A stretch of DNA of 64,000 bases from a virus (lineage: Duplodnaviria; Caudoviricetes): IMG/VR virus record IMGVR_UViG_3300042473_001546, positions 7,399-71,398 of that record; one strand, given 5' to 3'. Numbering within the stretch: position 1 is the first letter of the stretch; every line of letters starts with the position of its first letter. This document shows, in pieces, positions 1 to 64,000 of the stretch. The position numbers were made by a program, and so were the translations under genes. The notes under the pieces were generated by a model. That model was not told where the DNA came from, searched no databases, and saw nothing but the letters and a program-made list of their open reading frames with translations.

Positions 1-387
1 AAGGGCACTGGCAAAACTCAACAAATCTCAATCCAAGCCAATGGTGGACTGTCAGAGGCTGAGATTTTAGAAATGATCCGTCAAGCTGAAGAAAACGAAG
101 CAGCAGACCAGGAGCGTCGGCGCGTTGCAGACGCACGCAACAATGCTGATGGCGTTATCGCTTCAGTAGAGCGGGTGCTTAAGGAAAATGTCGACAAAAT
201 CTCTGAAAGACTTCGTGCAGAAGCTGAACCCCAGTTAGCTACGTTGCGTCATGTATTAGACGGAGAGGATGTTGAAATCATTGAGAAAGAAACTACAAAA
301 CTTAGTGAAATCTCCATGAAGCTGGGTGAGGAAATCTACAAAAATACACAGGCTGAAACCTCAGCTGAACCCACCCAAAACTCTTGA
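1..387 (+). CDS. dnaK: DnaK/Hsp70, C-terminal part (5' truncated by window)
   Basis: Frame open from base 1: KGTGKTQQISIQANGGLSEAEI..MIRQAEENEAADQERR..ARNNAD matches the DnaK lid region. Confidence 0.9.
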   Translation, partial: KGTGKTQQISIQANGGLSEAEILEMIRQAEENEAADQERRRVADARNNADGVIASVERVLKENVDKISERLRAEAEPQLATLRHVLDGEDVEIIEKETTKLSEISMKLGEEIYKNTQAETSAEPTQNS

Positions 388-462
388 GCTCCAAAGAAGG
401 CAGCATTGAAGACTGCTGCCTTCCTTCTTGACTGAACAATTGTTTCCGCATATGCTGCGCAC

Positions 463-681
463 ATGAGCGATGAACCAGCATACTTCAAACGGCGTGTGAG
501 CCGCACAAAATACTACTACAACCCAAATTTTGGCGACAGTCGAGTGTGTGCTGACCCAGAATGCCAGCACACCTATGCAAGACATTTTGACCCCTACGAG
601 GATTGGGCTGCTGCGGGCTGCAAATATTGCAGTTGCAGCAAATTCAAAACCTCACGCAAGCTTGTGTGTAATCCAGCTTGA
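463..681 (+). CDS. Small Cys-rich hypothetical protein
   Basis: 72-aa ORF with CxxxxC..H and CxxCxC. Confidence 0.6.
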   Translation: MSDEPAYFKRRVSRTKYYYNPNFGDSRVCADPECQHTYARHFDPYEDWAAAGCKYCSCSKFKTSRKLVCNPA

Positions 682-731
682 CATGCACGCGCATGTGTGC
701 TATAGAGGCACACTGAATAAGGAGTATCCTA

Positions 732-1232
732 GTGCCTGAATTTTTGGTTTGCGCAAAGAGTCAAGTGCGTGCTCGTGTGAGAAGCATGGATGCAACACAC
801 CTAGTGACTCTTTTGGATCCTGGTGATGATGTCCACAAGCCCAACAGGATCAGTCCTGAAAATTGGATTTGGCTTCGTGTGGAAGATGAGGAAAATTCCA
901 CTTGTGCCAACGCACCTACTCTTGCTCATGCCCAGAGAGTCATTGATTTCGGTGCATCACTACCTTTTGATGCTCGTGTCGTAGTACACTGCTACGCCGG
1001 AGTAAGCAGAAGTACAGCCACTGGATTGGCACTCTGGCTCCAAAGCAACGGCACACACCGTCTTGAGGAGGCTGAAGCTTGGCTGTTGGCTCATCGTGAA
1101 AGGCCTTGCCCAAATATGCTGTTGGCTGAACATTTTGACCATCTGTTGGGGATGAATGGGGAGTTTGTGCGGCTGTGCGATCAGATTGGTGAAGGCAGTA
1201 TGGCTCGTTGGTGGAAAACTCAAGAGCTATAA
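732..1232 (+). CDS. Protein-tyrosine/dual-specificity phosphatase-like protein
   Basis: HCYAGVSRS (CX5R) motif; SD AAGGAG; promoter at 678-706. Confidence 0.85.
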   Translation: MPEFLVCAKSQVRARVRSMDATHLVTLLDPGDDVHKPNRISPENWIWLRVEDEENSTCANAPTLAHAQRVIDFGASLPFDARVVVHCYAGVSRSTATGLALWLQSNGTHRLEEAEAWLLAHRERPCPNMLLAEHFDHLLGMNGEFVRLCDQIGEGSMARWWKTQEL

Positions 1233-1295
1233 ACTAACGGGTTTTGGTAAGCCCACAATATTTTAAATACCTTATGTTTTTGAGGTATTTGCCAA

Positions 1296-1412
1296 ATGGC
1301 TGCAACCATTAGAGCCTTCAGAAAAATTTGGGTCATGACATTTGTGGCACTGTCAAGTGCCACAGCCTTTTATTTGGCAGCAGCATTGGGCTGGGCAACT
1401 TTTTGGTGGTAG
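1296..1412 (+). CDS. 38-aa hydrophobic peptide (not in ORF track)
   Basis: MAATIRAFRKIWVMTFVALSSATAFYLAAALGWATFWW; SD GAGGT; TAAATA upstream. Confidence 0.45.
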   Translation: MAATIRAFRKIWVMTFVALSSATAFYLAAALGWATFWW

Positions 1413-1419
1413 GAACAAT

Positions 1420-1905
1420 TTGGCGACAGGCGATTTTATTAAACAACATTTGTCTAAATTTCAATTTGCGGCAGTGGCAATTACAATATTGCTGGGTGCA
1501 CACACAATTTACGACAGATTTTTCAAAACTGCTGAACCGGTGTTGATTTGGGATCCAGAAGGTTTCGGCATCACGCCCACAAACAGCTACAGCAGTTTTC
1601 AAGTGGCAGCCAGCCGGAAAAAATTCCGCGATGATTGTCCGTTGCGCAGCTTTGATGCACACATAATAGACCGAGATGGTTTTATTCATCAAATCACCAC
1701 CAGCGCCAATCGAAGTGTTGGTAAGACTTCAACAGGTTTTGAAAATTTCCAGTTTCTCATCAAAATAAATGATCTTGAGTCTGTGCCAGGAGGCAAGGCT
1801 CGATTGCGTGGAATTTTGGTATATGAATGCAAGGAAGGGCAACAAGTAATTGAATATCCTGAAACAGACCGATTAACTTTGGAGATTGTAAGTGGATCAA
1901 AATAA
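1420..1905 (+). CDS. Hypothetical protein with N-terminal TM anchor
   Basis: TTG start after AGGAA; hydrophobic AAVAITILLGA segment. Confidence 0.55.
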   Translation: MATGDFIKQHLSKFQFAAVAITILLGAHTIYDRFFKTAEPVLIWDPEGFGITPTNSYSSFQVAASRKKFRDDCPLRSFDAHIIDRDGFIHQITTSANRSVGKTSTGFENFQFLIKINDLESVPGGKARLRGILVYECKEGQQVIEYPETDRLTLEIVSGSK

Positions 1906-2161
1906 GAAAAGTCCAAACAACTGGAAAGACTATGCAGGCATAGCAGTATGCAGTGTCACAGTCTTGGCATTCATTGCCATTGGCTTCATCATCATGGCAG
2001 CCAAAACAGCTGGTGTAGACATGAGCCCTCCGGGTGATTGGATGGCTGCTATGCTGAGTTTGGCCAGCACTGCACTTGGTTGGCTAGCTGGTCAGAAGGG
2101 CAGCAAGGAATCTGAGTCAATACCCGCTCCTCCAGTTGAGAAAACTTTGCCCATCAGCTGA
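1892..2161 (+). CDS. Two-TM small membrane protein (holin-like topology)
   Basis: Two hydrophobic helices, charged C-tail. Confidence 0.55.
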   Translation: MDQNKKSPNNWKDYAGIAVCSVTVLAFIAIGFIIMAAKTAGVDMSPPGDWMAAMLSLASTALGWLAGQKGSKESESIPAPPVEKTLPIS

Positions 2162-2257
2162 ATTTTGTCACACTAGTCCTTATAATGAAAATCCCAAAGG
2201 CTAACTGTCTATAACAAAAAATTGTAGAGTTTTTGGACACTTGGTGTTGACGCACTT

Positions 2258-2765
2258 GTGTCTGCTGTAGCAAACTAATGTCTACAGCAGACACGATATG
2301 GCGGTAATTGGCTCCGCTGGCGGAAGGGATGGTACTCCATCAGGAACGCAAACAAATCGGTAGACTCTGCCTGCCGGACCGAGAAGCACAGCTGGTTCCC
2401 TCACAAAGAAGCTCTCCAGTTCGAACTCGGAATACACGGTCAAGTGGAACATAGACCCAAAATTATCTTCAACATGTGAGGCATGTTGCCAAAGGATCGC
2501 TCTGTTTTGTGCATGAACATCGATCACGGAATTGGTTTGTTTATGGTTTTCAAACCAATTTTTTCCGCTGCATCTACTTAGTAGAGAGACAGGTTGTGGA
2601 CAGGAATGTCTGAGGGTACCGTGCAACCGCCCCAAGTGCTAACACACTCACAACAAAACCATCTGAGACTGGTGCCTATAGTAGTAGTCTTGTTTTTGTT
2701 TTCCCACATATTTGTTGGGAGAGCATGTTCTGAGTCCCAATACCTGCGTAGATATGAGTTAGTTT
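2258..2765 (+). other. Hairpin-rich non-coding stretch, candidate structured RNA
   Basis: 13-bp perfect inverted repeat 2258-2270/2282-2294 plus several further stems; no credible ORF; strand inferred from TTGACG at 2247. Confidence 0.35.
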
Positions 2766-3113
2766 TTAAAAACTCTTTCCCCAATTGCGCATCAATATTC
2801 CAGCAACAGAATTGGCTTCGTTCTCAATAGCACTTCCTGTTTCACCATCCTGATTGGTTAACTCTTGTAGCTCACTTTGCTTCTGGTGAACCAGTTCATG
2901 TGCGATAGTCCGACAAATATCCAATAGGTGGCGACCGTCAACAGACACTGTAATCTTCCTGTTGATGGGATCATAACCACCAAAAGTGCTTTGTATGCCA
3001 TGTTTCATACGACTGGATCGTAATCTTACTACCACTGGAGTTTGGATATCTAATTCTTTTTTGGCCCATTTGACAAAATTTGTGATTTCAGGAACTAGGG
3101 GATGGCTTTTCAT
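2766..3113 (-). CDS. Zincin-like metallopeptidase domain protein
   Basis: RTIAHELVH (HExxH) plus downstream ENEAN; ATG 5 nt after TAAATA. Confidence 0.7.
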   Translation of the reverse strand: MKSHPLVPEITNFVKWAKKELDIQTPVVVRLRSSRMKHGIQSTFGGYDPINRKITVSVDGRHLLDICRTIAHELVHQKQSELQELTNQDGETGSAIENEANSVAGILMRNWGKSF

Positions 3114-3181
3114 ACACATATTTAGGTTGACACTTTGGGGAAGGAATGCTACGTTCTCCACATAGAGAGAAGGTTAACAGC

Positions 3182-3601
3182 ATGTCAGGATTGCCGGCTG
3201 ATGGTGAACGGGTAAGGATTGAAAGTCGGGACCTTACCAAAGTTCAGGGTTGGCCTGCTAATCGAACCTCAATTTTTGAGGGCATTGTAGTTCCAACTTT
3301 TTCTTGGCTAGAGGGGCCACATATTTGTATCACAAGTAATGATATAAAAATCCCTGTGCGCAGTTTCAAAATGGAACACGTAGTCAAGATTGTTCGAGCT
3401 GATGGCAGTGAAACCTTGCCGCCTTCTGTAGCTCCTGTGAAAAAGGAAAAAGACACCAGCTGGATGGTAACAGGCAGCAAAGGCGCATCGTATGTGGTGT
3501 CTAGGAGCGGCAGCCGTTGGCACTGCTCGTGTGTGGCGGGCGGTTTTGGCCGAGCCTGCAAACATGTTAAGGAAATTCAAGCCAAAATGGCCAATTCATG
3601 A
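3182..3601 (+). CDS. SWIM zinc-finger protein
   Basis: GSKGASYVV...WHCSC......RACKH. Confidence 0.8.
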   Translation: MSGLPADGERVRIESRDLTKVQGWPANRTSIFEGIVVPTFSWLEGPHICITSNDIKIPVRSFKMEHVVKIVRADGSETLPPSVAPVKKEKDTSWMVTGSKGASYVVSRSGSRWHCSCVAGGFGRACKHVKEIQAKMANS

Positions 3602-3611
3602 AAGGAAAAAC

Positions 3612-3803
3612 ATGTCAAAACTAGGAACAATGAAGAAGGTTGGTGAATCCTTCAACATCTATCGGTATGACAACGGATGGATGGTTGAAATCACCGGACG
3701 CGACAAGGAAAGTGATTGGATTACATCGAAGATTGTCTGCAACAGCGAACAAGAAGTAGTAGCTTTGTTCACCCAATACAACACAATTGAAATTGATCGC
3801 TAA
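3612..3803 (+). CDS. Hypothetical phage protein
   Basis: MSKLGTMKKVGESFNIYRYDNG; SD AAGGA. Confidence 0.7.
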   Translation: MSKLGTMKKVGESFNIYRYDNGWMVEITGRDKESDWITSKIVCNSEQEVVALFTQYNTIEIDR

Positions 3804-3811
3804 TCATAGAC

Positions 3812-3839
3812 AAAAAAGCCCGCTTAACGCGGGCTTTTT
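3812..3839. terminator. Bidirectional intrinsic terminator
   Basis: AAAAAAGCCCGC-TTAAC-GCGGGCTTTTT between convergent genes. Confidence 0.85.
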
Positions 3840-3841
3840 GC

Positions 3842-3997
3842 TTATTTCTTTTGAGGCCAAATATCTTTGATATTGACCTTGCTCATTTCTGTTACCAAAT
3901 TCATATGAGCCTCATACATTTTTGCTGCTGTGTCCATATAAGTTGCGGCTACAGCAGCATACCAATTGGTAACGCTTCGTGCGATATCGTTGTTCAT
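3842..3997 (-). CDS. Small amphipathic helical protein
   Basis: MNNDIARS.., SD GGGGAG, TAAATA upstream. Confidence 0.55.
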   Translation of the reverse strand: MNNDIARSVTNWYAAVAATYMDTAAKMYEAHMNLVTEMSKVNIKDIWPQKK

Positions 3998-4060
3998 TGT
4001 TATTCTCCCCTTTGTGTCTAGTCTATTTATGTTGCGGTGCAACATCATAGATGTCAACCT

Positions 4061-4651
4061 TCACCAGCGAGCATTTTTTTCAAATCCAGCATCTTCCAAT
4101 TCTTTTTGGGCATCAAACATTGCACGTTTTCCTTGTCCTGCATATCTTCTTAAGATGTCTTTGACCTTCTCAGCTGCTCGATTTTCAATTGCATTGGTGT
4201 TACCATATGCAATGCCTATTCGGCAGGCATTCAACAACCGAAGAACCGGAAGAGTAGAGCTCCAGGTGAAAATTACAGCTTCTACACTAGCAGGAAACCC
4301 CTCTAGACTTTGTAGTCTAGGCATTAAGCTTATGTTGAACACTCCACCAACAGTGTCTGGCGCACCCCTCAAATCAGATAGCTTGTTTCGGTCTACCAAA
4401 CAGTCTCCTGTGACTTCACCAGGACAGCCATATAACGAACTCAAGTTGCTGTCTCGAACATTGAATGTACCCACAACCTTACCAAAGGCAAATGGCAAGC
4501 TGCCATTGGGAAATCTATATTGGCTTGGCCTTATATCAGAATACACATTCAGTCTGCCTTGACTATCAAAATCATATTTTTTGTCTTCAATTATTGAATA
4601 GGCAACAAAATAGGAATTCAACTCCTGTAAAATCTTCTCTTTGTCTACCAT
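4061..4651 (-). CDS. Variable LRR protein with conserved C-tail (array 1, last gene)
   Basis: LSSLYGCPGEVTGD-type 21-aa repeats; YAGQGKRAMFDAQKELEDAGFEKNARW. Confidence 0.85.
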   Translation of the reverse strand: MVDKEKILQELNSYFVAYSIIEDKKYDFDSQGRLNVYSDIRPSQYRFPNGSLPFAFGKVVGTFNVRDSNLSSLYGCPGEVTGDCLVDRNKLSDLRGAPDTVGGVFNISLMPRLQSLEGFPASVEAVIFTWSSTLPVLRLLNACRIGIAYGNTNAIENRAAEKVKDILRRYAGQGKRAMFDAQKELEDAGFEKNARW

Positions 4652-5199
4652 TTTGCGTTGCCTTCAAATCCTGCATCTTCCAAGTCTTTTTGACAATCAA
4701 ACATTGCTCGTTTGCCTTGACCTGCATATTTGTTCATTATTGCCATGACCCTAGGTTGGCCATACAGCACTACCTCACGGGCGTTTAGAGTTCTCAGCAA
4801 TGGCAGGGATGGCCCCCATTTCAAACTGACCCTTTTGCCTACCTTTTGTGGAAAGCCGTCAAGAGAAACAAGCGGGTTGCGGTTTACAAAAAAATTGCCA
4901 CCCACCTCTAAGGGAGCACCAATCAGTGTGGTGAGCTTGTTACCAGCCAACTCACAGTCGCCAGTTACAAGTTGGGGCATGTTGTGTAAGGTTTTAAGGC
5001 CTTTTTCTTCAGCAACAAAATCCCCCGTCACTGTGCCGAACTTGACTGGTATCTCAGCCAGTTCATCAAGCATGTAAACATTCCACTGCACATCTACTGT
5101 GCCATCATCACGTATTTGCATTTGTTTGGATAGGCGATATTGATCACCAGGGTCAAAGTATTTGCACCACACTCTCAAGATCTCTTCTTTGTCTACCAT
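4645..5199 (-). CDS. Variable LRR protein (array 1)
   Basis: MVDK start, LTTLIGAPLEVGGNF repeats, conserved tail. Confidence 0.85.
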   Translation of the reverse strand: MVDKEEILRVWCKYFDPGDQYRLSKQMQIRDDGTVDVQWNVYMLDELAEIPVKFGTVTGDFVAEEKGLKTLHNMPQLVTGDCELAGNKLTTLIGAPLEVGGNFFVNRNPLVSLDGFPQKVGKRVSLKWGPSLPLLRTLNAREVVLYGQPRVMAIMNKYAGQGKRAMFDCQKDLEDAGFEGNAKW

Positions 5200-5786
5200 C
5201 GAGCATTCCCTTCAAATCCAGCATCTTCCAATTCTTTTTGACAATCAAACATGCCCTTTTTGCCAAATCTGCGATATTTTCTCAAAATACTCAACACTTG
5301 TTTGGGGTGGGAGTCAGCTGGATCGCGCATTTGAAACCATTCCAGCTCGATCCATTTGCATGTTAGGAGTCGCAACATAGGCATATTTGGATACCAAGAT
5401 ACAACTACACTTTGGTCTGGAGGTAAACCTTCAAGACTCTTGAAGTTAATTCCAGAAATATTGAGTTGGCCAGAGATTTGTTGGGTCAATCCCACAAGAT
5501 TGGTCAGTGGATTGTCATCAATGCTCATGCTACCGTGCACAACTTCTGGGCTGCCTTCTAGGCTTGTCAATCCACAGTTGTTCATACCCACATTACCATG
5601 GATAGTCCCAAAATTCACTGGCCACATGCCGTCAGGCATGTGCAGGCCATTTCTTCTTATAACATTGCCAAGGATGTTAAGAGAACCGTTTTCTTTCAGA
5701 AATCTGTATCTGCCTCTCTGGATGATGTCTTCAGAATTTTCAAAATAGTGTTCAAAAATACGTAATATAGATTCTTCATCTACCAT
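5193..5786 (-). CDS. Variable LRR protein (array 1)
   Basis: LTSLEGSPEVVHGS repeats, conserved tail. Confidence 0.85.
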   Translation of the reverse strand: MVDEESILRIFEHYFENSEDIIQRGRYRFLKENGSLNILGNVIRRNGLHMPDGMWPVNFGTIHGNVGMNNCGLTSLEGSPEVVHGSMSIDDNPLTNLVGLTQQISGQLNISGINFKSLEGLPPDQSVVVSWYPNMPMLRLLTCKWIELEWFQMRDPADSHPKQVLSILRKYRRFGKKGMFDCQKELEDAGFEGNARW

Positions 5787-6538
5787 TTTGCGTTTCCTTC
5801 ATAGCCAGAGTCTTCCAGTTCTTTTTGGCAATCAAACAAAGCCCGTTTGCCTTGCCCTGCGTATTTCATAAGGATGTTTTTCACAGCTCTAGCATCTTGA
5901 TTCAAAGTAGGATACAATCCTATGTCATCTGCAACCAATGTTCGTAATAACGGGAGATTTTTGTGATACGGGCCCCAAAAACCCGCCATTTCTCGTGGCG
6001 CACCATCAAGGCTTGTTAATGGGGTATCTATGCAAGTGAAATAGCCTGAGACTTTGGTGGGAGCACCTTTGAGATTGGTGAGATTATTGATGTCACAGCG
6101 AAAATCACCATTGACACTATCAGGCCCACCTTCAAGAGAAGACAGTTGATTCTTATAGCAAAAAAAACTGCCGGGAGAGATGTTTGGTACCCCCTTCAAG
6201 CTATTCAGCTTGTTATGATTGACCGAAGTTACCCCGCCCACTGTTTTTGGAAAACCTTCAAGTGTCTCAAGTTCATTCTCACGAGCATCAAAATCACCCA
6301 TAACTTCGAAAGGACTGCCCAACAGACTAGTTAAGTTGTTTTTTGAGCAGAGGAAATCTCCTGTAACCAATTTGAAACGGCAAGGCAAAATTGTTGCAGA
6401 GAGCCGGAGACTCACGTTGCCATATGCTGATACTAGGCCTGCATCATCCACCTCTATTTTTCCTGAATGACTTGTCCCGGCATGAAAATCAAAGTTATAG
6501 TGAAATATTTTCAGGACACTTTCCCGTAGACTTACCAT
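5780..6538 (-). CDS. Variable LRR protein (array 1, about 6 repeats)
   Basis: 21-aa LxxLxGxPxxVxGxFxCxxN repeats, conserved tail. Confidence 0.85.
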   Translation of the reverse strand: MVSLRESVLKIFHYNFDFHAGTSHSGKIEVDDAGLVSAYGNVSLRLSATILPCRFKLVTGDFLCSKNNLTSLLGSPFEVMGDFDARENELETLEGFPKTVGGVTSVNHNKLNSLKGVPNISPGSFFCYKNQLSSLEGGPDSVNGDFRCDINNLTNLKGAPTKVSGYFTCIDTPLTSLDGAPREMAGFWGPYHKNLPLLRTLVADDIGLYPTLNQDARAVKNILMKYAGQGKRALFDCQKELEDSGYEGNAKW

Positions 6539-7107
6539 CTGGCATTGCCTTCATACCCTGCATCTTCCAGTTCTTTTTGGCAATCAAACAAAGCCCTTTT
6601 GCCTTGCCCTTCGTATTTTTTCATAATAGCAACAGGGGGTTTATGGTCTAAGCTCAAATTGGCAAACACAATTTGTGGTGCCACCAAGGCCCTCAACAAA
6701 GGCAACTGGGGATGGTAGGGAAGGTATAAGGTGTTTCCAATTTCAGAGGCAAGGCCGTCAAGGTTCTCCAACGGATTATTGCTAGCCTCGTAGGTCCCTC
6801 CTACTTTTTTTGGCCCACCAAGCAAGGTGGTCAATTTGTTGCCGCTGCAATAGAAATTTTGTCTAACCGTCAGTGGGCAACCTTCTAGAGAGGTTAAATT
6901 GCGGTTTTGTATTTGCATACTGAAATTCGCTGCTTCAAATTCCACCGGCAATTTTCCATCAGGCGGACTACGCCACAAGAAAACATTGTTCAAAACAGTG
7001 ATTTTGCCAGTGGTGGGATTGATATTGAGACTGCCTTTTGAGGTTACAAAGCCTGGACCATCAAAATACGTTCTGTAACTTTTCTCAATTTCTTTCACAT
7101 TTACCAT
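6532..7107 (-). CDS. Variable LRR protein (array 1, first gene)
   Basis: Start re-set to MVNVKE at 7107 (SD GAAGGA); conserved tail. Confidence 0.85.
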   Translation of the reverse strand: MVNVKEIEKSYRTYFDGPGFVTSKGSLNINPTTGKITVLNNVFLWRSPPDGKLPVEFEAANFSMQIQNRNLTSLEGCPLTVRQNFYCSGNKLTTLLGGPKKVGGTYEASNNPLENLDGLASEIGNTLYLPYHPQLPLLRALVAPQIVFANLSLDHKPPVAIMKKYEGQGKRALFDCQKELEDAGYEGNARW

Positions 7108-7166
7108 CTTGCATTCCTTCAAACTTATCAAGTTCCAGTTTTTTGACCATCAAATAAGACACGTTT
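7101..7166 (-). pseudogene. Decayed orphan copy of the conserved LRR-family tail
   Basis: AAACGTGTCTTATTTGATGGTCAAAAAACTGGAACTTGATAAGTTTGAAGGAATGCAAGATGGTAA reads KRVLFDGQK/LELDKFEG/ARW* with two indels. Confidence 0.75.
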
Positions 7167-7255
7167 TCATAGGCTTGCGTCATACAGATCTTCCAATGAG
7201 GTGCAATATTTAGGTTTGGGTTGACACATTTCAAGAACCTTGTAAGCTGCGCAGT

Positions 7256-7651
7256 ATGACACGCGAAAAAATGCACCAAGTGACTGTTGTCAAGGAATTT
7301 GTGGATTTGATTCACAAATTTCAACGGGCAACCAATTATAGCCTTTTCTCGGGCAGCCCCAGCTGGGGTGTCAGTAGGATGAGTATTCCTGAGTTTGACT
7401 TCACGTTTGACAGAGGTCTCTCACGTGGATGGGCAGACGCAGCCAAGAGCTTCCCTGATACCTGGGAGATGGAAATAGTGACTCCTGATGTTTTGGTATC
7501 AGCCAGAGTCTCAACCCCTGTTAGCTTTTATACCATGTGGGAAGACCTGTCAACTAAGTTGAATGCCAAATGGAATGTGGAGATTGTTGGTGACCTCAGT
7601 TCTTTGAGTGACGTCTCCACTTGGTTGAAACTCAGCTGGCCAGTTGACTAA
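7256..7651 (+). CDS. Hypothetical protein
   Basis: ORF following TTGACA at 7221. Confidence 0.6.
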   Translation: MTREKMHQVTVVKEFVDLIHKFQRATNYSLFSGSPSWGVSRMSIPEFDFTFDRGLSRGWADAAKSFPDTWEMEIVTPDVLVSARVSTPVSFYTMWEDLSTKLNAKWNVEIVGDLSSLSDVSTWLKLSWPVD

Positions 7652-7681
7652 TTCAGACTCATATATTTAAATAGTGTTGAA

Positions 7682-7726
7682 AGTGGACTTGGACTGTTCA
7701 TCCCACTCTAAACACTCTGTACAGTC
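7682..7726 (+). promoter_or_regulatory. Predicted H-type pseudoknot in queD leader
   Basis: AGTGG(7682)/CCACT(7703) and GACTGT(7692)/ACAGTC(7721) pairings. Confidence 0.4.
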
Positions 7727-7754
7727 ATCAAACACTCAGATTTGGAGAGAATAG

Positions 7755-8291
7755 ATGACATATTTACCAGCAGACACATATCAATACGTTTCAACTAAGG
7801 AATATGTCGATGCATTTCCTTGCGCCTATCGTCAATGGCGGGCTGATGACAAGCCCAATGGGATGCCAGGGTGCAACAAGATTCACGGCTACAGCTTCAG
7901 TGTGAAGTTTTATTTTGGTGCAAACACACTAGATGCACGTCGCTGGGTTGCAGATTACGGCGCACTCCGACCCTTGAAAAGTTTCCTTGAAGATCAACTG
8001 GATCACTGCCTCTTAGTGTCAGAAGATGATCCTGAGATCGAGTGGTACCGAGAAGCTCAAGCTCGTGGAATTGCCAAGGTTACAGTTCTGCCCAAGTTGG
8101 GGTGTGAAGGCTTGGCAGATATGCTATATCGCTACGTAAATGGGGTTTTCATTCCCGAGCAATGGGGAAGTGGCGAAGCAGCCCGAGTTTGGTGTTTTAG
8201 ATGCGAAGTCCGTGAAACCCAAGCTAACATGGCATATCGAGAAGGACATCGCAGCTGGCATAAGCCAGATTTGAGCGATCTTTTTGACTGA
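7755..8291 (+). CDS. queD: 6-carboxy-tetrahydropterin synthase / PTPS
   Basis: CNKIHGYSF, W..DYG.L...K..L....DH, GCEGLA, EVRET motifs. Confidence 0.85.
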   Translation: MTYLPADTYQYVSTKEYVDAFPCAYRQWRADDKPNGMPGCNKIHGYSFSVKFYFGANTLDARRWVADYGALRPLKSFLEDQLDHCLLVSEDDPEIEWYREAQARGIAKVTVLPKLGCEGLADMLYRYVNGVFIPEQWGSGEAARVWCFRCEVRETQANMAYREGHRSWHKPDLSDLFD

Positions 8292-8351
8292 TAGCACTTG
8301 ACACCTCTGTGTGCTGTGCTATAGTAGGCACACATACAGAGGACTTTTCAA

Positions 8352-8831
8352 ATGCTTGAGCAACATCAACTGCGTTATCTTGAGCGGCTTTGGAAAACTC
8401 AAGATAATGAAGTAGGTAAAAAACAAGAGCCTTGGTTCTATCTTGTTCTTGGACTTTGTGCAGTCTTTATGGTTTTCAATCCCTTTCCTGACTGGAAGCT
8501 GGGAGAGATGAGCAAGCTCATTAGTATCGTATATGTGCTGCTCACTACCATTTCAACCAGCATTTTGTGGATTATGGCCAGCCCCTCCCGAGTACAAAAC
8601 TGGAAGCTGGAACAAGTATTTGACAAAACTATGGTAGAAATGGCCTTGGAAAGCTCTTGGCGCGACACACTACGCTATGCTATTATCTTGGGTGTAGCAA
8701 TTGGATTTTACATCATGGGCAGCATTTGGGCAAGTGCTTTGACACTGATTTGGCTGGTTATGAAATTTGAGCTTAAACAACGTTGGAAAATGTTCATCGC
8801 ATATCGCATTCGTGAAATTCCCAACCGTTAG
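8352..8831 (+). CDS. Membrane protein
   Basis: About 4 TM segments; promoter at 8298-8325. Confidence 0.65.
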   Translation: MLEQHQLRYLERLWKTQDNEVGKKQEPWFYLVLGLCAVFMVFNPFPDWKLGEMSKLISIVYVLLTTISTSILWIMASPSRVQNWKLEQVFDKTMVEMALESSWRDTLRYAIILGVAIGFYIMGSIWASALTLIWLVMKFELKQRWKMFIAYRIREIPNR

Positions 8832-8842
8832 GGCTCACTCCC

Positions 8843-9289
8843 ATGGAACCTCACACGACGCAAACGCTTTTGCCGCGTGATCATAAGATTCTCAAGACTC
8901 TGCTGCACATGGCACAGGATGTAGCGCCTGTAGCCAACGCTAGGCTGGCTGCTGCTATTGCAGTTCGGGGAGACATTGTCAGTTTTGGTAACAACAGCCT
9001 TCGTTCGCATCCTTTTGCTAATAAATTTGGCAAGAACGAGCACAGCCAATTCTGGCATGCGGAAACTCATGCCATCTTCAACGCCTTGAAGCGTCACAAT
9101 GTAGATATCCTAGAGCGTGCCACATTGTATGTGGTGCGTGTTAAGCGGCCCCACGAAACCAGCAAGGAGTGGATTGTGGGCACAAGCAAGCCTTGCAAAG
9201 GCTGCCGCCGTTGCATTATGGAGTTTGGTATTCCGCGGGTAGTCTATGGGACAGAAAGTGAGTTTGTTTGTGAAGGGGTTGATCTCTAA
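8843..9289 (+). CDS. Zn-dependent cytidine/dCMP deaminase family protein
   Basis: HAE...PCKGC...GI.RVVY. Confidence 0.85.
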   Translation: MEPHTTQTLLPRDHKILKTLLHMAQDVAPVANARLAAAIAVRGDIVSFGNNSLRSHPFANKFGKNEHSQFWHAETHAIFNALKRHNVDILERATLYVVRVKRPHETSKEWIVGTSKPCKGCRRCIMEFGIPRVVYGTESEFVCEGVDL

Positions 9290-9338
9290 GCCACTGCATA
9301 AATAATCCTACAAAGCAAGAGATTTTTGAGGATTGAGT

Positions 9339-10481
9339 ATGCCAACACCTTCATTTCAGCCCACCTATTACAGAATTACATGGACTGGTAATGCACCCAC
9401 AGACTACAATGCCCTTACAGGAACGCAAGCTGGTGGTGTTGACAACACCAAACCTGAGGCCTACAATCGCAGAGTGAGTGTTACTGGTACTATATCGACT
9501 CCAACTGTGACACCTGGCCATAGCATTTTCTTAAATGGCATCGAAATTGTGTTCACCGGCGCCGGTGACCTTGCCGCTGTAATCAGTGACATCAATAGTA
9601 GCCAACGCCTCACAGGCGTTTGTGCTCATTCAGGCACAGTAACAAATTACCTCACAGTCACTAACTCTCCAGGGTATGAGGGGTCGAGCATTACTATTGC
9701 CAGTGGCACTGGAACAGCACGGACTGATTTGGGATTACCTGCCATAACCTATCAAGGTTATGAGATTCAAGTAAGCACTGCAACAGCTTTTCCTGTGTTG
9801 AATGGCGACAACATCAAAATAAACGGTGTCACAGTAACCTTTGCTACTGGTGCCTTAAATCAAGCTGGTGTTATCAACACCATCAACAGCTTGAGCTATG
9901 CCACTAACGTGAGCGCTTTGGCTTGTGGTGATAAGATTCAGTTAGCCTCAGTAAATGGTCAACCATTTGCATTATTGGATGGTTCAGTTGCTGGCAGCCT
10001 TGCCAAGTTGGGCTACGTTGCAGGCAACTATGGCGGCTATCCCACCACTTATGCCTTGAGCTTGGCTAAAGAGCGTGCCAACATGCGCTGGGAACAGATC
10101 GTAAACAACCTAGGCTTGCTGATCAGCCCTATATTTTTGGATGATGTGATCAAAACCGGCAATTTCACAGGCGAAGCACCTGTAACAACTATGGCGTGGA
10201 CTGTGGGTTATGATCGTCCCAGCCACTTGTACTACGAAGACAGCACTAGCCTTGGCAGCTATCTCACTGGCGTCAATGCCTTAAAGAGATTAGTAGCAGA
10301 GGCATTGATTGTGGACTTGCAGGGCAACCAAGAGGTGTTTGATCCCACAATCCAAGGCTATGGCAATTCCTGTGCAAGACCCAATCCTTTGGAAATCTTG
10401 CGTGTAACAGCAGCGGCTCTTGACACTGTGGTTACTGATGTTGAAGACAACATCACTGTTTCAATTATCAACAACGTTTGA
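9339..10481 (+). CDS. Probable virion structural protein
   Basis: Thr/Gly/Asn-rich; two internal I.INGV.I.F repeats; TAAATA upstream. Confidence 0.6.
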   Translation: MPTPSFQPTYYRITWTGNAPTDYNALTGTQAGGVDNTKPEAYNRRVSVTGTISTPTVTPGHSIFLNGIEIVFTGAGDLAAVISDINSSQRLTGVCAHSGTVTNYLTVTNSPGYEGSSITIASGTGTARTDLGLPAITYQGYEIQVSTATAFPVLNGDNIKINGVTVTFATGALNQAGVINTINSLSYATNVSALACGDKIQLASVNGQPFALLDGSVAGSLAKLGYVAGNYGGYPTTYALSLAKERANMRWEQIVNNLGLLISPIFLDDVIKTGNFTGEAPVTTMAWTVGYDRPSHLYYEDSTSLGSYLTGVNALKRLVAEALIVDLQGNQEVFDPTIQGYGNSCARPNPLEILRVTAAALDTVVTDVEDNITVSIINNV

Positions 10482-10551
10482 TGTTGACTTACAGCGGAGA
10501 TTGATTATAGTTTGGAATGTTATTGAGTAAAAACAAGGGCTGGATTGACAG

Positions 10552-10983
10552 ATGACTTTTGACAACGGTCAAATGACTTTGATACATCTTGTAAGCTTTC
10601 CGTCCTTGTGGTTACCACCTCCCAAGACTATAAAAGCATTGATAGTTGGCCTCGAGCAACAAGCTATGGAAGAGCTTGTTGCTCATTGCCAAAATGATTT
10701 TGCTGATTACAGTTTTGCCTTTTACTATTTGTCCAGCATGGACTTAAGTCAAACAGATATGATTGACTGGCTTATTATCAATCAAAACCATATGGATGGT
10801 TCCTTCATACAAGTAAGCGACTGGTCAACACTGTCCTTGGCGTTATCAGGCAAAGGTTTGGTCAGAATTGGCCAAGAACAAGCAAGTGCAGAAATACAAA
10901 AATTGGCAGAATATGCAGGCCAAAAATGTGCATCCTTAAACACATTTATCCTTGAATTAACAACATATAGTAGGAAGGTATGA
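10552..10983 (+). CDS. Hypothetical protein
   Basis: ORF overlapping clpX start (ATGA). Confidence 0.55.
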   Translation: MTFDNGQMTLIHLVSFPSLWLPPPKTIKALIVGLEQQAMEELVAHCQNDFADYSFAFYYLSSMDLSQTDMIDWLIINQNHMDGSFIQVSDWSTLSLALSGKGLVRIGQEQASAEIQKLAEYAGQKCASLNTFILELTTYSRKV

Positions 10984-12230
10984 CCACAAACATCAAAGCT
11001 CTACATTATTGTAGTTTTTGTGGAAAAAACCAAACTCAAGTAAAAACACTCATTGCAGGTAGTAATACATTTATTTGCAGTGAATGTATTACCTTGTGTA
11101 TGGAAATTATCAAACCACAAGACGAACAAAATGTACACATCATTCCCAAAGAATTAACGCCTCCCAAAATTGTTGAGTATTTGGATCAACATGTGATTGG
11201 GCAAAAAAATGCCAAAAAGTCATTGGCTGTGGCAATTTACAACCACTTGAAGCGTGTCAACAATCCAGTTGTGGATGGTGTCAGTATTGACAAAAGCAAC
11301 ATTATGATGATTGGCAACAGTGGTGTTGGCAAAACTCATATGGTCAAAACCCTAGCCAAAATCCTGGAAGTGCCATTTGCTGTGGTTGATGCCACCAGCC
11401 TAAGCCAAACAGGATATGTGGGATTAGACCCAGAGGAGTGCCTTGCACGTCTATACCAGGCTGCTGAGAACAATATGGAATTGGCAGAAAAAGGCATTGT
11501 TTTCATTGATGAAATTGACAAGATAGGGCGCAAAGGAGAGAACGTAAGCACTACTAGAGATGTCAGTGGCGAAGGTGTCCAACAAGCTCTTTTGAAAATT
11601 ATTGAAGGCAGCGATGTGAAATTCAGTCCCATGGGCGGCCGCAAGAACCCCAACGGTGAGTTTGTTACTATGAACACACAGAATGTGTTGTTTATCGTTG
11701 GTGGTGCATTTGAAGGACTTGACAAAATCATTGAGGCACGTTTGGATGAAAAAACCAGTGGTATTGGATTTTTAAGTGCTACTAAAGAACAGCACAGCCC
11801 AGATAAGACCCAGCGTTTGATGAGTCAAGTAACAACGGAAGATCTCATATCATTTGGTATGATTCCTGAACTTTGTGGGCGCATACCTGTTATCTTGAGT
11901 TTTGACGATCTTGATCATGATACATTGAAAAAGATTTTAGTGGAACCAAAAAACAGCATTGTTAAACAATTTCAAAAACTGTTCCAACTAGATGGCATCA
12001 GTTTGGAATTTGAAGATGATGCAGTGGATGAAGTTGCCAAGCAGGTGCTGACCAAAAAAACTGGCGCCCGAGGGTTGCGTGCTGTAATTGAACGGGTGTT
12101 GATGGAAAGCCAATTTCAAATCACCTCCTTGCGCGATCAAGGAGTCACTGACTTAACAGTCACGCTGGATAATGTTCAAAACCTCACTCCCTTGAAACAA
12201 GTGTTGACTGATGAACACTCCCAGCTATAA
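10980..12230 (+). CDS. clpX: ClpX ATPase
   Basis: CSFCGK..ICSEC zinc finger, GNSGVGKT, FIDEIDKI, RDVSGEGVQQALLK, IGF loop, GARGLR. Confidence 0.97.
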   Translation: MTTNIKALHYCSFCGKNQTQVKTLIAGSNTFICSECITLCMEIIKPQDEQNVHIIPKELTPPKIVEYLDQHVIGQKNAKKSLAVAIYNHLKRVNNPVVDGVSIDKSNIMMIGNSGVGKTHMVKTLAKILEVPFAVVDATSLSQTGYVGLDPEECLARLYQAAENNMELAEKGIVFIDEIDKIGRKGENVSTTRDVSGEGVQQALLKIIEGSDVKFSPMGGRKNPNGEFVTMNTQNVLFIVGGAFEGLDKIIEARLDEKTSGIGFLSATKEQHSPDKTQRLMSQVTTEDLISFGMIPELCGRIPVILSFDDLDHDTLKKILVEPKNSIVKQFQKLFQLDGISLEFEDDAVDEVAKQVLTKKTGARGLRAVIERVLMESQFQITSLRDQGVTDLTVTLDNVQNLTPLKQVLTDEHSQL

Positions 12231-12825
12231 TCAGCGAGTAAACAGAAAGGACCGAGACAACTCTATGAAAGAACCTGCCATGCTGGCCAACGACCGCATC
12301 CGTGCGCCTGAGGTAAGGCTGATCGACGCTGAAGGAACAAATGTTGGTGTTGTGAAAACCAAAGATGCGTTGTTTCAAGCACAGCGAGCTGGACTTGATC
12401 TGGTGGTAATCAATCAACAATCTACACCAATGGTGGTGAAGATTTTGGACCTAAACAAGCATCTCTATGCACTGAAACTTGCTGCCAAAGAGCGTGCTAA
12501 AAAGAGTCGCGAAAGCGAGGTTCAAATGAAAGAAATTCAACTTCGCCCTGTGACTGATAGTCACGATATCAATGTCAAAGCCACTAAGGCACGTGATTTT
12601 CTAGCAGACAATTGCCGAGTCAAAGTTGTTATCAAGTTCCGTGGCAGAGAAATGAGTTTCACAAAACTGGGGTTTGGGGTAATTGATCAGTTTGTAAGCC
12701 TTGTGGGCAATTTCAAATATGAAAAAGAACCCAGCATGCAAGGTAATAGCATTACTGCTATCTTGGTTGCCAACAAACAGATACCAGCATCAACACCAGC
12801 ACCAAAAGACGCAACAACCCCTTAA
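12211..12825 (+). CDS. infC: Translation initiation factor IF-3
   Basis: NDRIRAPEVRLID..G, KEIQLRP..D.HD..K, KV.IKFRGRE. Confidence 0.95.
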   Translation: MNTPSYNQRVNRKDRDNSMKEPAMLANDRIRAPEVRLIDAEGTNVGVVKTKDALFQAQRAGLDLVVINQQSTPMVVKILDLNKHLYALKLAAKERAKKSRESEVQMKEIQLRPVTDSHDINVKATKARDFLADNCRVKVVIKFRGREMSFTKLGFGVIDQFVSLVGNFKYEKEPSMQGNSITAILVANKQIPASTPAPKDATTP

Positions 12826-12832
12826 ATAGGGC

Positions 12833-13528
12833 ATGCGTATCCAAGATTTAACCAATACAAAGTTACTGCCTCGCCCAGATGAATTGGGCGAGGCATATTT
12901 TTACATTGACAGTCAGCTTGTTGATGTGGGCAGCTTTCGCAATCATCGAGATTGGCTTGTTGCGCACAGCGGCCAACTGCGCTTACCTGATTACGTAAAA
13001 GAAAAACCTTCCAAAGCCCTTTGGGAAGGATATCGCACGGGCATTATACGTTTGGTTTGGGACAAAGGTGGCAAATGGAAAACTGGCCAAGGTCACAAAC
13101 AAGGCAATGTGCTGTATGTCAATGGCTTTGATCGTGATGTGTGGAAAAATATTCAAAAGATAATGAATGAACCCTGCTGGCAAGGTCATATAGACACAGT
13201 GGTAATTGAGTATGTGAGAGAAGTGAACGGCAAGCCCAATTGGTACCACACTGACATATTCAAAGGTGGTGCGCTGGAGAGTTTGTACAAAGGCCGCCGC
13301 CCACGCAGAGAACGCCTCCCTCCTGATGCTATATATGGTGGTCATGAAGGTTATTACGAAAGCGTAGCTAAGAATCGTCTCGTTAACCACTGGAACGACA
13401 CATTGGAAACTCCTGTAATGGAAATGTTCAATCAGCATTTTGTTTCCACGGAATTTTTTGACATGCTAAAACATGTGCCACATAATAAATGGGTGTTGCA
13501 GTCACACAATTACGCTGTCTACACATAA
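12833..13528 (+). CDS. Hypothetical protein with MRIxD/E N-terminal motif
   Basis: MRIQDL; ATG 4 nt after TAAATA. Confidence 0.7.
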   Translation: MRIQDLTNTKLLPRPDELGEAYFYIDSQLVDVGSFRNHRDWLVAHSGQLRLPDYVKEKPSKALWEGYRTGIIRLVWDKGGKWKTGQGHKQGNVLYVNGFDRDVWKNIQKIMNEPCWQGHIDTVVIEYVREVNGKPNWYHTDIFKGGALESLYKGRRPRRERLPPDAIYGGHEGYYESVAKNRLVNHWNDTLETPVMEMFNQHFVSTEFFDMLKHVPHNKWVLQSHNYAVYT

Positions 13529-13544
13529 TACACTGTGAGGAAGT

Positions 13545-13769
13545 ATGGACGATTTCCATCTGAATAAAAAAGGCATGACAGTGCGGGTTAACAATAACCA
13601 CATTGAAAGTGCCATCAGCCAACTCAAGCGACGGATGAATCAAGAAGGCGTAACAAAGGAGCTGCGCAGGCGCAGATACTATGAGAAGCCAACTACTCGT
13701 CGTCGTCGTGAGAAAGCCGAAGCAAAAATTCGGTGGCTACGTAAGAAAGCAACTCTTGACCCTTGGTGA
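13545..13769 (+). CDS. rpsU: Ribosomal protein bS21
   Basis: VRVNNNHIESAI..LKR....EG..KELRRRRYYEKPT..RRR. Confidence 0.92.
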   Translation: MDDFHLNKKGMTVRVNNNHIESAISQLKRRMNQEGVTKELRRRRYYEKPTTRRRREKAEAKIRWLRKKATLDPW

Positions 13770-13853
13770 CGGACCTGTTTGTTCTCTGCCGGATAATCTC
13801 AAAAAGGAGGCGATAATCTCAATTGCGGAGAACACAAGAGAAAGCTTAAGGCA

Positions 13854-13886
13854 AAATAGGGCTCTTTTTGAGCCCTATTTTTTTCT
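13854..13886 (+). terminator. Intrinsic terminator
   Basis: AAAATAGGGCTC-TTTTT-GAGCCCTATTTT followed by T run. Confidence 0.7.
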
Positions 13887-13995
13887 TTGGTTGACAAAAA
13901 TTCAACTGTTGACTATAAATAATGTGCTGAGATAGTTCAGCAGAAGTGCCTGATTAGGGCTTCAACATAAACTTCGCTTTTATAGGAGGTCAAAT

Positions 13996-14466
13996 ATGCG
14001 TAATACTCTTTCTCTTCAATCAACAAGTTTTGAAGACATGATTCGCGATTTCAATCGCATTGCAGTGGGGTTTGAGCCCACACTGCGCAATCTCAATTCA
14101 CTACGCCAAAACAGTGCAACTACTTTTCCTCCGTATGACTTGGAAAAGATTGGTGAGCATGAATATCGACTCAGCATGGCTGTTGCTGGTTACAGTGCCG
14201 CCGACATTGACATTGTTGAGCACGACGGTGTGCTGACAGTTGAAGGCAAAGTGTCAAATGACGCCAACCGGGTGTATCTACACAAGGGGATTGCAGGACG
14301 CAGCTTCAAGCGTGTGTTTTACATGGACCAGTATGTTCGTGTGCAACATTCTACACTTGAGAATGGAATCCTTGTGATTGACTTTGTTCAAGATGTGCCA
14401 GAGGCACTCAAGCCCAAAAAGATTACAATCAATTCAACACAGCCCAAGGCTATTGAATCAGAATAA
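13996..14466 (+). CDS. ibpA: Small heat-shock protein Hsp20
   Basis: FPPYD.EK....YR..MAVAGY, YLHKGIA.RSF.R.F, LENGIL.I, PEALKPKKI.I. Confidence 0.92.
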   Translation: MRNTLSLQSTSFEDMIRDFNRIAVGFEPTLRNLNSLRQNSATTFPPYDLEKIGEHEYRLSMAVAGYSAADIDIVEHDGVLTVEGKVSNDANRVYLHKGIAGRSFKRVFYMDQYVRVQHSTLENGILVIDFVQDVPEALKPKKITINSTQPKAIESE

Positions 14467-15006
14467 TTATTTTGGTGGCAGTGCGCTAGACATGGGAACC
14501 AACCCATGTCTAGCATCATCTTCATAATAACCAAAGCCAGCTGCAACGCCTTTCAACTGCCTTTTAAGCAAAGAATCTTGTCCACTTGAGTCTTCACTAT
14601 CTGATTCAAATGACTTCTCTACCCAAATGGGACTATTTTGATCTTTGATGCGCTTTTGAAGTTCAGTAGCATCTCTCTGGCCGCTTTCAGAATAGGCTTT
14701 GGAATACAGCCGAGGCACCAACAGGTTCCCAGATTGCTCTATTATAACATAATATATTGCACCAAGGTCTTGTTTGCTGGGATTGGGTTCACGAGACATT
14801 GTGTGAGCCAAAAGAAATTTGTTTGGTAACGGTGCCGTGTGGGCATAACCTTGCGTAATAAACCAAATTACATTTGCACTGATACCCACAGCTAGTGAAC
14901 TTACAATCAAGAGAGCTTTCACACTCCAATGCCAGTGGCTCCAGATCAAACTCACAGCTAACAAGAGGAAAATACTGGTCAAGAGAATCAAAAACAGTGT
15001 GCCCAT
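14467..15006 (-). CDS. Membrane protein (third gene of MotA-like module)
   Basis: 2 N-terminal TMs, PRLY motif, ends LPPK. Confidence 0.65.
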   Translation of the reverse strand: MGTLFLILLTSIFLLLAVSLIWSHWHWSVKALLIVSSLAVGISANVIWFITQGYAHTAPLPNKFLLAHTMSREPNPSKQDLGAIYYVIIEQSGNLLVPRLYSKAYSESGQRDATELQKRIKDQNSPIWVEKSFESDSEDSSGQDSLLKRQLKGVAAGFGYYEDDARHGLVPMSSALPPK

Positions 15007-15011
15007 AGTTC

Positions 15012-15665
15012 TTACCTTGGTGGTGCTGGTGGAATGCCTGGAGGCGTGTTCAAGCTGGGTGTCACAAGCTTGACGTCTCTTGTTGTGTCAAAACCTGACA
15101 GCCACTTGGCAGATGAGATATCAAAACGCACCACATGAGCCTCTTGCGCTATGCGATGTAAGGTAACAACTCGTTCAAACGCTGTGTGGACTTTGGGGTT
15201 CAATAAAATAACTTCCAGCTTGACTTCAACAGGTGTGGGTGTGCGAGCATTATAATAATGCACATTTACTATCCACTCTCCCGGCACTGGTGTGCGAAAG
15301 GCCACAACTTCTCTGTTGTTGACTACAACCACACGTTCATTGTTGATCATGCTCCAATCACTTGCTACGCCTCGTGCATCACGCTCTAGATTGGCAAAAC
15401 ACGCTTCTTTACGCACGTAATTTAACTGGTCACCGTTGGGGCAGCGAACATGCACGTCTATATCAGCGTCTGTGCTATTTGACCAAGTAACCACCAACAT
15501 GGCAAAAACAGGAGGGGTGTATCCTTCTGTTTCATACTTTTTGTTTGAATCAACACTCATTAGCATGAGTCCCAAGAAGGCCAGCACTAACAAAGCTTTC
15601 AACATAGTCAAAGCAAAGTTTGCCAGGATAGTGGCCCCACTGTTGCTTTGTGTGGGAAATTTCAC
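15012..15665 (-). CDS. Single-TM protein with YfaP-like (W..DADID.HV..P.G) domain
   Basis: N-terminal TM; VTWSNSTDADIDVHVRCPNG; GEWIVNVHYY. Confidence 0.65.
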   Translation of the reverse strand: MKFPTQSNSGATILANFALTMLKALLVLAFLGLMLMSVDSNKKYETEGYTPPVFAMLVVTWSNSTDADIDVHVRCPNGDQLNYVRKEACFANLERDARGVASDWSMINNERVVVVNNREVVAFRTPVPGEWIVNVHYYNARTPTPVEVKLEVILLNPKVHTAFERVVTLHRIAQEAHVVRFDISSAKWLSGFDTTRDVKLVTPSLNTPPGIPPAPPR

Positions 15666-16201
15666 CTCACTTGGCCTTGATTTTTCAAGAAGTCAATCAC
15701 AGCGTTTTGATGCAAGCGGCTGTGAAAGTCTAGGAAAATTTTCACTAAGATACTGATGGCTGTGGGGAAAAATGCAATGGCGATACCAGAAAACATTTTC
15801 AACAAGTGTGGTTGGATGGTGTTGATATCAAAACTTGTCAAGCCAAAAAATGGCATCAGCGCCAAGATAACTCCAATCACGGTACCAAAAATACCAGCTG
15901 CCACAACTATTTCGCTCATGAAACTTACAAAGCTGTGCTTGTTCCAGAGGGTGTCAGGATCAATTTGTGATATAAGCCCACCATTTTTGAGTTCAGTAAT
16001 CTTTCGACTCAACCCAATAAGTTGAATTCCACCAGCAATTTCTGTGAACAGCCAAATACCAAAAATAGCTGTGCTCAAAAATGTGAGATCATAATTCCAA
16101 ATCAAGCCAAATAATCCAGTGCTGGCTGCTGTCAACACTGTTCCAGCCAATACCACAAGGTAGGCTAACCAAAATAATGCGTGTTTGTGTGCCTCTATCA
16201 T
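15662..16201 (-). CDS. MotA/TolQ/ExbB-like membrane protein
   Basis: GIFGTVIGVILAL and GIAIAFFPTA helices. Confidence 0.7.
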   Translation of the reverse strand: MIEAHKHALFWLAYLVVLAGTVLTAASTGLFGLIWNYDLTFLSTAIFGIWLFTEIAGGIQLIGLSRKITELKNGGLISQIDPDTLWNKHSFVSFMSEIVVAAGIFGTVIGVILALMPFFGLTSFDINTIQPHLLKMFSGIAIAFFPTAISILVKIFLDFHSRLHQNAVIDFLKNQGQVR

Positions 16202-16266
16202 AATAGCTTATTTAACATACCAAAATCTCATAATAAGCTTGTATAAGGATATACAAGGGTAGGGTA

Positions 16267-16854
16267 ATGAAAAAAATAGTATTTGTGGGCGGGCCCGGGA
16301 GTGGAAAAAGCACTATTTCAGCAGAAGTTTTTGTAGAGCTGAAAAAGCGTGGGGCCAATGTTGAACTTGTTACAGAGTGGATTCGGCAAGATCTTTGGAT
16401 CAACGGACCAATGACTACAATTTGGGAACAGTTTCGCACCTACGCCAAGCAGCGAGAAATTGAAGACAGTGTTCCCACAACTGTAGATTGGGTTGTTACA
16501 GACAGCGGAACACTGACTCCCTACTTTTACGCTATTGAATACTGCGATCAAAAGGATCCCAGACAAAGGTTGGTGCTGCATGAGATGTACAATCGATTGG
16601 TTACTGACATTTTTACCAACCGATACACTCATATTTTTTACTTGCCCACAACAGAAACATACAAACGCAACAGCAATATCTTAAGTGACGGCACTAGGTT
16701 CCAAACTCTGGAACAAGCTAACAAACTGGATCAAAACATGCGAAGCACTTTTTGTGAGATGATCAAAAATGATTCAGTCTACACTGTAGATGTGCCTCTT
16801 GAAGAGAGAAGCCAGTTTGTTCTTGACAAACTGGGATTTGGCACACAAAAATAG
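16267..16854 (+). CDS. P-loop NadR/AAA_28-like kinase
   Basis: GGPGSGKST, VVTDS, DGTRFQ. Confidence 0.75.
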   Translation: MKKIVFVGGPGSGKSTISAEVFVELKKRGANVELVTEWIRQDLWINGPMTTIWEQFRTYAKQREIEDSVPTTVDWVVTDSGTLTPYFYAIEYCDQKDPRQRLVLHEMYNRLVTDIFTNRYTHIFYLPTTETYKRNSNILSDGTRFQTLEQANKLDQNMRSTFCEMIKNDSVYTVDVPLEERSQFVLDKLGFGTQK

Positions 16855-16875
16855 TCTTATCCAAGGAATATTTTT

Positions 16876-17202
16876 ATGAGTGCAACTCAAACTGAAATTG
16901 ATACCAAAACAACAACCAAAACCGAACTAAAGCCTCCCAGTCTCTATGATGTTATTTTTTTCAATGACAGCAAAACTCATTATGAGTTTGTTGTTTTGAT
17001 TTTGATGCATATCTTTGGCAAGAGTTATGAAACTGCTATGGAGCTAACCAACCAAATCCATGATAAGGGCAGAGAAGTAGTAGCCACATATTCATACGAA
17101 ATTGCCTCCACCAAAAGAGACGAAACCATATCTACTGCACGAACAAATGGCCATCCATTGCGTGTGGAAATTGAACCCAACAGCAATGGAGACGACATTT
17201 GA
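16876..17202 (+). CDS. clpS: ClpS N-degron adaptor
   Basis: PP.LY.VIFFNDSKTHYEFVV..L..IF, IH.KG, YEIA, HPLRV.IE. Confidence 0.92.
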   Translation: MSATQTEIDTKTTTKTELKPPSLYDVIFFNDSKTHYEFVVLILMHIFGKSYETAMELTNQIHDKGREVVATYSYEIASTKRDETISTARTNGHPLRVEIEPNSNGDDI

Positions 17203-17732
17203 CCAACTTTAACTATTTCAAAACACAAGATATGGCTTTGGCTCCTCAATACAGCACCGAACAAGCCAGTTGTTTTGATCTATGTGCTTGTCTCGTTCCT
17301 GAATCCAGCATAACTGGTTTCAATAGGTTCAATGAGAAAATTTGGAGCGAAAGCGTTGTCAGCAGTAGTGGGTCAATCACCTTGTATCCGCAAGACCGGA
17401 TGTTGATCCCAACTGGATTAGTGTTCAATATTCCAGATGGTTACAGCATCCGCATTCATCCACGCAGCGGCATTAGCTTCAAAAATGGCATACAATTGGC
17501 CAACTGTGAAGGTGTAATTGACAGCGACTACTATCACGAGACGTTTGTTGCACTTGTTAACATAAGTGACGTGCCTTTTACTATCAAACACGGTGATAGA
17601 ATTGCACAAGCTGAACTAGTGCAGGATCTTGGAGCCAAGTTTTCAGAAACAACAGAACGTCCAGAAATGCGAACCAATAGACAGGGTGGATTTGGTAGCA
17701 CTGGAATTGAAACAGTGGAGAAAAAGCAATGA
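17199..17732 (+). CDS. dut: dUTPase
   Basis: FDL, IPTGL, PRSG, GVIDSDY, GDRIAQ, RQGGFGSTG. Confidence 0.95.
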   Translation: MTNFNYFKTQDMALAPQYSTEQASCFDLCACLVPESSITGFNRFNEKIWSESVVSSSGSITLYPQDRMLIPTGLVFNIPDGYSIRIHPRSGISFKNGIQLANCEGVIDSDYYHETFVALVNISDVPFTIKHGDRIAQAELVQDLGAKFSETTERPEMRTNRQGGFGSTGIETVEKKQ

Positions 17733-18109
17733 CTGAAATCCCCTATGCTGAAAGCATCTTAAACAATCGTAAAACCAATCAATGGTTTGTTCAGTTTTTC
17801 AAAGATCAAGATGGCTTACGAAATCAAGCAGTGTTTGATGCTCACACAGATTGGTTCAATGCCAACTTACTGAGTTGCCGTATGGTCACAAGTGTTGGAG
17901 CCCCTACTGAAAACACAGGATTTTATCATGTGAATTTTGTAAATCAAGATGATCCCAGATTAGCACTCTATCAGCAGGCATTTGAAAACGACGATGGCAG
18001 CAGCAAGCATCCTGAATCATATCAACTGTATGAGTGGGATTACAACAATTGGGTTGAGCGGGGTGGTCCCCTTGAATTCGCTGAGTTTGAAAAAAACAAA
18101 ACTCGTTGA
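17729..18109 (+). CDS. Hypothetical protein
   Basis: ATGA overlap with dut. Confidence 0.65.
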   Translation: MTEIPYAESILNNRKTNQWFVQFFKDQDGLRNQAVFDAHTDWFNANLLSCRMVTSVGAPTENTGFYHVNFVNQDDPRLALYQQAFENDDGSSKHPESYQLYEWDYNNWVERGGPLEFAEFEKNKTR

Positions 18110-18165
18110 CGTAAGGTTTGTTGGCGCTTACAACCTAGTGAGCGCAACAAAGCAAGGACACGTTT

Positions 18166-19833
18166 ATGAGTATTACCAAGTTGGCTGAGCCCAAGAAAAA
18201 AATCACCAAGTCGTCACCTGGCACTTCCCTATTGTTCAAGCATTTTCGCACACAACTTGTGAAAGACACGCACACTGGTGTGGAAGAGCTTGTGGTGGAA
18301 ATGAACCGTGCACCGTTGCGCGACATTTGCCGGCAGTATCTGAACCTTGAAGGGCTCTATGACGATGTGCCAAAGATCCATGCCACTATGCTGTTTGATT
18401 GCATTGATCGACTGCGGCAAGCTGCCCGGCGAGAAAAAAGTGCAGCCGTTGAAGAGCTGCTAAAGCTCCTCGAACTGGAAAACAAACAGGCACTGGGTCG
18501 CCTCCAGAATCAACTGGACAAGGGGGTCATTAGCTTTGGGCTGCTGAGCCATTTGTTCAACAGCGGGACCGAAATTGTTGTCATGAATGACGAGCCGCTT
18601 GCTGGTGTGGTTACAGATACACGATATCGACAAAGCCTTTTTGGCGATTATCTGGAAATCTTTTTTGAACGCCTGGAAAGTGACGGCAAGGAAATCAGCA
18701 CTGTTCGCGACAGCGTGCGAGTGCAACGATTCTCCGGACTTCGTGAGGTAAATCGGCTTTCAGTTCGCATTCTGGACGCACACTGGCGAGAAGTGCTCAC
18801 TGCTCGTGGGCGCAAGTATGTGCAAGTGGCCCAAGGTGCTCACTACCAAAACTACACTGGCCAAATGCAGATCAAGGGTTGGTGGAGTTGGAGTCCTCTG
18901 CGTGCAGATGGGCGCATCATGGTTGACATCAAGACCTATAACCAGTTTTGCAGTCGCGATAGCGATGATGACAGCGATTATGACGGTGACGACTCTCATG
19001 ACAACACAGTGTCTGAAGATCAGCTGTGGCGTTGCAGCCCTTATATCCTCGGCTTCAGTTTTGCCACCAAGCAATGGGGTCGTTTTTCTGTCAGCCGCAT
19101 TCAAGACATTCAGTTCCGAGATGCAGCATTTGATCAGCTTGTGCTGGCTCCAGAAAAGAAGGAGCTGATTCGGAGCCTTGTGGTTGACAGCAGCAGTGGG
19201 TTCCAAGACATTATCAGCGGCAAAGGTGGTGGCTGCATCTTTCTGCTGCATGGCGAACCAGGTGTGGGCAAGACCCTTACTGCTGAAGCTGTTAGCGAAC
19301 TGCTGCACCGTCCACTCTACTCTGTAAGTGTTGGCGAGCTGGGAGTTGACATCGAAAGCCTTGAAAAGAACTTGCGTCGCATCCTTGATGTGGCACAGAT
19401 TTGGGATGCAGTTATTCTCATCGACGAGGCAGACATTTTCCTTGAAAAGCGAGGAAATGACATTGTTCGAAATTCCCTCTGTGCGGTTTTCTTGCGTCTT
19501 TTGGAATATCATCAGGGCGTAATGTTCCTCACCACCAACCGTGTGAAGGAATTTGATCCAGCTTTTTATAGCCGAATCTCAATTGCACTTCGTTATGGCA
19601 ATCTGCAAGCTGAGGCGCGAGAACAGGTTTGGACCAACCTACTGGCTGCTGCTGGTATTGATGGCTTGGATCCTGCAGAACTGGCTGAGGTTGAGATCAA
19701 CGGGCGACAGATCAAAACGATCATTCGCCTAGCACAAGGCCTTGCGCGTCAACAAGGTGTGCCTGTGGGGATTCAACATGTGAACCAAACACTGGACATT
19801 GGGCGTCAATTTTTCGAAGACATCAAAGCCTAA
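18166..19833 (+). CDS. AAA+ ATPase
   Basis: GEPGVGKT, ILIDEADIFL, FLRLLEY..GVMFLTTNR, SRI, NGRQIK. Confidence 0.9.
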   Translation: MSITKLAEPKKKITKSSPGTSLLFKHFRTQLVKDTHTGVEELVVEMNRAPLRDICRQYLNLEGLYDDVPKIHATMLFDCIDRLRQAARREKSAAVEELLKLLELENKQALGRLQNQLDKGVISFGLLSHLFNSGTEIVVMNDEPLAGVVTDTRYRQSLFGDYLEIFFERLESDGKEISTVRDSVRVQRFSGLREVNRLSVRILDAHWREVLTARGRKYVQVAQGAHYQNYTGQMQIKGWWSWSPLRADGRIMVDIKTYNQFCSRDSDDDSDYDGDDSHDNTVSEDQLWRCSPYILGFSFATKQWGRFSVSRIQDIQFRDAAFDQLVLAPEKKELIRSLVVDSSSGFQDIISGKGGGCIFLLHGEPGVGKTLTAEAVSELLHRPLYSVSVGELGVDIESLEKNLRRILDVAQIWDAVILIDEADIFLEKRGNDIVRNSLCAVFLRLLEYHQGVMFLTTNRVKEFDPAFYSRISIALRYGNLQAEAREQVWTNLLAAAGIDGLDPAELAEVEINGRQIKTIIRLAQGLARQQGVPVGIQHVNQTLDIGRQFFEDIKA

Positions 19834-19879
19834 ACAAAAGTGTGGATGCTGTAAGGCATCCACACTTTAAATACTCTCG

Positions 19880-20461
19880 ATGACATATAACATATTGGCT
19901 ATTCATGGGGCGTTCAGCACGCCCCTTATTTTTGGTTTTTTGAAACACGAGCTATCCCAGTTCAACTGGAGGTTTGTGGACTATCCCTTACAACCAGACA
20001 ATATTCAGTCTGTGCTCACTAGGGCTCAAGAATTTGAGGCAGGATCAAGCCACTACCATGTTGTTGGTCACAGCATGGGAGGATTGGTTGCCTTAAGCTT
20101 GAGCTCATTGCCTTGGGTTAAAAGTGTCACTACAATAGCAACGCCGTTGGGCGGTATTGATCTCACCCCCTTCCAAAGGTGGGTCAATCGAAGCCATTTT
20201 TTGAATGAAATCACACCCAACAGCAAGCTAGTTAAAACACTGCGAACAAACAGCTATTCTCAACCCATTCAACACATCATTAGCACAAAAGGATTCAATC
20301 CTTGGTTATGGGAAGACAATGATGGTGTAGTAACCCTTCGCAGCCAAAGAAGTTGGGGTGCTGGCTCCAGAATTGAAGTTCCAGCCAGCCATTCAGAGGT
20401 AATGTTGCATCCCACGACAGCACAAACTCTCCGCGATTTTTGGACATTTGACACACACTAA
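19880..20461 (+). CDS. Alpha/beta hydrolase (lipase/esterase-like)
   Basis: IHGA, GHSMGG, NDGVV, SHSEV. Confidence 0.88.
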   Translation: MTYNILAIHGAFSTPLIFGFLKHELSQFNWRFVDYPLQPDNIQSVLTRAQEFEAGSSHYHVVGHSMGGLVALSLSSLPWVKSVTTIATPLGGIDLTPFQRWVNRSHFLNEITPNSKLVKTLRTNSYSQPIQHIISTKGFNPWLWEDNDGVVTLRSQRSWGAGSRIEVPASHSEVMLHPTTAQTLRDFWTFDTH

Positions 20462-20495
20462 TTTGTATGTGTAGCCTAAACAGGCTCGTGAAACA

Positions 20496-22031
20496 CTAAA
20501 AAGTCGAAGCTGTCAAATCTACTGTTATCCCAGTGATATTGGGGTCATCTGGATTTGGTGCAATAACGTCAAACACATCTCCCGGAAGGAAAGTCTCTGC
20601 CGCAGCACACGTTAGCGTGGCAACAGTCCCAGCAGCCGCAAAGTCTGCAGTTGCAAAGGGAGTGCCATTTCTGCGGAATGTCAAGGTGTAAGGGGCTGCT
20701 GGCCCAGTCAAAGACCTTACGCTACTGCCTGCCAAGGAAATTTGAAACTCAACTGATACACTCATCACATCATAAAATAGGATTTCAGAAACTCCAGGGG
20801 CAAAAATCTTTGTGAAACTGATGTTGCGGCTAGCTGCTGTTCCCACATTTGTTTGGCTGCCATTGTGTAGTATATTACCTACACCGTAGTCTGCTACACC
20901 TTGCGCAACATCAAAGTTGTCACCTATGCTTGCACAATTGACGCTGGGATTTCCAAATACCACAGCTCTGGTTCCTTCAGAGATACCGCAATTGGAAAAT
21001 CTATTGCCAGTGCTAGCTAGGCCAAAATTTGTACCATTGTAAAACACAGCAATGTTGTCTATGTCTGAAAAACTACTGGCAGTGACAGTAGTATGAGCGG
21101 GACCACCATTTACAGCTAGGCTACCCATGCATACACCGCGCCAAAGATTATTGAAACTGCAATCCACAACAGTTGTAAATCTCACGTCTTCATCAGCATA
21201 AATTCCATATGTGCAATAGCTGAATTCACAATGCAAGAAGCTGGCACGCTCAACTTCAATGGCAACTGGACTTAGATTTTGAAGCCTTACAGAAGAGTAA
21301 GGAAATAACCCACTGTCAGCAGGCACATAAGGGCCTACAAAACGAACATTGTCAAATGTAATTTTTTGATAGCGATTTAGCAACACACAGTCAATTTTGT
21401 TGCCGTTGGTGCTGACAGTTAAGTTGCGCACTGAAATGTTTTTGGGCAGTGTAGCACCGCTTGTGCCAATATTTCCACCAGTATTGCCTTGGCTGTCAGC
21501 TGTTTCCATAGCGCAAAGCAGGGACGCATCATTTACTAAAACAACAGTGTTGTCTACCCCATCACCCACTAAATTTAAGTAGGGATACAACAAAATAGAG
21601 GCTTCAATCGCGTATGTGCCAGCAGGGAGATACAAGGTTATTTGTCGGGCTTGGTCAATAACGGCTAGATTGCCTAGAGAGGTAAACAACTCTTGAATGG
21701 CAGCATTGATGGCTGGTGCGTCGTTGGTTGATCCATTGCCAGTTGCACCAAAATCTTTTACAGAGGCAAAATCATTGAGTTTGGCCCCTAACGGGCGGGC
21801 AACTGACGCCACAATTGCCAAATCTTTTGTGCGCCAAAAGTTTGTGATCAAATCATTATTTGGGCTATAAGAAGTAAGGATTTGTGTGTTGCCACCAAAG
21901 GGCTGGCCATTACCAATAAACAACTCCCGAGTATCAATACACCACCCCAATTCACCCTCATAAAGTTCTTGTGGCAGATCAGTTTTGATCCCTCTGCGAT
22001 GTTGAATGCGTGCAAATGTGGTTATGGCCAT
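20496..22031 (-). CDS. Tail fibre/spike with pectate-lyase-like beta-helix
   Basis: RIQHRRG..LP..L.EGELGW..D...LFIGNG N-terminus; SVKDFGATGNG..NDA.AI..A, LYLPAGTY. Confidence 0.8.
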   Translation of the reverse strand: MAITTFARIQHRRGIKTDLPQELYEGELGWCIDTRELFIGNGQPFGGNTQILTSYSPNNDLITNFWRTKDLAIVASVARPLGAKLNDFASVKDFGATGNGSTNDAPAINAAIQELFTSLGNLAVIDQARQITLYLPAGTYAIEASILLYPYLNLVGDGVDNTVVLVNDASLLCAMETADSQGNTGGNIGTSGATLPKNISVRNLTVSTNGNKIDCVLLNRYQKITFDNVRFVGPYVPADSGLFPYSSVRLQNLSPVAIEVERASFLHCEFSYCTYGIYADEDVRFTTVVDCSFNNLWRGVCMGSLAVNGGPAHTTVTASSFSDIDNIAVFYNGTNFGLASTGNRFSNCGISEGTRAVVFGNPSVNCASIGDNFDVAQGVADYGVGNILHNGSQTNVGTAASRNISFTKIFAPGVSEILFYDVMSVSVEFQISLAGSSVRSLTGPAAPYTLTFRRNGTPFATADFAAAGTVATLTCAAAETFLPGDVFDVIAPNPDDPNITGITVDLTASTF

Positions 22032-22168
22032 TTTTTAACTCTCTATCTTGCTCAACTCTTATTTATGAGTAGCACCGTTATATAATTTGGCATGTCGTTG
22101 TTGAGCACATAGATTCAATTTAACAAGCGACTATCTTTGTCATCACCTCAAATCCAGGAGCCATAAGT

Positions 22169-22888
22169 TTGTCTGAAATTTTGATCCAAAAACTCTTGCG
22201 CAAGACTCCAAGCCGAGAAAATCTAGTTGTTGTGCGGGCAGGGAGCAATAGCAATCACTCCTTATGGACATCTGGATGCGAAGAAACAAGGAATTGGGAC
22301 TTGTTGGTTAGCTATTACGAACCAGCGCCAAATTGGCAAGAAACCATTGGTGAAGGATGTGTGTTGCATCAGGCAAACAAGCTGTCAGCCTTAAAAGTCT
22401 ACTGGGAACAGGGTTGGTTTCAAGACTATAATTACATTTGGTTTCCTGATCCTGATCTAGAGATCAAGGGCAAGGATATTGATTTGTTGTTTGCAGCAAT
22501 GAAATTATTTGATTTAAGTCTTGCACAGCCCAGTCTCACCTTAGACAGCTACACCAGTCACAGCATTACCAAACAAGTCTTGGGTTCTGTCTTGCGTTAC
22601 ACTACATTTGTTGAAATGATGCTACCTTGTTTCTCTAAAAATGCATTGGACATTTGTGCACCATCATTTGATAGCAACACATTCATGTGGGGTATTGATC
22701 ATGTGTGGAGCAAACTGCTGGGTTATCCTGACAAAAAGATTGCAATTATCGACCAAATTTGTGTTAGACATGGAACACCTGTGGGCAGCAGCTATGATAT
22801 TCAACACGCTTACAAAGAAATGTTTCTCACGCTGGCCAGGTATAATGTAAGTGTGCGGATGGATGTGTTGGACACAATTTATCTCTAG
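22169..22888 (+). CDS. DUF707-like putative glycosyltransferase
   Basis: YNYIWFPDPDL, LAQPSL, FVEMMLPCFS, WGID.VW. Confidence 0.7.
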   Translation: MSEILIQKLLRKTPSRENLVVVRAGSNSNHSLWTSGCEETRNWDLLVSYYEPAPNWQETIGEGCVLHQANKLSALKVYWEQGWFQDYNYIWFPDPDLEIKGKDIDLLFAAMKLFDLSLAQPSLTLDSYTSHSITKQVLGSVLRYTTFVEMMLPCFSKNALDICAPSFDSNTFMWGIDHVWSKLLGYPDKKIAIIDQICVRHGTPVGSSYDIQHAYKEMFLTLARYNVSVRMDVLDTIYL

Positions 22889-22958
22889 ACATTTGGGCCA
22901 AAACTGCTAGATTTGGGTCCACGCTTTAAATAATTGGTACAGAAAAGCGAGGTATGTG

Positions 22959-23714
22959 ATGCGATCTGATATGGCTAAGGTTATTGTGGAGCGTCCCCGG
23001 GTGGGCGGCAAGTGGCACAAAAAAGGCCGGCCTGCTCGTGAGCTGGATGAAAATGCCCTTCACGAAGGCATGCGTGCGCCCTATGTTCGCCACTACAACG
23101 CCAAAGAGCTCAACGAAAATCTTGCACCGCTGCTGCGCTTTCTCAACAGTCGAGTGGGCCAGCTGTGGGACAATGTCTACAGCGAAATTTGTGAAAACAT
23201 CCGCGTTACCAATGCAGTGCAGGACCACATTCGTGTTCATGTGAAACAGTTTGTGGAGACAGCAACCAGTGTTGACAAGGAGGGCGTGATCTGGATCAAC
23301 GGGTATAGGCCCTATCCTCTGGCAGAGGACGGGTTTACGCGGTTTTACGTTGATCCTCGAGACGGCCTGCTGTGCCGCAATCCCAATCATGTGAGTTGGA
23401 CTGCTTGGCAAAAGGAATATCGAGCCCAACAGGAGAGCAAGCGACTGGAAACTGCCCGCACATTGCCCAATGGAGTGGAAATTCGCAAGCATGAGGGCAT
23501 TTGGTATGCGGTTGAGTTGGCTCCTGTGCCCACGCCAGAACTGGGAACAGGTTGGGTGGACCGCCGAGGCAACGCTCACAAGGTGCGTCGAGCAGTGAGT
23601 GTGTATGATGTGCTGCTGAAGAAGTTCATTAGCGAAACCCACGGCACCTATGTGTGCAACAAGCGGCAACTCAGCCACCAGGAACTGAAAACTTATGGAG
23701 TAACAAATGACTGA
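22959..23714 (+). CDS. Hypothetical protein
   Basis: MRSDMAKVIVERPR; SD GAGGT. Confidence 0.75.
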   Translation: MRSDMAKVIVERPRVGGKWHKKGRPARELDENALHEGMRAPYVRHYNAKELNENLAPLLRFLNSRVGQLWDNVYSEICENIRVTNAVQDHIRVHVKQFVETATSVDKEGVIWINGYRPYPLAEDGFTRFYVDPRDGLLCRNPNHVSWTAWQKEYRAQQESKRLETARTLPNGVEIRKHEGIWYAVELAPVPTPELGTGWVDRRGNAHKVRRAVSVYDVLLKKFISETHGTYVCNKRQLSHQELKTYGVTND

Positions 23715-24120
23715 CGTTAAGAAAGGTTACCTGGGTTGGGCATTGCCTTTGGAGACAAAAGATGCACTGCTGGAGAAGTTTCCTGCAGAGTATTCCCAAG
23801 TTGTGGCACATCACTGTACTTTGAAGTTTGGGGTTGATGCAGATACGCCTATGCCTACAGAAACAACTGCCACAGTAGTGGGGGTTGCTGATGACAATAA
23901 CGGTGTGCAAGCTCTTGTGCTATCCATTGGGGGTAGCACCACTCGGCCTGATGGCAGCACCTACCACATCACGTGGAGCCTTAACCCAGGTCGCAAACCA
24001 GTGGAGAGCAACGAGGTTATCAAACGGTTTGGTTGGACGCCAGCTAGTCCCTTCACCCGAATCCCCCTTGTGCCAAAATTTTTCCCACATGCACAAAAGA
24101 AAGCTGTTGACAACGCTTGA
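23707..24120 (+). CDS. 2H phosphoesterase-like protein
   Basis: Two HxT motifs (HCTL, HITW). Confidence 0.7.
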   Translation: MTDVKKGYLGWALPLETKDALLEKFPAEYSQVVAHHCTLKFGVDADTPMPTETTATVVGVADDNNGVQALVLSIGGSTTRPDGSTYHITWSLNPGRKPVESNEVIKRFGWTPASPFTRIPLVPKFFPHAQKKAVDNA

Positions 24121-24301
24121 CCTTGTGCTATAGTGCGGGGGTAACGGAGTACACGGCAATGAGCTTGGTTTGGGGCCTGTTTTTGGTGTACTTGTTTTGT
24201 TGGATGTTCCGTTTGGACTTCCCACTGGTGATGATGGCTCTGTGGAGCAGCAATCAAACCCTGCCTCGTCTCAACACCCGCAAGCTCAAGGAAATCTGGA
24301 A

Positions 24302-25456
24302 GTGAATCCAGCTGCACCCCTAACAACTCCTGCACTGCTGGAACTGCGTGATGCGTTCCAGCTGGCGGGGTTTGGCCTCAGGCTGGTTGGTGGTTGCGTA
24401 AGAGACGCACTGCTGGGCTACGTTCCAAACGACATTGACCTGCACACTGATGCTACTCCGGAAGAGGCCACTGCCATCTACGAGAGGCTGAAACTACGCT
24501 GGATCCCCACTGGCATGGATCATGGCACAGTAACCGTGGTGCTGAACGATGTCACGTATGAGATCACCAGCCTGAGGGAGGATGTCAGCACAGACGGTCG
24601 ACGTGCTGTGGTGCGCTACACCCGAGATTGGGCGGTGGACGCTGCCAGGCGGGACTTCACCATCAACAGTATGAGCATGACGCTGGATGGCGAGCTGTTT
24701 GACATCTTCGGCGGTGCCCGGGACCTGCGTGAGGGCAGGGTGCGGTTTGTGGGCTACCCAGACACTCGCATCCAGGAGGACTATCTGCGCATCCTGCGTT
24801 GGTATAGGTTCACTGCACGCTTTGGCAAGGAGTATGACGCTGATGCGCTGGCTGCTGTGAGACGGCATCGCGCGGGTCTGAGCACAATCAGTGTAGAGAG
24901 GATCTGGAGCGAGATCAAACAGATCATCACGGGCCCCAAGGGGGTAAGCACGGTTGATGACATGTGGCGTGCGCAGCTTATGGCTGGCTTTGCTGGCTTT
25001 CCTCGTGGTGCACCGTGGTATGGGCACCCCCAGGTCCCTCCTGTGCCCGATACCACCAACCCAGTCACACTGATGGTGTACATGTGGCGTGGAGAGGTAC
25101 CAGGTGTGCTGAAACACTGGAAGGCCAGCAGGGAGGAGATTGATCTGGCCCAGTATCTCGCCCACCCCGATCGGGACTGGAAGGGGAAAAATCCCTTCCG
25201 TGAGATGGCCGTGCATGGCGTCTCCCGGGAGTGGGCACGAGAGCTGGCTGCTCTCCAGAACATGGATGTGTTTGAGAGGGCTGTGCTGGACACTTGGGAG
25301 GTGCCTGAGTTTCCAGTCACTGGTTACGATCTCATCCAGATGGGCATGCGGCCAGGCCCTGATTATGGCGTGACTCTGGACCGGCTGAGGAATCTGTGGG
25401 CTGACAGTGGCTACACCTTTACCAAAGAGCAACTGCTGGCCCACATTCAGGTCTAG
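24302..25456 (+). CDS. cca: CCA-adding tRNA nucleotidyltransferase / polyA polymerase family
   Basis: VGGCVRD.LLG..P.DIDL, E.TSLR.D, DAARRDFTINSM, RIQEDYLRILR. Confidence 0.93.
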   Translation: MNPAAPLTTPALLELRDAFQLAGFGLRLVGGCVRDALLGYVPNDIDLHTDATPEEATAIYERLKLRWIPTGMDHGTVTVVLNDVTYEITSLREDVSTDGRRAVVRYTRDWAVDAARRDFTINSMSMTLDGELFDIFGGARDLREGRVRFVGYPDTRIQEDYLRILRWYRFTARFGKEYDADALAAVRRHRAGLSTISVERIWSEIKQIITGPKGVSTVDDMWRAQLMAGFAGFPRGAPWYGHPQVPPVPDTTNPVTLMVYMWRGEVPGVLKHWKASREEIDLAQYLAHPDRDWKGKNPFREMAVHGVSREWARELAALQNMDVFERAVLDTWEVPEFPVTGYDLIQMGMRPGPDYGVTLDRLRNLWADSGYTFTKEQLLAHIQV

Positions 25457-26008
25457 CGAGTGGGACGGGGCGCAATGCCCTGTCTCACCAGCTCAGCCCG
25501 GCTGGTGGCAGCATCTTGAATACCAAAAGTCTCTAGCCGCACATTGTTGCGACGGAGGAAGTCTGTGAGCACAAAATTGGGCAAGTCAGCCCCACGAATG
25601 TAGTAGTCGCCAGGCTCAACCTGTTGTGGATGATAGCCTGCCAAATCATCTTCGGGTCTACGCTGCCATCTCTTTTCCGCACGCTTCAACACCAACAGTG
25701 CAGCATGACGGTAAAAAGTCATCTGCTGTTATGTCATCAGTGCCTGTGTGTTGATCCCATTGTGGATACTGATGGCGCATTTGGCCTATGATGGCTGAGA
25801 TGCACTTGTATAACTCTGCTCGATCAGCAGCAAACACCACATTCTCCAGTGGTATGCCAGCTTCTCTATACTCTTGGTAGGCATGGGCAGTAAACTTTCC
25901 CACTTGAGGCAAGAGTCCAAAGTCCATTATATCTGGCACAAACTCTTTGAGAGTGCCGTGATAAAGAGTGCGGGGAGTGCTCTCATTGAGAAGTTCAGTT
26001 ATCAGCAT
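25453..26008 (-). pseudogene. ART-fold (LYHGT) protein split by a one-base frameshift in a T5 run
   Basis: MLITELLNE..LYHGT..I...GL.P; ...ITADDF joins YRHAALLVLK if one T at about 25713-25717 is removed. Confidence 0.55.
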
Positions 26009-26058
26009 AGTCACTTATTTATCAGGTATAGACATTTGATACACGCTCGACTACACAC

Positions 26059-26664
26059 CTAGGTGTGTAGTGTTTGCGATAGCCAATTACGGACCTGTCT
26101 TCCCACCGTACTGATTTGGATCTCAGCTTGTGTGCCCCAATTCTCCACTTCCCAGTATGCGTCCTGGAATAGATTTTTGTAGTTGGCGCGGTTATTTTCA
26201 ATTTTTTGCCAAGTATCCTTAAGGTAGTCAAAATCAACTTTGCGTCCAGTGTGCTTGAATCTTTGTTCTGCATTGGATTGTGCAACTTCAAATGGTGTTC
26301 TAACCAATATCATAGCAGCGGAATAGTTGTAAGACAAAAATTGTTGACGTTTTTGTTGATAATCTTGAAAGTTTCGTCCTGTGCCATCTATAATCATGCC
26401 CAATCCCTGGCGAAGCCAACTGAGACGGAATTTTTCAGCTTGGGCAGACAGGGGGTGCGGTGAAAAATCAATATTTTCTAGATTAGTTTGCGATCGTTGC
26501 ATAAGTTGCGCAAGACTATCAGGATCAACAACTTTCAAAGATCTGCCAAAAATACGAGTTCTAACTGTGGTTTTGCCTGATCCTGGGCTTCCTGCCATGA
26601 ACACCACTTTGCGGTTGAACTGGTCATGCAGGCCGTCATGCAGGATTAAATCGTAAATTCTCAT
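26059..26664 (-). CDS. Zeta-toxin-like/AAA_33 P-loop kinase
   Basis: MAGSPGSGKT, VDPD, IIDGTG, R....GR.V. Confidence 0.8.
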   Translation of the reverse strand: MRIYDLILHDGLHDQFNRKVVFMAGSPGSGKTTVRTRIFGRSLKVVDPDSLAQLMQRSQTNLENIDFSPHPLSAQAEKFRLSWLRQGLGMIIDGTGRNFQDYQQKRQQFLSYNYSAAMILVRTPFEVAQSNAEQRFKHTGRKVDFDYLKDTWQKIENNRANYKNLFQDAYWEVENWGTQAEIQISTVGRQVRNWLSQTLHT

Positions 26665-26688
26665 TGTCTTATTTACACGGTTTGGTAG

Positions 26689-27558
26689 CTATGTGCCTTT
26701 GGGCGGCACACCAAACCTCTGCGCAACAGCATCACCCCACACATCTAGTTTGAGTGCATAATATTCGCCTGAGATGTAGACTTCAACTTCTGATTCCAGA
26801 GCTTGTTCGAGATGGTCTTTTCTTGGTTGATACATGTCAACAAAAGCGTCCATATCAACATCTCCTATTTCAAGATCTTCATCTTCAAGATCATCCTCGT
26901 CTTCATCATCGCCAACATTCCAGTTGGTGAGATGGCTGGGGATGCGCGGCATGGGTATCTCCATTTCATCACAAAATTCCTCTACTTTTTCCATTATCTC
27001 CTCTAGAGTATCGGTGGGCTGTAGACCTGCAAAAGGCGGATACATGAGGTCCAATTGCTTTTGCGCATCAGGATATTTCTTGACCCATTGACGTATCCAG
27101 GCTATGAGCTCAGCGGCTATCTGTTGAGTGTTAGATTCATTTTTGAGAGGAATCTGCTGAATGTGATATAGGTCAAGATCATGCTGATTGGTGTAAGTAA
27201 ACTGGTGTTTGCCGTCTATTGGAAATATTATATAGACTGTTCCATAATTTTTTGCTCGAATAGGATCGCTTGTGGCAAAGATGCTACTGCTGCGCAGTGC
27301 AGAGAATCCCAGGCGCGTCAAAGCTTGGTCAAACAAATCTGAAAATTCTTTTTTGCTGGTTTTGGGATTTCTGTAGCTGGTGGTTGCCATGTAGGCGATT
27401 TTGCCAGGATTTTGACCTCTCAACAGCCATTTACCGGCTATTTTTACCGCTGCAAGATATTGTTTGCAGTCTCTCTCAATAGCATCAAGCCATTCTCCTT
27501 CAGATTGTTCGAAGATTTTTGAATGACGCCGCATGGCAATTATTTCACGAATTCTCAT
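26689..27558 (-). CDS. Hypothetical protein, possible ART-like fold
   Basis: MRIREII; LLRG...IFATSD....YG.VYIIFP...EVYI. Confidence 0.6.
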   Translation of the reverse strand: MRIREIIAMRRHSKIFEQSEGEWLDAIERDCKQYLAAVKIAGKWLLRGQNPGKIAYMATTSYRNPKTSKKEFSDLFDQALTRLGFSALRSSSIFATSDPIRAKNYGTVYIIFPIDGKHQFTYTNQHDLDLYHIQQIPLKNESNTQQIAAELIAWIRQWVKKYPDAQKQLDLMYPPFAGLQPTDTLEEIMEKVEEFCDEMEIPMPRIPSHLTNWNVGDDEDEDDLEDEDLEIGDVDMDAFVDMYQPRKDHLEQALESEVEVYISGEYYALKLDVWGDAVAQRFGVPPKGT

Positions 27559-27695
27559 CTAAATTCTGTTTCCGTTCAAAAGGCATTTGCGTTATTTAAC
27601 AAGTTAAGGCAATCCGAGCAGGTCTGGCTCCTGATTTTTGTTCTAGGCACAGCACACTTTCCTGCTAATATGACAACATAAGAAAGGATTCAATT

Positions 27696-28127
27696 ATGGT
27701 TGATTCTCAGGATACGGCTGAGGCCCAAGTGCGAGTGGGTGTTGGAGTAATGCTCCTTGCGCCAAATGGTTATGTGCTCATGCGCCGGCAGGGTAGTCAC
27801 GGCGAGGGTGAGTGGAGTTTTCCCGGAGGGCATCTCGAGTTTTCAGAGACTGTGCTGGACTGTGCCCGGCGAGAGGTCGCCGAAGAGCTGGGTGTCATGC
27901 TGAAAGATCCTTGCACTGTGCCACTGTTCACAGAGGATTTTTTCCCAGAGCATCAGCGCCACTATATCACAGTCTACGTCACAGGCTGGTGTGAGGAAAC
28001 TCCGCGCATTCTTGAACCGGAAAAGTGCAGTCAACTCAAGATGGTCACACTGGGCGACAGTCTCCCCACTCCCACCTTCAGCGGTGTGGAGCGGGTTTGG
28101 GAATACAAGAGCCGCAGCATCATCTGA
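27696..28127 (+). CDS. Nudix hydrolase
   Basis: W.FPGGHLEFSE....CARREVAEELG Nudix box; EPEKC. Confidence 0.92.
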   Translation: MVDSQDTAEAQVRVGVGVMLLAPNGYVLMRRQGSHGEGEWSFPGGHLEFSETVLDCARREVAEELGVMLKDPCTVPLFTEDFFPEHQRHYITVYVTGWCEETPRILEPEKCSQLKMVTLGDSLPTPTFSGVERVWEYKSRSII

Positions 28128-28189
28128 CTATAAGAGATTGACACTGGCGCAGATTGTGCTAGTATGGTGGATGAAAAGGAGCCTATTGG

Positions 28190-28525
28190 ATGACTTACAC
28201 TCTGTTCCTTGATGATGTTCGCGATCCCAGCTGGGCTTATCCCCATGAGGACACTGGCGAGTGGATTGTATGCCGGAGCTTTGATGAGGCTGTGGCTGTG
28301 TGTGAGGATCTAGGCTGTCCAAGTGAGGTAAGCTTGGATCACGATCTCGGCGATGGCACGCCCACTGGCTATGACTTTGCACATTGGCTCATCTCCAAGG
28401 ACATGGATGCACCTTTTTTCCCTGATGGTTTTCGATATCAAACTCACAGTGCCAATCCCGTAGGCGCTGAAAACATTCGCCAGCTTTTGAAAGGTTATTT
28501 TCAACACAAAGGAGTTTCCAAGTGA
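28190..28525 (+). CDS. Cyclic-phosphate-processing receiver-like domain protein
   Basis: LFLDDVR, SLDHDLG, TGYD, HSANPVG. Confidence 0.8.
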   Translation: MTYTLFLDDVRDPSWAYPHEDTGEWIVCRSFDEAVAVCEDLGCPSEVSLDHDLGDGTPTGYDFAHWLISKDMDAPFFPDGFRYQTHSANPVGAENIRQLLKGYFQHKGVSK

Positions 28526-29112
28526 GTTTAGTTGACCGCTTTTTCACAGTCACGCGTCTACGAAAGTGGTTTGGCACAGGATTCACTGCCGGTATCACAA
28601 TTGGACTTATGATTTTTGGAGGTTTAGTACTGCTGGGCTTTGTTGGCATACTGCTCTCTGGACTGGGCTTGGCTGAGGCAGTATTCAGTTGTTTTGTGAT
28701 GTTCCTATTGGGAATGCTGGTATTCATCGGGGTAAATGTCTTTTTAACAAACAAAGATCCACGATGGATGGTTGTGATTATAGGTTATCTAGTGCCCAAG
28801 TCTATGCCAGTTGTGTTGAAAGATTATCAGCGAGACACTTACTATAGCCTTGCATGGCCGGATGATGCTGGCGTTTGGCGCTGCCCAATCTACTACGGCA
28901 CAGGTGTAGGCGATGTGAAACTTAACCCCAATGGCTCTTGTGGTAACGAAAGCTACATCTATTTTTGGCAACCTTTACGAGACAGTGACAGAATGCAATT
29001 CTTCCTCCACAATGAGGATGTGGTGTATTTTGATGATTTGGCTGGCATGGATCGTCAGGACATTAGCAAGCTAGTTAGCAAAATGAGAAAAGAGGCACAA
29101 AATGTTGTTTAG
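28522..29112 (+). CDS. Membrane protein
   Basis: N-terminal TMs; SD AAGGAG. Confidence 0.65.
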   Translation: MSLVDRFFTVTRLRKWFGTGFTAGITIGLMIFGGLVLLGFVGILLSGLGLAEAVFSCFVMFLLGMLVFIGVNVFLTNKDPRWMVVIIGYLVPKSMPVVLKDYQRDTYYSLAWPDDAGVWRCPIYYGTGVGDVKLNPNGSCGNESYIYFWQPLRDSDRMQFFLHNEDVVYFDDLAGMDRQDISKLVSKMRKEAQNVV

Positions 29113-29287
29113 ATTGTTTGAAATCACTTGGGATCATGGGTTCCTTCAAGACAAAGATCTTCCTTGTGAAACCATTGTAGATGCGCTGCGGGACAACGAT
29201 TCAAATCGTTTGAAACTCAAATTGATGGATCAGCTAGATGCTGAGTATAATGGGACGGTAAAAGATTTGAAATGGGAAGAGATTTAA
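29102..29287 (+). CDS. Hypothetical protein
   Basis: SD GAGG, operon packing. Confidence 0.55.
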   Translation: MLFRLFEITWDHGFLQDKDLPCETIVDALRDNDSNRLKLKLMDQLDAEYNGTVKDLKWEEI

Positions 29288-29290
29288 CGT

Positions 29291-29773
29291 ATGGACTTTG
29301 TTGACAAAGCAGCCTTGAATAAGGGCTACACATTTGGAATTGCATCAGATCATGCTGGTGTGGAACTTAAAACACACTTGGTCAATCTGTTGAGAAATCG
29401 TGGACATGAGGTGGTTGATTTTGGTCCAGAAACGGAGGATCGAGTGGACTATCCAGACTATGCCACCAAAGTGTGTGCTGGTGTTTTGGGCGGCCGAGTT
29501 GACAGAGGCATTTTGATTTGTGGCAGTGGCATTGGCATGAGCATAGCAGCCAATCGCCATCAGGGAATTCGCTGTGCACTAGTGCATGATCCAGTGGGCG
29601 CAGAGCTCAGTCGACGTCACAATAACAGCAATGTCATTGCGTTGGGTGCACGGTTACTAGGCCCTGACCAAGCTTCAGCATGTGTGCAGACCTGGCTACA
29701 AACTCCTTTTGACGGCGGGCGGCATCAAGGGCGAATTGACAAGCTAGATCTCCAGGATGGTTTAAATATCTGA
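29291..29773 (+). CDS. rpiB: Ribose-5-phosphate isomerase B
   Basis: SDHAG..LK, DYPD, CGSGIGMSIAANR, HNNSNV.ALGAR, FDGGRH..R. Confidence 0.95.
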   Translation: MDFVDKAALNKGYTFGIASDHAGVELKTHLVNLLRNRGHEVVDFGPETEDRVDYPDYATKVCAGVLGGRVDRGILICGSGIGMSIAANRHQGIRCALVHDPVGAELSRRHNNSNVIALGARLLGPDQASACVQTWLQTPFDGGRHQGRIDKLDLQDGLNI

Positions 29774-29794
29774 GCCCAAATAGGAGCTCATAAT

Positions 29795-30751
29795 ATGATA
29801 TTGGTTACTGGCGGTGCTGGATTTATTGGCTCCAACGTTGTTAAATCCCTGTGCAACAGTGGTTATGATGTGGCTGTGGTTGATCATTTGGGTTCAGACG
29901 GCAAATGGACAAACCTGCGAGACTGTGATCTGTGGAAGTTTTGGCAGCCAGATGAGATCACTCGGGCGTTAGCTGGTGGGCCCAAAGCGGTGATCCATTT
30001 GGGCGCCATCAGTGATACCACAGCCACCAACGGCGATGAGGTGATGAAAAATAATTTTACCTTGAGCTCCAACATTTGGGAATGGTGTTCTCAACATAAT
30101 GTGCCGTTCATCTATGCCAGTTCAGCAGCAACCTATGGTGATGGCAGTGCTGGCTTTGATGACGAATCTAATCTAAGCTCCTTGCGCCCTTTGAATCTTT
30201 ATGGGTGGAGCAAGCATGTTTTTGACCAAAAAGTCTTGAAATGTGTTGAAAATCAAAAGCTCACACCACCCCAATGGGTGGGACTGAAGTTTTTCAATGT
30301 CTATGGTCCACACGAATCTCACAAAAATGCCATGGCCAGTGTATGCTATAGTCAATACAAACAATTGAAACAAGGTAATCCCTTGCGATTGTTCAAGAGC
30401 ACAGTGGCAAATTTGCCCCACGGTGAACAGAGTCGAGACTTTGTGTGGGTAGGCGATGTGGTTGATGTCATCCGTTGGTTTTTAGACAATCCTGACAAGA
30501 GCGGTATTTTCAATGTGGGTACTGGAAGAGCCGAAAGTTTCAACATTGTGGCACATGCTCTATTGAATAATTTGAATTTACCAGATGAAATTCAGTATGT
30601 GGATATGCCACTGTCTTTGCGGGACAAATACCAAAACTTCACGCAAGCCAAAATGTCAAAACTGCGCTCAATTGGTTATACAAGCAGCATGTGCTCAGTG
30701 AGCCAGGGTGTGGCGCAATACGTTGAATGGCTTGAACAAAATCTAGCGTAA
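29795..30751 (+). CDS. hldD: ADP-L-glycero-D-manno-heptose 6-epimerase
   Basis: VTGGAGFIGSN, HLGAISDTT, YASSAATYG, PLNLYGWSK, FFNVYGPHE.HK, RDF, YQNFTQA. Confidence 0.93.
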   Translation: MILVTGGAGFIGSNVVKSLCNSGYDVAVVDHLGSDGKWTNLRDCDLWKFWQPDEITRALAGGPKAVIHLGAISDTTATNGDEVMKNNFTLSSNIWEWCSQHNVPFIYASSAATYGDGSAGFDDESNLSSLRPLNLYGWSKHVFDQKVLKCVENQKLTPPQWVGLKFFNVYGPHESHKNAMASVCYSQYKQLKQGNPLRLFKSTVANLPHGEQSRDFVWVGDVVDVIRWFLDNPDKSGIFNVGTGRAESFNIVAHALLNNLNLPDEIQYVDMPLSLRDKYQNFTQAKMSKLRSIGYTSSMCSVSQGVAQYVEWLEQNLA

Positions 30752-31162
30752 CCAGCCTATTTTGGCGCCACTGCTGACTCTAGACTCATACTCTTGAACA
30801 CTACCAGGATAGCGCCATGCCCAAACCGCACCTGCTGCCATCAGCAGTGCAACTCCACCACATATCCAAAAGTTACCAGTTGTAAACCAAAGAGTGATAA
30901 GGCTAATGTCCATGGTGATAACCATTGCCCATTTGCCTTTTGTTGGAAAAACTCGCTTATTGGTCCAATTTTGCAGGAATGGGCCAAAAAACTTGTGGTT
31001 CATGAGCCAGTTGTGCCAGCGATCATTTGATTTGGCGAAACAATAGGCAGCGCCAACTGACGGTGTGCTCCAAGGAATGCCTGGGAGAATGATGCCCAAA
31101 TAGGCCACTCCTAGTAACAGCAATCCCAACATAAACCAAAGTGTTTTGCGCCAATTTTTCAT
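30743..31162 (-). CDS. YbaN/DUF454 inner-membrane protein
   Basis: LGIILPGIP.S.P......CFAKS..R.H.WL..H..FGP. Confidence 0.8.
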   Translation of the reverse strand: MKNWRKTLWFMLGLLLLGVAYLGIILPGIPWSTPSVGAAYCFAKSNDRWHNWLMNHKFFGPFLQNWTNKRVFPTKGKWAMVITMDISLITLWFTTGNFWICGGVALLMAAGAVWAWRYPGSVQEYESRVSSGAKIGWLR

Positions 31163-31210
31163 CAACTATTTAAGGGTAATAAATACACAAGCAAAATAAG
31201 GAACTACATC

Positions 31211-32758
31211 ATGTCTGAAAGTAAGCCAATTGATTCAAAATTACGCAACTTGCATTTGGCTATGCAATACGACGATGAGGGTTATCCAGAACTGCGTGTT
31301 GGGGCAAGAATTGTAAGCCCTGATCCCCTACCAGTAACGTTGGGTAGTGAATCCATTACCATAACAGGAGATGTGAATGTAAGCTCAAGTGTGGGCATCA
31401 ACAACACTGAGGAAGATGCTGCTAACATGCACATTGCATCAGTTGGTACCAGCGGGGTACTCACTACTGATTATTTGCCAGTTGGTGGAACAGTAGAGGC
31501 AACACAAGGCACAAATCCATGGATAGTGAGTGGCTCAGTTACAGCTTTGGACGATCCCACAGCAACAGACGCCTTTGGCCGCAAACGAGTCAGTAACCCT
31601 TTCACATTGTTTGACAGCAGTTTTCGCTATAGTGACAATCCCACCAAATGGAATAGCAGCACATCAGGCACCACAAGCGAAACATTTTTACCAAATGAGT
31701 CAAGTATTGGATTGGCTGTTGGTGGCGCGAACGGAGACAGCATTATTCGAGAAACAAAGCGAGTGTTCAATTATCAGCCAGGCAAGAGTCTCTTGATTAT
31801 GAGCACTTTTGTGATGAACGCTGGTAAGCCCAATTTGCGTCAACGGGTGGGATATTTTGGTGCACAAAATGGCATCTACTTTGAACTTGAAGGAACAACA
31901 AAAAACCTTGTGATCAGAAAGTACATCTCTGGCGTAGTGGATGATACTACAGAAAAAGTACCACAAGGAAACTGGAACGGAGACCGTCTCAATGGACTTA
32001 GTGGATTACACAATCCAAGTGGATTTGATTTGGATCCCAGCACATCACAAATTTTCTGGATGGATGTCGAATGGCTGGGTGTTGGATCAGTGAGATGTGG
32101 CTTTGTGATAAATGGCAAATTCATTGTATGTCACACTTTTGATCATGCCAACAGCTTTACCTCTGTTTATATGACCACAGCCAGCTTGCCTTTGCGCTAT
32201 GAGATTACCAACACTGGCATTACAGGCGGTGCCAGCTCTATGAAACAGATATGTTCCACAGTAATCTCTGAAGGTGGTTATGCAGCCACCAGCAGAAGCA
32301 GGAGTGCAAGCACGACGCTGGAAGGTCCACAAGTGAGTCAAACCAATTGGACACCATTGGTGAGCATTAGATTGAAGTCAGCTCGATTGGATGGCATTGT
32401 TTTCCCGGCTAGATTGGACGTGTTTGGACGCCAAAGCAATCCCTACAAATGGGGCGTGTTTGTGGGCGGCACTTTGTCCAACAACAGCACCTTAACTTGG
32501 GTTGATGCAGGATCAGACAGTTCAGTTGAATACAATCTCAATGCAACTGCCATAACAGGAGGAACACTTATTGATCAAGGTATCTTTGTTGGCAACGCCA
32601 TTGGTGGTCCTGTGTCTGCCACTCCGGTAGGCCAAAGCCAAGATGTTCAGTTGGGACGCTTGTTGAACGGAACTGCTGAAACACTCACAGTAGCTGCTAT
32701 TGCCACCAACAACAATGACACGGCTGTTTGCAGCCTTGTTTGGCAGGAGTTCGGCTGA
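31211..32758 (+). CDS. Probable virion structural protein
   Basis: DAFGR.RVS.P.TLFDS, YQPGKS, EWLGVGSVR, LPLRYEI; TAAATA at 31180. Confidence 0.7.
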   Translation: MSESKPIDSKLRNLHLAMQYDDEGYPELRVGARIVSPDPLPVTLGSESITITGDVNVSSSVGINNTEEDAANMHIASVGTSGVLTTDYLPVGGTVEATQGTNPWIVSGSVTALDDPTATDAFGRKRVSNPFTLFDSSFRYSDNPTKWNSSTSGTTSETFLPNESSIGLAVGGANGDSIIRETKRVFNYQPGKSLLIMSTFVMNAGKPNLRQRVGYFGAQNGIYFELEGTTKNLVIRKYISGVVDDTTEKVPQGNWNGDRLNGLSGLHNPSGFDLDPSTSQIFWMDVEWLGVGSVRCGFVINGKFIVCHTFDHANSFTSVYMTTASLPLRYEITNTGITGGASSMKQICSTVISEGGYAATSRSRSASTTLEGPQVSQTNWTPLVSIRLKSARLDGIVFPARLDVFGRQSNPYKWGVFVGGTLSNNSTLTWVDAGSDSSVEYNLNATAITGGTLIDQGIFVGNAIGGPVSATPVGQSQDVQLGRLLNGTAETLTVAAIATNNNDTAVCSLVWQEFG

Positions 32759-33348
32759 TGCTTTCTTTTGGTATCCCCTATGTGTTGTTTTGCAGCGTCA
32801 TGTGGCGGCTTAGAGGAGGTGCATGGTCTACTCTATTACACATTCACATGGGCACAACCGTTACTCGTTTTGTAAGTGCATTTTTGATCAGCTTGCCTTT
32901 GGCTTGGTGGTTTGCAAATTGGTACATAGTCCCTGGAGTTACATTTGGACTTTGGTTTGGCTTGGTGCTAGGTGGATATGGGCCATTCATGGGCATGGGA
33001 GATCATGCCGTTATCCCTGCCAAAACTTGGATCAACTTTTTTCCAAAACTGTTGGGGTTACAGCCCTACAGTGTGGCTTGGGACTTTGCAGGCATGTGGT
33101 TTTCAGGAGTTCTCATCTACAGTTGGGTCGTTTTGATAGCAGTTGCCTCAAGTGGAACACTCTTGTTACTAGCTCTGATTCCCATCTCAGGATTAGTTTT
33201 TGCCGGCAGTTATTACTTAATGAGCCACATACCGGACAGTGAGTTTCCTATCATTCCAGGATTCACCGCCCCAGAGCATGAAGTTTTTGGTGAATTGTGT
33301 GCCGGATTTTGGACAGGCGTGCTGTTGTTTTTGTGCGCAAACCTTTAA
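32758..33348 (+). CDS. Multi-pass membrane protein
   Basis: Highly hydrophobic; WRLRGG; TGATG overlap. Confidence 0.65.
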   Translation: MLSFGIPYVLFCSVMWRLRGGAWSTLLHIHMGTTVTRFVSAFLISLPLAWWFANWYIVPGVTFGLWFGLVLGGYGPFMGMGDHAVIPAKTWINFFPKLLGLQPYSVAWDFAGMWFSGVLIYSWVVLIAVASSGTLLLLALIPISGLVFAGSYYLMSHIPDSEFPIIPGFTAPEHEVFGELCAGFWTGVLLFLCANL

Positions 33349-33445
33349 AGAAGTTGACGCATCAAACCTAAACAATTATTATCATTTGTATTGTATTTTG
33401 AAGTTATGCGTAAAAATATCTTCAAAAGATTAGGATCTAGTGATA

Positions 33446-34222
33446 ATGACAGAATTAGTTTTAGGCGCAGCCTATGGATATTCAGCAGAACAAGTCAAGC
33501 CCTTTGTAACAACATTGCGCCGCTATTACACCGGCAAAATAGCTTTTTTAGTATCTGTGGATCTGGATCCCACTCTTGTAGAGCTTTGTCAAGAATCTGG
33601 TATTGATTTTTTTATTGTTGACGGAGATCAAAGCAATCCTATTCACATGCAGTGGGCTAGGTTTTTTCATTATGAAAATATTTTGAGCCATCCGTTTTTC
33701 ACCAATACTACTAGAGTGTTACTAACAGACATACGCGACGTTATCTTTCAAGCCCATCCTTTTAGCCTGCCTATGACTACTGATTTTGAATTCTTTACTG
33801 AACCAGAAACAATCAAAAATAGCTTTGTCAACAGAGGGTGGTTGCAGGAACGTTATGGCGTAGCTGAGACCTATGCTTGGGAGAACAAAAACATCATTTG
33901 TTCTGGAACCATCCGAACCACTATGGCTGGTGCACAAGTGGTGGTGCGAAACATGATTATGGAAAGTGAAAAGCTGCAAGCTACTGGACGCAGTCCTTTG
34001 GATCAGCCCATGCTAAATTATTTGGTCTACAGCGGGGCTTTTTTCAATTACAGAGTTTTTGATAACGGAGAGGGGGCTGTAGACACATTGCATTTTGCCA
34101 AAGAGTTAAAATTTTCCCCCTCTGGTGTTCTCTTGAACAAAAACAATCAACCTGTGCCTATTATTCATCAGTGGGATCGAACTCAAGCACTAGTTCCAGT
34201 GTTTGAAAAAATATTTGCATAA
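33446..34222 (+). CDS. Glycosyltransferase-like (GT-A) protein
   Basis: LLTDIRDVIFQ.HPF, ICSGT, DQ..LNY, IIHQWDR. Confidence 0.7.
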   Translation: MTELVLGAAYGYSAEQVKPFVTTLRRYYTGKIAFLVSVDLDPTLVELCQESGIDFFIVDGDQSNPIHMQWARFFHYENILSHPFFTNTTRVLLTDIRDVIFQAHPFSLPMTTDFEFFTEPETIKNSFVNRGWLQERYGVAETYAWENKNIICSGTIRTTMAGAQVVVRNMIMESEKLQATGRSPLDQPMLNYLVYSGAFFNYRVFDNGEGAVDTLHFAKELKFSPSGVLLNKNNQPVPIIHQWDRTQALVPVFEKIFA

Positions 34223-34320
34223 ATGTCTTTCTGGATAACAAGGACTATCCTATCCTGAGAATGCTTGTTCAAAACTCCCGCACACTCATGTGAGTGCCAC
34301 GTCAACATCAGCAGTCCATC

Positions 34321-34470
34321 ACCATAGTGGGTGCTCCTACTGCATCAGCTGTCACATATCGTAGCGGCACCCGATTTGGTCCCAGCAGTATTAGAGATGC
34401 CAGCGTGATGTAACCAATGGAGTGCATGAGAAATTTCCAGTTGACATTTCTCAGTTTTGCTGGAGATATA
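34321..34470 (+). pseudogene. Agmatinase/arginase-family N-terminal remnant
   Basis: TIVGAPTASAVTYRSGTRFGPSSIRDASVM* resembles the G.P......R.G.RFGP..IR.AS motif, followed by a stop/frameshift. Confidence 0.6.
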
Positions 34471-34519
34471 ATATCTTATACATAACCTGTTAAATACCGC
34501 ATAGCAAGGATATGACACT

Positions 34520-35815
34520 ATGCGAATCACAGAAATAGCAAGCCAAAGCGCATCTGGTGGTTGGGAAAAATTGGACCCATACCGTTTACCTAGTATTCTT
34601 TTGGCTCAAATACCTCAATATTATAGAGGCAGTCACAATATTTGGGCATTAAATCCAACTAAGTTCGAAACTCCTTTGATGGCAATTGGTGATTTTGGTA
34701 TTTGGGAACCCATCATAAATGACAAGTATTTCAGCAAAGAGTTTGTTGCAGCAATGCTGACCAACTTAGTGAATTTTACTGGTAAGCAACAATTCTCTAC
34801 ACGAAGTGGATATGTTTGGAGGAATCCAGAAGTTCTGCCATTTTTCGATGCATTTTCATTTCCAAAAATCGCACCCGCTGATGGCGCCAATTTTTGGTAT
34901 GAGGTGCCGTTGGCTCAAGAAATATTTGGCTACGAGTATCAAAATCAACGCTCTGTTGCAGACAAGTGTTACGCAATTTTACCAAACAAGGCGTTCAACT
35001 CAGCAGATGATTTGCACACCCAATTTTTCAACACCTACCGGGTGTTCACAAAAGGCACAAAAGTTATTAGCATCTCAGGTAATGTGGGAAGATCTTCATT
35101 GCAGAACCTGGTAGACGCAGTGGGCCTCACTGACAGCAGTGGAGCGCATGGCAGCACTTGGATAGTGCGTAACGGTAAGGTTGAAGACTTATACCAAGTT
35201 GCCTTCACAGATCCTGATGGCACATTGAGTGATGGAACCAAACTCTGGAAATTACCCAGCTATGTAATACCAGCATTGAGCACAATCCAATTTGAAAAAA
35301 CTTGGAAAACAGCAGACAGTGCCTTTTTGGCGCTTTTGCCCAAAAGCACAGGTACAGAACTCAACAACACTATACTGGTGGCAATCCGCAAGGGAAATAT
35401 TTTGGGGATGGCTAGAGGGCACTATGCACAAGCCACTGAACCAGAATTGGCTCATCTGGCCTCGTTATTAGCTAATGAAAAAGGCGTTGGTGCTAGCAAG
35501 GATAAATTTGTCAAGCCCAATAGCAATTTTCACAACATGTTGAAATATGTTGACGCCAACCCAGGAAGTCCCCGCACAGGATATTTTGTAAAAGGTTTGG
35601 GCCGGTCTGCACAAGGCCTCCCAGCAGCCAACAGCCCACAAAGCCTTGATGGATTGGCAGCACGTTTGGAGCTTTTGACCTTGAAAGACCCAGGCGATAA
35701 ACCCACAACATATCATCTACGGCTGACCTCAGAAGGTGAACTTATGTTGGACTGGCTGGACGCCGGTAGGAAAATCAATCTTACTGACATTGCCAGGAAA
35801 GTTTCCAGTAGTTAA
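34520..35815 (+). CDS. Hypothetical protein with MRIxE N-terminal motif
   Basis: MRITEI; TAAATA at 34491. Confidence 0.7.
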   Translation: MRITEIASQSASGGWEKLDPYRLPSILLAQIPQYYRGSHNIWALNPTKFETPLMAIGDFGIWEPIINDKYFSKEFVAAMLTNLVNFTGKQQFSTRSGYVWRNPEVLPFFDAFSFPKIAPADGANFWYEVPLAQEIFGYEYQNQRSVADKCYAILPNKAFNSADDLHTQFFNTYRVFTKGTKVISISGNVGRSSLQNLVDAVGLTDSSGAHGSTWIVRNGKVEDLYQVAFTDPDGTLSDGTKLWKLPSYVIPALSTIQFEKTWKTADSAFLALLPKSTGTELNNTILVAIRKGNILGMARGHYAQATEPELAHLASLLANEKGVGASKDKFVKPNSNFHNMLKYVDANPGSPRTGYFVKGLGRSAQGLPAANSPQSLDGLAARLELLTLKDPGDKPTTYHLRLTSEGELMLDWLDAGRKINLTDIARKVSSS

Positions 35816-35865
35816 AACATTTGTTTGGGCATATAATGCTCTACAGACCATGAAAGGAACTGTCT

Positions 35866-36054
35866 ATGAAACAATTTTGGGCTGTTGGTGGGGTATTCAC
35901 TGATCACAAATTCACAGAGTTGGAACCCAATACCGGAGAGTGCTATGGGCCATTCTCAACACGTGAAGAGGCAGAAAGGATTGCAGCAGAAAAAGTACGC
36001 AAGAACATCGACATCTGTTGGTACAACTTGTTTGTAACTGAAACTTGCAAATAG
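35866..36054 (+). CDS. DUF4170-like small protein
   Basis: WAVGG.FTD..F.......YGPF....EA; SD AAGGA. Confidence 0.6.
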   Translation: MKQFWAVGGVFTDHKFTELEPNTGECYGPFSTREEAERIAAEKVRKNIDICWYNLFVTETCK

Positions 36055-36059
36055 CCACA

Positions 36060-36089
36060 AAAAAAGCCCCGGAAATTCCGGGGCTTTTT
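36060..36089. terminator. Bidirectional intrinsic terminator
   Basis: AAAAAAGCCCCGG-AAATT-CCGGGGCTTTTT. Confidence 0.85.
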
Positions 36090-36110
36090 CATTTACGAAG
36101 TTCTGTTGTA

Positions 36111-36602
36111 TCAGAACTTGTAGGCTGCACCAACAGTGACCATGTTTGCACCCTTGCGTCCATTCACGCTTTCAAAAGCAGCGAAGTGACGATAACGCAG
36201 GTCAAGATCAATGTTCTGGGAAACAGCAACACGAGCGCCAGCACCCACATTGTAGAGCGCAACACTGGTGTTACCATTGGTGGTATTCAGTCGGTTCATG
36301 CCCACACCTGCACCAAGCAGTGCATATGGGGTCACAATCGTGCCAGTTGGAATGCTGAGAACAGCATTAGCCATCAGGGCTTGGCCGTTACCGTTCTTGT
36401 ACCAGATCTGGTCAAAAGTGCCTTCAGTCCGCACAAAGCGATTGTATTGGTAACCAACAACAGCACCAGCAGAGACCTTGCTGGAGTCTTGTAGCACAGT
36501 GCCAACGTTGGCACCCACATACATACCGCGATCATTGGTTTGTGCTTCTGCAACACCAACAAGACCCAGTGCCATTACAGCGGCGAGAATTAGCTTTTTC
36601 AT
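36111..36602 (-). CDS. Outer-membrane 8-stranded beta-barrel (Omp25/OmpA-TM-like)
   Basis: Signal peptide MKKLILAA..AEA, G.YVG...G, PY...GAG, DLRYR, C-terminal YKF. Confidence 0.85.
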   Translation of the reverse strand: MKKLILAAVMALGLVGVAEAQTNDRGMYVGANVGTVLQDSSKVSAGAVVGYQYNRFVRTEGTFDQIWYKNGNGQALMANAVLSIPTGTIVTPYALLGAGVGMNRLNTTNGNTSVALYNVGAGARVAVSQNIDLDLRYRHFAAFESVNGRKGANMVTVGAAYKF

Positions 36603-36800
36603 ATGAATATTCCTTCATTTTCAAGCAAGTCAGTGACATCACTGCTCTTTGCCCTATCAGCTTACGGGCTGCTGTTTTGTGTGTCTACCAACTTGCGGAA
36701 TTTGCTGATAAACATATGTTACTGAGCATTGCAGCAAAAGTCAAACCTTGCACTTGACACAGGGGCTAATGCGTATATCTTTGGTGTGAAGGAGATCACT

Positions 36801-37139
36801 ATGGGCATTTCAACACATGTTTACGCCATCTTGGGTGTGAAAATTCCCTGGGACGAGGAGTTCTGTGATGCACATGAGCTAGTGTATGATGATGACGATG
36901 TTCCTGATTTGATTTTTGATGGCATGAGTGGCGAGTATATTGTGCTGGGAAAAATCTTGTTCGACAGTGGAGATTTTCGCTGGGGCTTCGAAAAGGGGGA
37001 CATTTGGAAAACCGTTGACAACAGCAGGTTTGCAGAAATTGAACGAAACTATCGAGAAGAATTCTCTCGCAAGTTTCCTCAGTTCATGCACCTACTCAAC
37101 CAGCCGTTTGAGCTGCATGTGTTTTTGCACTGGAGTTGA
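36801..37139 (+). CDS. Hypothetical protein
   Basis: SD AAGGAG; TTGACA at 36754. Confidence 0.7.
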   Translation: MGISTHVYAILGVKIPWDEEFCDAHELVYDDDDVPDLIFDGMSGEYIVLGKILFDSGDFRWGFEKGDIWKTVDNSRFAEIERNYREEFSRKFPQFMHLLNQPFELHVFLHWS

Positions 37140-37402
37140 TGATTTTGTATTATCACAAAGAGTTTAGGCGAAATGGCTACTGTACTCAACTGCGTGTAAG
37201 TGATAGCTACTATGACCGCATTTGCGTGTGGTGTAATGATCGATTTGGTGACAAGTATGCGTGTCGCTATCACACCTGGGACCAGTTGGGCGAGTGGCAA
37301 CTCTACACACGAAGTGACTTTGCAGAGTTTTCACTTATGTGGGGAGGTGTTGGTACACCTCATACACCCATTGGTGACATCAATTTCTACGGCACACTAT
37401 AA
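37136..37402 (+). CDS. Hypothetical protein
   Basis: Operon packing. Confidence 0.5.
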   Translation: MMILYYHKEFRRNGYCTQLRVSDSYYDRICVWCNDRFGDKYACRYHTWDQLGEWQLYTRSDFAEFSLMWGGVGTPHTPIGDINFYGTL

Positions 37403-37423
37403 GATTTTGAAGGAGCTCACACA

Positions 37424-37627
37424 ATGACACGCTATCATCTTTTCAAAGGCACTCGAGGTTATGCAGGGCATGCCTATTGTGGCCCCAGCAATGATGGTCA
37501 ACCAGCCCAGGCTGACACACTGGAAGAGGCACTAGATATTCGTGCTCGCTTGATGGTTCGTAATCCTGGAGTGGGCTGGGGGATTCATGACCTAGAGGTA
37601 GGCAGTGACGTTCCGCTATCACGCTGA
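37424..37627 (+). CDS. Hypothetical protein (paralog of 43552-43767)
   Basis: RYHLFKGTRGY.GHAY.GPS. Confidence 0.75.
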   Translation: MTRYHLFKGTRGYAGHAYCGPSNDGQPAQADTLEEALDIRARLMVRNPGVGWGIHDLEVGSDVPLSR

Positions 37628-37695
37628 AAGATCAGTTGATGTAGTTCACAAAGTTGCTGTAAGTTATCTATACCTAGGACAAGGTCTCTGAAATC

Positions 37696-37989
37696 ATGCG
37701 TATGCCTCGTGAGCTGGATAATTTGTATCCTGATGTGCCTGATCACTTTGAAGACGTTTGGTTTGGTGATTGGTCTGACTATGACGAATACAGTCATCTC
37801 ATTATTGTGCGAGACCTTAAAACCAAGCAGTACTACCGACAAACGTGGAATTACAATGATATGGTGGAATCCAATCTCAATCCCATGACATGGAATCCAG
37901 CTGCAATAAGTGAAAGAGAGGCAATCCACGATCTATTGGATTGGAATGCAATTGGTGTGCCTCAGAAAGTTGCCTTTCAAGGTTGGTGA
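37696..37989 (+). CDS. Hypothetical protein (paralog of 44615-44905)
   Basis: PRELD.LY..VPDHF...FQGW. Confidence 0.75.
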   Translation: MRMPRELDNLYPDVPDHFEDVWFGDWSDYDEYSHLIIVRDLKTKQYYRQTWNYNDMVESNLNPMTWNPAAISEREAIHDLLDWNAIGVPQKVAFQGW

Positions 37990-38116
37990 TCAAGAAAAAG
38001 TCTTGAGTTGGTGAGAGAAGTAAGCTTCTGATATTTTGTTATCAGAAGGTGAATTCTTTTGATCAAAATCAGAGCTTATTGACACATTTGACTGTCAACC
38101 AGCATAATAAAAATAA

Positions 38117-38482
38117 ATGAATCAGACCATGAACAATAGTGAACTAGCAGAAAGTCTTACCGCACATATTCAAAATATGTTGGATCTTACCTCACAGTTG
38201 AATGACACAATTGAACAAGAAAATCAACTGCATAGTGAGCTCACTAGGATTGGTAGACTGAAATCGCAATTACAAAAAGAGATCAAAGAAGCGAAAAAGC
38301 TCTTGGATTGGTGTATTGAAACCAGAAGTGATCCCACACAAGCTCGCTTGAGCAACAGTGATGAAGAGCTCAAAAACAAAATGCAACCCAGTGGGTCACG
38401 GCAATTTCTCACTGAGCAAACTAAAAATTATATTGATGTCCTAACACAAATAGGAATCAACACAAAAAATTTCACAGGATAA
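38117..38482 (+). CDS. Coiled-coil protein (tandem paralog 1)
   Basis: LLDWCIETRSDPTQARL. Confidence 0.65.
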   Translation: MNQTMNNSELAESLTAHIQNMLDLTSQLNDTIEQENQLHSELTRIGRLKSQLQKEIKEAKKLLDWCIETRSDPTQARLSNSDEELKNKMQPSGSRQFLTEQTKNYIDVLTQIGINTKNFTG

Positions 38483-38485
38483 GTC

Positions 38486-38920
38486 ATGAGCACATTTAAT
38501 CAACTCACGCGGAGCTATCGACAACACAAAAAAACTGCGACTAAAATCCAAAGGCAAATACAACTCTTGCAAGAAAAAGTTCAGAAGTTGCGTGGTCAGG
38601 AAAACGATATCAAACGAGATCTTAGACTAACCAAAAGTCTCATTGACTATTGCGTTGAAACTGGTGAAAGTCCTGTGGAGGCACAATTGAAAAACACGCC
38701 TGCTGAAATAGTTGAGTATGTTGGCAAACTGCATCTTGACCTCACTTACGGGCATGACATGTTTTCCAGCAGTGGGTCAACTTACAATATCACATCACCA
38801 ACAATGTTGTCAGGCAGTCTATCCAGCAACAGCATCAGTATTACACCTTACCTTGGCACATCAACCATAAGCAGTAGTGGTATTTCCACTGCAATAAATG
38901 GGTCTATTACCACCGTATGA
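38486..38920 (+). CDS. Coiled-coil protein (tandem paralog 2)
   Basis: LIDYCVETGESPVEAQL; Ser/Thr-rich tail. Confidence 0.65.
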   Translation: MSTFNQLTRSYRQHKKTATKIQRQIQLLQEKVQKLRGQENDIKRDLRLTKSLIDYCVETGESPVEAQLKNTPAEIVEYVGKLHLDLTYGHDMFSSSGSTYNITSPTMLSGSLSSNSISITPYLGTSTISSSGISTAINGSITTV

Positions 38921-39327
38921 AATTGGTGTTTGTTAACGGCTGTTTTGATGTGTTGCATTGCGGACACATTCTGTTGTTAAAATATGCTCGCTCACTGGGA
39001 GATCGCTTGGTAGTTGCTATCGACAGCGATGCTAGAGTCCAGTTTTTAAAAGGAGCTTGTAGGCCCATCAACAGGGCAGAAGATCGTTGTCTCCTGCTGG
39101 AAAGCATTCGCTATGTTGATGAAACCCGTGTGTTCAACACAGAGCAAGAGCTTGTTGAGTTGACGGCACTGTTACAGCCTGACATAATGGTAGTAGGCAG
39201 CGATTACCAAAACAGAAAAGTAATTGGCGCAGAACATGCCAAGGAGACATTATTCTTTGACCGAATCCCCCACTACAGTACAACGCAAATCCTTGAAGGT
39301 TCTCCTCTTGGGAGAAAGCTGTTGTGA
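38917..39327 (+). CDS. HldE-domain-II-like nucleotidyltransferase (RfaE2)
   Basis: NGCFDVLHCGH, GDRLVVAIDSD, KG..RPIN, VD.T.VF, GSDY, YSTT. Confidence 0.88.
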   Translation: MKLVFVNGCFDVLHCGHILLLKYARSLGDRLVVAIDSDARVQFLKGACRPINRAEDRCLLLESIRYVDETRVFNTEQELVELTALLQPDIMVVGSDYQNRKVIGAEHAKETLFFDRIPHYSTTQILEGSPLGRKLL

Positions 39328-40054
39328 CGAATATCACTATGGCGTTGTAAATCGAATTGCAGCTGAAGCTCCTGTTCCCATCCTAGACTATCAGGATGTT
39401 GAAAAACGTTCAGGTATGGCATCCAATGTGCGTAGCAATCTAATTGCTCTGGGTGCCAGTGTTGATTTCGTAACCAATCATCCCAGCCAACTTATCAAAC
39501 GGCGGTTTGTGGACACGCGGAGTAACCAAATGCTCATGCGTCAAGACATTGAGTCGCACATCAGTCCTGCCACAGTGGACATCAGTCCAGGATATGATGC
39601 CTTGGTAATCTCTGACTACAACAAGGGCTTGATTGACTCAACCTATATCAAAGGAGTTTGTGAAACCTTTGAAGGACCCATTTTTGTTGACAGCAAGCGA
39701 ACTGATCTCAGTGCATTTGAGAAAAGCTTCATCAAAGTCAATGAGTTTGAAGAAAAGGCGTTGCATCAGTTGCCAAAAAATCACCAATTGATTACAACAC
39801 TGGGAAAACGTGGTGCCAAATGGAACAATCAGTTGTTCACTGCGCCAAGGGTTGATGTGTTTGATGTTACAGGGGCTGGCGATGTGTTCCTAGCCAGCTT
39901 GGTTTGGTTTTATATGGAAACAACTGACTTGCCCAGGAGTATCCATACAGCAGTGTATCTAGCCAGCCGGAGCGTGCAACATATGGGCATCTACACGCTT
40001 ACACAAAAAGATATCCAAGCGGCAAAAGATTTTCAAAAAACACTGCCAGATTAG
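39293..40054 (+). CDS. HldE-domain-I-like PfkB sugar kinase (RfaE1)
   Basis: G.VNRI..EAPVPIL, ISDYNKG, VFDVTGAGDVF; start uncertain. Confidence 0.88.
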   Translation: MKVLLLGESCCDEYHYGVVNRIAAEAPVPILDYQDVEKRSGMASNVRSNLIALGASVDFVTNHPSQLIKRRFVDTRSNQMLMRQDIESHISPATVDISPGYDALVISDYNKGLIDSTYIKGVCETFEGPIFVDSKRTDLSAFEKSFIKVNEFEEKALHQLPKNHQLITTLGKRGAKWNNQLFTAPRVDVFDVTGAGDVFLASLVWFYMETTDLPRSIHTAVYLASRSVQHMGIYTLTQKDIQAAKDFQKTLPD

Positions 40055-40764
40055 GCAGTTGGCATATAACTGCTGGCCAGCTTAGCTAGAGCTTTTTTGC
40101 CATCAAAAGCAGTGAGTATGAATCCGTCTCTGCTTGTATCAAGAGGGTCTGCGCCAAGTGCTGCTCTAGCCCACATGAGCCAAGGCAACACGTCAAGCCT
40201 GCTTAGTTGGAGTAGCACTATTTGCCCTTCGCGGTCCTCAGCCAACAGTGGAAACAATTCACCAATGGCTTCTTTTTCTTCTTGACTTAGCGGTAAGGGT
40301 TTTGGCTTCTTAACAACTTCAGGTTTTGGCTCTTGATGGGGTTTTTCCCACAGCTTCCACTCATTCCTAGTTAACTTTTTTAACCAAACGGCGATGATAT
40401 CAAGGTTGTTCTTCTCTTCAATGTCATGGGGTCCCACAGCAATAAGAAACACTGCATCAGAGTATAGTTGATAGAGCACAATCACCTTGCCTCGGATAGC
40501 ATGCCAACGTCTCACTCGAGGCTGCGATTGTTGTGAATTGGGGATTTTGAGCCGCTGTATATCGCCTGGGCCTGTGAGAGGCGTGTCTTTGGCATCATAA
40601 GGCACGTGGCTCAAGCCGCCCTTTTGCCAGTGAGCTAGCCACTCGTCAAAGTTTTTTTCAAAATCAGGAGTTTGAATAGCAGTTTGCCAATCTTTGTTCC
40701 AACGACTGCTGGCGTAAACTTCTCTAGGTTGGCCTTCTTGTTCCAGTAGGTCGCTTATTCTCAT
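40051..40764 (-). CDS. Protein with RelE/YafQ-like nuclease region
   Basis: MRISDLLE; KDTPLTG...RRWH...VIVLYQ......LIAVGPH. Confidence 0.5.
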   Translation of the reverse strand: MRISDLLEQEGQPREVYASSRWNKDWQTAIQTPDFEKNFDEWLAHWQKGGLSHVPYDAKDTPLTGPGDIQRLKIPNSQQSQPRVRRWHAIRGKVIVLYQLYSDAVFLIAVGPHDIEEKNNLDIIAVWLKKLTRNEWKLWEKPHQEPKPEVVKKPKPLPLSQEEKEAIGELFPLLAEDREGQIVLLQLSRLDVLPWLMWARAALGADPLDTSRDGFILTAFDGKKALAKLASSYMPTA

Positions 40765-40779
40765 GCCTGTGTGAACGCC

Positions 40780-40941
40780 TTATGCACTCTTGTCACTCTC
40801 TGCAATTACCTTTTGAACTGCCTCAAGCTCTGCATCCTTCTCAGCCAAAATCGCCGGAAATGCACCTGCACGCTCAAAACTTTCCCGCAGCTGAGCCTGC
40901 TTCACACGCGCCTTGATTTGTTCAAACTTGCTGCGGTCCAT
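40780..40941 (-). CDS. Small charged helical protein
   Basis: MDRSKFEQ; SD AGGAG; TAAATA upstream. Confidence 0.6.
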   Translation of the reverse strand: MDRSKFEQIKARVKQAQLRESFERAGAFPAILAEKDAELEAVQKVIAESDKSA

Positions 40942-41091
40942 TTGCCATCTCCTGTTTATCACATATTTAGTGAGCCCAATATAGTGAAAACCAAAATAGG
41001 CGTCAACCAAAAATTTTTAGATTTTCCTGTTGACAGGGTAGATGCCAATGTGTATGTTGCGGATGTGAACAACAAACACATGGAGCGGACA

Positions 41092-41337
41092 ATGATCCTC
41101 ACCGACGCTACTGCTATTGCTATCATCAACAATGACCTGGAAATCTCCGATATCCTGGGTTATGATGTGAGCGTGCCCGACAATGACTACGAGTGCCTCA
41201 GCCGCATGTTTGAAAACATGTGCCAGGACCGCTTTATGCATGCGGATGATGACAGTTGCGAGATTGAAAACCACATGTATGACGACATTGTGTCCGAGTA
41301 TGGATACCTTGTGGATGAGGCAAAGCAGGCAGCTTAA
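41092..41337 (+). CDS. Acidic early protein
   Basis: MILTDATA; SD GGAG; TTGACA at about 41030. Confidence 0.7.
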   Translation: MILTDATAIAIINNDLEISDILGYDVSVPDNDYECLSRMFENMCQDRFMHADDDSCEIENHMYDDIVSEYGYLVDEAKQAA

Positions 41338-41343
41338 AAACAG

Positions 41344-41847
41344 TTGATGCAGGGTTGTCTTGCTCTTGACATCCAAGGCAACCTTGCTATGCTGCCGGCA
41401 ACAGAACACGATGCACATGAGGGCAAGATGAACTTGGTTGCCAAGACTGTTTGTGAATATGCCAATCAACGCACTGGTGTTGCCTGGGGCAAAAAGTGGC
41501 AGCTGACTGATCTTGATAGCAACAAGACCTATGGAGAACTGATGTGGAACAGCCTGTGGGGCACCCAAAAGTTCTGTGTCAGCATCCTTAACCCAGTTCA
41601 TCCCGAGCTGGGGTTGCACAGCTATACCTTGTTTGAGGACAGGACAGTGGCGCTGAAGTGGGCACGGGAACAGATCGAAGGCTTGCCTAGTGTCACTTGT
41701 GAGCTCATTGATGCTGCTATCCAGCGTGTGAAGGACAGCCGCTACCAGGATGAGATGTCGGACGACTACGCCTACAGCAACGGCAAGGTGGCGCACTGGA
41801 ACAAGCTACAACGTGAGCTGGAAAATCAACTGAAGACTTTGGTTTGA
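41344..41847 (+). CDS. Hypothetical protein
   Basis: ORF; C-terminal EMSDDYAYSNG. Confidence 0.6.
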   Translation: MMQGCLALDIQGNLAMLPATEHDAHEGKMNLVAKTVCEYANQRTGVAWGKKWQLTDLDSNKTYGELMWNSLWGTQKFCVSILNPVHPELGLHSYTLFEDRTVALKWAREQIEGLPSVTCELIDAAIQRVKDSRYQDEMSDDYAYSNGKVAHWNKLQRELENQLKTLV

Positions 41848-42073
41848 CCACAAGACTGTATGGATCAACACAATGAGCATCTCCAAAGATGGCATCCACA
41901 ACTGGAACTATCATGCCCATGTTCAGTGGTTGCGCAATGCCAACTTGGTAATGCAGCGTGTGGAACGAGACCCTGTGACTCCCAGCAACATTGTGGTGTT
42001 TTTTGAGAAGATTGTGGGTTGACAAGTTACCAATGCCTGCTATAATCCGCTCAGCAACGTAGGAAAGCCAAAC

Positions 42074-42280
42074 ATGAGCAATTCCGCTGTGTATCGATTC
42101 ATCAACAAAAGCAACAACCGTGTAGACTACTTTGGCCATCCTGCTGAACTGGCAGATCATATGCTGGGCAAGAGGCTCAGCAACATCCTTGTGATCAAAT
42201 CCGATGACAAGGGAGATAGGCTGGTAACGTTTGCCAGCCCTTACGTTGACACCATGGAAACTGCGCTGCGAGCAGCCTAA
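42074..42280 (+). CDS. Hypothetical early protein
   Basis: Own promoter and SD. Confidence 0.65.
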   Translation: MSNSAVYRFINKSNNRVDYFGHPAELADHMLGKRLSNILVIKSDDKGDRLVTFASPYVDTMETALRAA

Positions 42281-42347
42281 AAAAACTGGTTGACAGTGTC
42301 CCGCGTTGTGCTATAATGCGCGCATAAGCAAAAACGGAGCATACAAA

Positions 42348-42680
42348 ATGTGCGGCAAGATTGATATGGTATGGACTCGCAAGGAACGTGCAGTTGTCCA
42401 GAAGGCTTACCCTGCTGGTAGTCACATTCCAGTAGCTCTTTGGCCCAGCACCAGCGGCCGAAGTGTGCAGGTAATTGTGCATGGACAGCGTGTAGATGAG
42501 GGCACTACAAAAATCCGGTGGGGCTATGCTGTAAACCGTATTGGTGACCTCTCTCTGCGCATTCGCTTGCCCAAGGAGCAAGTTGACATGTGTGCATATG
42601 TTGCTCTTAAGATCAACCAAGCTATTTGGGGCAAGAACATCAAGAATTATTATCAAATTTCAGCCAAAAATAGTGGTTGA
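42348..42680 (+). CDS. Hypothetical early protein
   Basis: MCGKIDMV; SD GGAG. Confidence 0.65.
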   Translation: MCGKIDMVWTRKERAVVQKAYPAGSHIPVALWPSTSGRSVQVIVHGQRVDEGTTKIRWGYAVNRIGDLSLRIRLPKEQVDMCAYVALKINQAIWGKNIKNYYQISAKNSG

Positions 42681-42743
42681 CAGCGCCTGCAAACGTGCTA
42701 TAATGCCCACATAGACAGCGACACAGCAAGAGGACACTGCAAC

Positions 42744-43343
42744 ATGGTCAAGTTTGAGATAAACTGGGAAATGACTGCTCGTGGCACGCGGTTTGCGTTC
42801 CTGGACACTGACGAGGGCACCACGGGCCTCATTGTTGAGGATCAGGCCTACGACATGACCTACAGCAACGACGGCTACGGCGGCGGCTTCGACGCTGAAG
42901 TGGGCGGCTACACGCTGGGCGGGCAGGGCGACGATACGTGCGAGGTGTGGCAGGACGAGGACGGAGGCATTCTCAAGGCTGGCACAAGCGACGAGTGCTG
43001 GCATTGGGTGGTGGACCAGCTTGCTGGCAAGGGCGACGCTGAGCCCGAAACTGAGACCATGAACATGCGTTGGGACATGGATGCGATGGACAGGGGCGAC
43101 ACTCGCATTGTGCATGTGAGCGGGCGTGTGATGGAACTGGTGGGTGTGGAACTCCACAACGAGGGCAAGTGGCAGGCCCGGGACGGTGAGCGTTGCATTG
43201 CGCAGGGCACGTGGCGCCGCGAGGACTACAAGATTGTGATCAAGGACCAGGAGGGCAACCGCTTGGCTCGCTTTGACAGCGAGGATGCGCCGGGGCTGAC
43301 GGACTGGGCTGAGAAGGTGCTGACCAACACCTGCCCGGTGTGA
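42744..43343 (+). CDS. Acidic hypothetical early protein
   Basis: Own promoter, SD GAGGA, GC-rich codons. Confidence 0.7.
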   Translation: MVKFEINWEMTARGTRFAFLDTDEGTTGLIVEDQAYDMTYSNDGYGGGFDAEVGGYTLGGQGDDTCEVWQDEDGGILKAGTSDECWHWVVDQLAGKGDAEPETETMNMRWDMDAMDRGDTRIVHVSGRVMELVGVELHNEGKWQARDGERCIAQGTWRREDYKIVIKDQEGNRLARFDSEDAPGLTDWAEKVLTNTCPV

Positions 43344-43551
43344 TTTTTGGTTGACATCCCCTACAACCATGCTATAATGCGCACATAGACAGCAAGGAAG
43401 ACCAATCATGCGAGTTTTTTGCATCCCGGCTGTGACTCTTGCAGACGCCTTGTGCAAGGCTGCGGCGCTGCATGGACCGCTCACCAGCAACTACAGTGTG
43501 AGCCTTTTGAACAATAGGCGTTGGCTGATCACCTGCGGCAGGGAGTAGGCC

Positions 43552-43767
43552 GTGGCACGCTATCACCTGTTCAAGGGCACTCGAGGGTATAACGGGCATG
43601 CCTATAGAGGGCCCAGCAGTGGCGGCGAGGTGGCAGAAGCCTCCACACTGGAGGAGGCAGAGGCTTGGCGCGGGCAGCTTCTGGAGAGAAATCCTGGGGT
43701 AGGCTGGGGCATCCGTGACACTCATACAGGCGAGGATATTCCTTTCAAGCCAGCTAACACTTGTTAA
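43552..43767 (+). CDS. Hypothetical protein (paralog of 37424-37627)
   Basis: RYHLFKGTRGY. Confidence 0.75.
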   Translation: MARYHLFKGTRGYNGHAYRGPSSGGEVAEASTLEEAEAWRGQLLERNPGVGWGIRDTHTGEDIPFKPANTC

Positions 43768-44246
43768 CACACTGCCCATCCCTGCTATAGTGCCCACAGA
43801 GACAGCAAGTTAAACTTGAAATGGCTAATCCCAAGTCCACCAAGCAAGTGTCTTCCACCCATCTGGACCAGATCGCGCCCTACGGAAGCTAATCGGTCCC
43901 CGGGGCGGCTTTGGTTGACGATGCACAGACAGCATGCTATTGTGCCTGTGCAAGACAGGAGCAAGATATGTACTTCTACCTTTGGCTCGGATGCTTTGGC
44001 CTTTGGCTCGGTGGCGTTTTCATCGGCATTGCCATTGGCCTTAGTATGTAAAAACAGCGTTGGGGATGATCACCATGCCACCCTGGAGAATTTTGATGGG
44101 GAAGGGCCCAAAATTGGCGGCACAGGGCTACAAGAACCAGGCAGCTGGCGGCCGGCAAGAGTATTGCATTCAAGCCAACCAAAAGTGGTTGACACCTTCT
44201 GCAAAAGTGCTATAGTGCAGGGGTAGACAGCAATAAGGCTGATGAT

Positions 44247-44618
44247 ATGAGCTACTCTTATGCGGACGAGCTGATAAGTGATCTCCACAAAGATGCTTAT
44301 GGATATCGTCCTCGCGGCGTGTATCTGCAGGACTGGAAGGACATGACTCCTGGCGAGAAGCAAGCCGAATGGGATCATCTCAGCCAGCTTGTGGGGGATG
44401 GTGAACAGGCCCGGAAGCTTGCCGAGGGCGAAGCTTACGATCATTGGTGCACGCACATTCTCCAGCTCACACTTGAACACGGTGTGAGTCATGCTCAAGC
44501 AGTCAAGCTTGACATGCGTGCACGCGGCGCTGACTCAGACATTGGTTACTATTGCTATCTTTTGGGACTGAGCTCAAGTGCAGAGAGTGAGATATCAGAG
44601 CTGTTGGAGGGGGTGTGA
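44247..44618 (+). CDS. Hypothetical phage early protein
   Basis: SDLHKDAYGYRPRG. Confidence 0.75.
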   Translation: MSYSYADELISDLHKDAYGYRPRGVYLQDWKDMTPGEKQAEWDHLSQLVGDGEQARKLAEGEAYDHWCTHILQLTLEHGVSHAQAVKLDMRARGADSDIGYYCYLLGLSSSAESEISELLEGV

Positions 44619-44905
44619 TGCACTCTCCCCGAGAGCTTGATACTCTGTATGAGAACGTGCCGGACCACTTTCTCGAGCTTTATTTTCGAAGCTGGAACGG
44701 CTACGAAGAATATGGGCACATGGCGATTGTGCAGCACACTGGTACCAATCAGCTTTACATTCACCGTTGGAACTACAGTGTGATGGCTGAGGACAACACT
44801 ATGAGGTGGGACCCTTGGGAGGTAACGGAAGAAGAGGCCATCCAGGAAATGCTGGAGTGGGACCAAGAGGTCGACGAGCACGAAGTTGGCTTTCAAGGTT
44901 GGTGA
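44615..44905 (+). CDS. Hypothetical protein (paralog of 37696-37989)
   Basis: PRELDTLYENVPDHF...FQGW. Confidence 0.75.
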   Translation: MMHSPRELDTLYENVPDHFLELYFRSWNGYEEYGHMAIVQHTGTNQLYIHRWNYSVMAEDNTMRWDPWEVTEEEAIQEMLEWDQEVDEHEVGFQGW

Positions 44906-44957
44906 TTGGTCTGCGGCACTGCAACCTGGCTATCTTAAACATGTTACGGAGAATAAG

Positions 44958-45356
44958 ATGACAATCCTGGATTGGACCAGTCCCAAGAAGGTGATGACCA
45001 CAGGAGAGCGAGCTCGCAATTACGGGTTCGATGGCGGCCCGCCAGGCGGTTACGTGCCCAACATGAGCGAAGATGATGCTGCCCAGTGGCGTGCCAAGCT
45101 GGTTGGCCACAAGTCAGGGCACCCGCAGGTGGAGATCCGCAAAACTGCCGGAGAAGCTCAGATCCTCCTCATCGTAAGCCTAGGCGATGGTTACAAATAC
45201 AAGTATTACACTCCTGAGGGCACCAAGGGCATCAACGTCCACCTCAGCCTGAACGGGGCGGCGCAGATGTCCTTTCAGGAGATGGCTGAGATGGCCCAGG
45301 CGGTGGAAGAAGCCAAGGCTCACCTAATGGTATTTTTGGATTCCCAAATCGGTTGA
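44958..45356 (+). CDS. Hypothetical protein
   Basis: GGYVPNMSEDD...WRAK......QVEIRK; SD GGAG. Confidence 0.7.
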   Translation: MTILDWTSPKKVMTTGERARNYGFDGGPPGGYVPNMSEDDAAQWRAKLVGHKSGHPQVEIRKTAGEAQILLIVSLGDGYKYKYYTPEGTKGINVHLSLNGAAQMSFQEMAEMAQAVEEAKAHLMVFLDSQIG

Positions 45357-45386
45357 CAGGCACTGCCACCCTGCTATAATGCCCAT

Positions 45387-45815
45387 ATGAACAGAGAAGT
45401 TCGGAGCACTGAGATGAGCATTGCCAAAGAGACTCCTGCCCAGAAGCGTCGTCGGGAAAAGGAAGAACTGGAGATTGCCCAGCGTGAGAGTGAGCAGAAG
45501 TTTGAGGCGGAGAAATCAACTCGTCTCCTGCATGCCATGGCTCGTGCCCAAGGGCTAGGAGTTGAGGCGCAGGTGTTTTACCGCTACGAAGATGTGCTCA
45601 TCTACCAGTTCGACTTCAGCCAAGTCAACCTGCCCAACAGCTTGGACACGTTTTGCGACACAGTGGCTGAACTCAGCGAGTGGATGATGGACAGCATCGA
45701 GAACCAGCTCAAGCTGGTTGAAGAAGCTCGTGACCGTGGCAAGCGGTTGGCAAATCTTAAGAAAGAAGTGCTGGCTCGCCTCACTGATGAGGAACGTGAG
45801 GCGCTGGGTGTTTGA
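45387..45815 (+). CDS. Hypothetical protein
   Basis: Ends LTDEEREALGV. Confidence 0.7.
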   Translation: MNREVRSTEMSIAKETPAQKRRREKEELEIAQRESEQKFEAEKSTRLLHAMARAQGLGVEAQVFYRYEDVLIYQFDFSQVNLPNSLDTFCDTVAELSEWMMDSIENQLKLVEEARDRGKRLANLKKEVLARLTDEEREALGV

Positions 45816-45921
45816 TTGCCTGTTGACGGGTGTTCAAAACCTGCCGTCCAGACTGCGTAAATCTCTTGACAACATACTTAAACAGTGCTAGTGTAGGCAC
45901 ATAACACAAAGGAATATCAAG

Positions 45922-46119
45922 ATGTTCAATACCGATCACATGTGGACTGAACTGGCCCAAAACGGTCGCACCAATGTTGAGGTGCTGTCGCCCACTGGCA
46001 ATGAGCTTCGTGAGCAGCTTCAGATGGAAGCTGATGCCGAAGGTGTTCGCCTGCGCATGGACCTCAAGCCCAACAAGATGGGCAGCTACACCGCCTACGT
46101 GTATCTGCGCAAGAACTGA
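45922..46119 (+). CDS. Hypothetical protein
   Basis: Promoter-like sequence and SD AAGGA. Confidence 0.65.
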   Translation: MFNTDHMWTELAQNGRTNVEVLSPTGNELREQLQMEADAEGVRLRMDLKPNKMGSYTAYVYLRKN

Positions 46120-46319
46120 CAGCAAATAGCTTCCTAGATCAAAGGGCAGGCCATGCGTGCAATGAGAAACTTTCTCCTGGTGCTGTTTGCCATTATTTTT
46201 GTGGGCAACTTTGCCCTGTTTGGCGCATGTATCATGAGCGGCGATAAAAACAGCATGGCCTGTTGGCTCATCAGTGATCGTGTGGAAGTTGGCATTCAGC
46301 AGCGATAAGGAGTCACACA

Positions 46320-47045
46320 GTGAACACCGTTCAAGATTATCAGGGCAGCCCCAGTGAGCACTCACTCAAGAGTGCTACTCGCTGCATTGACATGAGCAAG
46401 GCCCTTGATTATCATGGCAGTCCTGGTGAGCACATTCTCAAGAGTGCTGCTCGCTGCATTGACATGAGCAAGACACAAGCCTGTGCGGTGCGACTGCATT
46501 TCAACGACGTTGAGCTGGTCATCGACCACACCATGACTGTGGATGAGATTGCCGAACGGTATGATCAGGAGCGTGTGTTGGCTGCCCAACGTTGGCGAGA
46601 TAGTGATGCTGGGCGGCAAGTGATGCAGGAACTGGAAGATATCAGAGCAAGTCATCAAAGCCGGCATGACAAGCTCATGGCTGTGCTGTGGGACGTGGCA
46701 AGCGACGAGAGCAAGCTGATGGATTGGCTCTACGATTTCAGCGACGCCGCTGACCATGTGGGAGTAGAGGGCAAAGACTTTCAGCGAGTCAGCAGTGTGC
46801 TCGAGCTGCACGGGTATGTGGAAAATGACTGTGTGGGCTGGGACAAATGTCAGTTTGAAAATCCACGTGTCATGGCTCGCTACATTGCAGGGCAGGCGCT
46901 GAACTGCATGAAACGCATGAACATGGGACCACATCCTATGACACAAAGCTTTGTGGAAAAATACCATGCGCTGACAAAACTCATTGACAGCCGAGCTATC
47001 CCTGCTATACTGAGTCCGGAAGCAAGGAAACTGTGTGATGACTGA
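46320..47045 (+). CDS. Hypothetical protein with duplicated N-terminus
   Basis: SD AAGGAG; DY.GSP.EH.LKSA.RCIDMSK occurs twice. Confidence 0.7.
   Translation: MNTVQDYQGSPSEHSLKSATRCIDMSKALDYHGSPGEHILKSAARCIDMSKTQACAVRLHFNDVELVIDHTMTVDEIAERYDQERVLAAQRWRDSDAGRQVMQELEDIRASHQSRHDKLMAVLWDVASDESKLMDWLYDFSDAADHVGVEGKDFQRVSSVLELHGYVENDCVGWDKCQFENPRVMARYIAGQALNCMKRMNMGPHPMTQSFVEKYHALTKLIDSRAIPAILSPEARKLCDD
46335..46472 (+). repeat. In-frame 72-bp-period tandem duplication
   Basis: GATTATCA...CATTGACATGAGCAAG at 46335 and 46407. Confidence 0.85.
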
Positions 47046-47421
47046 CTCTGTATCTCGGTATCTCAGCACCTGGCAGGGCAACCGGCTGCTGGAAAAGCAC
47101 AGCCTGGATGATGAAGGCACATGGCGAGTGCGTGGTGAAGATCCCAACCCTGACATGGGCGGGCATCATCATGAACCTGAGCTGGGTGTGTTTGAAGGTC
47201 GCTTGCGTGATATCATTGGGTATGCGGTACACCTGCCAGATTTCTACACTTGGGGAGCCGGTGGATCAATCGAACGCCATGTGCCCAAGCGGGTGATGAA
47301 GATCACGGCCCTCAGTGTGCGAGAACTGAATGAAAAGCGTGAGCGTATTCGAGCTCTAGAGGAAGAGAAGAGTCGGATCGAACGCGAAATCGCATCAATC
47401 AAGAACGAGATAGGAGAGTAA
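47035..47421 (+). CDS. Hypothetical phage protein
   Basis: GTWRVRGEDPNPDMGGHHHEPELG. Confidence 0.75.
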   Translation: MMTDSVSRYLSTWQGNRLLEKHSLDDEGTWRVRGEDPNPDMGGHHHEPELGVFEGRLRDIIGYAVHLPDFYTWGAGGSIERHVPKRVMKITALSVRELNEKRERIRALEEEKSRIEREIASIKNEIGE

Positions 47422-47422
47422 C

Positions 47423-47635
47423 ATGAGCAAGCTGGTTCCCGTTGCCCGGCACACGCCCACTGTGTTTGTGCGGAGTGATCTGGTGGTGAGTATGGAGATT
47501 GTGGACTATGGCTCACATGCAGAGCCACAAATTTCTCTCACCCTTGGCACAATGGTGAGTGAGCGGTTTGACTCTGTCTCTGGGGCTTCTGAAGCCGCGG
47601 TGCGCATCTGCAATGTGTGCAATGAGGCTAAGTGA
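47423..47635 (+). CDS. Hypothetical protein
   Basis: SD AGGAG. Confidence 0.55.
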   Translation: MSKLVPVARHTPTVFVRSDLVVSMEIVDYGSHAEPQISLTLGTMVSERFDSVSGASEAAVRICNVCNEAK

Positions 47636-47862
47636 TGACTCCGTTTGATCCGTCCACTGAATGGACAGTGGTCTCACCAGGTGTGATTGAGCTACCTACC
47701 ACCGGCATCACAATCCAACTCATGCCCAACTGGAGCACAGGTCATCGCTATCAAGTGATGTGGAACCATCGAGAAATCTCTCGCACTGCCACTCTTGACT
47801 TTGCCAAACTCGAGGCTCAACAATGGCTGAGAGAACTGTTGGCTATGGGAATGGAACCATGA
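47632..47862 (+). CDS. Hypothetical protein
   Basis: Operon packing. Confidence 0.55.
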   Translation: MMTPFDPSTEWTVVSPGVIELPTTGITIQLMPNWSTGHRYQVMWNHREISRTATLDFAKLEAQQWLRELLAMGMEP

Positions 47863-48203
47863 GCACGCTTGGTGAACGCATGGTGGAGGCGGCGGCGCGG
47901 GCGATCTATCACGCCCATCTGCGCGAGGAAGCCACCCTATGGGATGATTTGGTAGCGGGCTACAGTGATAAGCCCGGCACGCTCGGGTATCGGGCGCTTC
48001 AACGTTGTCGTACCCAAGCCCGCGCTGCTCTCGCCGATGCCCTCGCTGTGGCGGATGGGGATAAGGTAGTGTTGACGAGAGTGCCAGATGACGTGACTGA
48101 AAGTGATGCCCCTAAGTGCATGGGGACGGTGGATGGACTGGCTTGGTCTTTGGGATACTACGCTTGCCGATGCATTACGCTAAAGGAGAGGGTGACGCTG
48201 TGA
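47859..48203 (+). CDS. Hypothetical protein
   Basis: MVEAAARAIY..R.QARAAL motif. Confidence 0.55.
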   Translation: MSTLGERMVEAAARAIYHAHLREEATLWDDLVAGYSDKPGTLGYRALQRCRTQARAALADALAVADGDKVVLTRVPDDVTESDAPKCMGTVDGLAWSLGYYACRCITLKERVTL

Positions 48204-48541
48204 GCGAGTTTAGTGACGACTATGATCCCAGGAAGGATCCCACTATCTCGGCTGAACTCCTGCTAGAGTATGAGCGTGAGGAAGAGGCCTATGATGAGGC
48301 TCGCGGACGGTTCAATTCTGTTCTCAAAAAGATCCGAGCTCATCGACTCACGTCATTGACAGAGATGCCTGAGTGTTCTGAATGCAGTGCTGGCATTGTG
48401 CGCAACAAGTGTGCCCTAGAGCTAGATTACTATAGCTGCCCGCGGCATGAGCAGGTGGAAGACTATGGTGGCTCAGAAGCCCTCATGCGCCACTTCAAAA
48501 TTGGCCGCTATCGAGAAGACCTTGGGAACAACGCAGCATGA
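48200..48541 (+). CDS. Hypothetical Cys-containing protein
   Basis: GTGA overlap; CSEC..C..CPRH. Confidence 0.55.
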   Translation: MSEFSDDYDPRKDPTISAELLLEYEREEEAYDEARGRFNSVLKKIRAHRLTSLTEMPECSECSAGIVRNKCALELDYYSCPRHEQVEDYGGSEALMRHFKIGRYREDLGNNAA

Positions 48542-48834
48542 CCACAGTGTATCGAATTCGCCACAAGCCCACGGGCATGTATTTCTGTCCCAGCCGAGAG
48601 ATCAAGATCAAGCTGGAGGGAGACAGCATTTGGCGGGCAAACGGTCGCTACATCAAAAGCAATCTCAGCAAGGACGGCAAGGCTTATGTGCGCCGGCCCA
48701 CCGTCAAGCAGATTGGAGGCTATTACTATACTCATGTGGGTGTGACACATGTGGATGATCTCAACCACGGCGTCATGGGCGAATACCGAATGCTGCGAGT
48801 TGTTCCCGAAGAGTGGGAAATTGAAGCTGTTTAG
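48538..48834 (+). CDS. Hypothetical protein
   Basis: YRIRHKPTGMYF...SNLSKDGK.Y. Confidence 0.65.
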   Translation: MTTVYRIRHKPTGMYFCPSREIKIKLEGDSIWRANGRYIKSNLSKDGKAYVRRPTVKQIGGYYYTHVGVTHVDDLNHGVMGEYRMLRVVPEEWEIEAV

Positions 48835-48874
48835 TAAATGCACTCAACACACTTAGTTTGGAAGGAATGGAAGA

Positions 48875-49264
48875 ATGGTGCTGAGAGCTGAGGCTGCCGC
48901 CAAACAGGACATGGCACGTCGAGAAAAACTTGAACACATTGTTGAGCTGCCACTCAAGATTCTGTATCTGCAGGCTCGAGCGCATGCGATAGAAGTAGGT
49001 GTCAGCGTCAAGTTCAACCACACTGGAATCAGTGTGGTGTTTGTTTTTGATGATGATGGTGGTGATTGGCTGGCGTTGTATGCGAGCACAAGTGCCCTGG
49101 CCAACAGCACGCCGGAAGAGGTTGCGGCTGTGGAAGCCCGACTCAATTTTATAGCAGCTGAACAAGCTGAGGCAACAAAGCGTCAAAAGTTGGCAGAGCA
49201 AGCTGCCAGCAAGCTCACAGCTGAAGAGCTTGAGGCATTGTTGCAGGAATACAAAATCCTATGA
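48875..49264 (+). CDS. Hypothetical protein
   Basis: Ends KLTAEELEALL, similar to the 45387 gene tail. Confidence 0.6.
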   Translation: MVLRAEAAAKQDMARREKLEHIVELPLKILYLQARAHAIEVGVSVKFNHTGISVVFVFDDDGGDWLALYASTSALANSTPEEVAAVEARLNFIAAEQAEATKRQKLAEQAASKLTAEELEALLQEYKIL

Positions 49265-49440
49265 CGCCTGAACAGAGAGCTCGCGAACTAGCACAATCAA
49301 TTGATACCGAAGCACCTCGAATGCCCATGACTGTGTGGGACAGATTCATTCTCATAGCTGCACTAGCCTTGAGTGGCTACATGAGCTATCTGGTAATCAC
49401 CAACATCTACAAATTTGTATCTGTATTGTTTGTGGGATAA
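49261..49440 (+). CDS. Small membrane protein (not in ORF track)
   Basis: MTPEQRARELAQ..WDRFILIAALALSGYMSYLVI..; ATGA overlap. Confidence 0.5.
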   Translation: MTPEQRARELAQSIDTEAPRMPMTVWDRFILIAALALSGYMSYLVITNIYKFVSVLFVG

Positions 49441-49799
49441 TGTGTGCCCGGTCCACAGTTGACCCAAGCGTCTACAGTCTCTATCCCTGTCCCTTCTGTG
49501 GAGAATCGGCTCGTCTAAACGAGTATTTTGACTACACCTACAATGATCCCTACGGCTACAGTGTGGAATGCGTGGACTGCGGATTGTGTCTTGACACTCA
49601 TGACACTGCTGAAGATGCAATTGCGGAATGGAACACTCGCTCACCAACTGAACAGGAAACAGTGCTGGTCCGCCAACTGGAGTTAGCCCAAGCTCGTGTA
49701 AGGGAGTTGGAAAGCTGGCTGACCAAGGTGGCCATTGGCACATGGAACGACATTGACACGGTAGTCAGCCACGCACAAAAATTGAAAAATAGTGGTTGA
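49440..49799 (+). CDS. Lar-like (restriction alleviation) zinc-ribbon protein
   Basis: PCPFCG...Y.VEC..CG......AIAEWNTR. Confidence 0.7.
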   Translation: MCARSTVDPSVYSLYPCPFCGESARLNEYFDYTYNDPYGYSVECVDCGLCLDTHDTAEDAIAEWNTRSPTEQETVLVRQLELAQARVRELESWLTKVAIGTWNDIDTVVSHAQKLKNSG

Positions 49800-49855
49800 C
49801 ACCAGCACAAAATATGTTATGTTGCTGGCACATTGTTTTGGAAAGGTCTAGCGTG

Positions 49856-50149
49856 ATGAACACTCTTGCCTCTATGTGGAATCAGATGTTTGGTATTCGC
49901 GCAGAACTTATGCGCATCCAAACGAGCCTTGACAACCACCTGTTCTTTCTCTCCAATCGAGAGAAGGTTGTAGCCAGCACTCTTGAGCGTTTGAGCCAGG
50001 TGCGAGAGCGCAACCCTGATTCAGCTGATAGGCTAGCACGCCTGGAAGAGATTTTCCTGAGCCGCGTTACCAATGCCAAAAACATGAGCGAAGTGTCCTC
50101 CACCCTGGGCAAGCTCTTGAAGACCTTGGATCGCGAGCGGCTCGACTAA
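49856..50149 (+). CDS. Hypothetical protein
   Basis: Promoter-like sequence at 49796, SD AAGG. Confidence 0.55.
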   Translation: MNTLASMWNQMFGIRAELMRIQTSLDNHLFFLSNREKVVASTLERLSQVRERNPDSADRLARLEEIFLSRVTNAKNMSEVSSTLGKLLKTLDRERLD

Positions 50150-50223
50150 ATCCCACTAGTTTGGGTTGACATAACCTACAAGTCTGCTATAGTCACCACA
50201 CAACAGAGAACAAGGATACTCTA

Positions 50224-52311
50224 GTGCGTATCACCAACAACACACAGACTCTGGAGCGAGGCGGAGTAGGCGAAGAGACCACTTTCCGCATCAAGGCCAA
50301 TGCTCGTGCATTCAGCATCCTGTCGAGTAATCTCTATGCTGACAAGATCAAGGCTGTGATCCGCGAGCTCTCTTGCAATGCCTGGGACAGCCATGTGGCT
50401 GCTGGCAAGCAGGACACACCTTTTGATGTGCATCTGCCCAACAGCATGGAGCCTTGGTTCTCTGTGACCGACTACGGCCTGGGTCTCAGTCATGAGCAGG
50501 TGATGGACCTATACACAACCTATTTCAGTTCCAGTAAGACCGAAAGCAACGACTATGTGGGTGCGCTGGGCCTGGGCAGCAAATCTCCCTTCGCCTACAC
50601 AAATGGCTTTGATGTTGTAAGCACCTTCAATGGTGAGCAGCACAGCTATGCCATGTTCATCAATGAGGCAGGCGAGCCGAGTGTAGCCAAGCTGGGGGTG
50701 CAAAACACCACTGCGCCCAATGGTGTGATGGTGAAGCTGCCTGTGAAGCGTGACGACATGGGCAACTTTTGCCAGACGGCAGAGCAAGTGTTCATGTGGT
50801 TTACCAATCAGCCAGTGGTGTGTGGTAACAACAACTACAGGCAGCGATCCATCACTCGAACTCAAGAGGGAGATGGTTGGTATCTTCGAGACGAAGATCG
50901 CTATTATCGCAGCGGTGCTGTGGCACGGATGGGCAGTGTTGCCTATCCCATCAAAAGCAGCCAGCTCAACAATCGCTTCACTAGCCTGATCCATCTACCA
51001 CTGGTGATTGAATTCAACATTGGTGAGCTGGATGTGGCTGCTAGCCGTGAAGAACTCAGCTACGATCCCACCACCATTGCTGTTCTCGAGAGCAAGCTGG
51101 ACCAAGTGCTCCAGAACATTCGTGATGTGGTCAACAAGCAGTTTGAAGAAGCACCAACTCTTTGGGCAGCTCGGTGCCTCTACCACCAGCTGTGGCATCG
51201 AAACTATCACACGCGGGGTTTGATCCAAGTTTTGAACTCTGCTGGTGTCTATCCCAAGTGGCAGGGAGAGGATATTTCAGCAAATGATTTTTATGCCAAG
51301 ACCCTTACTGAAAATCTTGCGGTTGTGTTGCACCATGTTCGAGACAGTGGGCGTCGAGAACAGGCCCGATACATCACAACCTCCAATGAAGTGACGTTTT
51401 TTCGGCAAGACTGCGTTGACACCACCAGCCGAGTTGGGCTTTGGCTAAAGGCTGAGCAAAAGGCAGGTCGACACCCGCGAGCCCATATCATCACCGGCGA
51501 AGATGATGTTGTTGCCCAAGTGCTGGCCCAACTGGGCAATCCTCCAATTCAAAGCGCCAAGAGCTTGACACGTGCTGAACGTGTGGTAATGAAGTTCAAG
51601 GGTGCAGTATGGGTTGGCCGCGCAAGCATTTGGGGTCGAGTGCGCAAGAGTGATAACTGGGGCAATGAGAAGGAGCTTACTACTTCGCAGGGGGGGCTAT
51701 ATGTGCAGATTGACGTACTGGACCCTGTAAGCCCAGATGGGCAGGACGTGGCCATGGGTGATCTAGTGCGTGGAATGGTTGGGCTTGGTATCATCAAGAG
51801 CGCAACTGAGATCTGGGGCATCAACAAAACCAATGTCAAGAAGATTGTTGGTGAGCCCAAGTGGATTGAGTTTACCAGCTGGGCTCACCAAGAGGTCCAG
51901 AAGTTTATTGACAACGGCAAGTGGAAGGACCGTGTGGTTGCCACTGGGTTGATCAACAGCTTTGTTCAGGCAGCTGGCAACAACCAATCCAATTGGCAGG
52001 TGTTTGCCAAGCATGAGAACGTGATTGGACGTATGGTACGCGAGTGGAATCAGCACACAGATGTGCTGAGCAAGGCCAAATCCAAGAACATGGATATTAC
52101 TATACAGGATCTCACACTGGCAGCTCGTTCAATTGGTGTGGACATCAAGGGCATCCGGCCCGACACTGCCCATGTGGACCTATTGTTTGACGAGATCAAG
52201 GCCCGGTATCCTCTCATGCGCTTTGCGTTCGGACTACGCAACGAGCCGTTGACCCCCTTTGTGGAGTATGTGGAGTCAATTGACAAAAACTCTCCACAAA
52301 ATAACACTTGA
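50224..52311 (+). CDS. rIIA: rIIA-like protein (GHKL/Hsp90-like N-domain)
   Basis: F.ILSS.LY.DKI.AVIRELSCNAWDSH, DYG.GL, G.LGLGSKSPFAYT, SREELSY. Confidence 0.92.
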   Translation: MRITNNTQTLERGGVGEETTFRIKANARAFSILSSNLYADKIKAVIRELSCNAWDSHVAAGKQDTPFDVHLPNSMEPWFSVTDYGLGLSHEQVMDLYTTYFSSSKTESNDYVGALGLGSKSPFAYTNGFDVVSTFNGEQHSYAMFINEAGEPSVAKLGVQNTTAPNGVMVKLPVKRDDMGNFCQTAEQVFMWFTNQPVVCGNNNYRQRSITRTQEGDGWYLRDEDRYYRSGAVARMGSVAYPIKSSQLNNRFTSLIHLPLVIEFNIGELDVAASREELSYDPTTIAVLESKLDQVLQNIRDVVNKQFEEAPTLWAARCLYHQLWHRNYHTRGLIQVLNSAGVYPKWQGEDISANDFYAKTLTENLAVVLHHVRDSGRREQARYITTSNEVTFFRQDCVDTTSRVGLWLKAEQKAGRHPRAHIITGEDDVVAQVLAQLGNPPIQSAKSLTRAERVVMKFKGAVWVGRASIWGRVRKSDNWGNEKELTTSQGGLYVQIDVLDPVSPDGQDVAMGDLVRGMVGLGIIKSATEIWGINKTNVKKIVGEPKWIEFTSWAHQEVQKFIDNGKWKDRVVATGLINSFVQAAGNNQSNWQVFAKHENVIGRMVREWNQHTDVLSKAKSKNMDITIQDLTLAARSIGVDIKGIRPDTAHVDLLFDEIKARYPLMRFAFGLRNEPLTPFVEYVESIDKNSPQNNT

Positions 52312-52369
52312 CACTATTCCAACCTTATAATACATTCACTACTGTGAACAACCCGAAAGGAAACCTACA

Positions 52370-53698
52370 GTGAGCCTTCCTTATATCGCCGGACGTGACT
52401 TCCTTACTATCATGCACAACGGGGTAACCCATACTGTGCGTGAAGGCATGACCAACTACTTCAGCCTACGTGAAGCTGTTCGAGCCAAGGAGTGGGACCG
52501 TGTTCCTGATCTTCTTAGCCCAGCAAAGGCAGTTGAAACCTTTGGTGCTGGCACCATCAAAGTCGTGGATGGTGAAGTGCTGATGAATGGTCAGCCGCTG
52601 CACAATGCTGTGACCCAGCGCATTCTGGAAATGGTAAGCGATGGCTTTGATGCTGCGCCGCTGACCCGCTTCCTGGAGAAGCTGATGCAGAACCCCAGCC
52701 GAATTGCTGTTACTGAACTCTACGATTGGCTGGAGCGCACCAGCCTGCCCATTACTGAAGATGGTGACTTCCTGGCCTACAAGAAGGTGCGAGACGATTA
52801 CGGCAGTTTTCATGACTATGGCAAGACCATGAACCGAGTGGGCGATAAGCCCAGCATGCCTCGCAATCAGGTGGATGACGTTCGGGACCGCACTTGCAGC
52901 TACGGACTCCACTTCTGCAGCCTCAGCTACCTCCCTTGCTATCACGGTGGTCAAGGGCGTGTGATGATCGTGAAGATCAACCCCGCTGATGTAGTGAGCA
53001 TCCCAAGCGACTACGACTTTGCCAAAGGCCGGGCCTGCACATATGAGGTAATTAGTGAGCACACTGCTGGTGAGGATCGCGAAGCGTTCTCTTCTCCGGT
53101 GGTTTCCAACCAGGGTGAGCCAGTGAAGAACGCTCGCACCAACACCTCAACTGCACAGGCTACGGCTGTGCTGGGTGTGGAGTTTGGGAACGCTGCTCGT
53201 GCAAAGCTGGTACAAGGGCTGGTGGATCAGGTTTCTCAACGCTACAGCGCAGGTCAAACCCGCAACCCAGAACAGGGTCGTGTGGATGGCTTTGACGATG
53301 CCTGGGACAACCGTGCACCTGACCTTGGACGATACCAAGGTAATGTCACCCGTGAGGCAGTGGACTACGCTCGGAGTTATTTCGAAGGCTACGACAAGTG
53401 CCGTGGAAACTCCAGCACTGTGACCACACCAGCGCCAACGGCAACAGTGGCTGACACTGGAATTTCTGTCGAGGACTTTGAGTATGAAGACGAGATCCAG
53501 CAGGCAGAGATCATCCGAGTGCTGAGCATGCCTGTGGGTTACCGCAAGCATGGTTACGACAATGGGTGGGATGAAGGCAACGTTGCTGGATGTAACCATG
53601 GTAAGGTTGGGCACTTCAATCTCTATGGTGCAGAAGAGGGCGGAAAAGGGTATCGGCGAGGCTACATTGACGGTTACCTCACTGGCTTCAACTTTTAA
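52370..53698 (+). CDS. rIIB: rIIB-like protein
   Basis: NPS......LY.WL....LPITEDG.FLAYK.V, MPR..VDD....TCS.GLH, VKINPADVVSIP.DY...K.R.C.YEV. Confidence 0.92.
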   Translation: MSLPYIAGRDFLTIMHNGVTHTVREGMTNYFSLREAVRAKEWDRVPDLLSPAKAVETFGAGTIKVVDGEVLMNGQPLHNAVTQRILEMVSDGFDAAPLTRFLEKLMQNPSRIAVTELYDWLERTSLPITEDGDFLAYKKVRDDYGSFHDYGKTMNRVGDKPSMPRNQVDDVRDRTCSYGLHFCSLSYLPCYHGGQGRVMIVKINPADVVSIPSDYDFAKGRACTYEVISEHTAGEDREAFSSPVVSNQGEPVKNARTNTSTAQATAVLGVEFGNAARAKLVQGLVDQVSQRYSAGQTRNPEQGRVDGFDDAWDNRAPDLGRYQGNVTREAVDYARSYFEGYDKCRGNSSTVTTPAPTATVADTGISVEDFEYEDEIQQAEIIRVLSMPVGYRKHGYDNGWDEGNVAGCNHGKVGHFNLYGAEEGGKGYRRGYIDGYLTGFNF

Positions 53699-53755
53699 CA
53701 ACACAAGCTGGGGGAAGCACCAAGCTTCCCCCACAACCTTTGAAAGGTCTCCCTT

Positions 53756-54286
53756 ATGTTTGTTTGGGAATTTCTAGCAGTTGGGGCTCTGGGCTTTTGG
53801 CTGCTGCTGGTGCTGAGTGCCATTCTCATGAGTGAGATGCTGGACAACGATGCACCAGGTTGGGCAACCATTGTTGCTATCGTGACTATGGCTGTGTTGG
53901 TTGTGTTTGGTGGCTTAAACCCCATCTCATACCTAACTGCACATCCTGGTGAGATTGTGCTGGGAATTGCAGCTTACTTCTTTGCTGGTGCTGTGTGGAG
54001 TTTGGTCAAATGGTATTTTTGGCTGGTCAAGCTGCGTCGGCGAATTGATGCCGGCGAGACGCAAGAACGTGTGCTCTATACTGCAGGTGTGCGTCAGTTT
54101 CCTCCAAACCCTGGCGATCACAAAAGTCGGATCATTGGATGGATTGCACTTTGGCCTGCCAGCATGCTGTGGACCGTTATCAACGATCCGGTTCGGCGCG
54201 CTGCGGAAGAGATCTACGCTCGTCTAGGTGGCACTTATCAAAGGATCAGCAACCGGGTGTTTCAAGGCTACAACAAAAAGGACTAA
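53756..54286 (+). CDS. Membrane protein
   Basis: 3 TMs; HKSRIIGWIALWP. Confidence 0.7.
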   Translation: MFVWEFLAVGALGFWLLLVLSAILMSEMLDNDAPGWATIVAIVTMAVLVVFGGLNPISYLTAHPGEIVLGIAAYFFAGAVWSLVKWYFWLVKLRRRIDAGETQERVLYTAGVRQFPPNPGDHKSRIIGWIALWPASMLWTVINDPVRRAAEEIYARLGGTYQRISNRVFQGYNKKD

Positions 54287-54624
54287 TCTAAGAGGATATT
54301 GTTAAAATGGGGATGAGCAATCATCCCCATCCTTTTTTGACCAGTCTCCTAATATTTTCACATAAAGGATACGCACAGCTACGCCCAGTAGTTTTTGAAT
54401 TTGGGTGTGTAGGTCATGTGTTCGATCAAGAGCGAATACCAAAGACTTCTGTGTCTTGTCACCAAGTTCAACTAATACAATATAATAATACAAGGGCAGT
54501 CTCCCCTGGTGATTTAACCATATTGGCTATTTAAATTTTTCAAAAGCCGTGGAATTTCAATTTAAATATCCTGCAGGTTGCCAAGTGCAGCCTTCTCATT
54601 ACATTGAAATTTCCATAGGCACTG

Positions 54625-56415
54625 ATGACCCAATCCCTCTCTGAAGTTGATGCTACACAAATTGAAACTTGGCAACTGTTGGTGCCGCACATCAAAAAAC
54701 CAATTCCCAGTTGTCCACGATACACTGAACGACTTCTGCAAGAAATAGAGCTCATTACAGAACAGAGATTTGCGCCGCATTTTTTGCGGGTCTTGGAAAT
54801 TTTGAATCTCACAAAGGATTTGCCACACATTACTCGAGGAAGTGCTGGCAGCTCACTGGTATGCTATCTTTTGGGAATTACTAATGTGGATCCTGTTGAG
54901 CACAATATTCCCTTAGCACGATTTATCAACCCCTTGCGTGATGATTTGCCTGACGTTGACATAGATTTCAGCGCCAAGTTTCACAAAGAAGTATTGAATC
55001 GGATCTACGCCCACTGGCCTGGCCGTGCTGCTCGCCTCAGCAACTATGTGAAATACCAACAAAAGAGTGCTGAGAAAGAGGCACTCAAGAGGGTATGTGG
55101 TATCAAAGGCAAGCGTGTTAAAAACAACAAGCCCATTGAGTTGGTTCCTGATCATCAAAAAGCCGAATGGAAAAAACTCACCAATAGGCTGATAGGCAAA
55201 AAGAAAAGTATTTCAAAACACCCTGGTGGTGTAGTGGTTTTTGAACAACCCCCAGCACCAAGTTTGGTGTTAAAAAAAGACAACCAAATCTTACTTGACA
55301 AATATGAGGTGGAAGACCTTGCACTTTTGAAGGTGGATGTGCTCAGCAACAGAGGGCTAAGTGTGCTGTGGGACTGTGACAAAAAGGGTGCATTTGACTA
55401 TCCATTGGATTGTGATCTCACATTTGACATGCTCAGCGGAGGCGACAGCATTGGGGTTGTGCAAGGCGAAAGTCCTGTTATGCGACGCACCCTCAAGGGT
55501 TTGAGGCCCAGTTGTGTGAGCGATCTCACACTAGCTACAGCACTTATTCGGCCAGCAGCACTTACTGGGCGTCAAAAAGGTGTGTTTTTTCGAGAGTGGA
55601 TTGGACACAACGGGAGGCCCGGAAAACTGCAACACAAAGGTGGTTTGATCTTTGATGAAGATGCTATTGAACTCATCTGCGATATTTTGAAATGCAACCC
55701 TTTTGAAGCTGATATGTATCGTAGAGGCTTTGTGAAGAAAAACGAAGAAATGATGTTTGATTTCATTGGGAAAATTGGTGAGAATCCGCAGAAAACTGAG
55801 ATTTTGAAGCTGTTGTCAAACATGGATGGATTTGGTTTATGCAAGGCACACAGCATCAACCTAGCTCATCTCATCTACGCACAAGCTTATGAGAAACAGC
55901 ATCACCCCAAGAGATTTTGGCTAGCTGTTCTTCAAAACGCTTGCAGCATGTATCGTCCTTGGGTGCACATTGAGGGTGCTAAAAAAGTTGGTTGGAAAAT
56001 TGAAGGCAAGGGTCGACCTTGGAAGGTTGATGGTGATACTCTCTACAATGATCTGTGGACAGTGCCACTTTTTGAAAGCCACATTGATCAAATGGCCAAA
56101 ATGGGATTTTGGACACACAGCAGTTGGATGCCTGGCTGCTATTACCAAGAGTTTGGTGACACTGTTACACTTTGTGGGCTGGTAGCTGCACACAGATGCT
56201 ATCACAAGGGCAGTGGTGAGTTTGTGACATTTTGTACGCTGGGCGTGGGGCCTGGTCAATTTGCTGAGGTTGTGTTGCCTGGTATGGTGGGTTTGAAAAA
56301 CAAATCTGTGGTTGACTTGGTGGGAAAGCTGAACATTATCAATGGTGTTGCCAGCATAACTGCACAAAAATTCAACACATATACCATTTGGGAACATGCC
56401 AAAAATTTAGGTTGA
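54625..56415 (+). CDS. dnaE: DNA polymerase III alpha-like catalytic subunit lacking PHP domain
   Basis: RGSAGSSLVCYLLGITNVDP, RFINP.R.D.PDVDID, HPGGVV, KVDVL, ALIRP, GLCKAHS. Confidence 0.88.
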   Translation: MTQSLSEVDATQIETWQLLVPHIKKPIPSCPRYTERLLQEIELITEQRFAPHFLRVLEILNLTKDLPHITRGSAGSSLVCYLLGITNVDPVEHNIPLARFINPLRDDLPDVDIDFSAKFHKEVLNRIYAHWPGRAARLSNYVKYQQKSAEKEALKRVCGIKGKRVKNNKPIELVPDHQKAEWKKLTNRLIGKKKSISKHPGGVVVFEQPPAPSLVLKKDNQILLDKYEVEDLALLKVDVLSNRGLSVLWDCDKKGAFDYPLDCDLTFDMLSGGDSIGVVQGESPVMRRTLKGLRPSCVSDLTLATALIRPAALTGRQKGVFFREWIGHNGRPGKLQHKGGLIFDEDAIELICDILKCNPFEADMYRRGFVKKNEEMMFDFIGKIGENPQKTEILKLLSNMDGFGLCKAHSINLAHLIYAQAYEKQHHPKRFWLAVLQNACSMYRPWVHIEGAKKVGWKIEGKGRPWKVDGDTLYNDLWTVPLFESHIDQMAKMGFWTHSSWMPGCYYQEFGDTVTLCGLVAAHRCYHKGSGEFVTFCTLGVGPGQFAEVVLPGMVGLKNKSVVDLVGKLNIINGVASITAQKFNTYTIWEHAKNLG

Positions 56416-56466
56416 CTGGTTCTTCAACTCTGCTATAACTACGCGATGAAGCAGAGGAGAGCAATA

Positions 56467-56619
56467 GTGAACAAATCTCACAAGCTGGTGGCTACAGCCC
56501 CTCGCAAGCCTCGCCGAGCAATGGAGCTGTTCTCTGACGCGAGGTTTCAGCCGCGTGTAGTGAAATCCAAGCGTGCTTACACCCGCCGGCCCCGCAACAA
56601 CCGTAACCTGGACCAGTAG
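56467..56619 (+). CDS. ArfA-like small basic protein (not in ORF track)
   Basis: MNKSHKLVATAPRKPRRAMELFSDARFQPRVVKSKRAYTRRPRNNRNLDQ; SD GAGGAG; promoter at 56412-56439. Confidence 0.6.
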   Translation: MNKSHKLVATAPRKPRRAMELFSDARFQPRVVKSKRAYTRRPRNNRNLDQ

Positions 56620-56630
56620 GAACAACTACC

Positions 56631-57062
56631 ATGAGTGAGTGGCAGGATTTTGATGTTCACTACAACGATGAAGAGCAGGAAGGAGAGGGCCGATGCCCAC
56701 GTGTGGCAATGTTCCCTCATGTGCGTCCCAAGGGCATTGTAGGTGGCAATCGACAGGTCACCAACCTTGAACGTATCTGGATCACTTTCGACTACCCCTT
56801 GAGCCAGCCCTCCACACGCCAGTTTTTCAATGATGGTGGCTGGACCCTTTATGACTTCTACCGGGCAGTATATGAGGGCTATGTGAAGATCTATGCGGAG
56901 GAAGAAGGTGCTGCTGGTGATCCTGGCTTGATCCCAGGCATGCTGAACCGAGCTCGCAGCGAAGGACCGCATGGCATTTGGGGGCATGGCATCGAGGATC
57001 TGTTCCTTGAAGGTTACCAGGAAGTGGCACCTGGAGAGTTCAAGCTGGGCATGGGCAGCTGA
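56631..57062 (+). CDS. Hypothetical protein
   Basis: FDYPL, Y.KIY.EE, G.HGIWGH.I.DL.LEG. Confidence 0.7.
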   Translation: MSEWQDFDVHYNDEEQEGEGRCPRVAMFPHVRPKGIVGGNRQVTNLERIWITFDYPLSQPSTRQFFNDGGWTLYDFYRAVYEGYVKIYAEEEGAAGDPGLIPGMLNRARSEGPHGIWGHGIEDLFLEGYQEVAPGEFKLGMGS

Positions 57063-57124
57063 CTCTGATTTGGCATAGGCAATTTTGCTCCATATAATCT
57101 TGGGAGCAAACAAAGGAGTTGCCT

Positions 57125-57685
57125 ATGCCGCCACTAGCTGGAAAAGTGTTGCCCAGTCTTGAAGATCACAATGTGTATCTTTTCATGGAGTCATTTGAGG
57201 ACAAAACTGTTCGACCCGTTATTGAGTTCATTCTACGAAAAAATCTCTTGCCCAACAAAGAGCGTCCCCCGCATCTCACAATCATTATTTGCAGCCCAGG
57301 TGGAGAGATGCCGTCTGCCTTTGCACTGATTGATGTAATCAAAGGCAGCACTATTCCAATTCACACTGTTGGCCTCGGCCAAATTGCCAGTTGCGGCCTT
57401 CTCCTATTTATGAGTGGAGCCAAAGGGCATCGAGTCATTACCCCTAGCACCAGCATCATGAGTCATCAATACTCTTGGGGGCAAGGTGGGAAACATCACG
57501 AACTCTTGTCAACAGTCAAGGAGTTTGAACTCACTGGCAAACGAATGATCGAATTGTATCGGCATTGTACTGGTCTGGATGAGAAAACAATTCGCAAATT
57601 ACTGCTGCCGGCCAGCGACGTTTGGCTCACTCCTGAAGAGGCAGTCAATTACGGTATTGCTGACGAGATCAAAGAGACTTTTTGA
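57125..57685 (+). CDS. clpP: ClpP protease
   Basis: I.SPGG, TVGLGQIASCG (Ser), IMSHQ (His), DVWLTPEEA..YG..D (Asp). Confidence 0.9.
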   Translation: MPPLAGKVLPSLEDHNVYLFMESFEDKTVRPVIEFILRKNLLPNKERPPHLTIIICSPGGEMPSAFALIDVIKGSTIPIHTVGLGQIASCGLLLFMSGAKGHRVITPSTSIMSHQYSWGQGGKHHELLSTVKEFELTGKRMIELYRHCTGLDEKTIRKLLLPASDVWLTPEEAVNYGIADEIKETF

Positions 57686-58003
57686 TTATTTTTCTGGATT
57701 GGGCAACCGGGCCACACGGTCTAAATCATTGCCCATTCTCTGCAAGTTGAGATTTTTCAAACGGCTCATCAAGGTCAAGGCGATGGGATCTTTCACACTG
57801 TCTGAGCTGGCTTTGATGTAGTCGTCCAAGCTGTTTAAGAGATCAGCTACAGTTTTGATTGCAGGGTAATCTGGTGGTAGTTTGAACTGAGCTGCCTCTC
57901 TACCATAGTTGACTTGTCCTTGCTGAATCATCCGATCCACTTGGGTCTCGCCTTCATAGGCTTCAAGAACAACCTTGCGCCAAAGTTGGATATCTTCTTT
58001 CAT
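57686..58003 (-). CDS. Hypothetical late protein
   Basis: MKEDIQLWRK..LEA; ATG 5 nt after TAAATA. Confidence 0.6.
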   Translation of the reverse strand: MKEDIQLWRKVVLEAYEGETQVDRMIQQGQVNYGREAAQFKLPPDYPAIKTVADLLNSLDDYIKASSDSVKDPIALTLMSRLKNLNLQRMGNDLDRVARLPNPEK

Positions 58004-58011
58004 ATATCTAT

Positions 58012-58707
58012 TTACCAACGGGCGTTCTTGTCAAAACCAGCGTCCTCTAGATCCTTTTGGCAATCAAACATAGCACTTTTGCCTTGGCCGGCATATTTGG
58101 CCAATATGTCTTGCACAGTAGAGGCAGGATCTTGGTAATAGTTGGCAAACGTTACCATATTTGCAATCAGTGTTCGCAACAGTGGCAGCTCTGGATCATA
58201 GGAGAGCCTCAACTCTCCTGGTATAACTTTTGGTAAGCCTTCCAAACTCTTCAATGGGTTGTCGGCACAGAAAAAGTCATCCCCTACAGTTTCGGGCGCC
58301 CCTATGAGGTTGTGTAACCCGTTGTCACTACAATAAAATCCCCCGCCCACAGAGTTTGGTGCCCCCGCAAGACTAGTGAGATTACAATGGTTACACCAAT
58401 AGTTGCCGCCTACTGTTTGTGGTCCACCACGCAATCCTTTTTCTCCAAGTGGATTGCTGTCTACGTCAAATTCACGATGCACAATTTGTGGGCTGCCCTT
58501 CAAACTCCACAGGTTTTTGTCAACGGCTTTGAAATTGTAGACTGTTCCAAAACGCACAGGTAGTTCTTGAAAGGCTGGTGCAGGGTTGATCATTTTCACA
58601 CCATCTGCACTGTTGAACAACCCCTCCTTGTCAATGTTGTCAACTGAGATGTTGATACCTATGAAATACATCTTAAATCGCAGTAGTAACTTATCTTTAT
58701 CTACCAT
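58012..58707 (-). CDS. Variable LRR protein (array 2, last gene)
   Basis: 21-aa repeats; tail ...GFDKNARW. Confidence 0.85.
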   Translation of the reverse strand: MVDKDKLLLRFKMYFIGINISVDNIDKEGLFNSADGVKMINPAPAFQELPVRFGTVYNFKAVDKNLWSLKGSPQIVHREFDVDSNPLGEKGLRGGPQTVGGNYWCNHCNLTSLAGAPNSVGGGFYCSDNGLHNLIGAPETVGDDFFCADNPLKSLEGLPKVIPGELRLSYDPELPLLRTLIANMVTFANYYQDPASTVQDILAKYAGQGKSAMFDCQKDLEDAGFDKNARW

Positions 58708-59276
58708 CTGGCATTCCCTTCAAATCCAGCATCTTCCAAGTCTTTTTGGCAGTCAAACATTGCTCGTTTGCCTTGCCCTGCATATTTGACTAAGATTTTT
58801 TCCAATTCCACTTGATCTGGATTGGGCCAAATTTTCTGGGCTACCAGTGTGCGCAACAAGGGAAGAGTGGGTGTATAATCAAACTCTACACCGAGCCCCC
58901 CAATATGTGATGCTAGCCCATCTAAATTTTCCAATGGATTCTTAGTCACAAGATAATAGGTTCCCACATAGTCAGGTCCGCCAGTTAAGGTGGTTAAGTT
59001 GTTGTTTTTGACAGAGAATGCCTTTCCAACCCAATATGGGGAACCTTCGAGCGTTGTGAGTCCAAGATCAACCGCTTGAAAGTTACCAGTGATTTTACCA
59101 AACACCAGAGGAAGTGTTTTGTGGCTTCTCCTCCCAAACAGTCGATGCAAGTCAATGTCACCAGAGATGTCAACTCTATTTTCGCTATCTAGTGAGATGG
59201 AGTTAAGGGCAAGTGTTGGGGCATAATCACGGAGTATTTGTTTAGCTTCTTGCAGACTGCTTGCTTTATCTACCAT
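58701..59276 (-). CDS. Variable LRR protein (array 2)
   Basis: MVDK, repeats, conserved tail. Confidence 0.85.
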   Translation of the reverse strand: MVDKASSLQEAKQILRDYAPTLALNSISLDSENRVDISGDIDLHRLFGRRSHKTLPLVFGKITGNFQAVDLGLTTLEGSPYWVGKAFSVKNNNLTTLTGGPDYVGTYYLVTKNPLENLDGLASHIGGLGVEFDYTPTLPLLRTLVAQKIWPNPDQVELEKILVKYAGQGKRAMFDCQKDLEDAGFEGNARW

Positions 59277-59965
59277 CTTGCATTCTCCTCAAAGCCAGCG
59301 TCCTCTAGATCCTTTTGGCAATCAAACAGGGCTCGTTTTCCTTGGCCGGTATATTTGTTGAGTATGAGTTCCACGTCCTTCATCTTCTCTCCATTATCGG
59401 GATTGATAAGCTGTATTTCGTTCACAGTCAAAAGGCCCAACAAGGGTAAATGTGGTTTCCAAGTGATTACCACAGTGTTTACATGTGCAGGAGTATTACG
59501 AAAATGTTCAAAAGGGTTTTCAGTGGCCCAAATATAATTTGTGGGTGGACAAGACTCTAGACTGGTCAACAGATTTTTATTACACACTAACTCATATAAG
59601 ACAGGTGGACAATATTTCAAGCTCACTAACTGATTGTTGCTGCAATCAAAATTTTGAGTTTCTTTGGGTGCGTATTGTAGGGAAGTTAACTGATTATCTT
59701 CACAATGGAAGTCTCCTTGGACAACAAGTGGACAGCCTTCTAAGCTCTTCAATCCCATTCCCGAAACAATGAAATCATAATGAGCTATCTTGAATTTGAT
59801 AGGTAGTTTTCCAGTGGCAAATGACCGAACAGCCCCAGCAGAGGAATATAATTCCACCCAACCATGGTCATCAACATTGTAATCGTCGTTATCAAGTGGT
59901 CGTTCAGAATAAGTGGTCTTGAAATGCCTTGTGAGTATTTTGGCTGTGTTGTATTTGTCTACCAT
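59270..59965 (-). CDS. Variable LRR protein (array 2)
   Basis: Start re-set to MVDKYNT at 59965; includes shorter repeat variants. Confidence 0.85.
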   Translation of the reverse strand: MVDKYNTAKILTRHFKTTYSERPLDNDDYNVDDHGWVELYSSAGAVRSFATGKLPIKFKIAHYDFIVSGMGLKSLEGCPLVVQGDFHCEDNQLTSLQYAPKETQNFDCSNNQLVSLKYCPPVLYELVCNKNLLTSLESCPPTNYIWATENPFEHFRNTPAHVNTVVITWKPHLPLLGLLTVNEIQLINPDNGEKMKDVELILNKYTGQGKRALFDCQKDLEDAGFEENARW

Positions 59966-60531
59966 CTGGCATTTCCCCCAAACCCTGCATCTTCCAGTTC
60001 TTTTTGGCAATCGAACATTGCTCGTTTTCCCTGTCCCTGGTAACGAAACATTATGTTGTTCACCGCATCACGTGCTGCTTCTATCTCAAGAGTTGGCTCA
60101 CTTGGCAGTCGCAAAACTAGTCCCAATTTGGCCACCAGTGTTCTAAGTAATGGCAGTTTAGGATCATAGGTGAGTTCTATCCAACCCCCAATCTCTGTGC
60201 TCAAGCCCTCGAGACTCTTCAATGGATTTCTTTCCAAACTCAAGTTACCCCCAACCTTACTGGGCATGCCCGCCAAGCTTTGGATTTGATTGTTGTGGGC
60301 CCAAAGATTGCCGCCTACCTCAGCGGGCGAATTCTGGAAGCTCTTGAGATTGCTGTTAGCCAAATACAAATGTCCAGCTATTGAGCTAAATTTGAAAGGC
60401 AAGTGAGATATGGCCCGGCCAGCATTTACATTACCGTAAGCTACAATTGTTCCATCATCGCAAATACGGTATTCGCCATCCATTGATAGGAATCTCTCAA
60501 GCTTTTCTTTTATTTCTCGTTTGTTTACCAT
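59959..60531 (-). CDS. Variable LRR protein (array 2)
   Basis: MVNK, repeats, conserved tail. Confidence 0.85.
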   Translation of the reverse strand: MVNKREIKEKLERFLSMDGEYRICDDGTIVAYGNVNAGRAISHLPFKFSSIAGHLYLANSNLKSFQNSPAEVGGNLWAHNNQIQSLAGMPSKVGGNLSLERNPLKSLEGLSTEIGGWIELTYDPKLPLLRTLVAKLGLVLRLPSEPTLEIEAARDAVNNIMFRYQGQGKRAMFDCQKELEDAGFGGNARW

Positions 60532-61178
60532 CGGGCATTTCCTTCAAAACCCGCATCCTCTAGATCTTTTTGGCAGTCAAACAGGGCTTGTTTTCCTTTG
60601 CCAGCATAATTATTCAGGATGTTTTCAACTGCCTGAGATTCATCAGGTAAATCGTCACTGTACAACCATACTTTTTGTGCTACCAAGAGTCTCAGCAGTC
60701 CCATATTTGGCATGTAAGTAAGTTTCACTGTTCTTCCCACACTGCTGGGAAATCCTTCAAGACTTTCCAAATAGGGCATGTCATATATTTGAACGTCGCG
60801 GTCCACAGTGTTTGGTCCTCCTTTAAGATTTGTGAGGGAGGTGCCTTTTATCACTAAATCTCTACTCACATAATCAAATGTGCCGCCCAGATCCTTTATA
60901 TTAGGACAATCAAAGATCTCTAGATCTCTACCAATATAACTGGGCGCACCCTCAAAGGTTCTCACAAGTGATCTGTCTAAGCGAACATCACCACCTACAG
61001 ATTTGATCTCCCACGCAAATTCAAGAACATCTCGCCTGATGTGAAGGCTTCCAGCTATCCCACCTTTTGCTTTCACACTCACGGTGTGTTCGTTATGAAA
61101 TTCCAGTTCGCCATTCCAGGAAAAATCTTCTGTAAATGTTTCAGTAAGTTCTTGGATTTTTCTTGGGTCAGTTACCAT
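60525..61178 (-). CDS. Variable LRR protein (array 2)
   Basis: MVTD, repeats, conserved tail. Confidence 0.85.
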   Translation of the reverse strand: MVTDPRKIQELTETFTEDFSWNGELEFHNEHTVSVKAKGGIAGSLHIRRDVLEFAWEIKSVGGDVRLDRSLVRTFEGAPSYIGRDLEIFDCPNIKDLGGTFDYVSRDLVIKGTSLTNLKGGPNTVDRDVQIYDMPYLESLEGFPSSVGRTVKLTYMPNMGLLRLLVAQKVWLYSDDLPDESQAVENILNNYAGKGKQALFDCQKDLEDAGFEGNARW

Positions 61179-61765
61179 CTTGCATTTCCTTCAAATCCCT
61201 CATCTTCCAATTCTTTTTGGCATTCAAACAAGGCACGCTTGCCTTGACCGTGGTATTTGTTTAAAATTTTTTCTACTTGTGCTGCATTGTCTTGATCTTC
61301 CGTAGTCATTTGATTTGCCCACAATGCTACGCCTTGTTTAGCCAATAGCGTGCGCAACAATGGTAGATTGGGTGTCCAGTCGAGGCTTACAAATTCTCCC
61401 AATTCAGTGGGGAATCCATCCAATGTTTTCAACTGTGGGTTACTACGCAGACGCAAATAACCCCCAATTTTTTGAGTACAACCAACAAGACTTGTTAACT
61501 TATTACCAGTTAAGTTCAACAACCCAGTAATCTCAGTTGGCATTCCCTTAAGAGATGTCAACTCACAGTAGGATAGGCGAAAGTCGCCATCAATGCGCCC
61601 AAATTGCACAGGCAGCTCACCATTTGGAAAATCCTCTCCTCGTATTTGTGCTTCGACACTGCTGGCGACGTTGACTACACCATTGATAGTGACTTCAACA
61701 CTTTCACTGTCATTTGCCAAAAACCACTTGTTGAATATTTTGTGAATCTGTTCTCTATCTACCAT
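61172..61765 (-). CDS. Variable LRR protein (array 2)
   Basis: MVDR, repeats, conserved tail. Confidence 0.85.
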   Translation of the reverse strand: MVDREQIHKIFNKWFLANDSESVEVTINGVVNVASSVEAQIRGEDFPNGELPVQFGRIDGDFRLSYCELTSLKGMPTEITGLLNLTGNKLTSLVGCTQKIGGYLRLRSNPQLKTLDGFPTELGEFVSLDWTPNLPLLRTLLAKQGVALWANQMTTEDQDNAAQVEKILNKYHGQGKRALFECQKELEDEGFEGNARW

Positions 61766-62556
61766 CTTGCATTCTCCGCAAATCCTGCATCTTCCAAGTC
61801 CTTTTGGCAGTCAAATAGGGCTCGTTTGCCTTGCCCTCCGTAGCGATTGAGAATTACTTCAGCTGTTTTGTGCTTCCCATCTTTGGGATACAGTTGAATC
61901 TCTTTTGCGAGCAAACAACGAAGCAGTGGCAAAGTGGAGCTATAGGAGAGATGTAAGATTCCAGGTATGGTTGGCAAGCCTTCAAGTGTGGTGAGCTGGT
62001 TGTTGTGGCAGTTGAAACTACCACCAATTGAAGTGGGCGCACCTTCAAGTGTGGTGAGCTGGTTGTTGGAGCAATCGTAATGACGACCAACTGAAGTGGG
62101 CCCACCTTCAAGTGTGGTGAGCTGGTTGTTATAGCACAATAAACTACCACCAACTGAAGTGGGCCCACCTTCAAGTGTGGTGAGCTGGTTGTTGTGGCAC
62201 AAGAAATCACCACCAACTGAAGTGGGCCCACCTTCAAGTGTGGTGAGCTGGTTGTTGTGGCACCAGAAACCACCACCAACTGAAGTGGGTGCACCTTGGA
62301 GTGTAGTGAGCTGGTTGTTGTAGCACAAGAAACCACCACCAACTGAAATGGGCCCACCTTCAAGTGTGGTGAGCTGGTTGTTGCCGCACTTGAAACTACC
62401 ACCAACCTTATCAAAAGCAACAGGCAATCTCTTCAACTTCTTTTTAGGAGTTACCATACCTGTACAACTAACCAATCCCTTATCATCAATGGTTATTGAA
62501 CCAGTTGTTTTGAAATATTTTTCCAACAAAGCCATTACTTCTTTTTTGTCTACCAT
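61759..62556 (-). CDS. LRR protein with 7 homogeneous 21-aa repeats
   Basis: (VGGxFxCxxNQLTTLEGxPTS)x7. Confidence 0.9.
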   Translation of the reverse strand: MVDKKEVMALLEKYFKTTGSITIDDKGLVSCTGMVTPKKKLKRLPVAFDKVGGSFKCGNNQLTTLEGGPISVGGGFLCYNNQLTTLQGAPTSVGGGFWCHNNQLTTLEGGPTSVGGDFLCHNNQLTTLEGGPTSVGGSLLCYNNQLTTLEGGPTSVGRHYDCSNNQLTTLEGAPTSIGGSFNCHNNQLTTLEGLPTIPGILHLSYSSTLPLLRCLLAKEIQLYPKDGKHKTAEVILNRYGGQGKRALFDCQKDLEDAGFAENARW

Positions 62557-63473
62557 CTTGCATTCTCCTCAAAGCCAGCGTCCTCTAGATCTTTTTGGCA
62601 ATCAAACATTGCTCGTTTGCCTTGCCCTCCGTAGCGATTGAGAATTACTTCAGCTGTTTTGTGCTTTCCATGCAGAGGATACAGTTGAATCTCTTTTGCC
62701 AACAAGCAACGAAGCAGTGGCAAGGTGGGGCTGTAGGAGAGATGTAAGGTTCCAGGTACAGTTGGCAAGCCTTCAAGTGTGGTGAGCTGCTGGTTGCTGC
62801 ACGAGAAATTACCACCAACTGAAGTGGGTGCACCTTCAAGTGTGGTGAGCTGGTTGTTGTCGCACCAGAAACTACCACCAACTGAAGTGGGTGCACCTTC
62901 AAGTGTGGTGAGCTGGTTGATGTGGCAGAAGAAACCACCACCAACTGAAGTGGGTGCACCTTCAAGTGTGGTGAGCTGGTTGTTGTCGCACCAGAAACTA
63001 CCACCAACTGAAGTGGGCCCACCTTCAAGTGTAGTGAGCTGGTTGAGGCTGCACAAGAAATCACCACCAACTGAAGTGGGCCCACCTTCAAGTGTGGTGA
63101 GCTGGTTGTTGGAGCAATCGTAATGACGACCAACTGAAGTGGGCCCACCTTCAAGTGTGGTGAGCTGGTTGAGGCTGCATAAGAAACCACCACCAACTGA
63201 AGTGGGTGCACCTTGGAGTGTGGTGAGCTGGTTGATGTGGCAGAAGAAACTACCACCAACTGAAGTGGGTGCACCTTCAAGTGTGGTGAGCTGGTTGTTG
63301 TCGCACTTGAAATCACCACCAACCTTATCAAAAGCAACAGGCAATCTCTTCAACTTCTTTTTAGGAGTTACCATACCTGTACAACTAACCAATCCCTTAT
63401 CGTCAATGGTTATTGAACCAGTTGTTTTGAAATTAGCTTTCAACAAAGCCATTACTTCTTTTTTGTCTACCAT
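62550..63473 (-). CDS. LRR protein with 9 homogeneous 21-aa repeats
   Basis: Same caps as the previous gene, 42 aa longer. Confidence 0.9.
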   Translation of the reverse strand: MVDKKEVMALLKANFKTTGSITIDDKGLVSCTGMVTPKKKLKRLPVAFDKVGGDFKCDNNQLTTLEGAPTSVGGSFFCHINQLTTLQGAPTSVGGGFLCSLNQLTTLEGGPTSVGRHYDCSNNQLTTLEGGPTSVGGDFLCSLNQLTTLEGGPTSVGGSFWCDNNQLTTLEGAPTSVGGGFFCHINQLTTLEGAPTSVGGSFWCDNNQLTTLEGAPTSVGGNFSCSNQQLTTLEGLPTVPGTLHLSYSPTLPLLRCLLAKEIQLYPLHGKHKTAEVILNRYGGQGKRAMFDCQKDLEDAGFEENARW

Positions 63474-64000
63474 CTGGCATTTCCTTCAAATCCAGCATCT
63501 TCTAAGTCTTTTTGGCATTCAAACAAGTATCGTATGCCGTTTCCTGCGTATCGATTGAGAATTTTTTCAGCTGTTTTGTGCTTCCCATTCTCAGGATACA
63601 GTTGAATCTCTTTTGCGAGCAAACAACGAAGCAGTGGCAAAGTGGAGCTATAGGAGAGATGTAAGATTCCAGGTATGGTTGGCATTCCTTCAAGTGTGGT
63701 GAGCTGGTTGTTGTGGCAGTCGAAACTACCACCAATTGAAGTGGGCGCACCTTCAAGTGTAGTGAGCTGGTTGTTGGAGCAATCGTAATGACGACCAACT
63801 GAAGTGGGCCCACCTTCAAGTGTGGTGAGCTGGTTGTTATAGCACAATAAACTACCACCAACTGAAATGGGCCCACCTTCAAGTGTGGTGAGCTGGTTGT
63901 TGTGGCACAAGAAATCACCACCAACTGAAGTGGGTGCACCTTCAAGTGTGGTGAGCTGCTGGTCGCTGCACGAGAAACTACCACCAACTGAAGTGGGTGC
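63467..64000 (-). CDS. LRR protein, 5' part outside window (at least 5 repeats)
   Basis: Frame open to window edge. Confidence 0.88.
   Translation of the reverse strand, partial: APTSVGGSFSCSDQQLTTLEGAPTSVGGDFLCHNNQLTTLEGGPISVGGSLLCYNNQLTTLEGGPTSVGRHYDCSNNQLTTLEGAPTSIGGSFDCHNNQLTTLEGMPTIPGILHLSYSSTLPLLRCLLAKEIQLYPENGKHKTAEKILNRYAGNGIRYLFECQKDLEDAGFEGNARW

Follow-up and report, generated by a model that had tools for sequence, protein, structure and literature searches.

Organization of the arrays

The DNA analysed here, a window of 64,000 nucleotides (positions 7,399 to 71,398 of the IMG/VR virus record IMGVR_UViG_3300042473_001546), is part of a 71-kb contig that represents a fragment of a ∼400-kb lake-water phage. 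Positions 58012–64000 are occupied by nine head-to-tail open reading frames (ORFs), all on the minus strand, with each adjacent pair sharing 7 nt. These genes constitute array 2. Five paralogs make up array 1 (4061–7107) and two more are located at the contig start, which brings the contig to a total of 16 paralogs, each with its tail, in three arrays. All 16 ORFs are intact, and decayed tail remnants are present upstream of two of the arrays. The features considered below are as follows.

4061–4651, 4645–5199, 5193–5786, 5780–6538 and 6532–7107, minus strand: the five paralogs of array 1
10980–12230, plus strand: phage ClpX with zinc-finger N-domain (Pfam zf-C4_ClpX E 1.9e-16; AAA_2 E 6.7e-30), context only
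20496–22031, same contig: tail-fibre-like gene, Mtd_N plus pectate-lyase fold
57119–57685, plus strand: ClpP-family protease (Pfam CLP_protease E 3.7e-28), convergent with array 2
57686–58018, minus strand: 110-aa ORF of no family, whose TTG start overlaps the end of gene 1
58012–58707, minus strand: gene 1, last of array 2; 231 aa; LRR protein, tail ...GFDKNARW; 58% ortholog in L014
58701–59276, minus strand: gene 2, the AlphaFold-modelled member; 191 aa; orthologs at 57–97% identity
59270–59965, minus strand: gene 3; 231 aa; NCBIfam local match to the SspH2 LRR region (E 4e-7), far under the family cut-off
59959–60531, minus strand: gene 4; 190 aa; 55% ortholog in L015
60525–61178, minus strand: gene 5; 217 aa; 57% ortholog in L014
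61172–61765, minus strand: gene 6; 197 aa; identified by ORF and alignment
61759–62556, minus strand: gene 7, young subfamily; 265 aa; seven near-identical 21-aa repeats
62550–63473, minus strand: gene 8, young subfamily; 307 aa; nine repeats
63467–64000, minus strand: gene 9, cut at the contig end; 177 aa visible, 265 aa on contig L010 (ORF 10001–10798)
61979–63997: three blocks of 63-bp tandem repeats (6.8, 8.8 and 4.9 copies; 84–87% matches), the coding repeats of genes 7–9

The head-to-tail array of nine paralogs recognized by the original prediction is confirmed by the ORFs, by alignment of the 14 paralogs in the window and by paralog-to-paralog matches inside the contig (E 1e-21 to 1e-37, far beyond chance). 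The array start, and possibly a recombinase, had been expected in a following window; the window end coincides with the contig end, so there is no further window to read. The start was found on another viral contig, L010, which overlaps the window end over 662 bp at 100% identity and adds both a first gene (214 aa, beginning MALTTEQ...) and full-length gene 9; array 2 therefore comprises ten genes. On this overlapping contig the array start adjoins a lysis cassette, and no recombinase was found there.

The genes surrounding the arrays encode DnaE, ClpP, ClpX, rIIA and DnaK, together with the lysis cassette (a weak holin match and two spanin-like ORFs). The 110-aa ORF that follows gene 1 yields zero Pfam or NCBIfam matches and is kept at the same position in two relatives. 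ClpP is a neighbour of array 2 and only a putative member of the system; a ClpP-adjacent array is seen in just the three closest of 80 ClpP-anchored loci. Two large relatives show neither ClpX nor ClpP, which says little because the contigs of these relatives break at the arrays. Breaks at the arrays affect the assemblies of these huge phages, and the arrays also give rise to false 'inverted terminal repeat' calls.

Protein architecture and predicted fold

The proteins are ∼160–310 aa long and consist of an N-terminal cap, 3–10 LRR-type repeats of 21 residues (consensus G-x-F-x-C-x-n-N-q-L-t-s-L-e-G-a-P-x-x-V-G) and a three-helix C-terminal module. The repeats carry the LRR superfamily motif, F3-x-C5-x-x-N8-x-L10-x-x-L13, L10 and L13 being nearly invariant among 486 repeats. 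Pfam LRR_4 scores above its gathering threshold in one of the nine genes (gene 7, 30.1 bits versus a cut-off of 27), is weak in five and absent in three. In NCBIfam, gene 8 aligns locally with InlJ and SspH2 over their LRR regions (E 9e-10), and the best PDB fold matches are all LRR proteins, none of them reaching E ≤ 0.001. The C-terminal module has no relative in Pfam, PDB sequences or PDB folds.

The AF2 model of gene 2 (pLDDT 94.4, pTM 0.90) displays an N-terminal helix, a beta-solenoid and three C-terminal helices; in this predicted structure the strands map to the x-F-x-C-x segments and the three helices come after LPLLR. The proteins are thus confidently predicted to form a beta-solenoid with one strand per repeat, capped by the three-helix module, and the solenoid fold that had been anticipated is borne out at high pLDDT. 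Membrane association and secretion were assessed with a 19-residue Kyte–Doolittle mean of 1.5 and with the hydrophobicity of the N-terminus. No 19-residue window at this mean and no hydrophobic N-terminus were detected, so neither a transmembrane segment nor a signal peptide is indicated, in agreement with the original prediction. The proteins are predicted to be cytoplasmic, the missing signal peptides being the sole ground for this assignment.

A variable face on a conserved scaffold

Among 21 young repeat units, codons 2, 3, 4, 6, 7 and 8 show 710 non-synonymous versus 23 synonymous differing pairs, compared with 409 versus 304 at the remaining 15 codons. Entropy, calculated over 486 repeats from 146 proteins, peaks at positions 4, 6, 18, 7, 2 and 19 and is minimal at L10, L13, G15 and P17. 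When gene 2 is set against 10 orthologs, identity to the window copy is 31% at face positions and 74% at scaffold positions. Variation is therefore concentrated on the outward-facing positions of the beta-strands, between young repeats as well as between orthologs, and the proposal of a variable binder holds in the sense that the outward strand positions are the variable ones. We infer that these residues form a binding face, directed in each paralog at a different protein, most likely one of the host.

Differences among the variable codons affect every base, as in AGT/GGT/GAT/CAT and TTG/TGG/GAT/AAG. A diversity-generating retroelement was considered as their source and rejected, as the variable codons are not limited to adenine-templated sites; no reverse transcriptase is present among the 10 largest ORFs of the contig scanned.

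Conservation of the tail

Alignment of the 14 window paralogs reveals 16 invariant columns, mostly within the last 31 residues. The last 27 residues share a mean pairwise identity of 80% (minimum 67%), compared with a mean of 31% over the 55 body pairs of the 11 older paralogs, so that the description of a near-invariant tail of ∼27 aa stands. The same is true of the reported division of array 2 into six diverged downstream genes (33–40% mutual identity) and three similar upstream genes (77–89%). Within the 27-residue tail, 33% of codon pairs in the window (14 genes) and 35.6% in the relative L015 (6 genes) are synonymous-different. Since synonymous sites vary freely, the tail is conserved at the protein level, and the constancy ascribed to it reflects constraint on the protein. 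Its conserved charged residues are probably exposed, judging from helix periodicity.

In L015, tails and bodies have different nearest matches. All six tails are of the ...GAFDCRRELRAAGF... type, a different version of the tail. The bodies match orthologs of other genomes best (38–60% identity, 125–225 bits) and their own-genome paralogs less well (31–36%, 55–107 bits), whereas in 6/6 genes the tail is nearer to an own-genome paralog (16–24 of 27 residues shared) than to the ortholog with the top score (13–19 of 27), a margin that is small, amounting to 1 residue in two genes and 3 residues in two further genes. This discordance fits a partner shared by all the tails of a genome and falls short of proof. 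The pattern has exceptions: in L014 two tail types occur together, in 5 and 2 genes, and P0002, an ortholog of gene 2 with a body identity of ∼85%, carries a different tail type. The within-genome likeness could also stem from old gene conversion between tails, which are recombination points as well.

Translational coupling and cassette design

A further constraint on the tail, missed by the original prediction, is that its end encodes the ribosome-binding site and start of the next gene. In all 40 genes with an overlapping next ORF (40/40), the start codon of the latter (36 ATG, 2 GTG, 2 TTG) lies inside the R/K-W-stop end of the former, and the hexamer 8 nt upstream of that start contains GG in 39 of the 40. 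The last seven tail codons thus carry a purine-rich ribosome-binding site and a start codon, and the final codons are dual-coding in 40 of 45 genes. The 'MV[D/N/T]' start listed among the family traits is indeed present, but as a by-product of the gene overlap rather than as a feature of its own: the proteins begin with 'MV' because the start ATG sits in the ...A-TGG-TAG/TAA end of the preceding gene.

Dual coding accounts for part of the tail conservation. Four of the five array-end genes retain a ribosome-site-like hexamer, and therefore dual coding alone does not account for those residues. The tail residues upstream of the dual-coding part (G-Q-G-K-R-A-M-F-D-C-Q-K-D/E-L-E-D) are equally conserved, with varying synonymous sites. 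Internal promoter signals are no more frequent than chance (7 found, 8.2 expected). Each tail-to-tail unit therefore represents a self-contained, translationally coupled cassette, and recombination between tails could gain, lose or duplicate cassettes; because the unit is self-contained, expression would be preserved throughout.

Turnover and distribution

Array content is not fixed among close relatives, as had been suspected. The flank of L013 (1059–7500) is 98.7% identical to L001 over 6,442 bp, but the homology begins within the terminal 77 nt of the last array gene, and upstream of this point the two carry different genes. The ClpP-side arrays of three relatives contain 10, 7 and 6 genes and differ in order and content. 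Most paralogs are nonetheless old ortholog 'types' common to related phages, including phages in which ClpP identity is just 81–83%. The idea of a 'library' consequently survives as a variable repertoire, not as a freshly generated one. Of the 'polarised growth from the 5' side' originally proposed, local tandem duplication is upheld and polarity is not: in array 2 the young subfamily is found close to the 5' end, whereas in the contig-start array it occupies the 3' end.

A tail profile matched 314 proteins. None of 152 motif-matching stretches in 185,579 species genomes encodes a relative, and atlas clusters of the family are labelled Viruses/Uroviricota. The 16 tails of the contig and 13 in two relatives all occur within ORFs of 51–311 aa, with no other architecture. 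The family is phage-specific, found only in viral and metagenomic DNA, and unnamed. PADLOC matched 0/7 LRR genes, the two PHROG families matched, 21719 and 7816, are annotated 'unknown function', and the array proteins match no structural-protein family. The libraries searched supply no name or role and no description was found in the literature, consistent with the earlier statement that no characterised phage system resembles these arrays.

Possible roles of the arrays

The preferred reading, to which we assign a probability of roughly 0.45, is that the arrays encode cytoplasmic variable binders docking on one constant partner. The variable face of each paralog would recognize a different protein, most likely of the host, and the constant tail would offer the same conserved, charged surface to one partner common to all, phage- or host-encoded. 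The array would then provide one machine with interchangeable specificity subunits, and a role against the host or its defences may be supposed.

The proteins might instead be virion-borne adhesins, in which the tail anchors to a capsid, tail or fibre site and the face binds host surface structures, broadening or shifting host range. A fast-evolving face and the gain and loss of cassettes are typical of receptor-binding proteins too, the same contig harbours the tail-fibre-like gene at 20496–22031, and work on phage Goslar proposes LRR/beta-helix domains as host-recognition elements. The arrays are nevertheless surrounded by genes for replication, chaperones and lysis; they occupy the opposite strand and lie outside any recognisable structural module, and the missing match to structural-protein families also speaks against virion proteins; genomic context is, on the other hand, weak evidence in huge phages. 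On balance this role appears somewhat unlikely. We regard as unlikely, too, that the proteins are stand-alone binders lacking a common partner, for instance steric blockers of one host protein each, with the tail serving as solenoid cap and coupling cassette. The tail is packed on the solenoid within one rigid predicted domain and could be a mere structural cap, it has no sequence or fold relative hinting at an interaction module, its last codons are dual-coding, and concerted evolution of tails that are recombination points requires no partner. Capping alone is, however, hard to square with the whole-array charge-type switch in L015; the residues upstream of the dual-coding part are equally conserved while their synonymous sites are free, and many of them carry a charge, an uncommon trait in a cap with a structural role alone.

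A specific form of the preferred reading holds that the proteins are substrate receptors for proteolysis, the tail docking on phage or host ClpXP and the face delivering host proteins. The phage encodes ClpP and a ClpX with a zinc-finger adaptor-binding domain, and ClpP adjoins array 2 in the three closest relatives. Against this, array and ClpP are convergent and not co-transcribed, and the tail is a folded element, whereas SspB binds ClpX through a short, flexible peptide at its C-terminus. A precedent is SPO1 Gp53, reported to be a phage-encoded adaptor-like protein modulating ClpCP (PMC6873191). This form is decidedly improbable. The same low standing is given to the notion that a single machine under phage control, with the phage's own ClpXP as leading candidate, is served by a library of interchangeable substrate receptors. 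Each receptor would bind a different host protein, for instance one involved in defence, through its LRR face and pass it by way of the tail to destruction or sequestration, with unequal recombination of the 63-bp units and tail-to-tail cassette exchange producing new specificities; the evidence goes no further than some single machine, for which ClpXP is a candidate. That the arrays are a selfish or neutral amplification with no role in infection seems very remote: the cassette has its own expression signals and amplifies readily, and decayed tails are found upstream of two arrays, but every array ORF is intact, the tail is under strong purifying selection, ortholog types persist across phages and the family is large.

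If the proteins are variable binders on a common dock, an estimated 4–5% of the ∼400-kb genome (∼27 genes of ∼0.65 kb each) would be a recognition repertoire, indicating many host targets at once. Modular recognition repertoires are known in eukaryotic viruses and in immune systems and, to our knowledge, are undescribed for phages. A further gain would be a compact LRR scaffold, 160–310 aa long and cysteine-laddered, with a defined variable face, along with an example of a gene cassette whose own translation signals leave arrays free to expand and contract. Were the proteins substrate receptors, they would be to phages what the F-box and PRANC receptor families are to eukaryotes and the viruses of these.

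Comparison with known systems

Internalin J of Listeria is a 'cysteine-ladder' LRR protein with 21-residue repeats. The array repeats have the same length and a Cys replacing a core hydrophobic residue in x-F-x-C-x-x-N-x-L (C in 229/486), and NCBIfam internalin_J matches gene 8 locally (E 8.8e-10), albeit at 37.5 bits versus a family cut-off of 1700. The array proteins differ in having no signal peptide, internalin N-cap, inter-repeat Ig-like domain or cell-wall anchor, and in their other C-terminal module and phage, predicted cytoplasmic context. Identity with class 1 internalins was rejected: no N-terminus is hydrophobic and the sole match is a local repeat match. The enterobacterial LRR-NEL effectors of the IpaH/SspH type, in which the LRRs are the substrate-binding domain, likewise fuse short helix-free bacterial-type LRRs to a constant C-terminal module, and SspH1/IpaH LRR domains are among the non-significant fold matches (TM-scores 0.36 or lower). 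The constant part measures ∼55 residues and three helices in the arrays as opposed to ∼300 residues in the NEL ligase domain; the proteins end ∼55 residues past the last repeat with no NEL match in Pfam or NCBIfam, and identification as NEL E3 ligases was rejected.

SspB, an adaptor for ClpXP, and SPO1 Gp53, reported as one for ClpCP (PMC6873191), share with the preferred reading the concept of a specificity subunit that bears a constant docking element; neither protein was found to be related to the array proteins in sequence or fold. The variable lymphocyte receptors of jawless vertebrates are capped LRR solenoids whose diversity lies on concave strand positions and arises by somatic assembly. 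The array proteins share with them the capped solenoid, the strand-face diversity and a varying repeat number (160 to 307 aa in ∼21-aa steps), but their diversity is germline, residing in paralogs and strain turnover with no somatic assembly, and they are predicted to be neither secreted nor membrane-anchored.

In the ankyrin-repeat/PRANC (F-box-like) families of poxviruses, variable repeats bind the targets and a conserved short C-terminal module docks on one host machine. The array proteins match neither F-box nor ankyrin in Pfam, and the two groups differ in repeat type, tail and virus realm, docking by the tail being only a supposition for the arrays. The likeness lies in the overall design: many paralogs per genome, variable repeats joined to a short constant tail, and copy numbers that vary between strains.

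Organization of the arrays

As the original prediction had it, nine LRR ORFs are arranged head to tail at 58012–64000 (array 2, genes 1 to 9). They occupy the minus strand, with a 7-nt overlap at each junction. Five further LRR ORFs lie at 4061–7107 (array 1) and two more are located on the plus strand at the start of the 71,398-bp viral contig, outside the window; a tail-only profile recovers exactly 16 copies of the constant 27-residue C-terminal tail in the contig. The window (bases 7,399–71,398 of the contig) and the contig end at the same base, where the end of another viral contig, L010, overlaps by 662 bp with 100% identity. On L010, gene 9 is complete at 265 aa and is preceded by one more gene, a 214-aa first gene starting 'MALTTEQ'. 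With this overlap array 2 comprises ten genes and acquires a defined 5′ boundary, at which there is no recombinase. The exact overlap suggests that L010 and the window contig are one phage; a further ten-gene array lies inside L010 and its near-identical 309-kb relative, which would bring the total to ∼27 copies per genome if the two contigs do belong together.

Beyond the start of array 2, the opposite strand of L010 carries ORFs that match those of the related locus L014 by position and N-terminal sequence. One L014 counterpart, with three transmembrane (TM) segments, shows a weak match to GTA-holin (PF11351; E 8e-5, 23.5 bits, below the 24.8-bit cut-off). In this locus (L014 15470–16615) and in a second one (L015 14669–16982), the array start is flanked by a divergently oriented lysis cassette; two of its ORFs overlap and, judged by eye, encode a spanin-like pair of one TM protein and one lipoprotein-like product. 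At the other end of array 2, a 110-aa ORF (57686–58018, minus strand) belonging to no family has a start that overlaps the last array gene, occupies this position in L014 and L015 too, and could belong to the operon. Comparison by eye of its versions in this phage and L015 disclosed no clear charge-compensating pattern.

A decayed, ...FEG-ARW-like tail remnant with a 1-nt loss (window 7108–7131) precedes the gene at 6532–7107, the first of its array, and a 24-residue tail fragment lies upstream of the first array gene in a relative (G001:C1:38218–38289); both suggest lost upstream cassettes.

The phage and its contig ends

The contig encodes rIIA and a DnaE-type polymerase. These, together with ClpX, ClpP, the CCA/poly(A) enzyme, the Hsp20-like and DnaK-like proteins and other products, identify it as one piece of a very large phage genome; its completeness is 17% according to CheckV, and the whole genome is put at roughly 400 kb.

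Genes of the contig outside the arrays
Window 10980–12230: ClpX with a zinc finger
Window 13996–14466: Hsp20-like protein, read from the translation
Window 18166–19833: AAA+ protein with DUF7025
Window 20496–22031, minus strand: 511-aa protein with Mtd_N (major tropism determinant N-terminal) and a pectate-lyase-like beta-helix
Window 24170–25456, plus strand: 428-aa CCA/poly(A)-polymerase-type enzyme carrying the head domain of poly(A) polymerase/CCA-adding enzymes
Window 57119–57685: ClpP
L013 (start of the contig) 5950–7500: DnaK-like protein

The protein-quality-control set (ClpX, Hsp20-like, AAA+/DUF7025, ClpP and DnaK-like) is unusually full. Metallophosphoesterase-like and methyltransferase-like ORFs are found with the DnaK-like gene immediately upstream of the window, the 511-aa protein probably serves as a depolymerase or tail fibre, and a tRNA scan of the window returned zero tRNA genes. 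The stretch 56600–61800 is present in runs labelled 'lake water metagenome': 0.86–0.94 of its sampled words occur in seven studies, those flagged as possible sources excluded, and contigs from four of these seven match it with few or zero differences.

The inverted terminal repeats flagged by IMG/VR are due to young-type LRR genes (those resembling genes 7–9) that lie at the two ends of the contig, inverted relative to each other and ∼89–90% identical over ∼915 bp (window 63339–64000; L013 1–1136). The arrays flank the whole 71-kb segment, and recombination between them could invert it. Contigs of relatives likewise end inside these arrays, which accounts for the apparent lack of ClpP, ClpX and the 110-aa ORF in two large relatives; none of the three was found in G001–G005, contigs ending inside the segment-flanking arrays, and this absence is uninformative. 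Contigs of four lake-water runs, compared with the window at 85% likeness, are interrupted at each segment that codes for a tail, and summed depth peaks at these points. Among them are a few tail-to-tail joints; one contig, for example, connects 60583 with 61173, and two runs connect 60036 with 61173, the latter with sides shorter than 30 letters. These joints are not counted as cassette deletions, as at this likeness paralogs or other strains can give rise to them.

A predicted solenoid with a variable face

The only Pfam family detected is LRR_4, which scores above cut-off in one of the nine genes, weakly in five and not at all in three; PHROG matches fall into two families, both of unknown function, and PADLOC gave no match among the seven LRR genes scanned. 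The repeat consensus, derived from 486 repeats in 146 family proteins, is G-x-F-x-C-x-n-N-q-L-t-s-L-e-G-a-P-x-x-V-G. An AlphaFold2 model of gene 2, built with 55 aligned relatives (pLDDT 94.4, pTM 0.90), displays the expected solenoid, preceded by an N-terminal helix and hairpins and followed by three helices after the LPLLR motif, and the solenoid strands coincide with each x-F-x-C-x segment. Hydrophobic N-termini and TM-like segments are lacking in all paralogs, in line with the predicted absence of signal peptides and TM segments.

A whole-protein fold search retrieved no PDB chain at E ≤ 0.001, the best matches being all LRR proteins with TM-scores ≤ 0.36, and three BFVD entries at E ≤ 0.001, all unnamed viral proteins. 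The repeat part alone matches 21,548 cluster representatives, some of them in proteins that lack the tail and reach 3,100 aa. In one other cluster of viral proteins (Atlas row 5) a similar N-terminal solenoid appears to be joined to dUTPase, as it does in a Marseillevirus dUTPase entry (BFVD rank 6).

Genes 7–9 contain 63-bp tandem repeats with 84–87% matches. Across their 21 units, differing pairs at codons 2, 3, 4, 6, 7 and 8 are non-synonymous in 710 cases and synonymous in 23; at the remaining 15 codons the counts are 409 and 304, respectively. F3 and C5 are core residues of the predicted strand, so the interleaved positions 2, 4 and 6 should point outwards on the modelled sheet. Across the whole family, these variable positions, together with 18 and 19, have the highest entropy; ten gene 2 orthologs share with the window copy 31% identity on the face, 74% in the scaffold and 54% in the N-cap. 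The changes are not adenine-specific, which makes a diversity-generating retroelement unlikely. Length varies in whole-repeat steps in the young subfamily (∼160, 181–183, 201–203, 223–225, 244, 265 and 307 aa). The 63-bp repeats also give rise to long ORFs in their other reading frames, such as 'SSPHLKV...' runs; these are repeat by-products rather than genes.

Other-frame ORFs over the 63-bp repeats
61854–62420, minus strand, with plus-strand counterpart
62645–63337, minus strand, with plus-strand counterpart
63502–63987, minus strand, with plus-strand counterpart

Turnover of the repertoire

ClpP was used as an anchor to compare 80 metagenome loci, and an array adjoins it only in the three closest (81–83% ClpP identity). 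The arrays beside ClpP comprise seven genes in L014 and six in L015, bounded on one side by the lysis-cassette ORFs and on the other by a conserved 105–110-aa ORF and ClpP. Most genes have recognizable orthologs across these phages (38–60% identity). At the contig start, the flank is 98.7% identical to that of another relative, L001, over 6,442 bp, and this identity begins only within the final 77 nt of the array's last gene; the upstream genes differ, being two of young type in this contig and four in L001 that end in a 234-aa 'MVTEAD' type. As anticipated, array content is thus not fixed across L014, L015 and L001, number and order both varying. Such orthology amid differing number and order shows the repertoire to consist of old, maintained types subject to gain, loss and local duplication, rather than of random products. 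Polarised growth from the 5′ side does not stand as originally stated: young genes lie near the 5′ end in array 2 and at the 3′ end in the contig-start array.

The constant tail and its dual coding

The near-invariance claimed for the tail is borne out: its pairwise identity averages 80%, and that of the bodies of the older paralogs 31%. Codon pairs of the tail are synonymous-different in 33% of cases in the window and 35.6% in L015, and this free variation of synonymous sites shows that the constraint acts on the protein and is not due to recent gene conversion.

Part of the conservation has another source. Each downstream gene has its start codon within the ...(R/K)-W-stop terminus of the preceding gene, A-TGG-TAG/TAA being read as ATG-GTA-G/A. 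The MV[D/N/T] start listed among the shared protein features is therefore real in its Met-Val and its restricted third residue, but is forced by the overlap. An overlapping ORF follows 40 of the 45 genes across all loci, invariably with its start codon in the overlap (36 ATG, two GTG, two TTG), and 39 of 40 hexamers encoding the 'E-G/E-E' residues, 8 nt upstream of the start, contain GG. The end of the tail thus carries the signals for translating the next gene; within the array, no promoter-like signal rises above chance. Dual coding accounts in part, but not fully, for how well the last seven residues are conserved, because four of the five array-end genes keep them. Relaxation of the ribosome site at array ends was considered and dropped, as four of the five true array ends across all loci keep the GG hexamer; in this contig it is missing from two of three array-end genes, one of which still precedes the overlapping 110-aa ORF.

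The tail matches no Pfam model, and its profile finds nothing below E 0.37 among PDB sequences. A tail-only model (pLDDT 86.3) has no PDB fold relative, the single match having an E of 8.3. The profile matched 314 proteins of at least 115 aa; the 120 matches listed span 116–337 aa, all 29 tails in three phage records lie in ORFs of 51–311 aa, and among these listed matches and records no other architecture was seen. Among 185,579 bacterial and archaeal species, represented by one genome apiece, none of 152 motif-matching stretches encodes a relative.

Two tail types are distinguished, ...KRAMFDCQKDLEDAGF... and ...GAFDCRRELRAAGF..., and all six L015 tails carry the latter, less acidic version. 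The best matches of L015 bodies are orthologs in other genomes, and all six tails resemble an own-genome paralog (16–24 of 27 residues) more closely than they do the ortholog with the highest score (13–19 of 27), by a margin of one residue in two genes and three in two more. This pattern and the synonymous divergence fit co-evolution of all tails with one partner; old gene conversion with subsequent purifying selection fits as well. Exceptions to the pattern are L014, in which two tail types are mixed, and P0002, an ortholog ∼85% identical to gene 2 that bears a different type.

Candidate functions

The main reading, to which we assign a probability of roughly 0.45, takes the family as putative cytoplasmic variable binders that would dock on one constant partner. 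It draws on the predicted fold, on where the variation lies, on a tail that is both constrained and genome-specific, and on a distribution confined to phages. Its chief rivals are both rather unlikely. The proteins may instead be virion-anchored adhesins; the Goslar structure preprint describes DUF7941 fibre proteins with LRR/beta-helix domains. Marginally less probable still are stand-alone binders in which the tail is a mere cap and coupling cassette; for the twenty tail residues before the last seven, dual coding offers no explanation.

That the LRR proteins are receptors for ClpXP is a long shot. The phage encodes ClpP as well as ClpX with a zinc finger, and a phage adaptor-like protein of ClpCP is described in PMC6873191; against this, the adjacency to ClpP is convergent and confined to close relatives. 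A predicted complex of ClpX and gene 2 scored 0.01 against a mark of 0.32, a value obtained without controls that counts neither way.

Relation to known systems

No description of such a phage family was found in published full texts. In part of the text of a jumbo-phage comparative review, the terms 'LRR' and 'leucine' never occur and ClpX is mentioned only as a possible chaperone. Among characterized proteins, internalin J and SspH2 give local NCBIfam matches in their LRR regions, far below threshold. The repeats of internalin J (InlJ) form a cysteine ladder, and the phage proteins resemble them in having a 21-residue LRR with a core cysteine.

What the first reader, a model, noticed from the sequence alone, without database searches (positions are those of the whole stretch)
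58701..63473. The conserved tail also encodes the next gene's SD and ATG; only terminal genes lack this
Seen: all 12 internal junctions (4645, 5193, 5780, 6532, 58701, 59270, 59959, 60525, 61172, 61759, 62550, 63467) have a 7-nt ATGGTAR overlap in which (A/C)GA or AAA-TGG-TAR also reads ATG-GTA. The FEG/FEE/FGG/FAE codons supply GAAGG/GAGGAG/GGGGGA/GGAG about 8 nt upstream. The last genes keep the NARW peptide but lack both signals (4061: GAA AAA AAT GCT CGC TGG TGA; 58012: GAC AAG AAC GCC CGT TGG TAA). Inference: the tail is under dual protein and nucleotide selection, so any cassette recombined in through it is automatically translated.
Basis: partly seen in the sequence, partly recalled or inferred. 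Interest (0 to 1): 0.78.

Follow-up and report, generated by a model that had tools for sequence, protein, structure and literature searches.

The report
Stop-start overlap couples phage paralogs
In a large lake-water phage, each gene in two tandem arrays of repeat proteins ends in a conserved tail whose last codons also spell the ribosome-binding site and start codon of the next gene: a known coupling trick, used here in an unusually regular, inheritable form.

Summary
All 12 internal junctions in the window carry ATGGTAR, where (R/K)-W-stop of one gene is also Met-Val of the next. A GGAG/AGGA-like core lies about 8 nt upstream. Both terminal genes in the window read as quoted.

I collected 92 distinct junctions from this contig and 35 related phage or metagenome loci.
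- Internal junctions: 79 of 79 keep a usable start (ATG 71, GTG 7, TTG 1).
- Terminal junctions: 8 of 13 keep one (ATG 6, TTG 2, CTG 5); Fisher p=2.6e-5, and 7e-5 at cluster level.
- The Arg codon before Trp ends in A in 64 of 68 internal tails, 5 of 10 terminal tails, and 43.5% of Arg codons elsewhere in these genes.

So the start codon is under nucleotide-level selection that relaxes at array ends.

The SD part is weaker. A core is present in 66 of 79 internal and 9 of 13 terminal junctions (p=0.25), although it exceeds synonymous resampling.

"Only terminal genes lack this" is not a rule: 6 of 13 terminal tails keep both signals, one of them on this contig.

The mechanism is ordinary translational coupling at an uncommon -7 spacing. 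Recombination through the tail is plausible but not shown.

The parts
58012..64000 (-). Array B. Nine tandem family genes: 63467-64000 (5' end cut by the contig end), 62550-63473, 61759-62556, 61172-61765, 60525-61178, 59959-60531, 59270-59965, 58701-59276 and 58012-58707 (terminal).
   Evidence: ORFs. All match the family profile. Start codons are set by the ATGGTAR overlaps.
4061..7107 (-). Array A. Five tandem family genes: 6532-7107, 5780-6538, 5193-5786, 4645-5199 and 4061-4651 (terminal).
58701..58707 (-). Example of the 7-nt overlap ATGGTAG: Trp plus stop of gene 58701-59276, and Met-Val of gene 58012-58707. The same overlap lies at 59270-59276, 59959-59965, 60525-60531, 61172-61178, 61759-61765, 62550-62556, 63467-63473, 4645-4651, 5193-5199, 5780-5786 and 6532-6538.
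58716..58721 (-). Example of the SD-like core (GAAGGG). It is encoded by the Glu-Gly codons of the tail, 8 nt before the ATG. The equivalent hexamers at the other 11 junctions are GAAGG(A/G/C), GAGGAG, GCGGAG and GGGGGA.
   Evidence: Enrichment over synonymous resampling.
58708..58773 (-). Example of the conserved tail-coding block, the last ~22 codons (GKRAMFDCQKDLEDAGFEGNARW). It is present at the 3' end of every family gene. The 12 junction regions of the window are a median 80% identical to one another.
7101..7175 (-). Fossil tail in front of the first gene of array A. In the tail frame it reads KRVLFDGQKTGT**V*RNARW*, so it no longer codes. It still holds GAAGGA, a 7-nt spacer and ATGGTAA, which is the start of gene 6532-7107.
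   Evidence: The orthologous gene in locus L017 is internal and is preceded by an intact family gene.
4061..4081 (-). Terminal tail of array A: GAA AAA AAT GCT CGC TGG TGA. It has no SD core, and CTG stands in place of ATG.
   Evidence: The orthologous terminal tails in L017 and L034 also read CTG.
58012..58032 (-). Terminal tail of array B: GAC AAG AAC GCC CGT TGG TAA. It has no SD core. TTG stands in place of ATG, in frame with the next ORF.
57686..58018 (-). Non-family gene after array B. It has 105 aa from the ATG at 58003, or 110 aa from the TTG at 58018 that overlaps the stop of the terminal gene. In L013 and L015 a 6-codon ORF bridges the same two genes and ends in an ATGA overlap.
   Evidence: No family match in Pfam or PHROGs.
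3842..3997 (-). Small gene (51 aa) after array A with its own GGAGAA. It is preceded by TTGACA (4052-4057) and CATAAATA (4024-4031) and followed by a hairpin terminator (3813-3839).
   Evidence: The layout is conserved in L017 and L034.

Best explanation
The two arrays are operon-like runs of paralogous genes. Each encodes a protein of about 190-310 aa with three parts: a short N-terminal domain, a leucine-rich-repeat-like solenoid of variable length, and a conserved helical C-terminal cap.

The last seven codons of the cap do double duty.
- Two poorly conserved residues (mostly Glu-Gly or Glu-Glu) spell a GGAG/AGGA-type Shine-Dalgarno core.
- The last base of the Arg/Lys codon plus the TG of the final Trp codon spell the start codon of the next gene.
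- The rest of the Trp codon plus the stop codon force that gene's second codon to be GTA or GTG (Val).

A ribosome that finishes one paralog therefore sits directly on the start site of the next. This is a stop/start overlap of 7 nt, in the same phase as the common ATGA overlap. The next paralog is translated by coupling. That means re-initiation by the terminating ribosome, fresh initiation at an SD that the passing ribosome keeps unfolded, or both.

Because the signal lies inside the unit that duplicates, every new copy inherits a working start site.

Shown: the anatomy; the nucleotide-level constraint on the start codon and its relaxation at array ends; the excess of SD-like sequence over what codon usage predicts; and the use of SD motifs by the phage's other genes.

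Inferred: that the genes share one transcript, and that translation of a gene depends on translation of the gene before it.
For: (1) All 12 junctions in the window have the overlap.

(2) I found 79 distinct internal junctions from 23 sources (this contig plus related loci). The overlapping triplet is ATG in 71, GTG in 7, TTG in 1 and anything else in 0. In 13 terminal junctions it is ATG 6, TTG 2, CTG 5. Fisher p=2.6e-5 for a usable start and 7e-4 for ATG. With genes clustered at 55% identity, 0 of 45 internal clusters hold an unusable start against 5 of 10 terminal clusters (p=7e-5).

(3) Arg codons in the bodies of these genes end in A 43.5% of the time (n=639). The tail Arg codon ends in A in 64 of 68 internal tails and 5 of 10 terminal tails (p=0.0012). 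Other synonymous sites of the tail vary freely.

(4) The two residues that carry the SD are the least conserved of the tail, with 17 different dipeptides. Even so, codon -5 starts with G in 76 of 78 junctions, and codon -6 ends in a purine in 71 of 78.

(5) Synonymous resampling of codons -8 to -3 gives a mean anti-SD binding energy of -3.92 kcal/mol (sd 0.18), against -6.12 observed. None of 500 resamplings reached the observed value. Resampling gives 40.2 junctions with a core against 69 of 79 observed.

(6) Other genes of the window use SD motifs: 40 of 70 ORFs have a core, against 25.5% of 5000 random windows.

(7) Of 222 database relatives of at least 150 aa, 179 start MV and 7 start VV. 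In all 179 MV proteins the third residue has a codon that can begin with a purine, as the overlap demands. 234 of 239 relatives end in Trp.

(8) First genes of arrays that follow a non-family gene start MQA, MLE or MAL, and overlap that gene by TAATG or TGATG.

(9) The fossil tail at 7101-7175 has lost its reading frame but keeps GAAGGA and ATGGTAA.

(10) In L006 (4 contigs) and L033, a 47-codon ORF consists only of the head and the tail of a family gene. It links the preceding gene (TAATG) to the first full family gene (ATGGTAA or GTGGTAG).

(11) Literature, passages read: SD motifs inside the 3' end of the upstream gene are typical of overlapping gene pairs and usually raise re-initiation (PMC6728339). 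Coupling is most efficient between -4 and +3 nt and declines with longer overlap (PMC12548453).
Against: - No expression data exist. No RNA run holding this DNA was listed, so co-transcription and coupling are untested.
- By motif count the SD contrast between internal and terminal tails is not significant: 66 of 79 against 9 of 13, p=0.25. Thirteen internal junctions have only GAGAA-like purine runs.
- Six of 13 terminal tails keep both signals, so relaxation is partial or slow.
- The junctions are related by descent. The binomial and resampling figures therefore overstate independence; the cluster-level test is the safer one.
- The 13 terminal junctions fall into about five genomic contexts.
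- A -7 overlap is expected to couple less well than -4 (review passage).
- No conserved RNA structure that would mask the start site was found. This removes one classical route to strict coupling.
Confidence: 0.75

Rival explanations
1. Independent initiation only. Each paralog is translated from its own SD and ATG by ribosomes that bind afresh. The overlap is just compact packing, and nothing is handed over from the upstream gene.
For: The first gene of array A must start this way, because the tail in front of it is untranslatable yet keeps SD and ATG. No masking RNA structure was found: the consensus fold is -2.44 kcal/mol with 0 covarying pairs. The phage's other genes use SD motifs.
Against: Thirteen of 79 internal junctions lack a canonical 4-nt core yet keep the overlap. 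Seven use GTG and one TTG, weak starts that gain most from re-initiation. The head-plus-tail mini-ORFs of L006 and L033, and the 6-codon bridges of L013 and L015, keep an unbroken chain of overlapping stops and starts. Published tests find most overlapping pairs coupled (PMC6728339 passages).
Confidence: 0.25
2. The conserved tail is above all a recombination handle. Gene units are swapped, inserted and deleted by crossovers within it, and the built-in SD and ATG exist so that any unit arriving this way is expressed.
For: Gene order is fluid. 23 gene clusters are seen in two or more different arrays. Over all clusters with a known neighbour, 13 have more than one kind of upstream neighbour and 10 more than one kind of downstream neighbour. 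The junction is intact every time. The terminal gene of L013 has the body of the orthologue of the window's internal gene 58701-59276 but a terminal-type tail, FDRNAIW. Homology of the fossil tail and of the mini-ORFs to the family begins at about the same place, GKR(A/V)LF.
Against: Unit-wise gain and loss is expected of any tandem array. Informative sites in the L013 tail point both ways. The longest exact match between the tails of the window's paralogs has a median of 14 nt (range 8-42) at 80% identity, which is short for homologous recombination. No integrase or recombinase was seen among 70 window ORFs scanned against Pfam. Synonymous sites of the tail are not homogenised.
Confidence: 0.3
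3. No translational role. The junction is identical everywhere only because the genes are recent duplicates, and because the C-terminal peptide (NARW) and N-terminal peptide (MVDK) are each conserved for protein function.
For: The tail is a well-folded part of the protein: the AlphaFold model has pLDDT 94 over the last ten residues. The final Trp is kept in 13 of 13 terminal genes.
Against: Paralogs are only 34-46% identical in protein to the reference paralog, and synonymous sites in the tail vary, so the copies are old. The one synonymous site that makes the ATG is fixed internally and free terminally. Val-2 is absent where no tail precedes. The residues that carry the SD vary in amino acid but not in purine content.
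Confidence: 0.05
4. Programmed -1 frameshifting joins successive paralogs into polyproteins.
For: The downstream frame is -1 relative to the upstream frame (read directly from the sequence).
Against: No X XXY YYZ slippery site precedes the stop; the sequence is GC(N) AGA/CGA/AAA TGG TAR. In the downstream frame a TGA, made by TTT GAA, closes the frame five codons before the ATG (read). In all 150 listed relatives the tail match ends at the last residue, and none is longer than 290 aa. None of the 5 hits among longer proteins (336-2000 aa) holds two units. This last point is weak, because gene callers would split such forms.
Confidence: 0.02

Closest known systems
Translationally coupled overlapping gene pairs (ATGA at -4 and TAATG/TGATG at -1) with an SD inside the upstream gene, read as termination-reinitiation (Huber et al. 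2019, PMC6728339; review by Brown & Wade 2025, PMC12548453; passages read)
   Same: Co-directional genes, a stop and a start that overlap, the same reading phase as ATGA, and an SD core inside the 3' end of the upstream ORF about 8 nt before the start.
   Different: The overlap is 7 nt, with a whole Trp codon between start and stop. The review passage names -4, -1 and -8 as the enriched spacings, not -7. The overlap is a fixed feature of a whole protein family rather than of one gene pair. It is copied with each duplication and forces both the last residue (Trp) and the second residue (Val) of the proteins. Dependence on upstream translation has not been tested here.
Short ORFs that pass ribosomes on to promoterless gene cassettes in class 1 integrons (the ORF in attI). 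Recalled from memory; no paper was opened.
   Same: A conserved upstream coding stretch supplies translation to whatever gene unit follows. The 47-codon head-plus-tail ORF of L006 and L033 looks like such a relay.
   Different: There is no integrase, no attC-like folded site and no evidence of site-specific recombination. The units are paralogs of one family, not unrelated cassettes.
Expanded tandem families of repeat proteins in large viruses and bacteria (leucine-rich-repeat and ankyrin families of giant viruses, poxvirus gene 'accordions', Listeria internalin clusters). Recalled from memory.
   Same: Tandem paralogs with a variable repeat domain and a conserved end, whose number and order change quickly between relatives.
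   Different: Those families are not known to me to share a fixed stop/start overlap. Sequence relatives of this family were found only in phage and metagenome sequence. No relative was found in 185,579 species genomes (0 of 267 candidate stretches), and no Pfam or PHROGs family matches the tail.

Membership tests
Translationally coupled overlapping gene pair | Co-directional neighbouring ORFs whose stop and start codons overlap or nearly touch | tested here: met
   12 of 12 junctions in the window, and 79 of 79 distinct internal junctions overall, have a 7-nt overlap with a usable start.
Translationally coupled overlapping gene pair | SD motif inside the 3' end of the upstream ORF at a working distance | tested here: met
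   AGGA, GGAG, GAGG or AAGG lies 5-12 nt before the start in 66 of 79 internal junctions. This exceeds all 500 synonymous resamplings. It is not universal.
Translationally coupled overlapping gene pair | Both genes on one mRNA | not testable with these tools
   No RNA run holding the stretch was listed. The consensus scan found 7 promoter-like sites in 3700-7400 against 6.8 expected, which decides nothing.
Translationally coupled overlapping gene pair | Translation of the downstream gene depends on translation of the upstream gene | not testable with these tools
   Needs a reporter with a premature stop codon in the upstream gene.
Leucine-rich repeat proteins | Tandem 20-30-residue repeats with the LxxLxLxxN pattern that form a curved solenoid | tested here: inconclusive
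   Pfam LRR_4 was reached by 1 of 4 members scanned (30.1 bits, cut-off 27). The AlphaFold model (pLDDT 95.6) is a beta-strand solenoid with a helical cap. The best PDB matches are LRR proteins but with E of 0.6 or worse. 63-nt repeat units were found.
Programmed -1 ribosomal frameshift site | Slippery heptamer X XXY YYZ before the stop of the 0 frame | tested here: not met
   The tail sequences hold none.
Integron-like cassette array | Site-specific recombinase next to the array, and folded recombination sites between cassettes | tested here: not met
   No integrase or recombinase family among 70 window ORFs scanned. No conserved structure at the junctions.

The most novel reading that the evidence does not exclude
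The last ~22 codons plus the 7-nt overlap form a heritable hand-off module. It turns a fast-changing array of target-binding repeat proteins into a single ribosome relay. Ribosomes enter once, in some phages through a 47-codon ORF made only of a gene's head and tail. They are then passed from paralog to paralog, and in some phages on to the next, unrelated gene through a 6-codon bridge. Units could then be gained, lost or shuffled without ever evolving a new start site. A nonsense mutation in any unit would silence everything downstream, which would purge pseudogenes from the array.
Probability: 0.3. Interest if true: 0.65.

Novelty: new variant of a known kind. Interest (0 to 1): 0.45.

Why it matters
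The case gives a clean natural experiment on dual coding. The same synonymous site is fixed where a downstream paralog needs it and drifts to background codon usage where none follows.

It also shows how a multigene family can carry its translation start site inside the duplicating unit. This may help explain how large phages expand arrays of variable binding proteins so easily.

For annotation there are two practical points. The conserved Met-Val start and Trp end of this family are partly artefacts of the overlap. Gene callers that pick upstream TTG starts (as at 60010 and 7131) are probably wrong.

The principle itself, an SD inside the upstream gene plus a stop/start overlap, is textbook. 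The interest is therefore moderate.

Tried and rejected
- Conserved RNA structure at the junction: the consensus fold of the 12 window junctions is -2.44 kcal/mol with 0 covarying pairs. Not pursued.
- Expression: no RNA holder was listed.
- Contigs of four lake-water DNA runs were laid on 57600-61800 at 85% likeness. Depth peaks over every tail, and the 'joints' run between tails. Both come from short contigs of paralogs or other phages, as the tool itself warns, so they are no evidence of deletions.
- blastn of 54625-57685 against the phage record collection: no match.
- PHROGs: no family for 2 of 3 family members scanned. The repeat-rich member hit phrog_21719 and phrog_7816, both of unknown function.
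- PDB fold search: nothing better than E=0.6.
- BFVD fold search: 3 hits at E of 2.4e-4 or better, all unnamed A0A8D4G... entries.
- ESM Atlas: only 'hypothetical protein' clusters, viral.
- Motif TGCAYYGCAAC, seen after two kinds of array end: 5 matches in the window against 9.7 expected, so it is not a general phage motif here.
- My first clustering of junction genes merged nearly everything (coverage rule too loose). It was replaced.
- The spacing table assigned 12 junctions to an AGGA 17 nt upstream. It was replaced by the stricter count.
- L013 hybrid tail: the informative sites are mixed, so recombination and independent decay cannot be told apart.
- Earlier findings of this scan were not open.
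- Literature: three searches listed no paper on this family or on a family-wide stop/start overlap in phage paralog arrays. Only listings and abstracts were seen. Supplements of the coupling papers, which hold the spacing tables, could not be seen and may list -7 overlaps.
- One find call on PMC10666635 failed on term format and was not repeated. That paper was seen only as a listing and abstract.

Full report
WHAT THE SEQUENCE IS

The window is bases 7399-71398 of a 71398-base virus contig, and its right end is the contig end. The genes in between are those of a very large phage:
- DnaK (C-terminal end only);
- ClpX, ClpP and ClpS;
- IF3 and Hsp20;
- a CCA-adding or poly(A) polymerase and dUTPase;
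- a tail-fibre-like protein with an Mtd_N domain;
- part of a DNA polymerase III alpha subunit.

Relatives of the family studied here lie on IMG/VR contigs of up to 309756 and 328603 bases. DNA nearly identical to the window is held by 20 listed lake-water metagenome runs.

THE GENE FAMILY

Two runs of paralogous genes lie on the minus strand: array A (4061-7107, five genes) and array B (58012 to the contig end, nine genes, the last one cut). Two more family genes lie on the plus strand at contig 1-1136, outside the window.

The proteins are 34-46% identical to the reference paralog. They share an N-terminal MVDK-like start, a variable number of ~21-residue repeats, and a conserved end: LPLLR...YAGQGKRAMFDCQKDLEDAGFEGNARW.

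An AlphaFold model of gene 58701-59276 is confident (pLDDT 95.6). It shows a beta solenoid capped by C-terminal helices. The best PDB matches are leucine-rich-repeat proteins, but none is significant (E of 0.6 or worse). Pfam LRR_4 was reached by 1 of 4 members scanned.

All relatives found are unnamed phage or metagenome proteins:
- 104 by word search;
- 626 cluster representatives at E of 0.001 or better with a profile of the tail alone, of which 105 at 1e-10 or better;
- viral 'hypothetical protein' clusters in the ESM Atlas.

None was found in one genome for each of 185,579 prokaryote species (0 of 267 candidate stretches). What the proteins do is unknown. Their shape suggests variable binding modules on a common cap.

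CHECK OF THE OBSERVATION

ATGGTA(A/G) stands at each of the 12 named places. In every case the upstream gene ends (AGA/CGA/AAA) TGG TA(G/A). The next gene starts one base earlier: ATG GTA followed by a codon that begins with the last base of the stop. The hexamer 8 nt upstream is GAAGG(A/G/C), GAGGAG, GCGGAG or GGGGGA. The two terminal tails read as quoted. The description is accurate.

IS THE START CODON UNDER SELECTION OF ITS OWN?

I gathered every family gene with a complete tail from the contig and from 35 related loci (12 from viral contigs; 23 from metagenome contigs). I collapsed identical 81-nt junctions. A junction counted as internal if the ORF opened by the overlapping triplet matched the family profile. 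It counted as 'cut' if the contig ended inside a family-like N-terminus. Otherwise it counted as terminal.

This gave 74 internal, 5 cut and 13 terminal distinct junctions. Internal and cut junctions come from 23 sources and terminal ones from 11.

| Class | n | ATG | GTG | TTG | CTG |
|---|---|---|---|---|---|
| Internal + cut | 79 | 71 | 7 | 1 | 0 |
| Terminal | 13 | 6 | 0 | 2 | 5 |

Fisher p=2.6e-5 for a usable start and 7e-4 for ATG.

The junctions are related by descent, so I repeated the count on clusters of the genes that carry them. At 55% identity, 0 of 45 internal clusters hold an unusable start, against 5 of 10 terminal clusters (p=7e-5). The result was similar at 62% and 70%.

The synonymous site tells the same story. 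Arg codons elsewhere in these genes end in A 43.5% of the time (n=639). The tail Arg codon ends in A in 64 of 68 internal junctions and in 5 of 10 terminal ones (p=0.0012). The other third positions of the tail vary freely. So the base that makes the ATG is held where a paralog follows, and sits at background level where none does.

THE PROTEIN ENDS ARE PARTLY BY-PRODUCTS OF THE OVERLAP

Among 222 database relatives of at least 150 aa, 179 start MV and 7 start VV. In all 179 the third residue is one whose codon can begin with a purine (D, N, T, K, S, I, R, E, M, A), as the last base of TAG, TAA or TGA requires. 234 of 239 relatives end in Trp.

First genes of arrays that follow a non-family gene start MQA, MLE or MAL instead. 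They overlap that gene by TAATG or TGATG.

THE SD PART

The two residues that carry the core are the least conserved of the tail, with 17 different dipeptides. Yet codon -5 begins with G in 76 of 78 junctions and codon -6 ends in a purine in 71 of 78.

Resampling synonymous codons at positions -8 to -3 from the family's own codon usage gives a mean anti-SD binding energy of -3.92 kcal/mol, against -6.12 observed. None of 500 resamplings reached the observed value. It gives 40.2 junctions with a core against 69 of 79 observed. Relatedness of the sequences inflates this test.

The phage's other genes use SD motifs: 40 of 70 ORFs have a core, against 25.5% of random windows.

The internal-terminal contrast is weak, however. 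A strict core at 5-12 nt is present in 66 of 79 internal and 9 of 13 terminal tails (p=0.25). Binding energy differs with p=0.007. Thirteen internal junctions have only GAGAA-like runs. The SD therefore helps but is not obligatory, which agrees with published tests on overlapping pairs (PMC6728339, passages).

Six of 13 terminal tails keep ATG plus a core. One is the terminal gene at contig 1133 of this same contig, where the retained ATG opens a 12-codon ORF.

The terminal junctions fall into about five genomic contexts:
- After array A there is a conserved TTGACA...CATAAATA element, a GGAGAA, a 51-codon gene (3842-3997) and a terminator (3813-3839). All three orthologous tails (window, L017, L034) read CTG.
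- After the contig-start type of array end, two tails read ATG and two read CTG.
- After array B comes a conserved non-family gene. In L015 and L013 a 6-codon ORF begins at the overlapping ATG or TTG and ends in an ATGA overlap with that gene. In the window the TTG is in frame with that gene. The 'terminal' junction at 58012 may therefore still pass ribosomes on.

RELICS THAT BEAR ON FUNCTION

In front of the first gene of array A lies a decayed tail (7101-7175). It has stops and a frameshift, so it cannot be translated, yet it keeps GAAGGA, a 7-nt spacer and ATGGTAA. The orthologous gene in L017 is internal, and the window lacks the three family genes that precede it there.

In L006 (four contigs) and L033, a 47-codon ORF consists only of the first ~14 residues and the last ~22 residues of a family gene. 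It overlaps the preceding gene by TAATG and the next family gene by ATGGTAA or GTGGTAG. That it stays open in two diverged sequences hints at a relay function. The chance of 47 random codons staying open is about 0.1 by my arithmetic, so this is only a hint.

MECHANISM

The arrangement is a stop/start overlap in the same phase as ATGA, one codon longer. The review passages I read name -4, -1 and -8 as the enriched spacings. They say that coupling is best between -4 and +3 nt and falls as overlap grows (PMC12548453). So -7 is an uncommon but workable spacing.

I found no conserved RNA structure around the junction. I found no slippery site and no fused two-unit proteins.

I therefore read the tail as a translation hand-off. 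The mix of re-initiation and fresh initiation is undecided. Nothing here shows that the genes share an mRNA or that translation is dependent.

THE RECOMBINATION IDEA

Array composition changes by whole units between related phages. For example, genes I numbered 15 and 8 are adjacent in L017 but separated by two genes in the window. Likewise 8-27-11 stands against 8-11, and 18-22 against 18-46-22. Overall, 13 clusters have more than one kind of upstream neighbour and 10 more than one kind of downstream neighbour; 23 clusters are seen in two or more arrays.

This fits unit-wise exchange that the built-in start site would tolerate. It is also what any tandem array does. Exact identity between tails is short (median 14 nt). 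The one candidate hybrid (L013) is ambiguous. I rate this reading at about 0.3.

VERDICT

- dual coding of the start codon is well supported;
- the SD is moderately supported;
- 'only terminal genes lack it' is not a rule;
- the cassette idea remains open.

The thing is a family-wide, inherited version of ordinary translational coupling in an uncharacterised repeat-protein family of large freshwater phages.

Noticed in passing
window 61979-62406, 62770-63323, 63687-63997: 63-nt tandem repeats (6.8, 8.8 and 4.9 copies, 84-87% matches) encode the NNQLTTLEG.PTSVGG.F.C repeat units of the three longest paralogs. The contig ends inside the third of them, so the repeats probably broke the assembly.
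   Followed up: partly
contig bases 1-1136 (outside the window, plus strand): Two further family genes lie in inverted orientation to array B and are 87-93% identical in DNA to parts of it. The terminal one keeps SD and ATGGTAA, followed by a 12-codon ORF.
   Followed up: partly
window 3813-4057: After array A comes a conserved layout: TTGACA (4052-4057), CATAAATA (4024-4031), GGAGAA, a 51-codon gene (3842-3997) and a strong two-way hairpin terminator (3813-3839). The same layout follows the arrays of L017 and L034.
   Followed up: partly
L006 5865-6008 and L033 166-309 (approx.): A 47-codon ORF is made of the head and the tail of a family gene, with the repeat body deleted in frame. It overlaps the gene before it (TAATG) and the gene after it (ATGGTAA or GTGGTAG).
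   Followed up: yes
L013 866-890 and L015 13886-13910 (approx.): A 6-codon ORF starts at the overlapping TTG or ATG of the terminal family gene and ends in an ATGA overlap with the next, unrelated gene (MK(H)DIQ... / MNSDIQ...).
   Followed up: partly
window 12211-12825, 10980-12230, 16876-17202, 57119-57685, 1-387, 13996-14466: The phage carries its own IF3, ClpX, ClpS, ClpP, the end of a DnaK, and an Hsp20. ClpP lies just past array B, separated from it by one small gene. A review passage notes that one in-vitro coupling assay depended on IF3. No link to the arrays was tested.
   Followed up: no
window 54625-56415: A 596-aa ORF matches only the NTPase and finger domains of DNA polymerase III alpha, so the polymerase may be split or truncated here.
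   Followed up: no
window 20496-22031: A 511-aa protein has an Mtd_N (major tropism determinant N-terminal) domain and a pectate-lyase-like beta helix. It is probably a tail fibre or depolymerase.
   Followed up: no
window, many gene starts (e.g. 10980, 17729, 23707, 28522): ATGA or GTGA 4-nt stop/start overlaps are frequent among the phage's other genes (listing), so coupling by overlap is a general habit of this genome.
   Followed up: no
BFVD entries A0A8D4GLZ7, A0A8D4GM21, A0A8D4GM51 and others with neighbouring accession numbers: The best viral structural matches (E from 1.1e-5 to 2.4e-4) are several unnamed proteins of 190-290 aa with neighbouring accession numbers. This suggests a similar paralog family in another sequenced virus.
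   Followed up: no
window 60010 and 7131: The longest-ORF rule puts TTG starts 45 and 24 nt upstream of the ATGGTAR starts of genes 59270-59965 and 6532-7107. These upstream starts lie inside the preceding tail or the fossil tail and are probably not used.
   Followed up: partly
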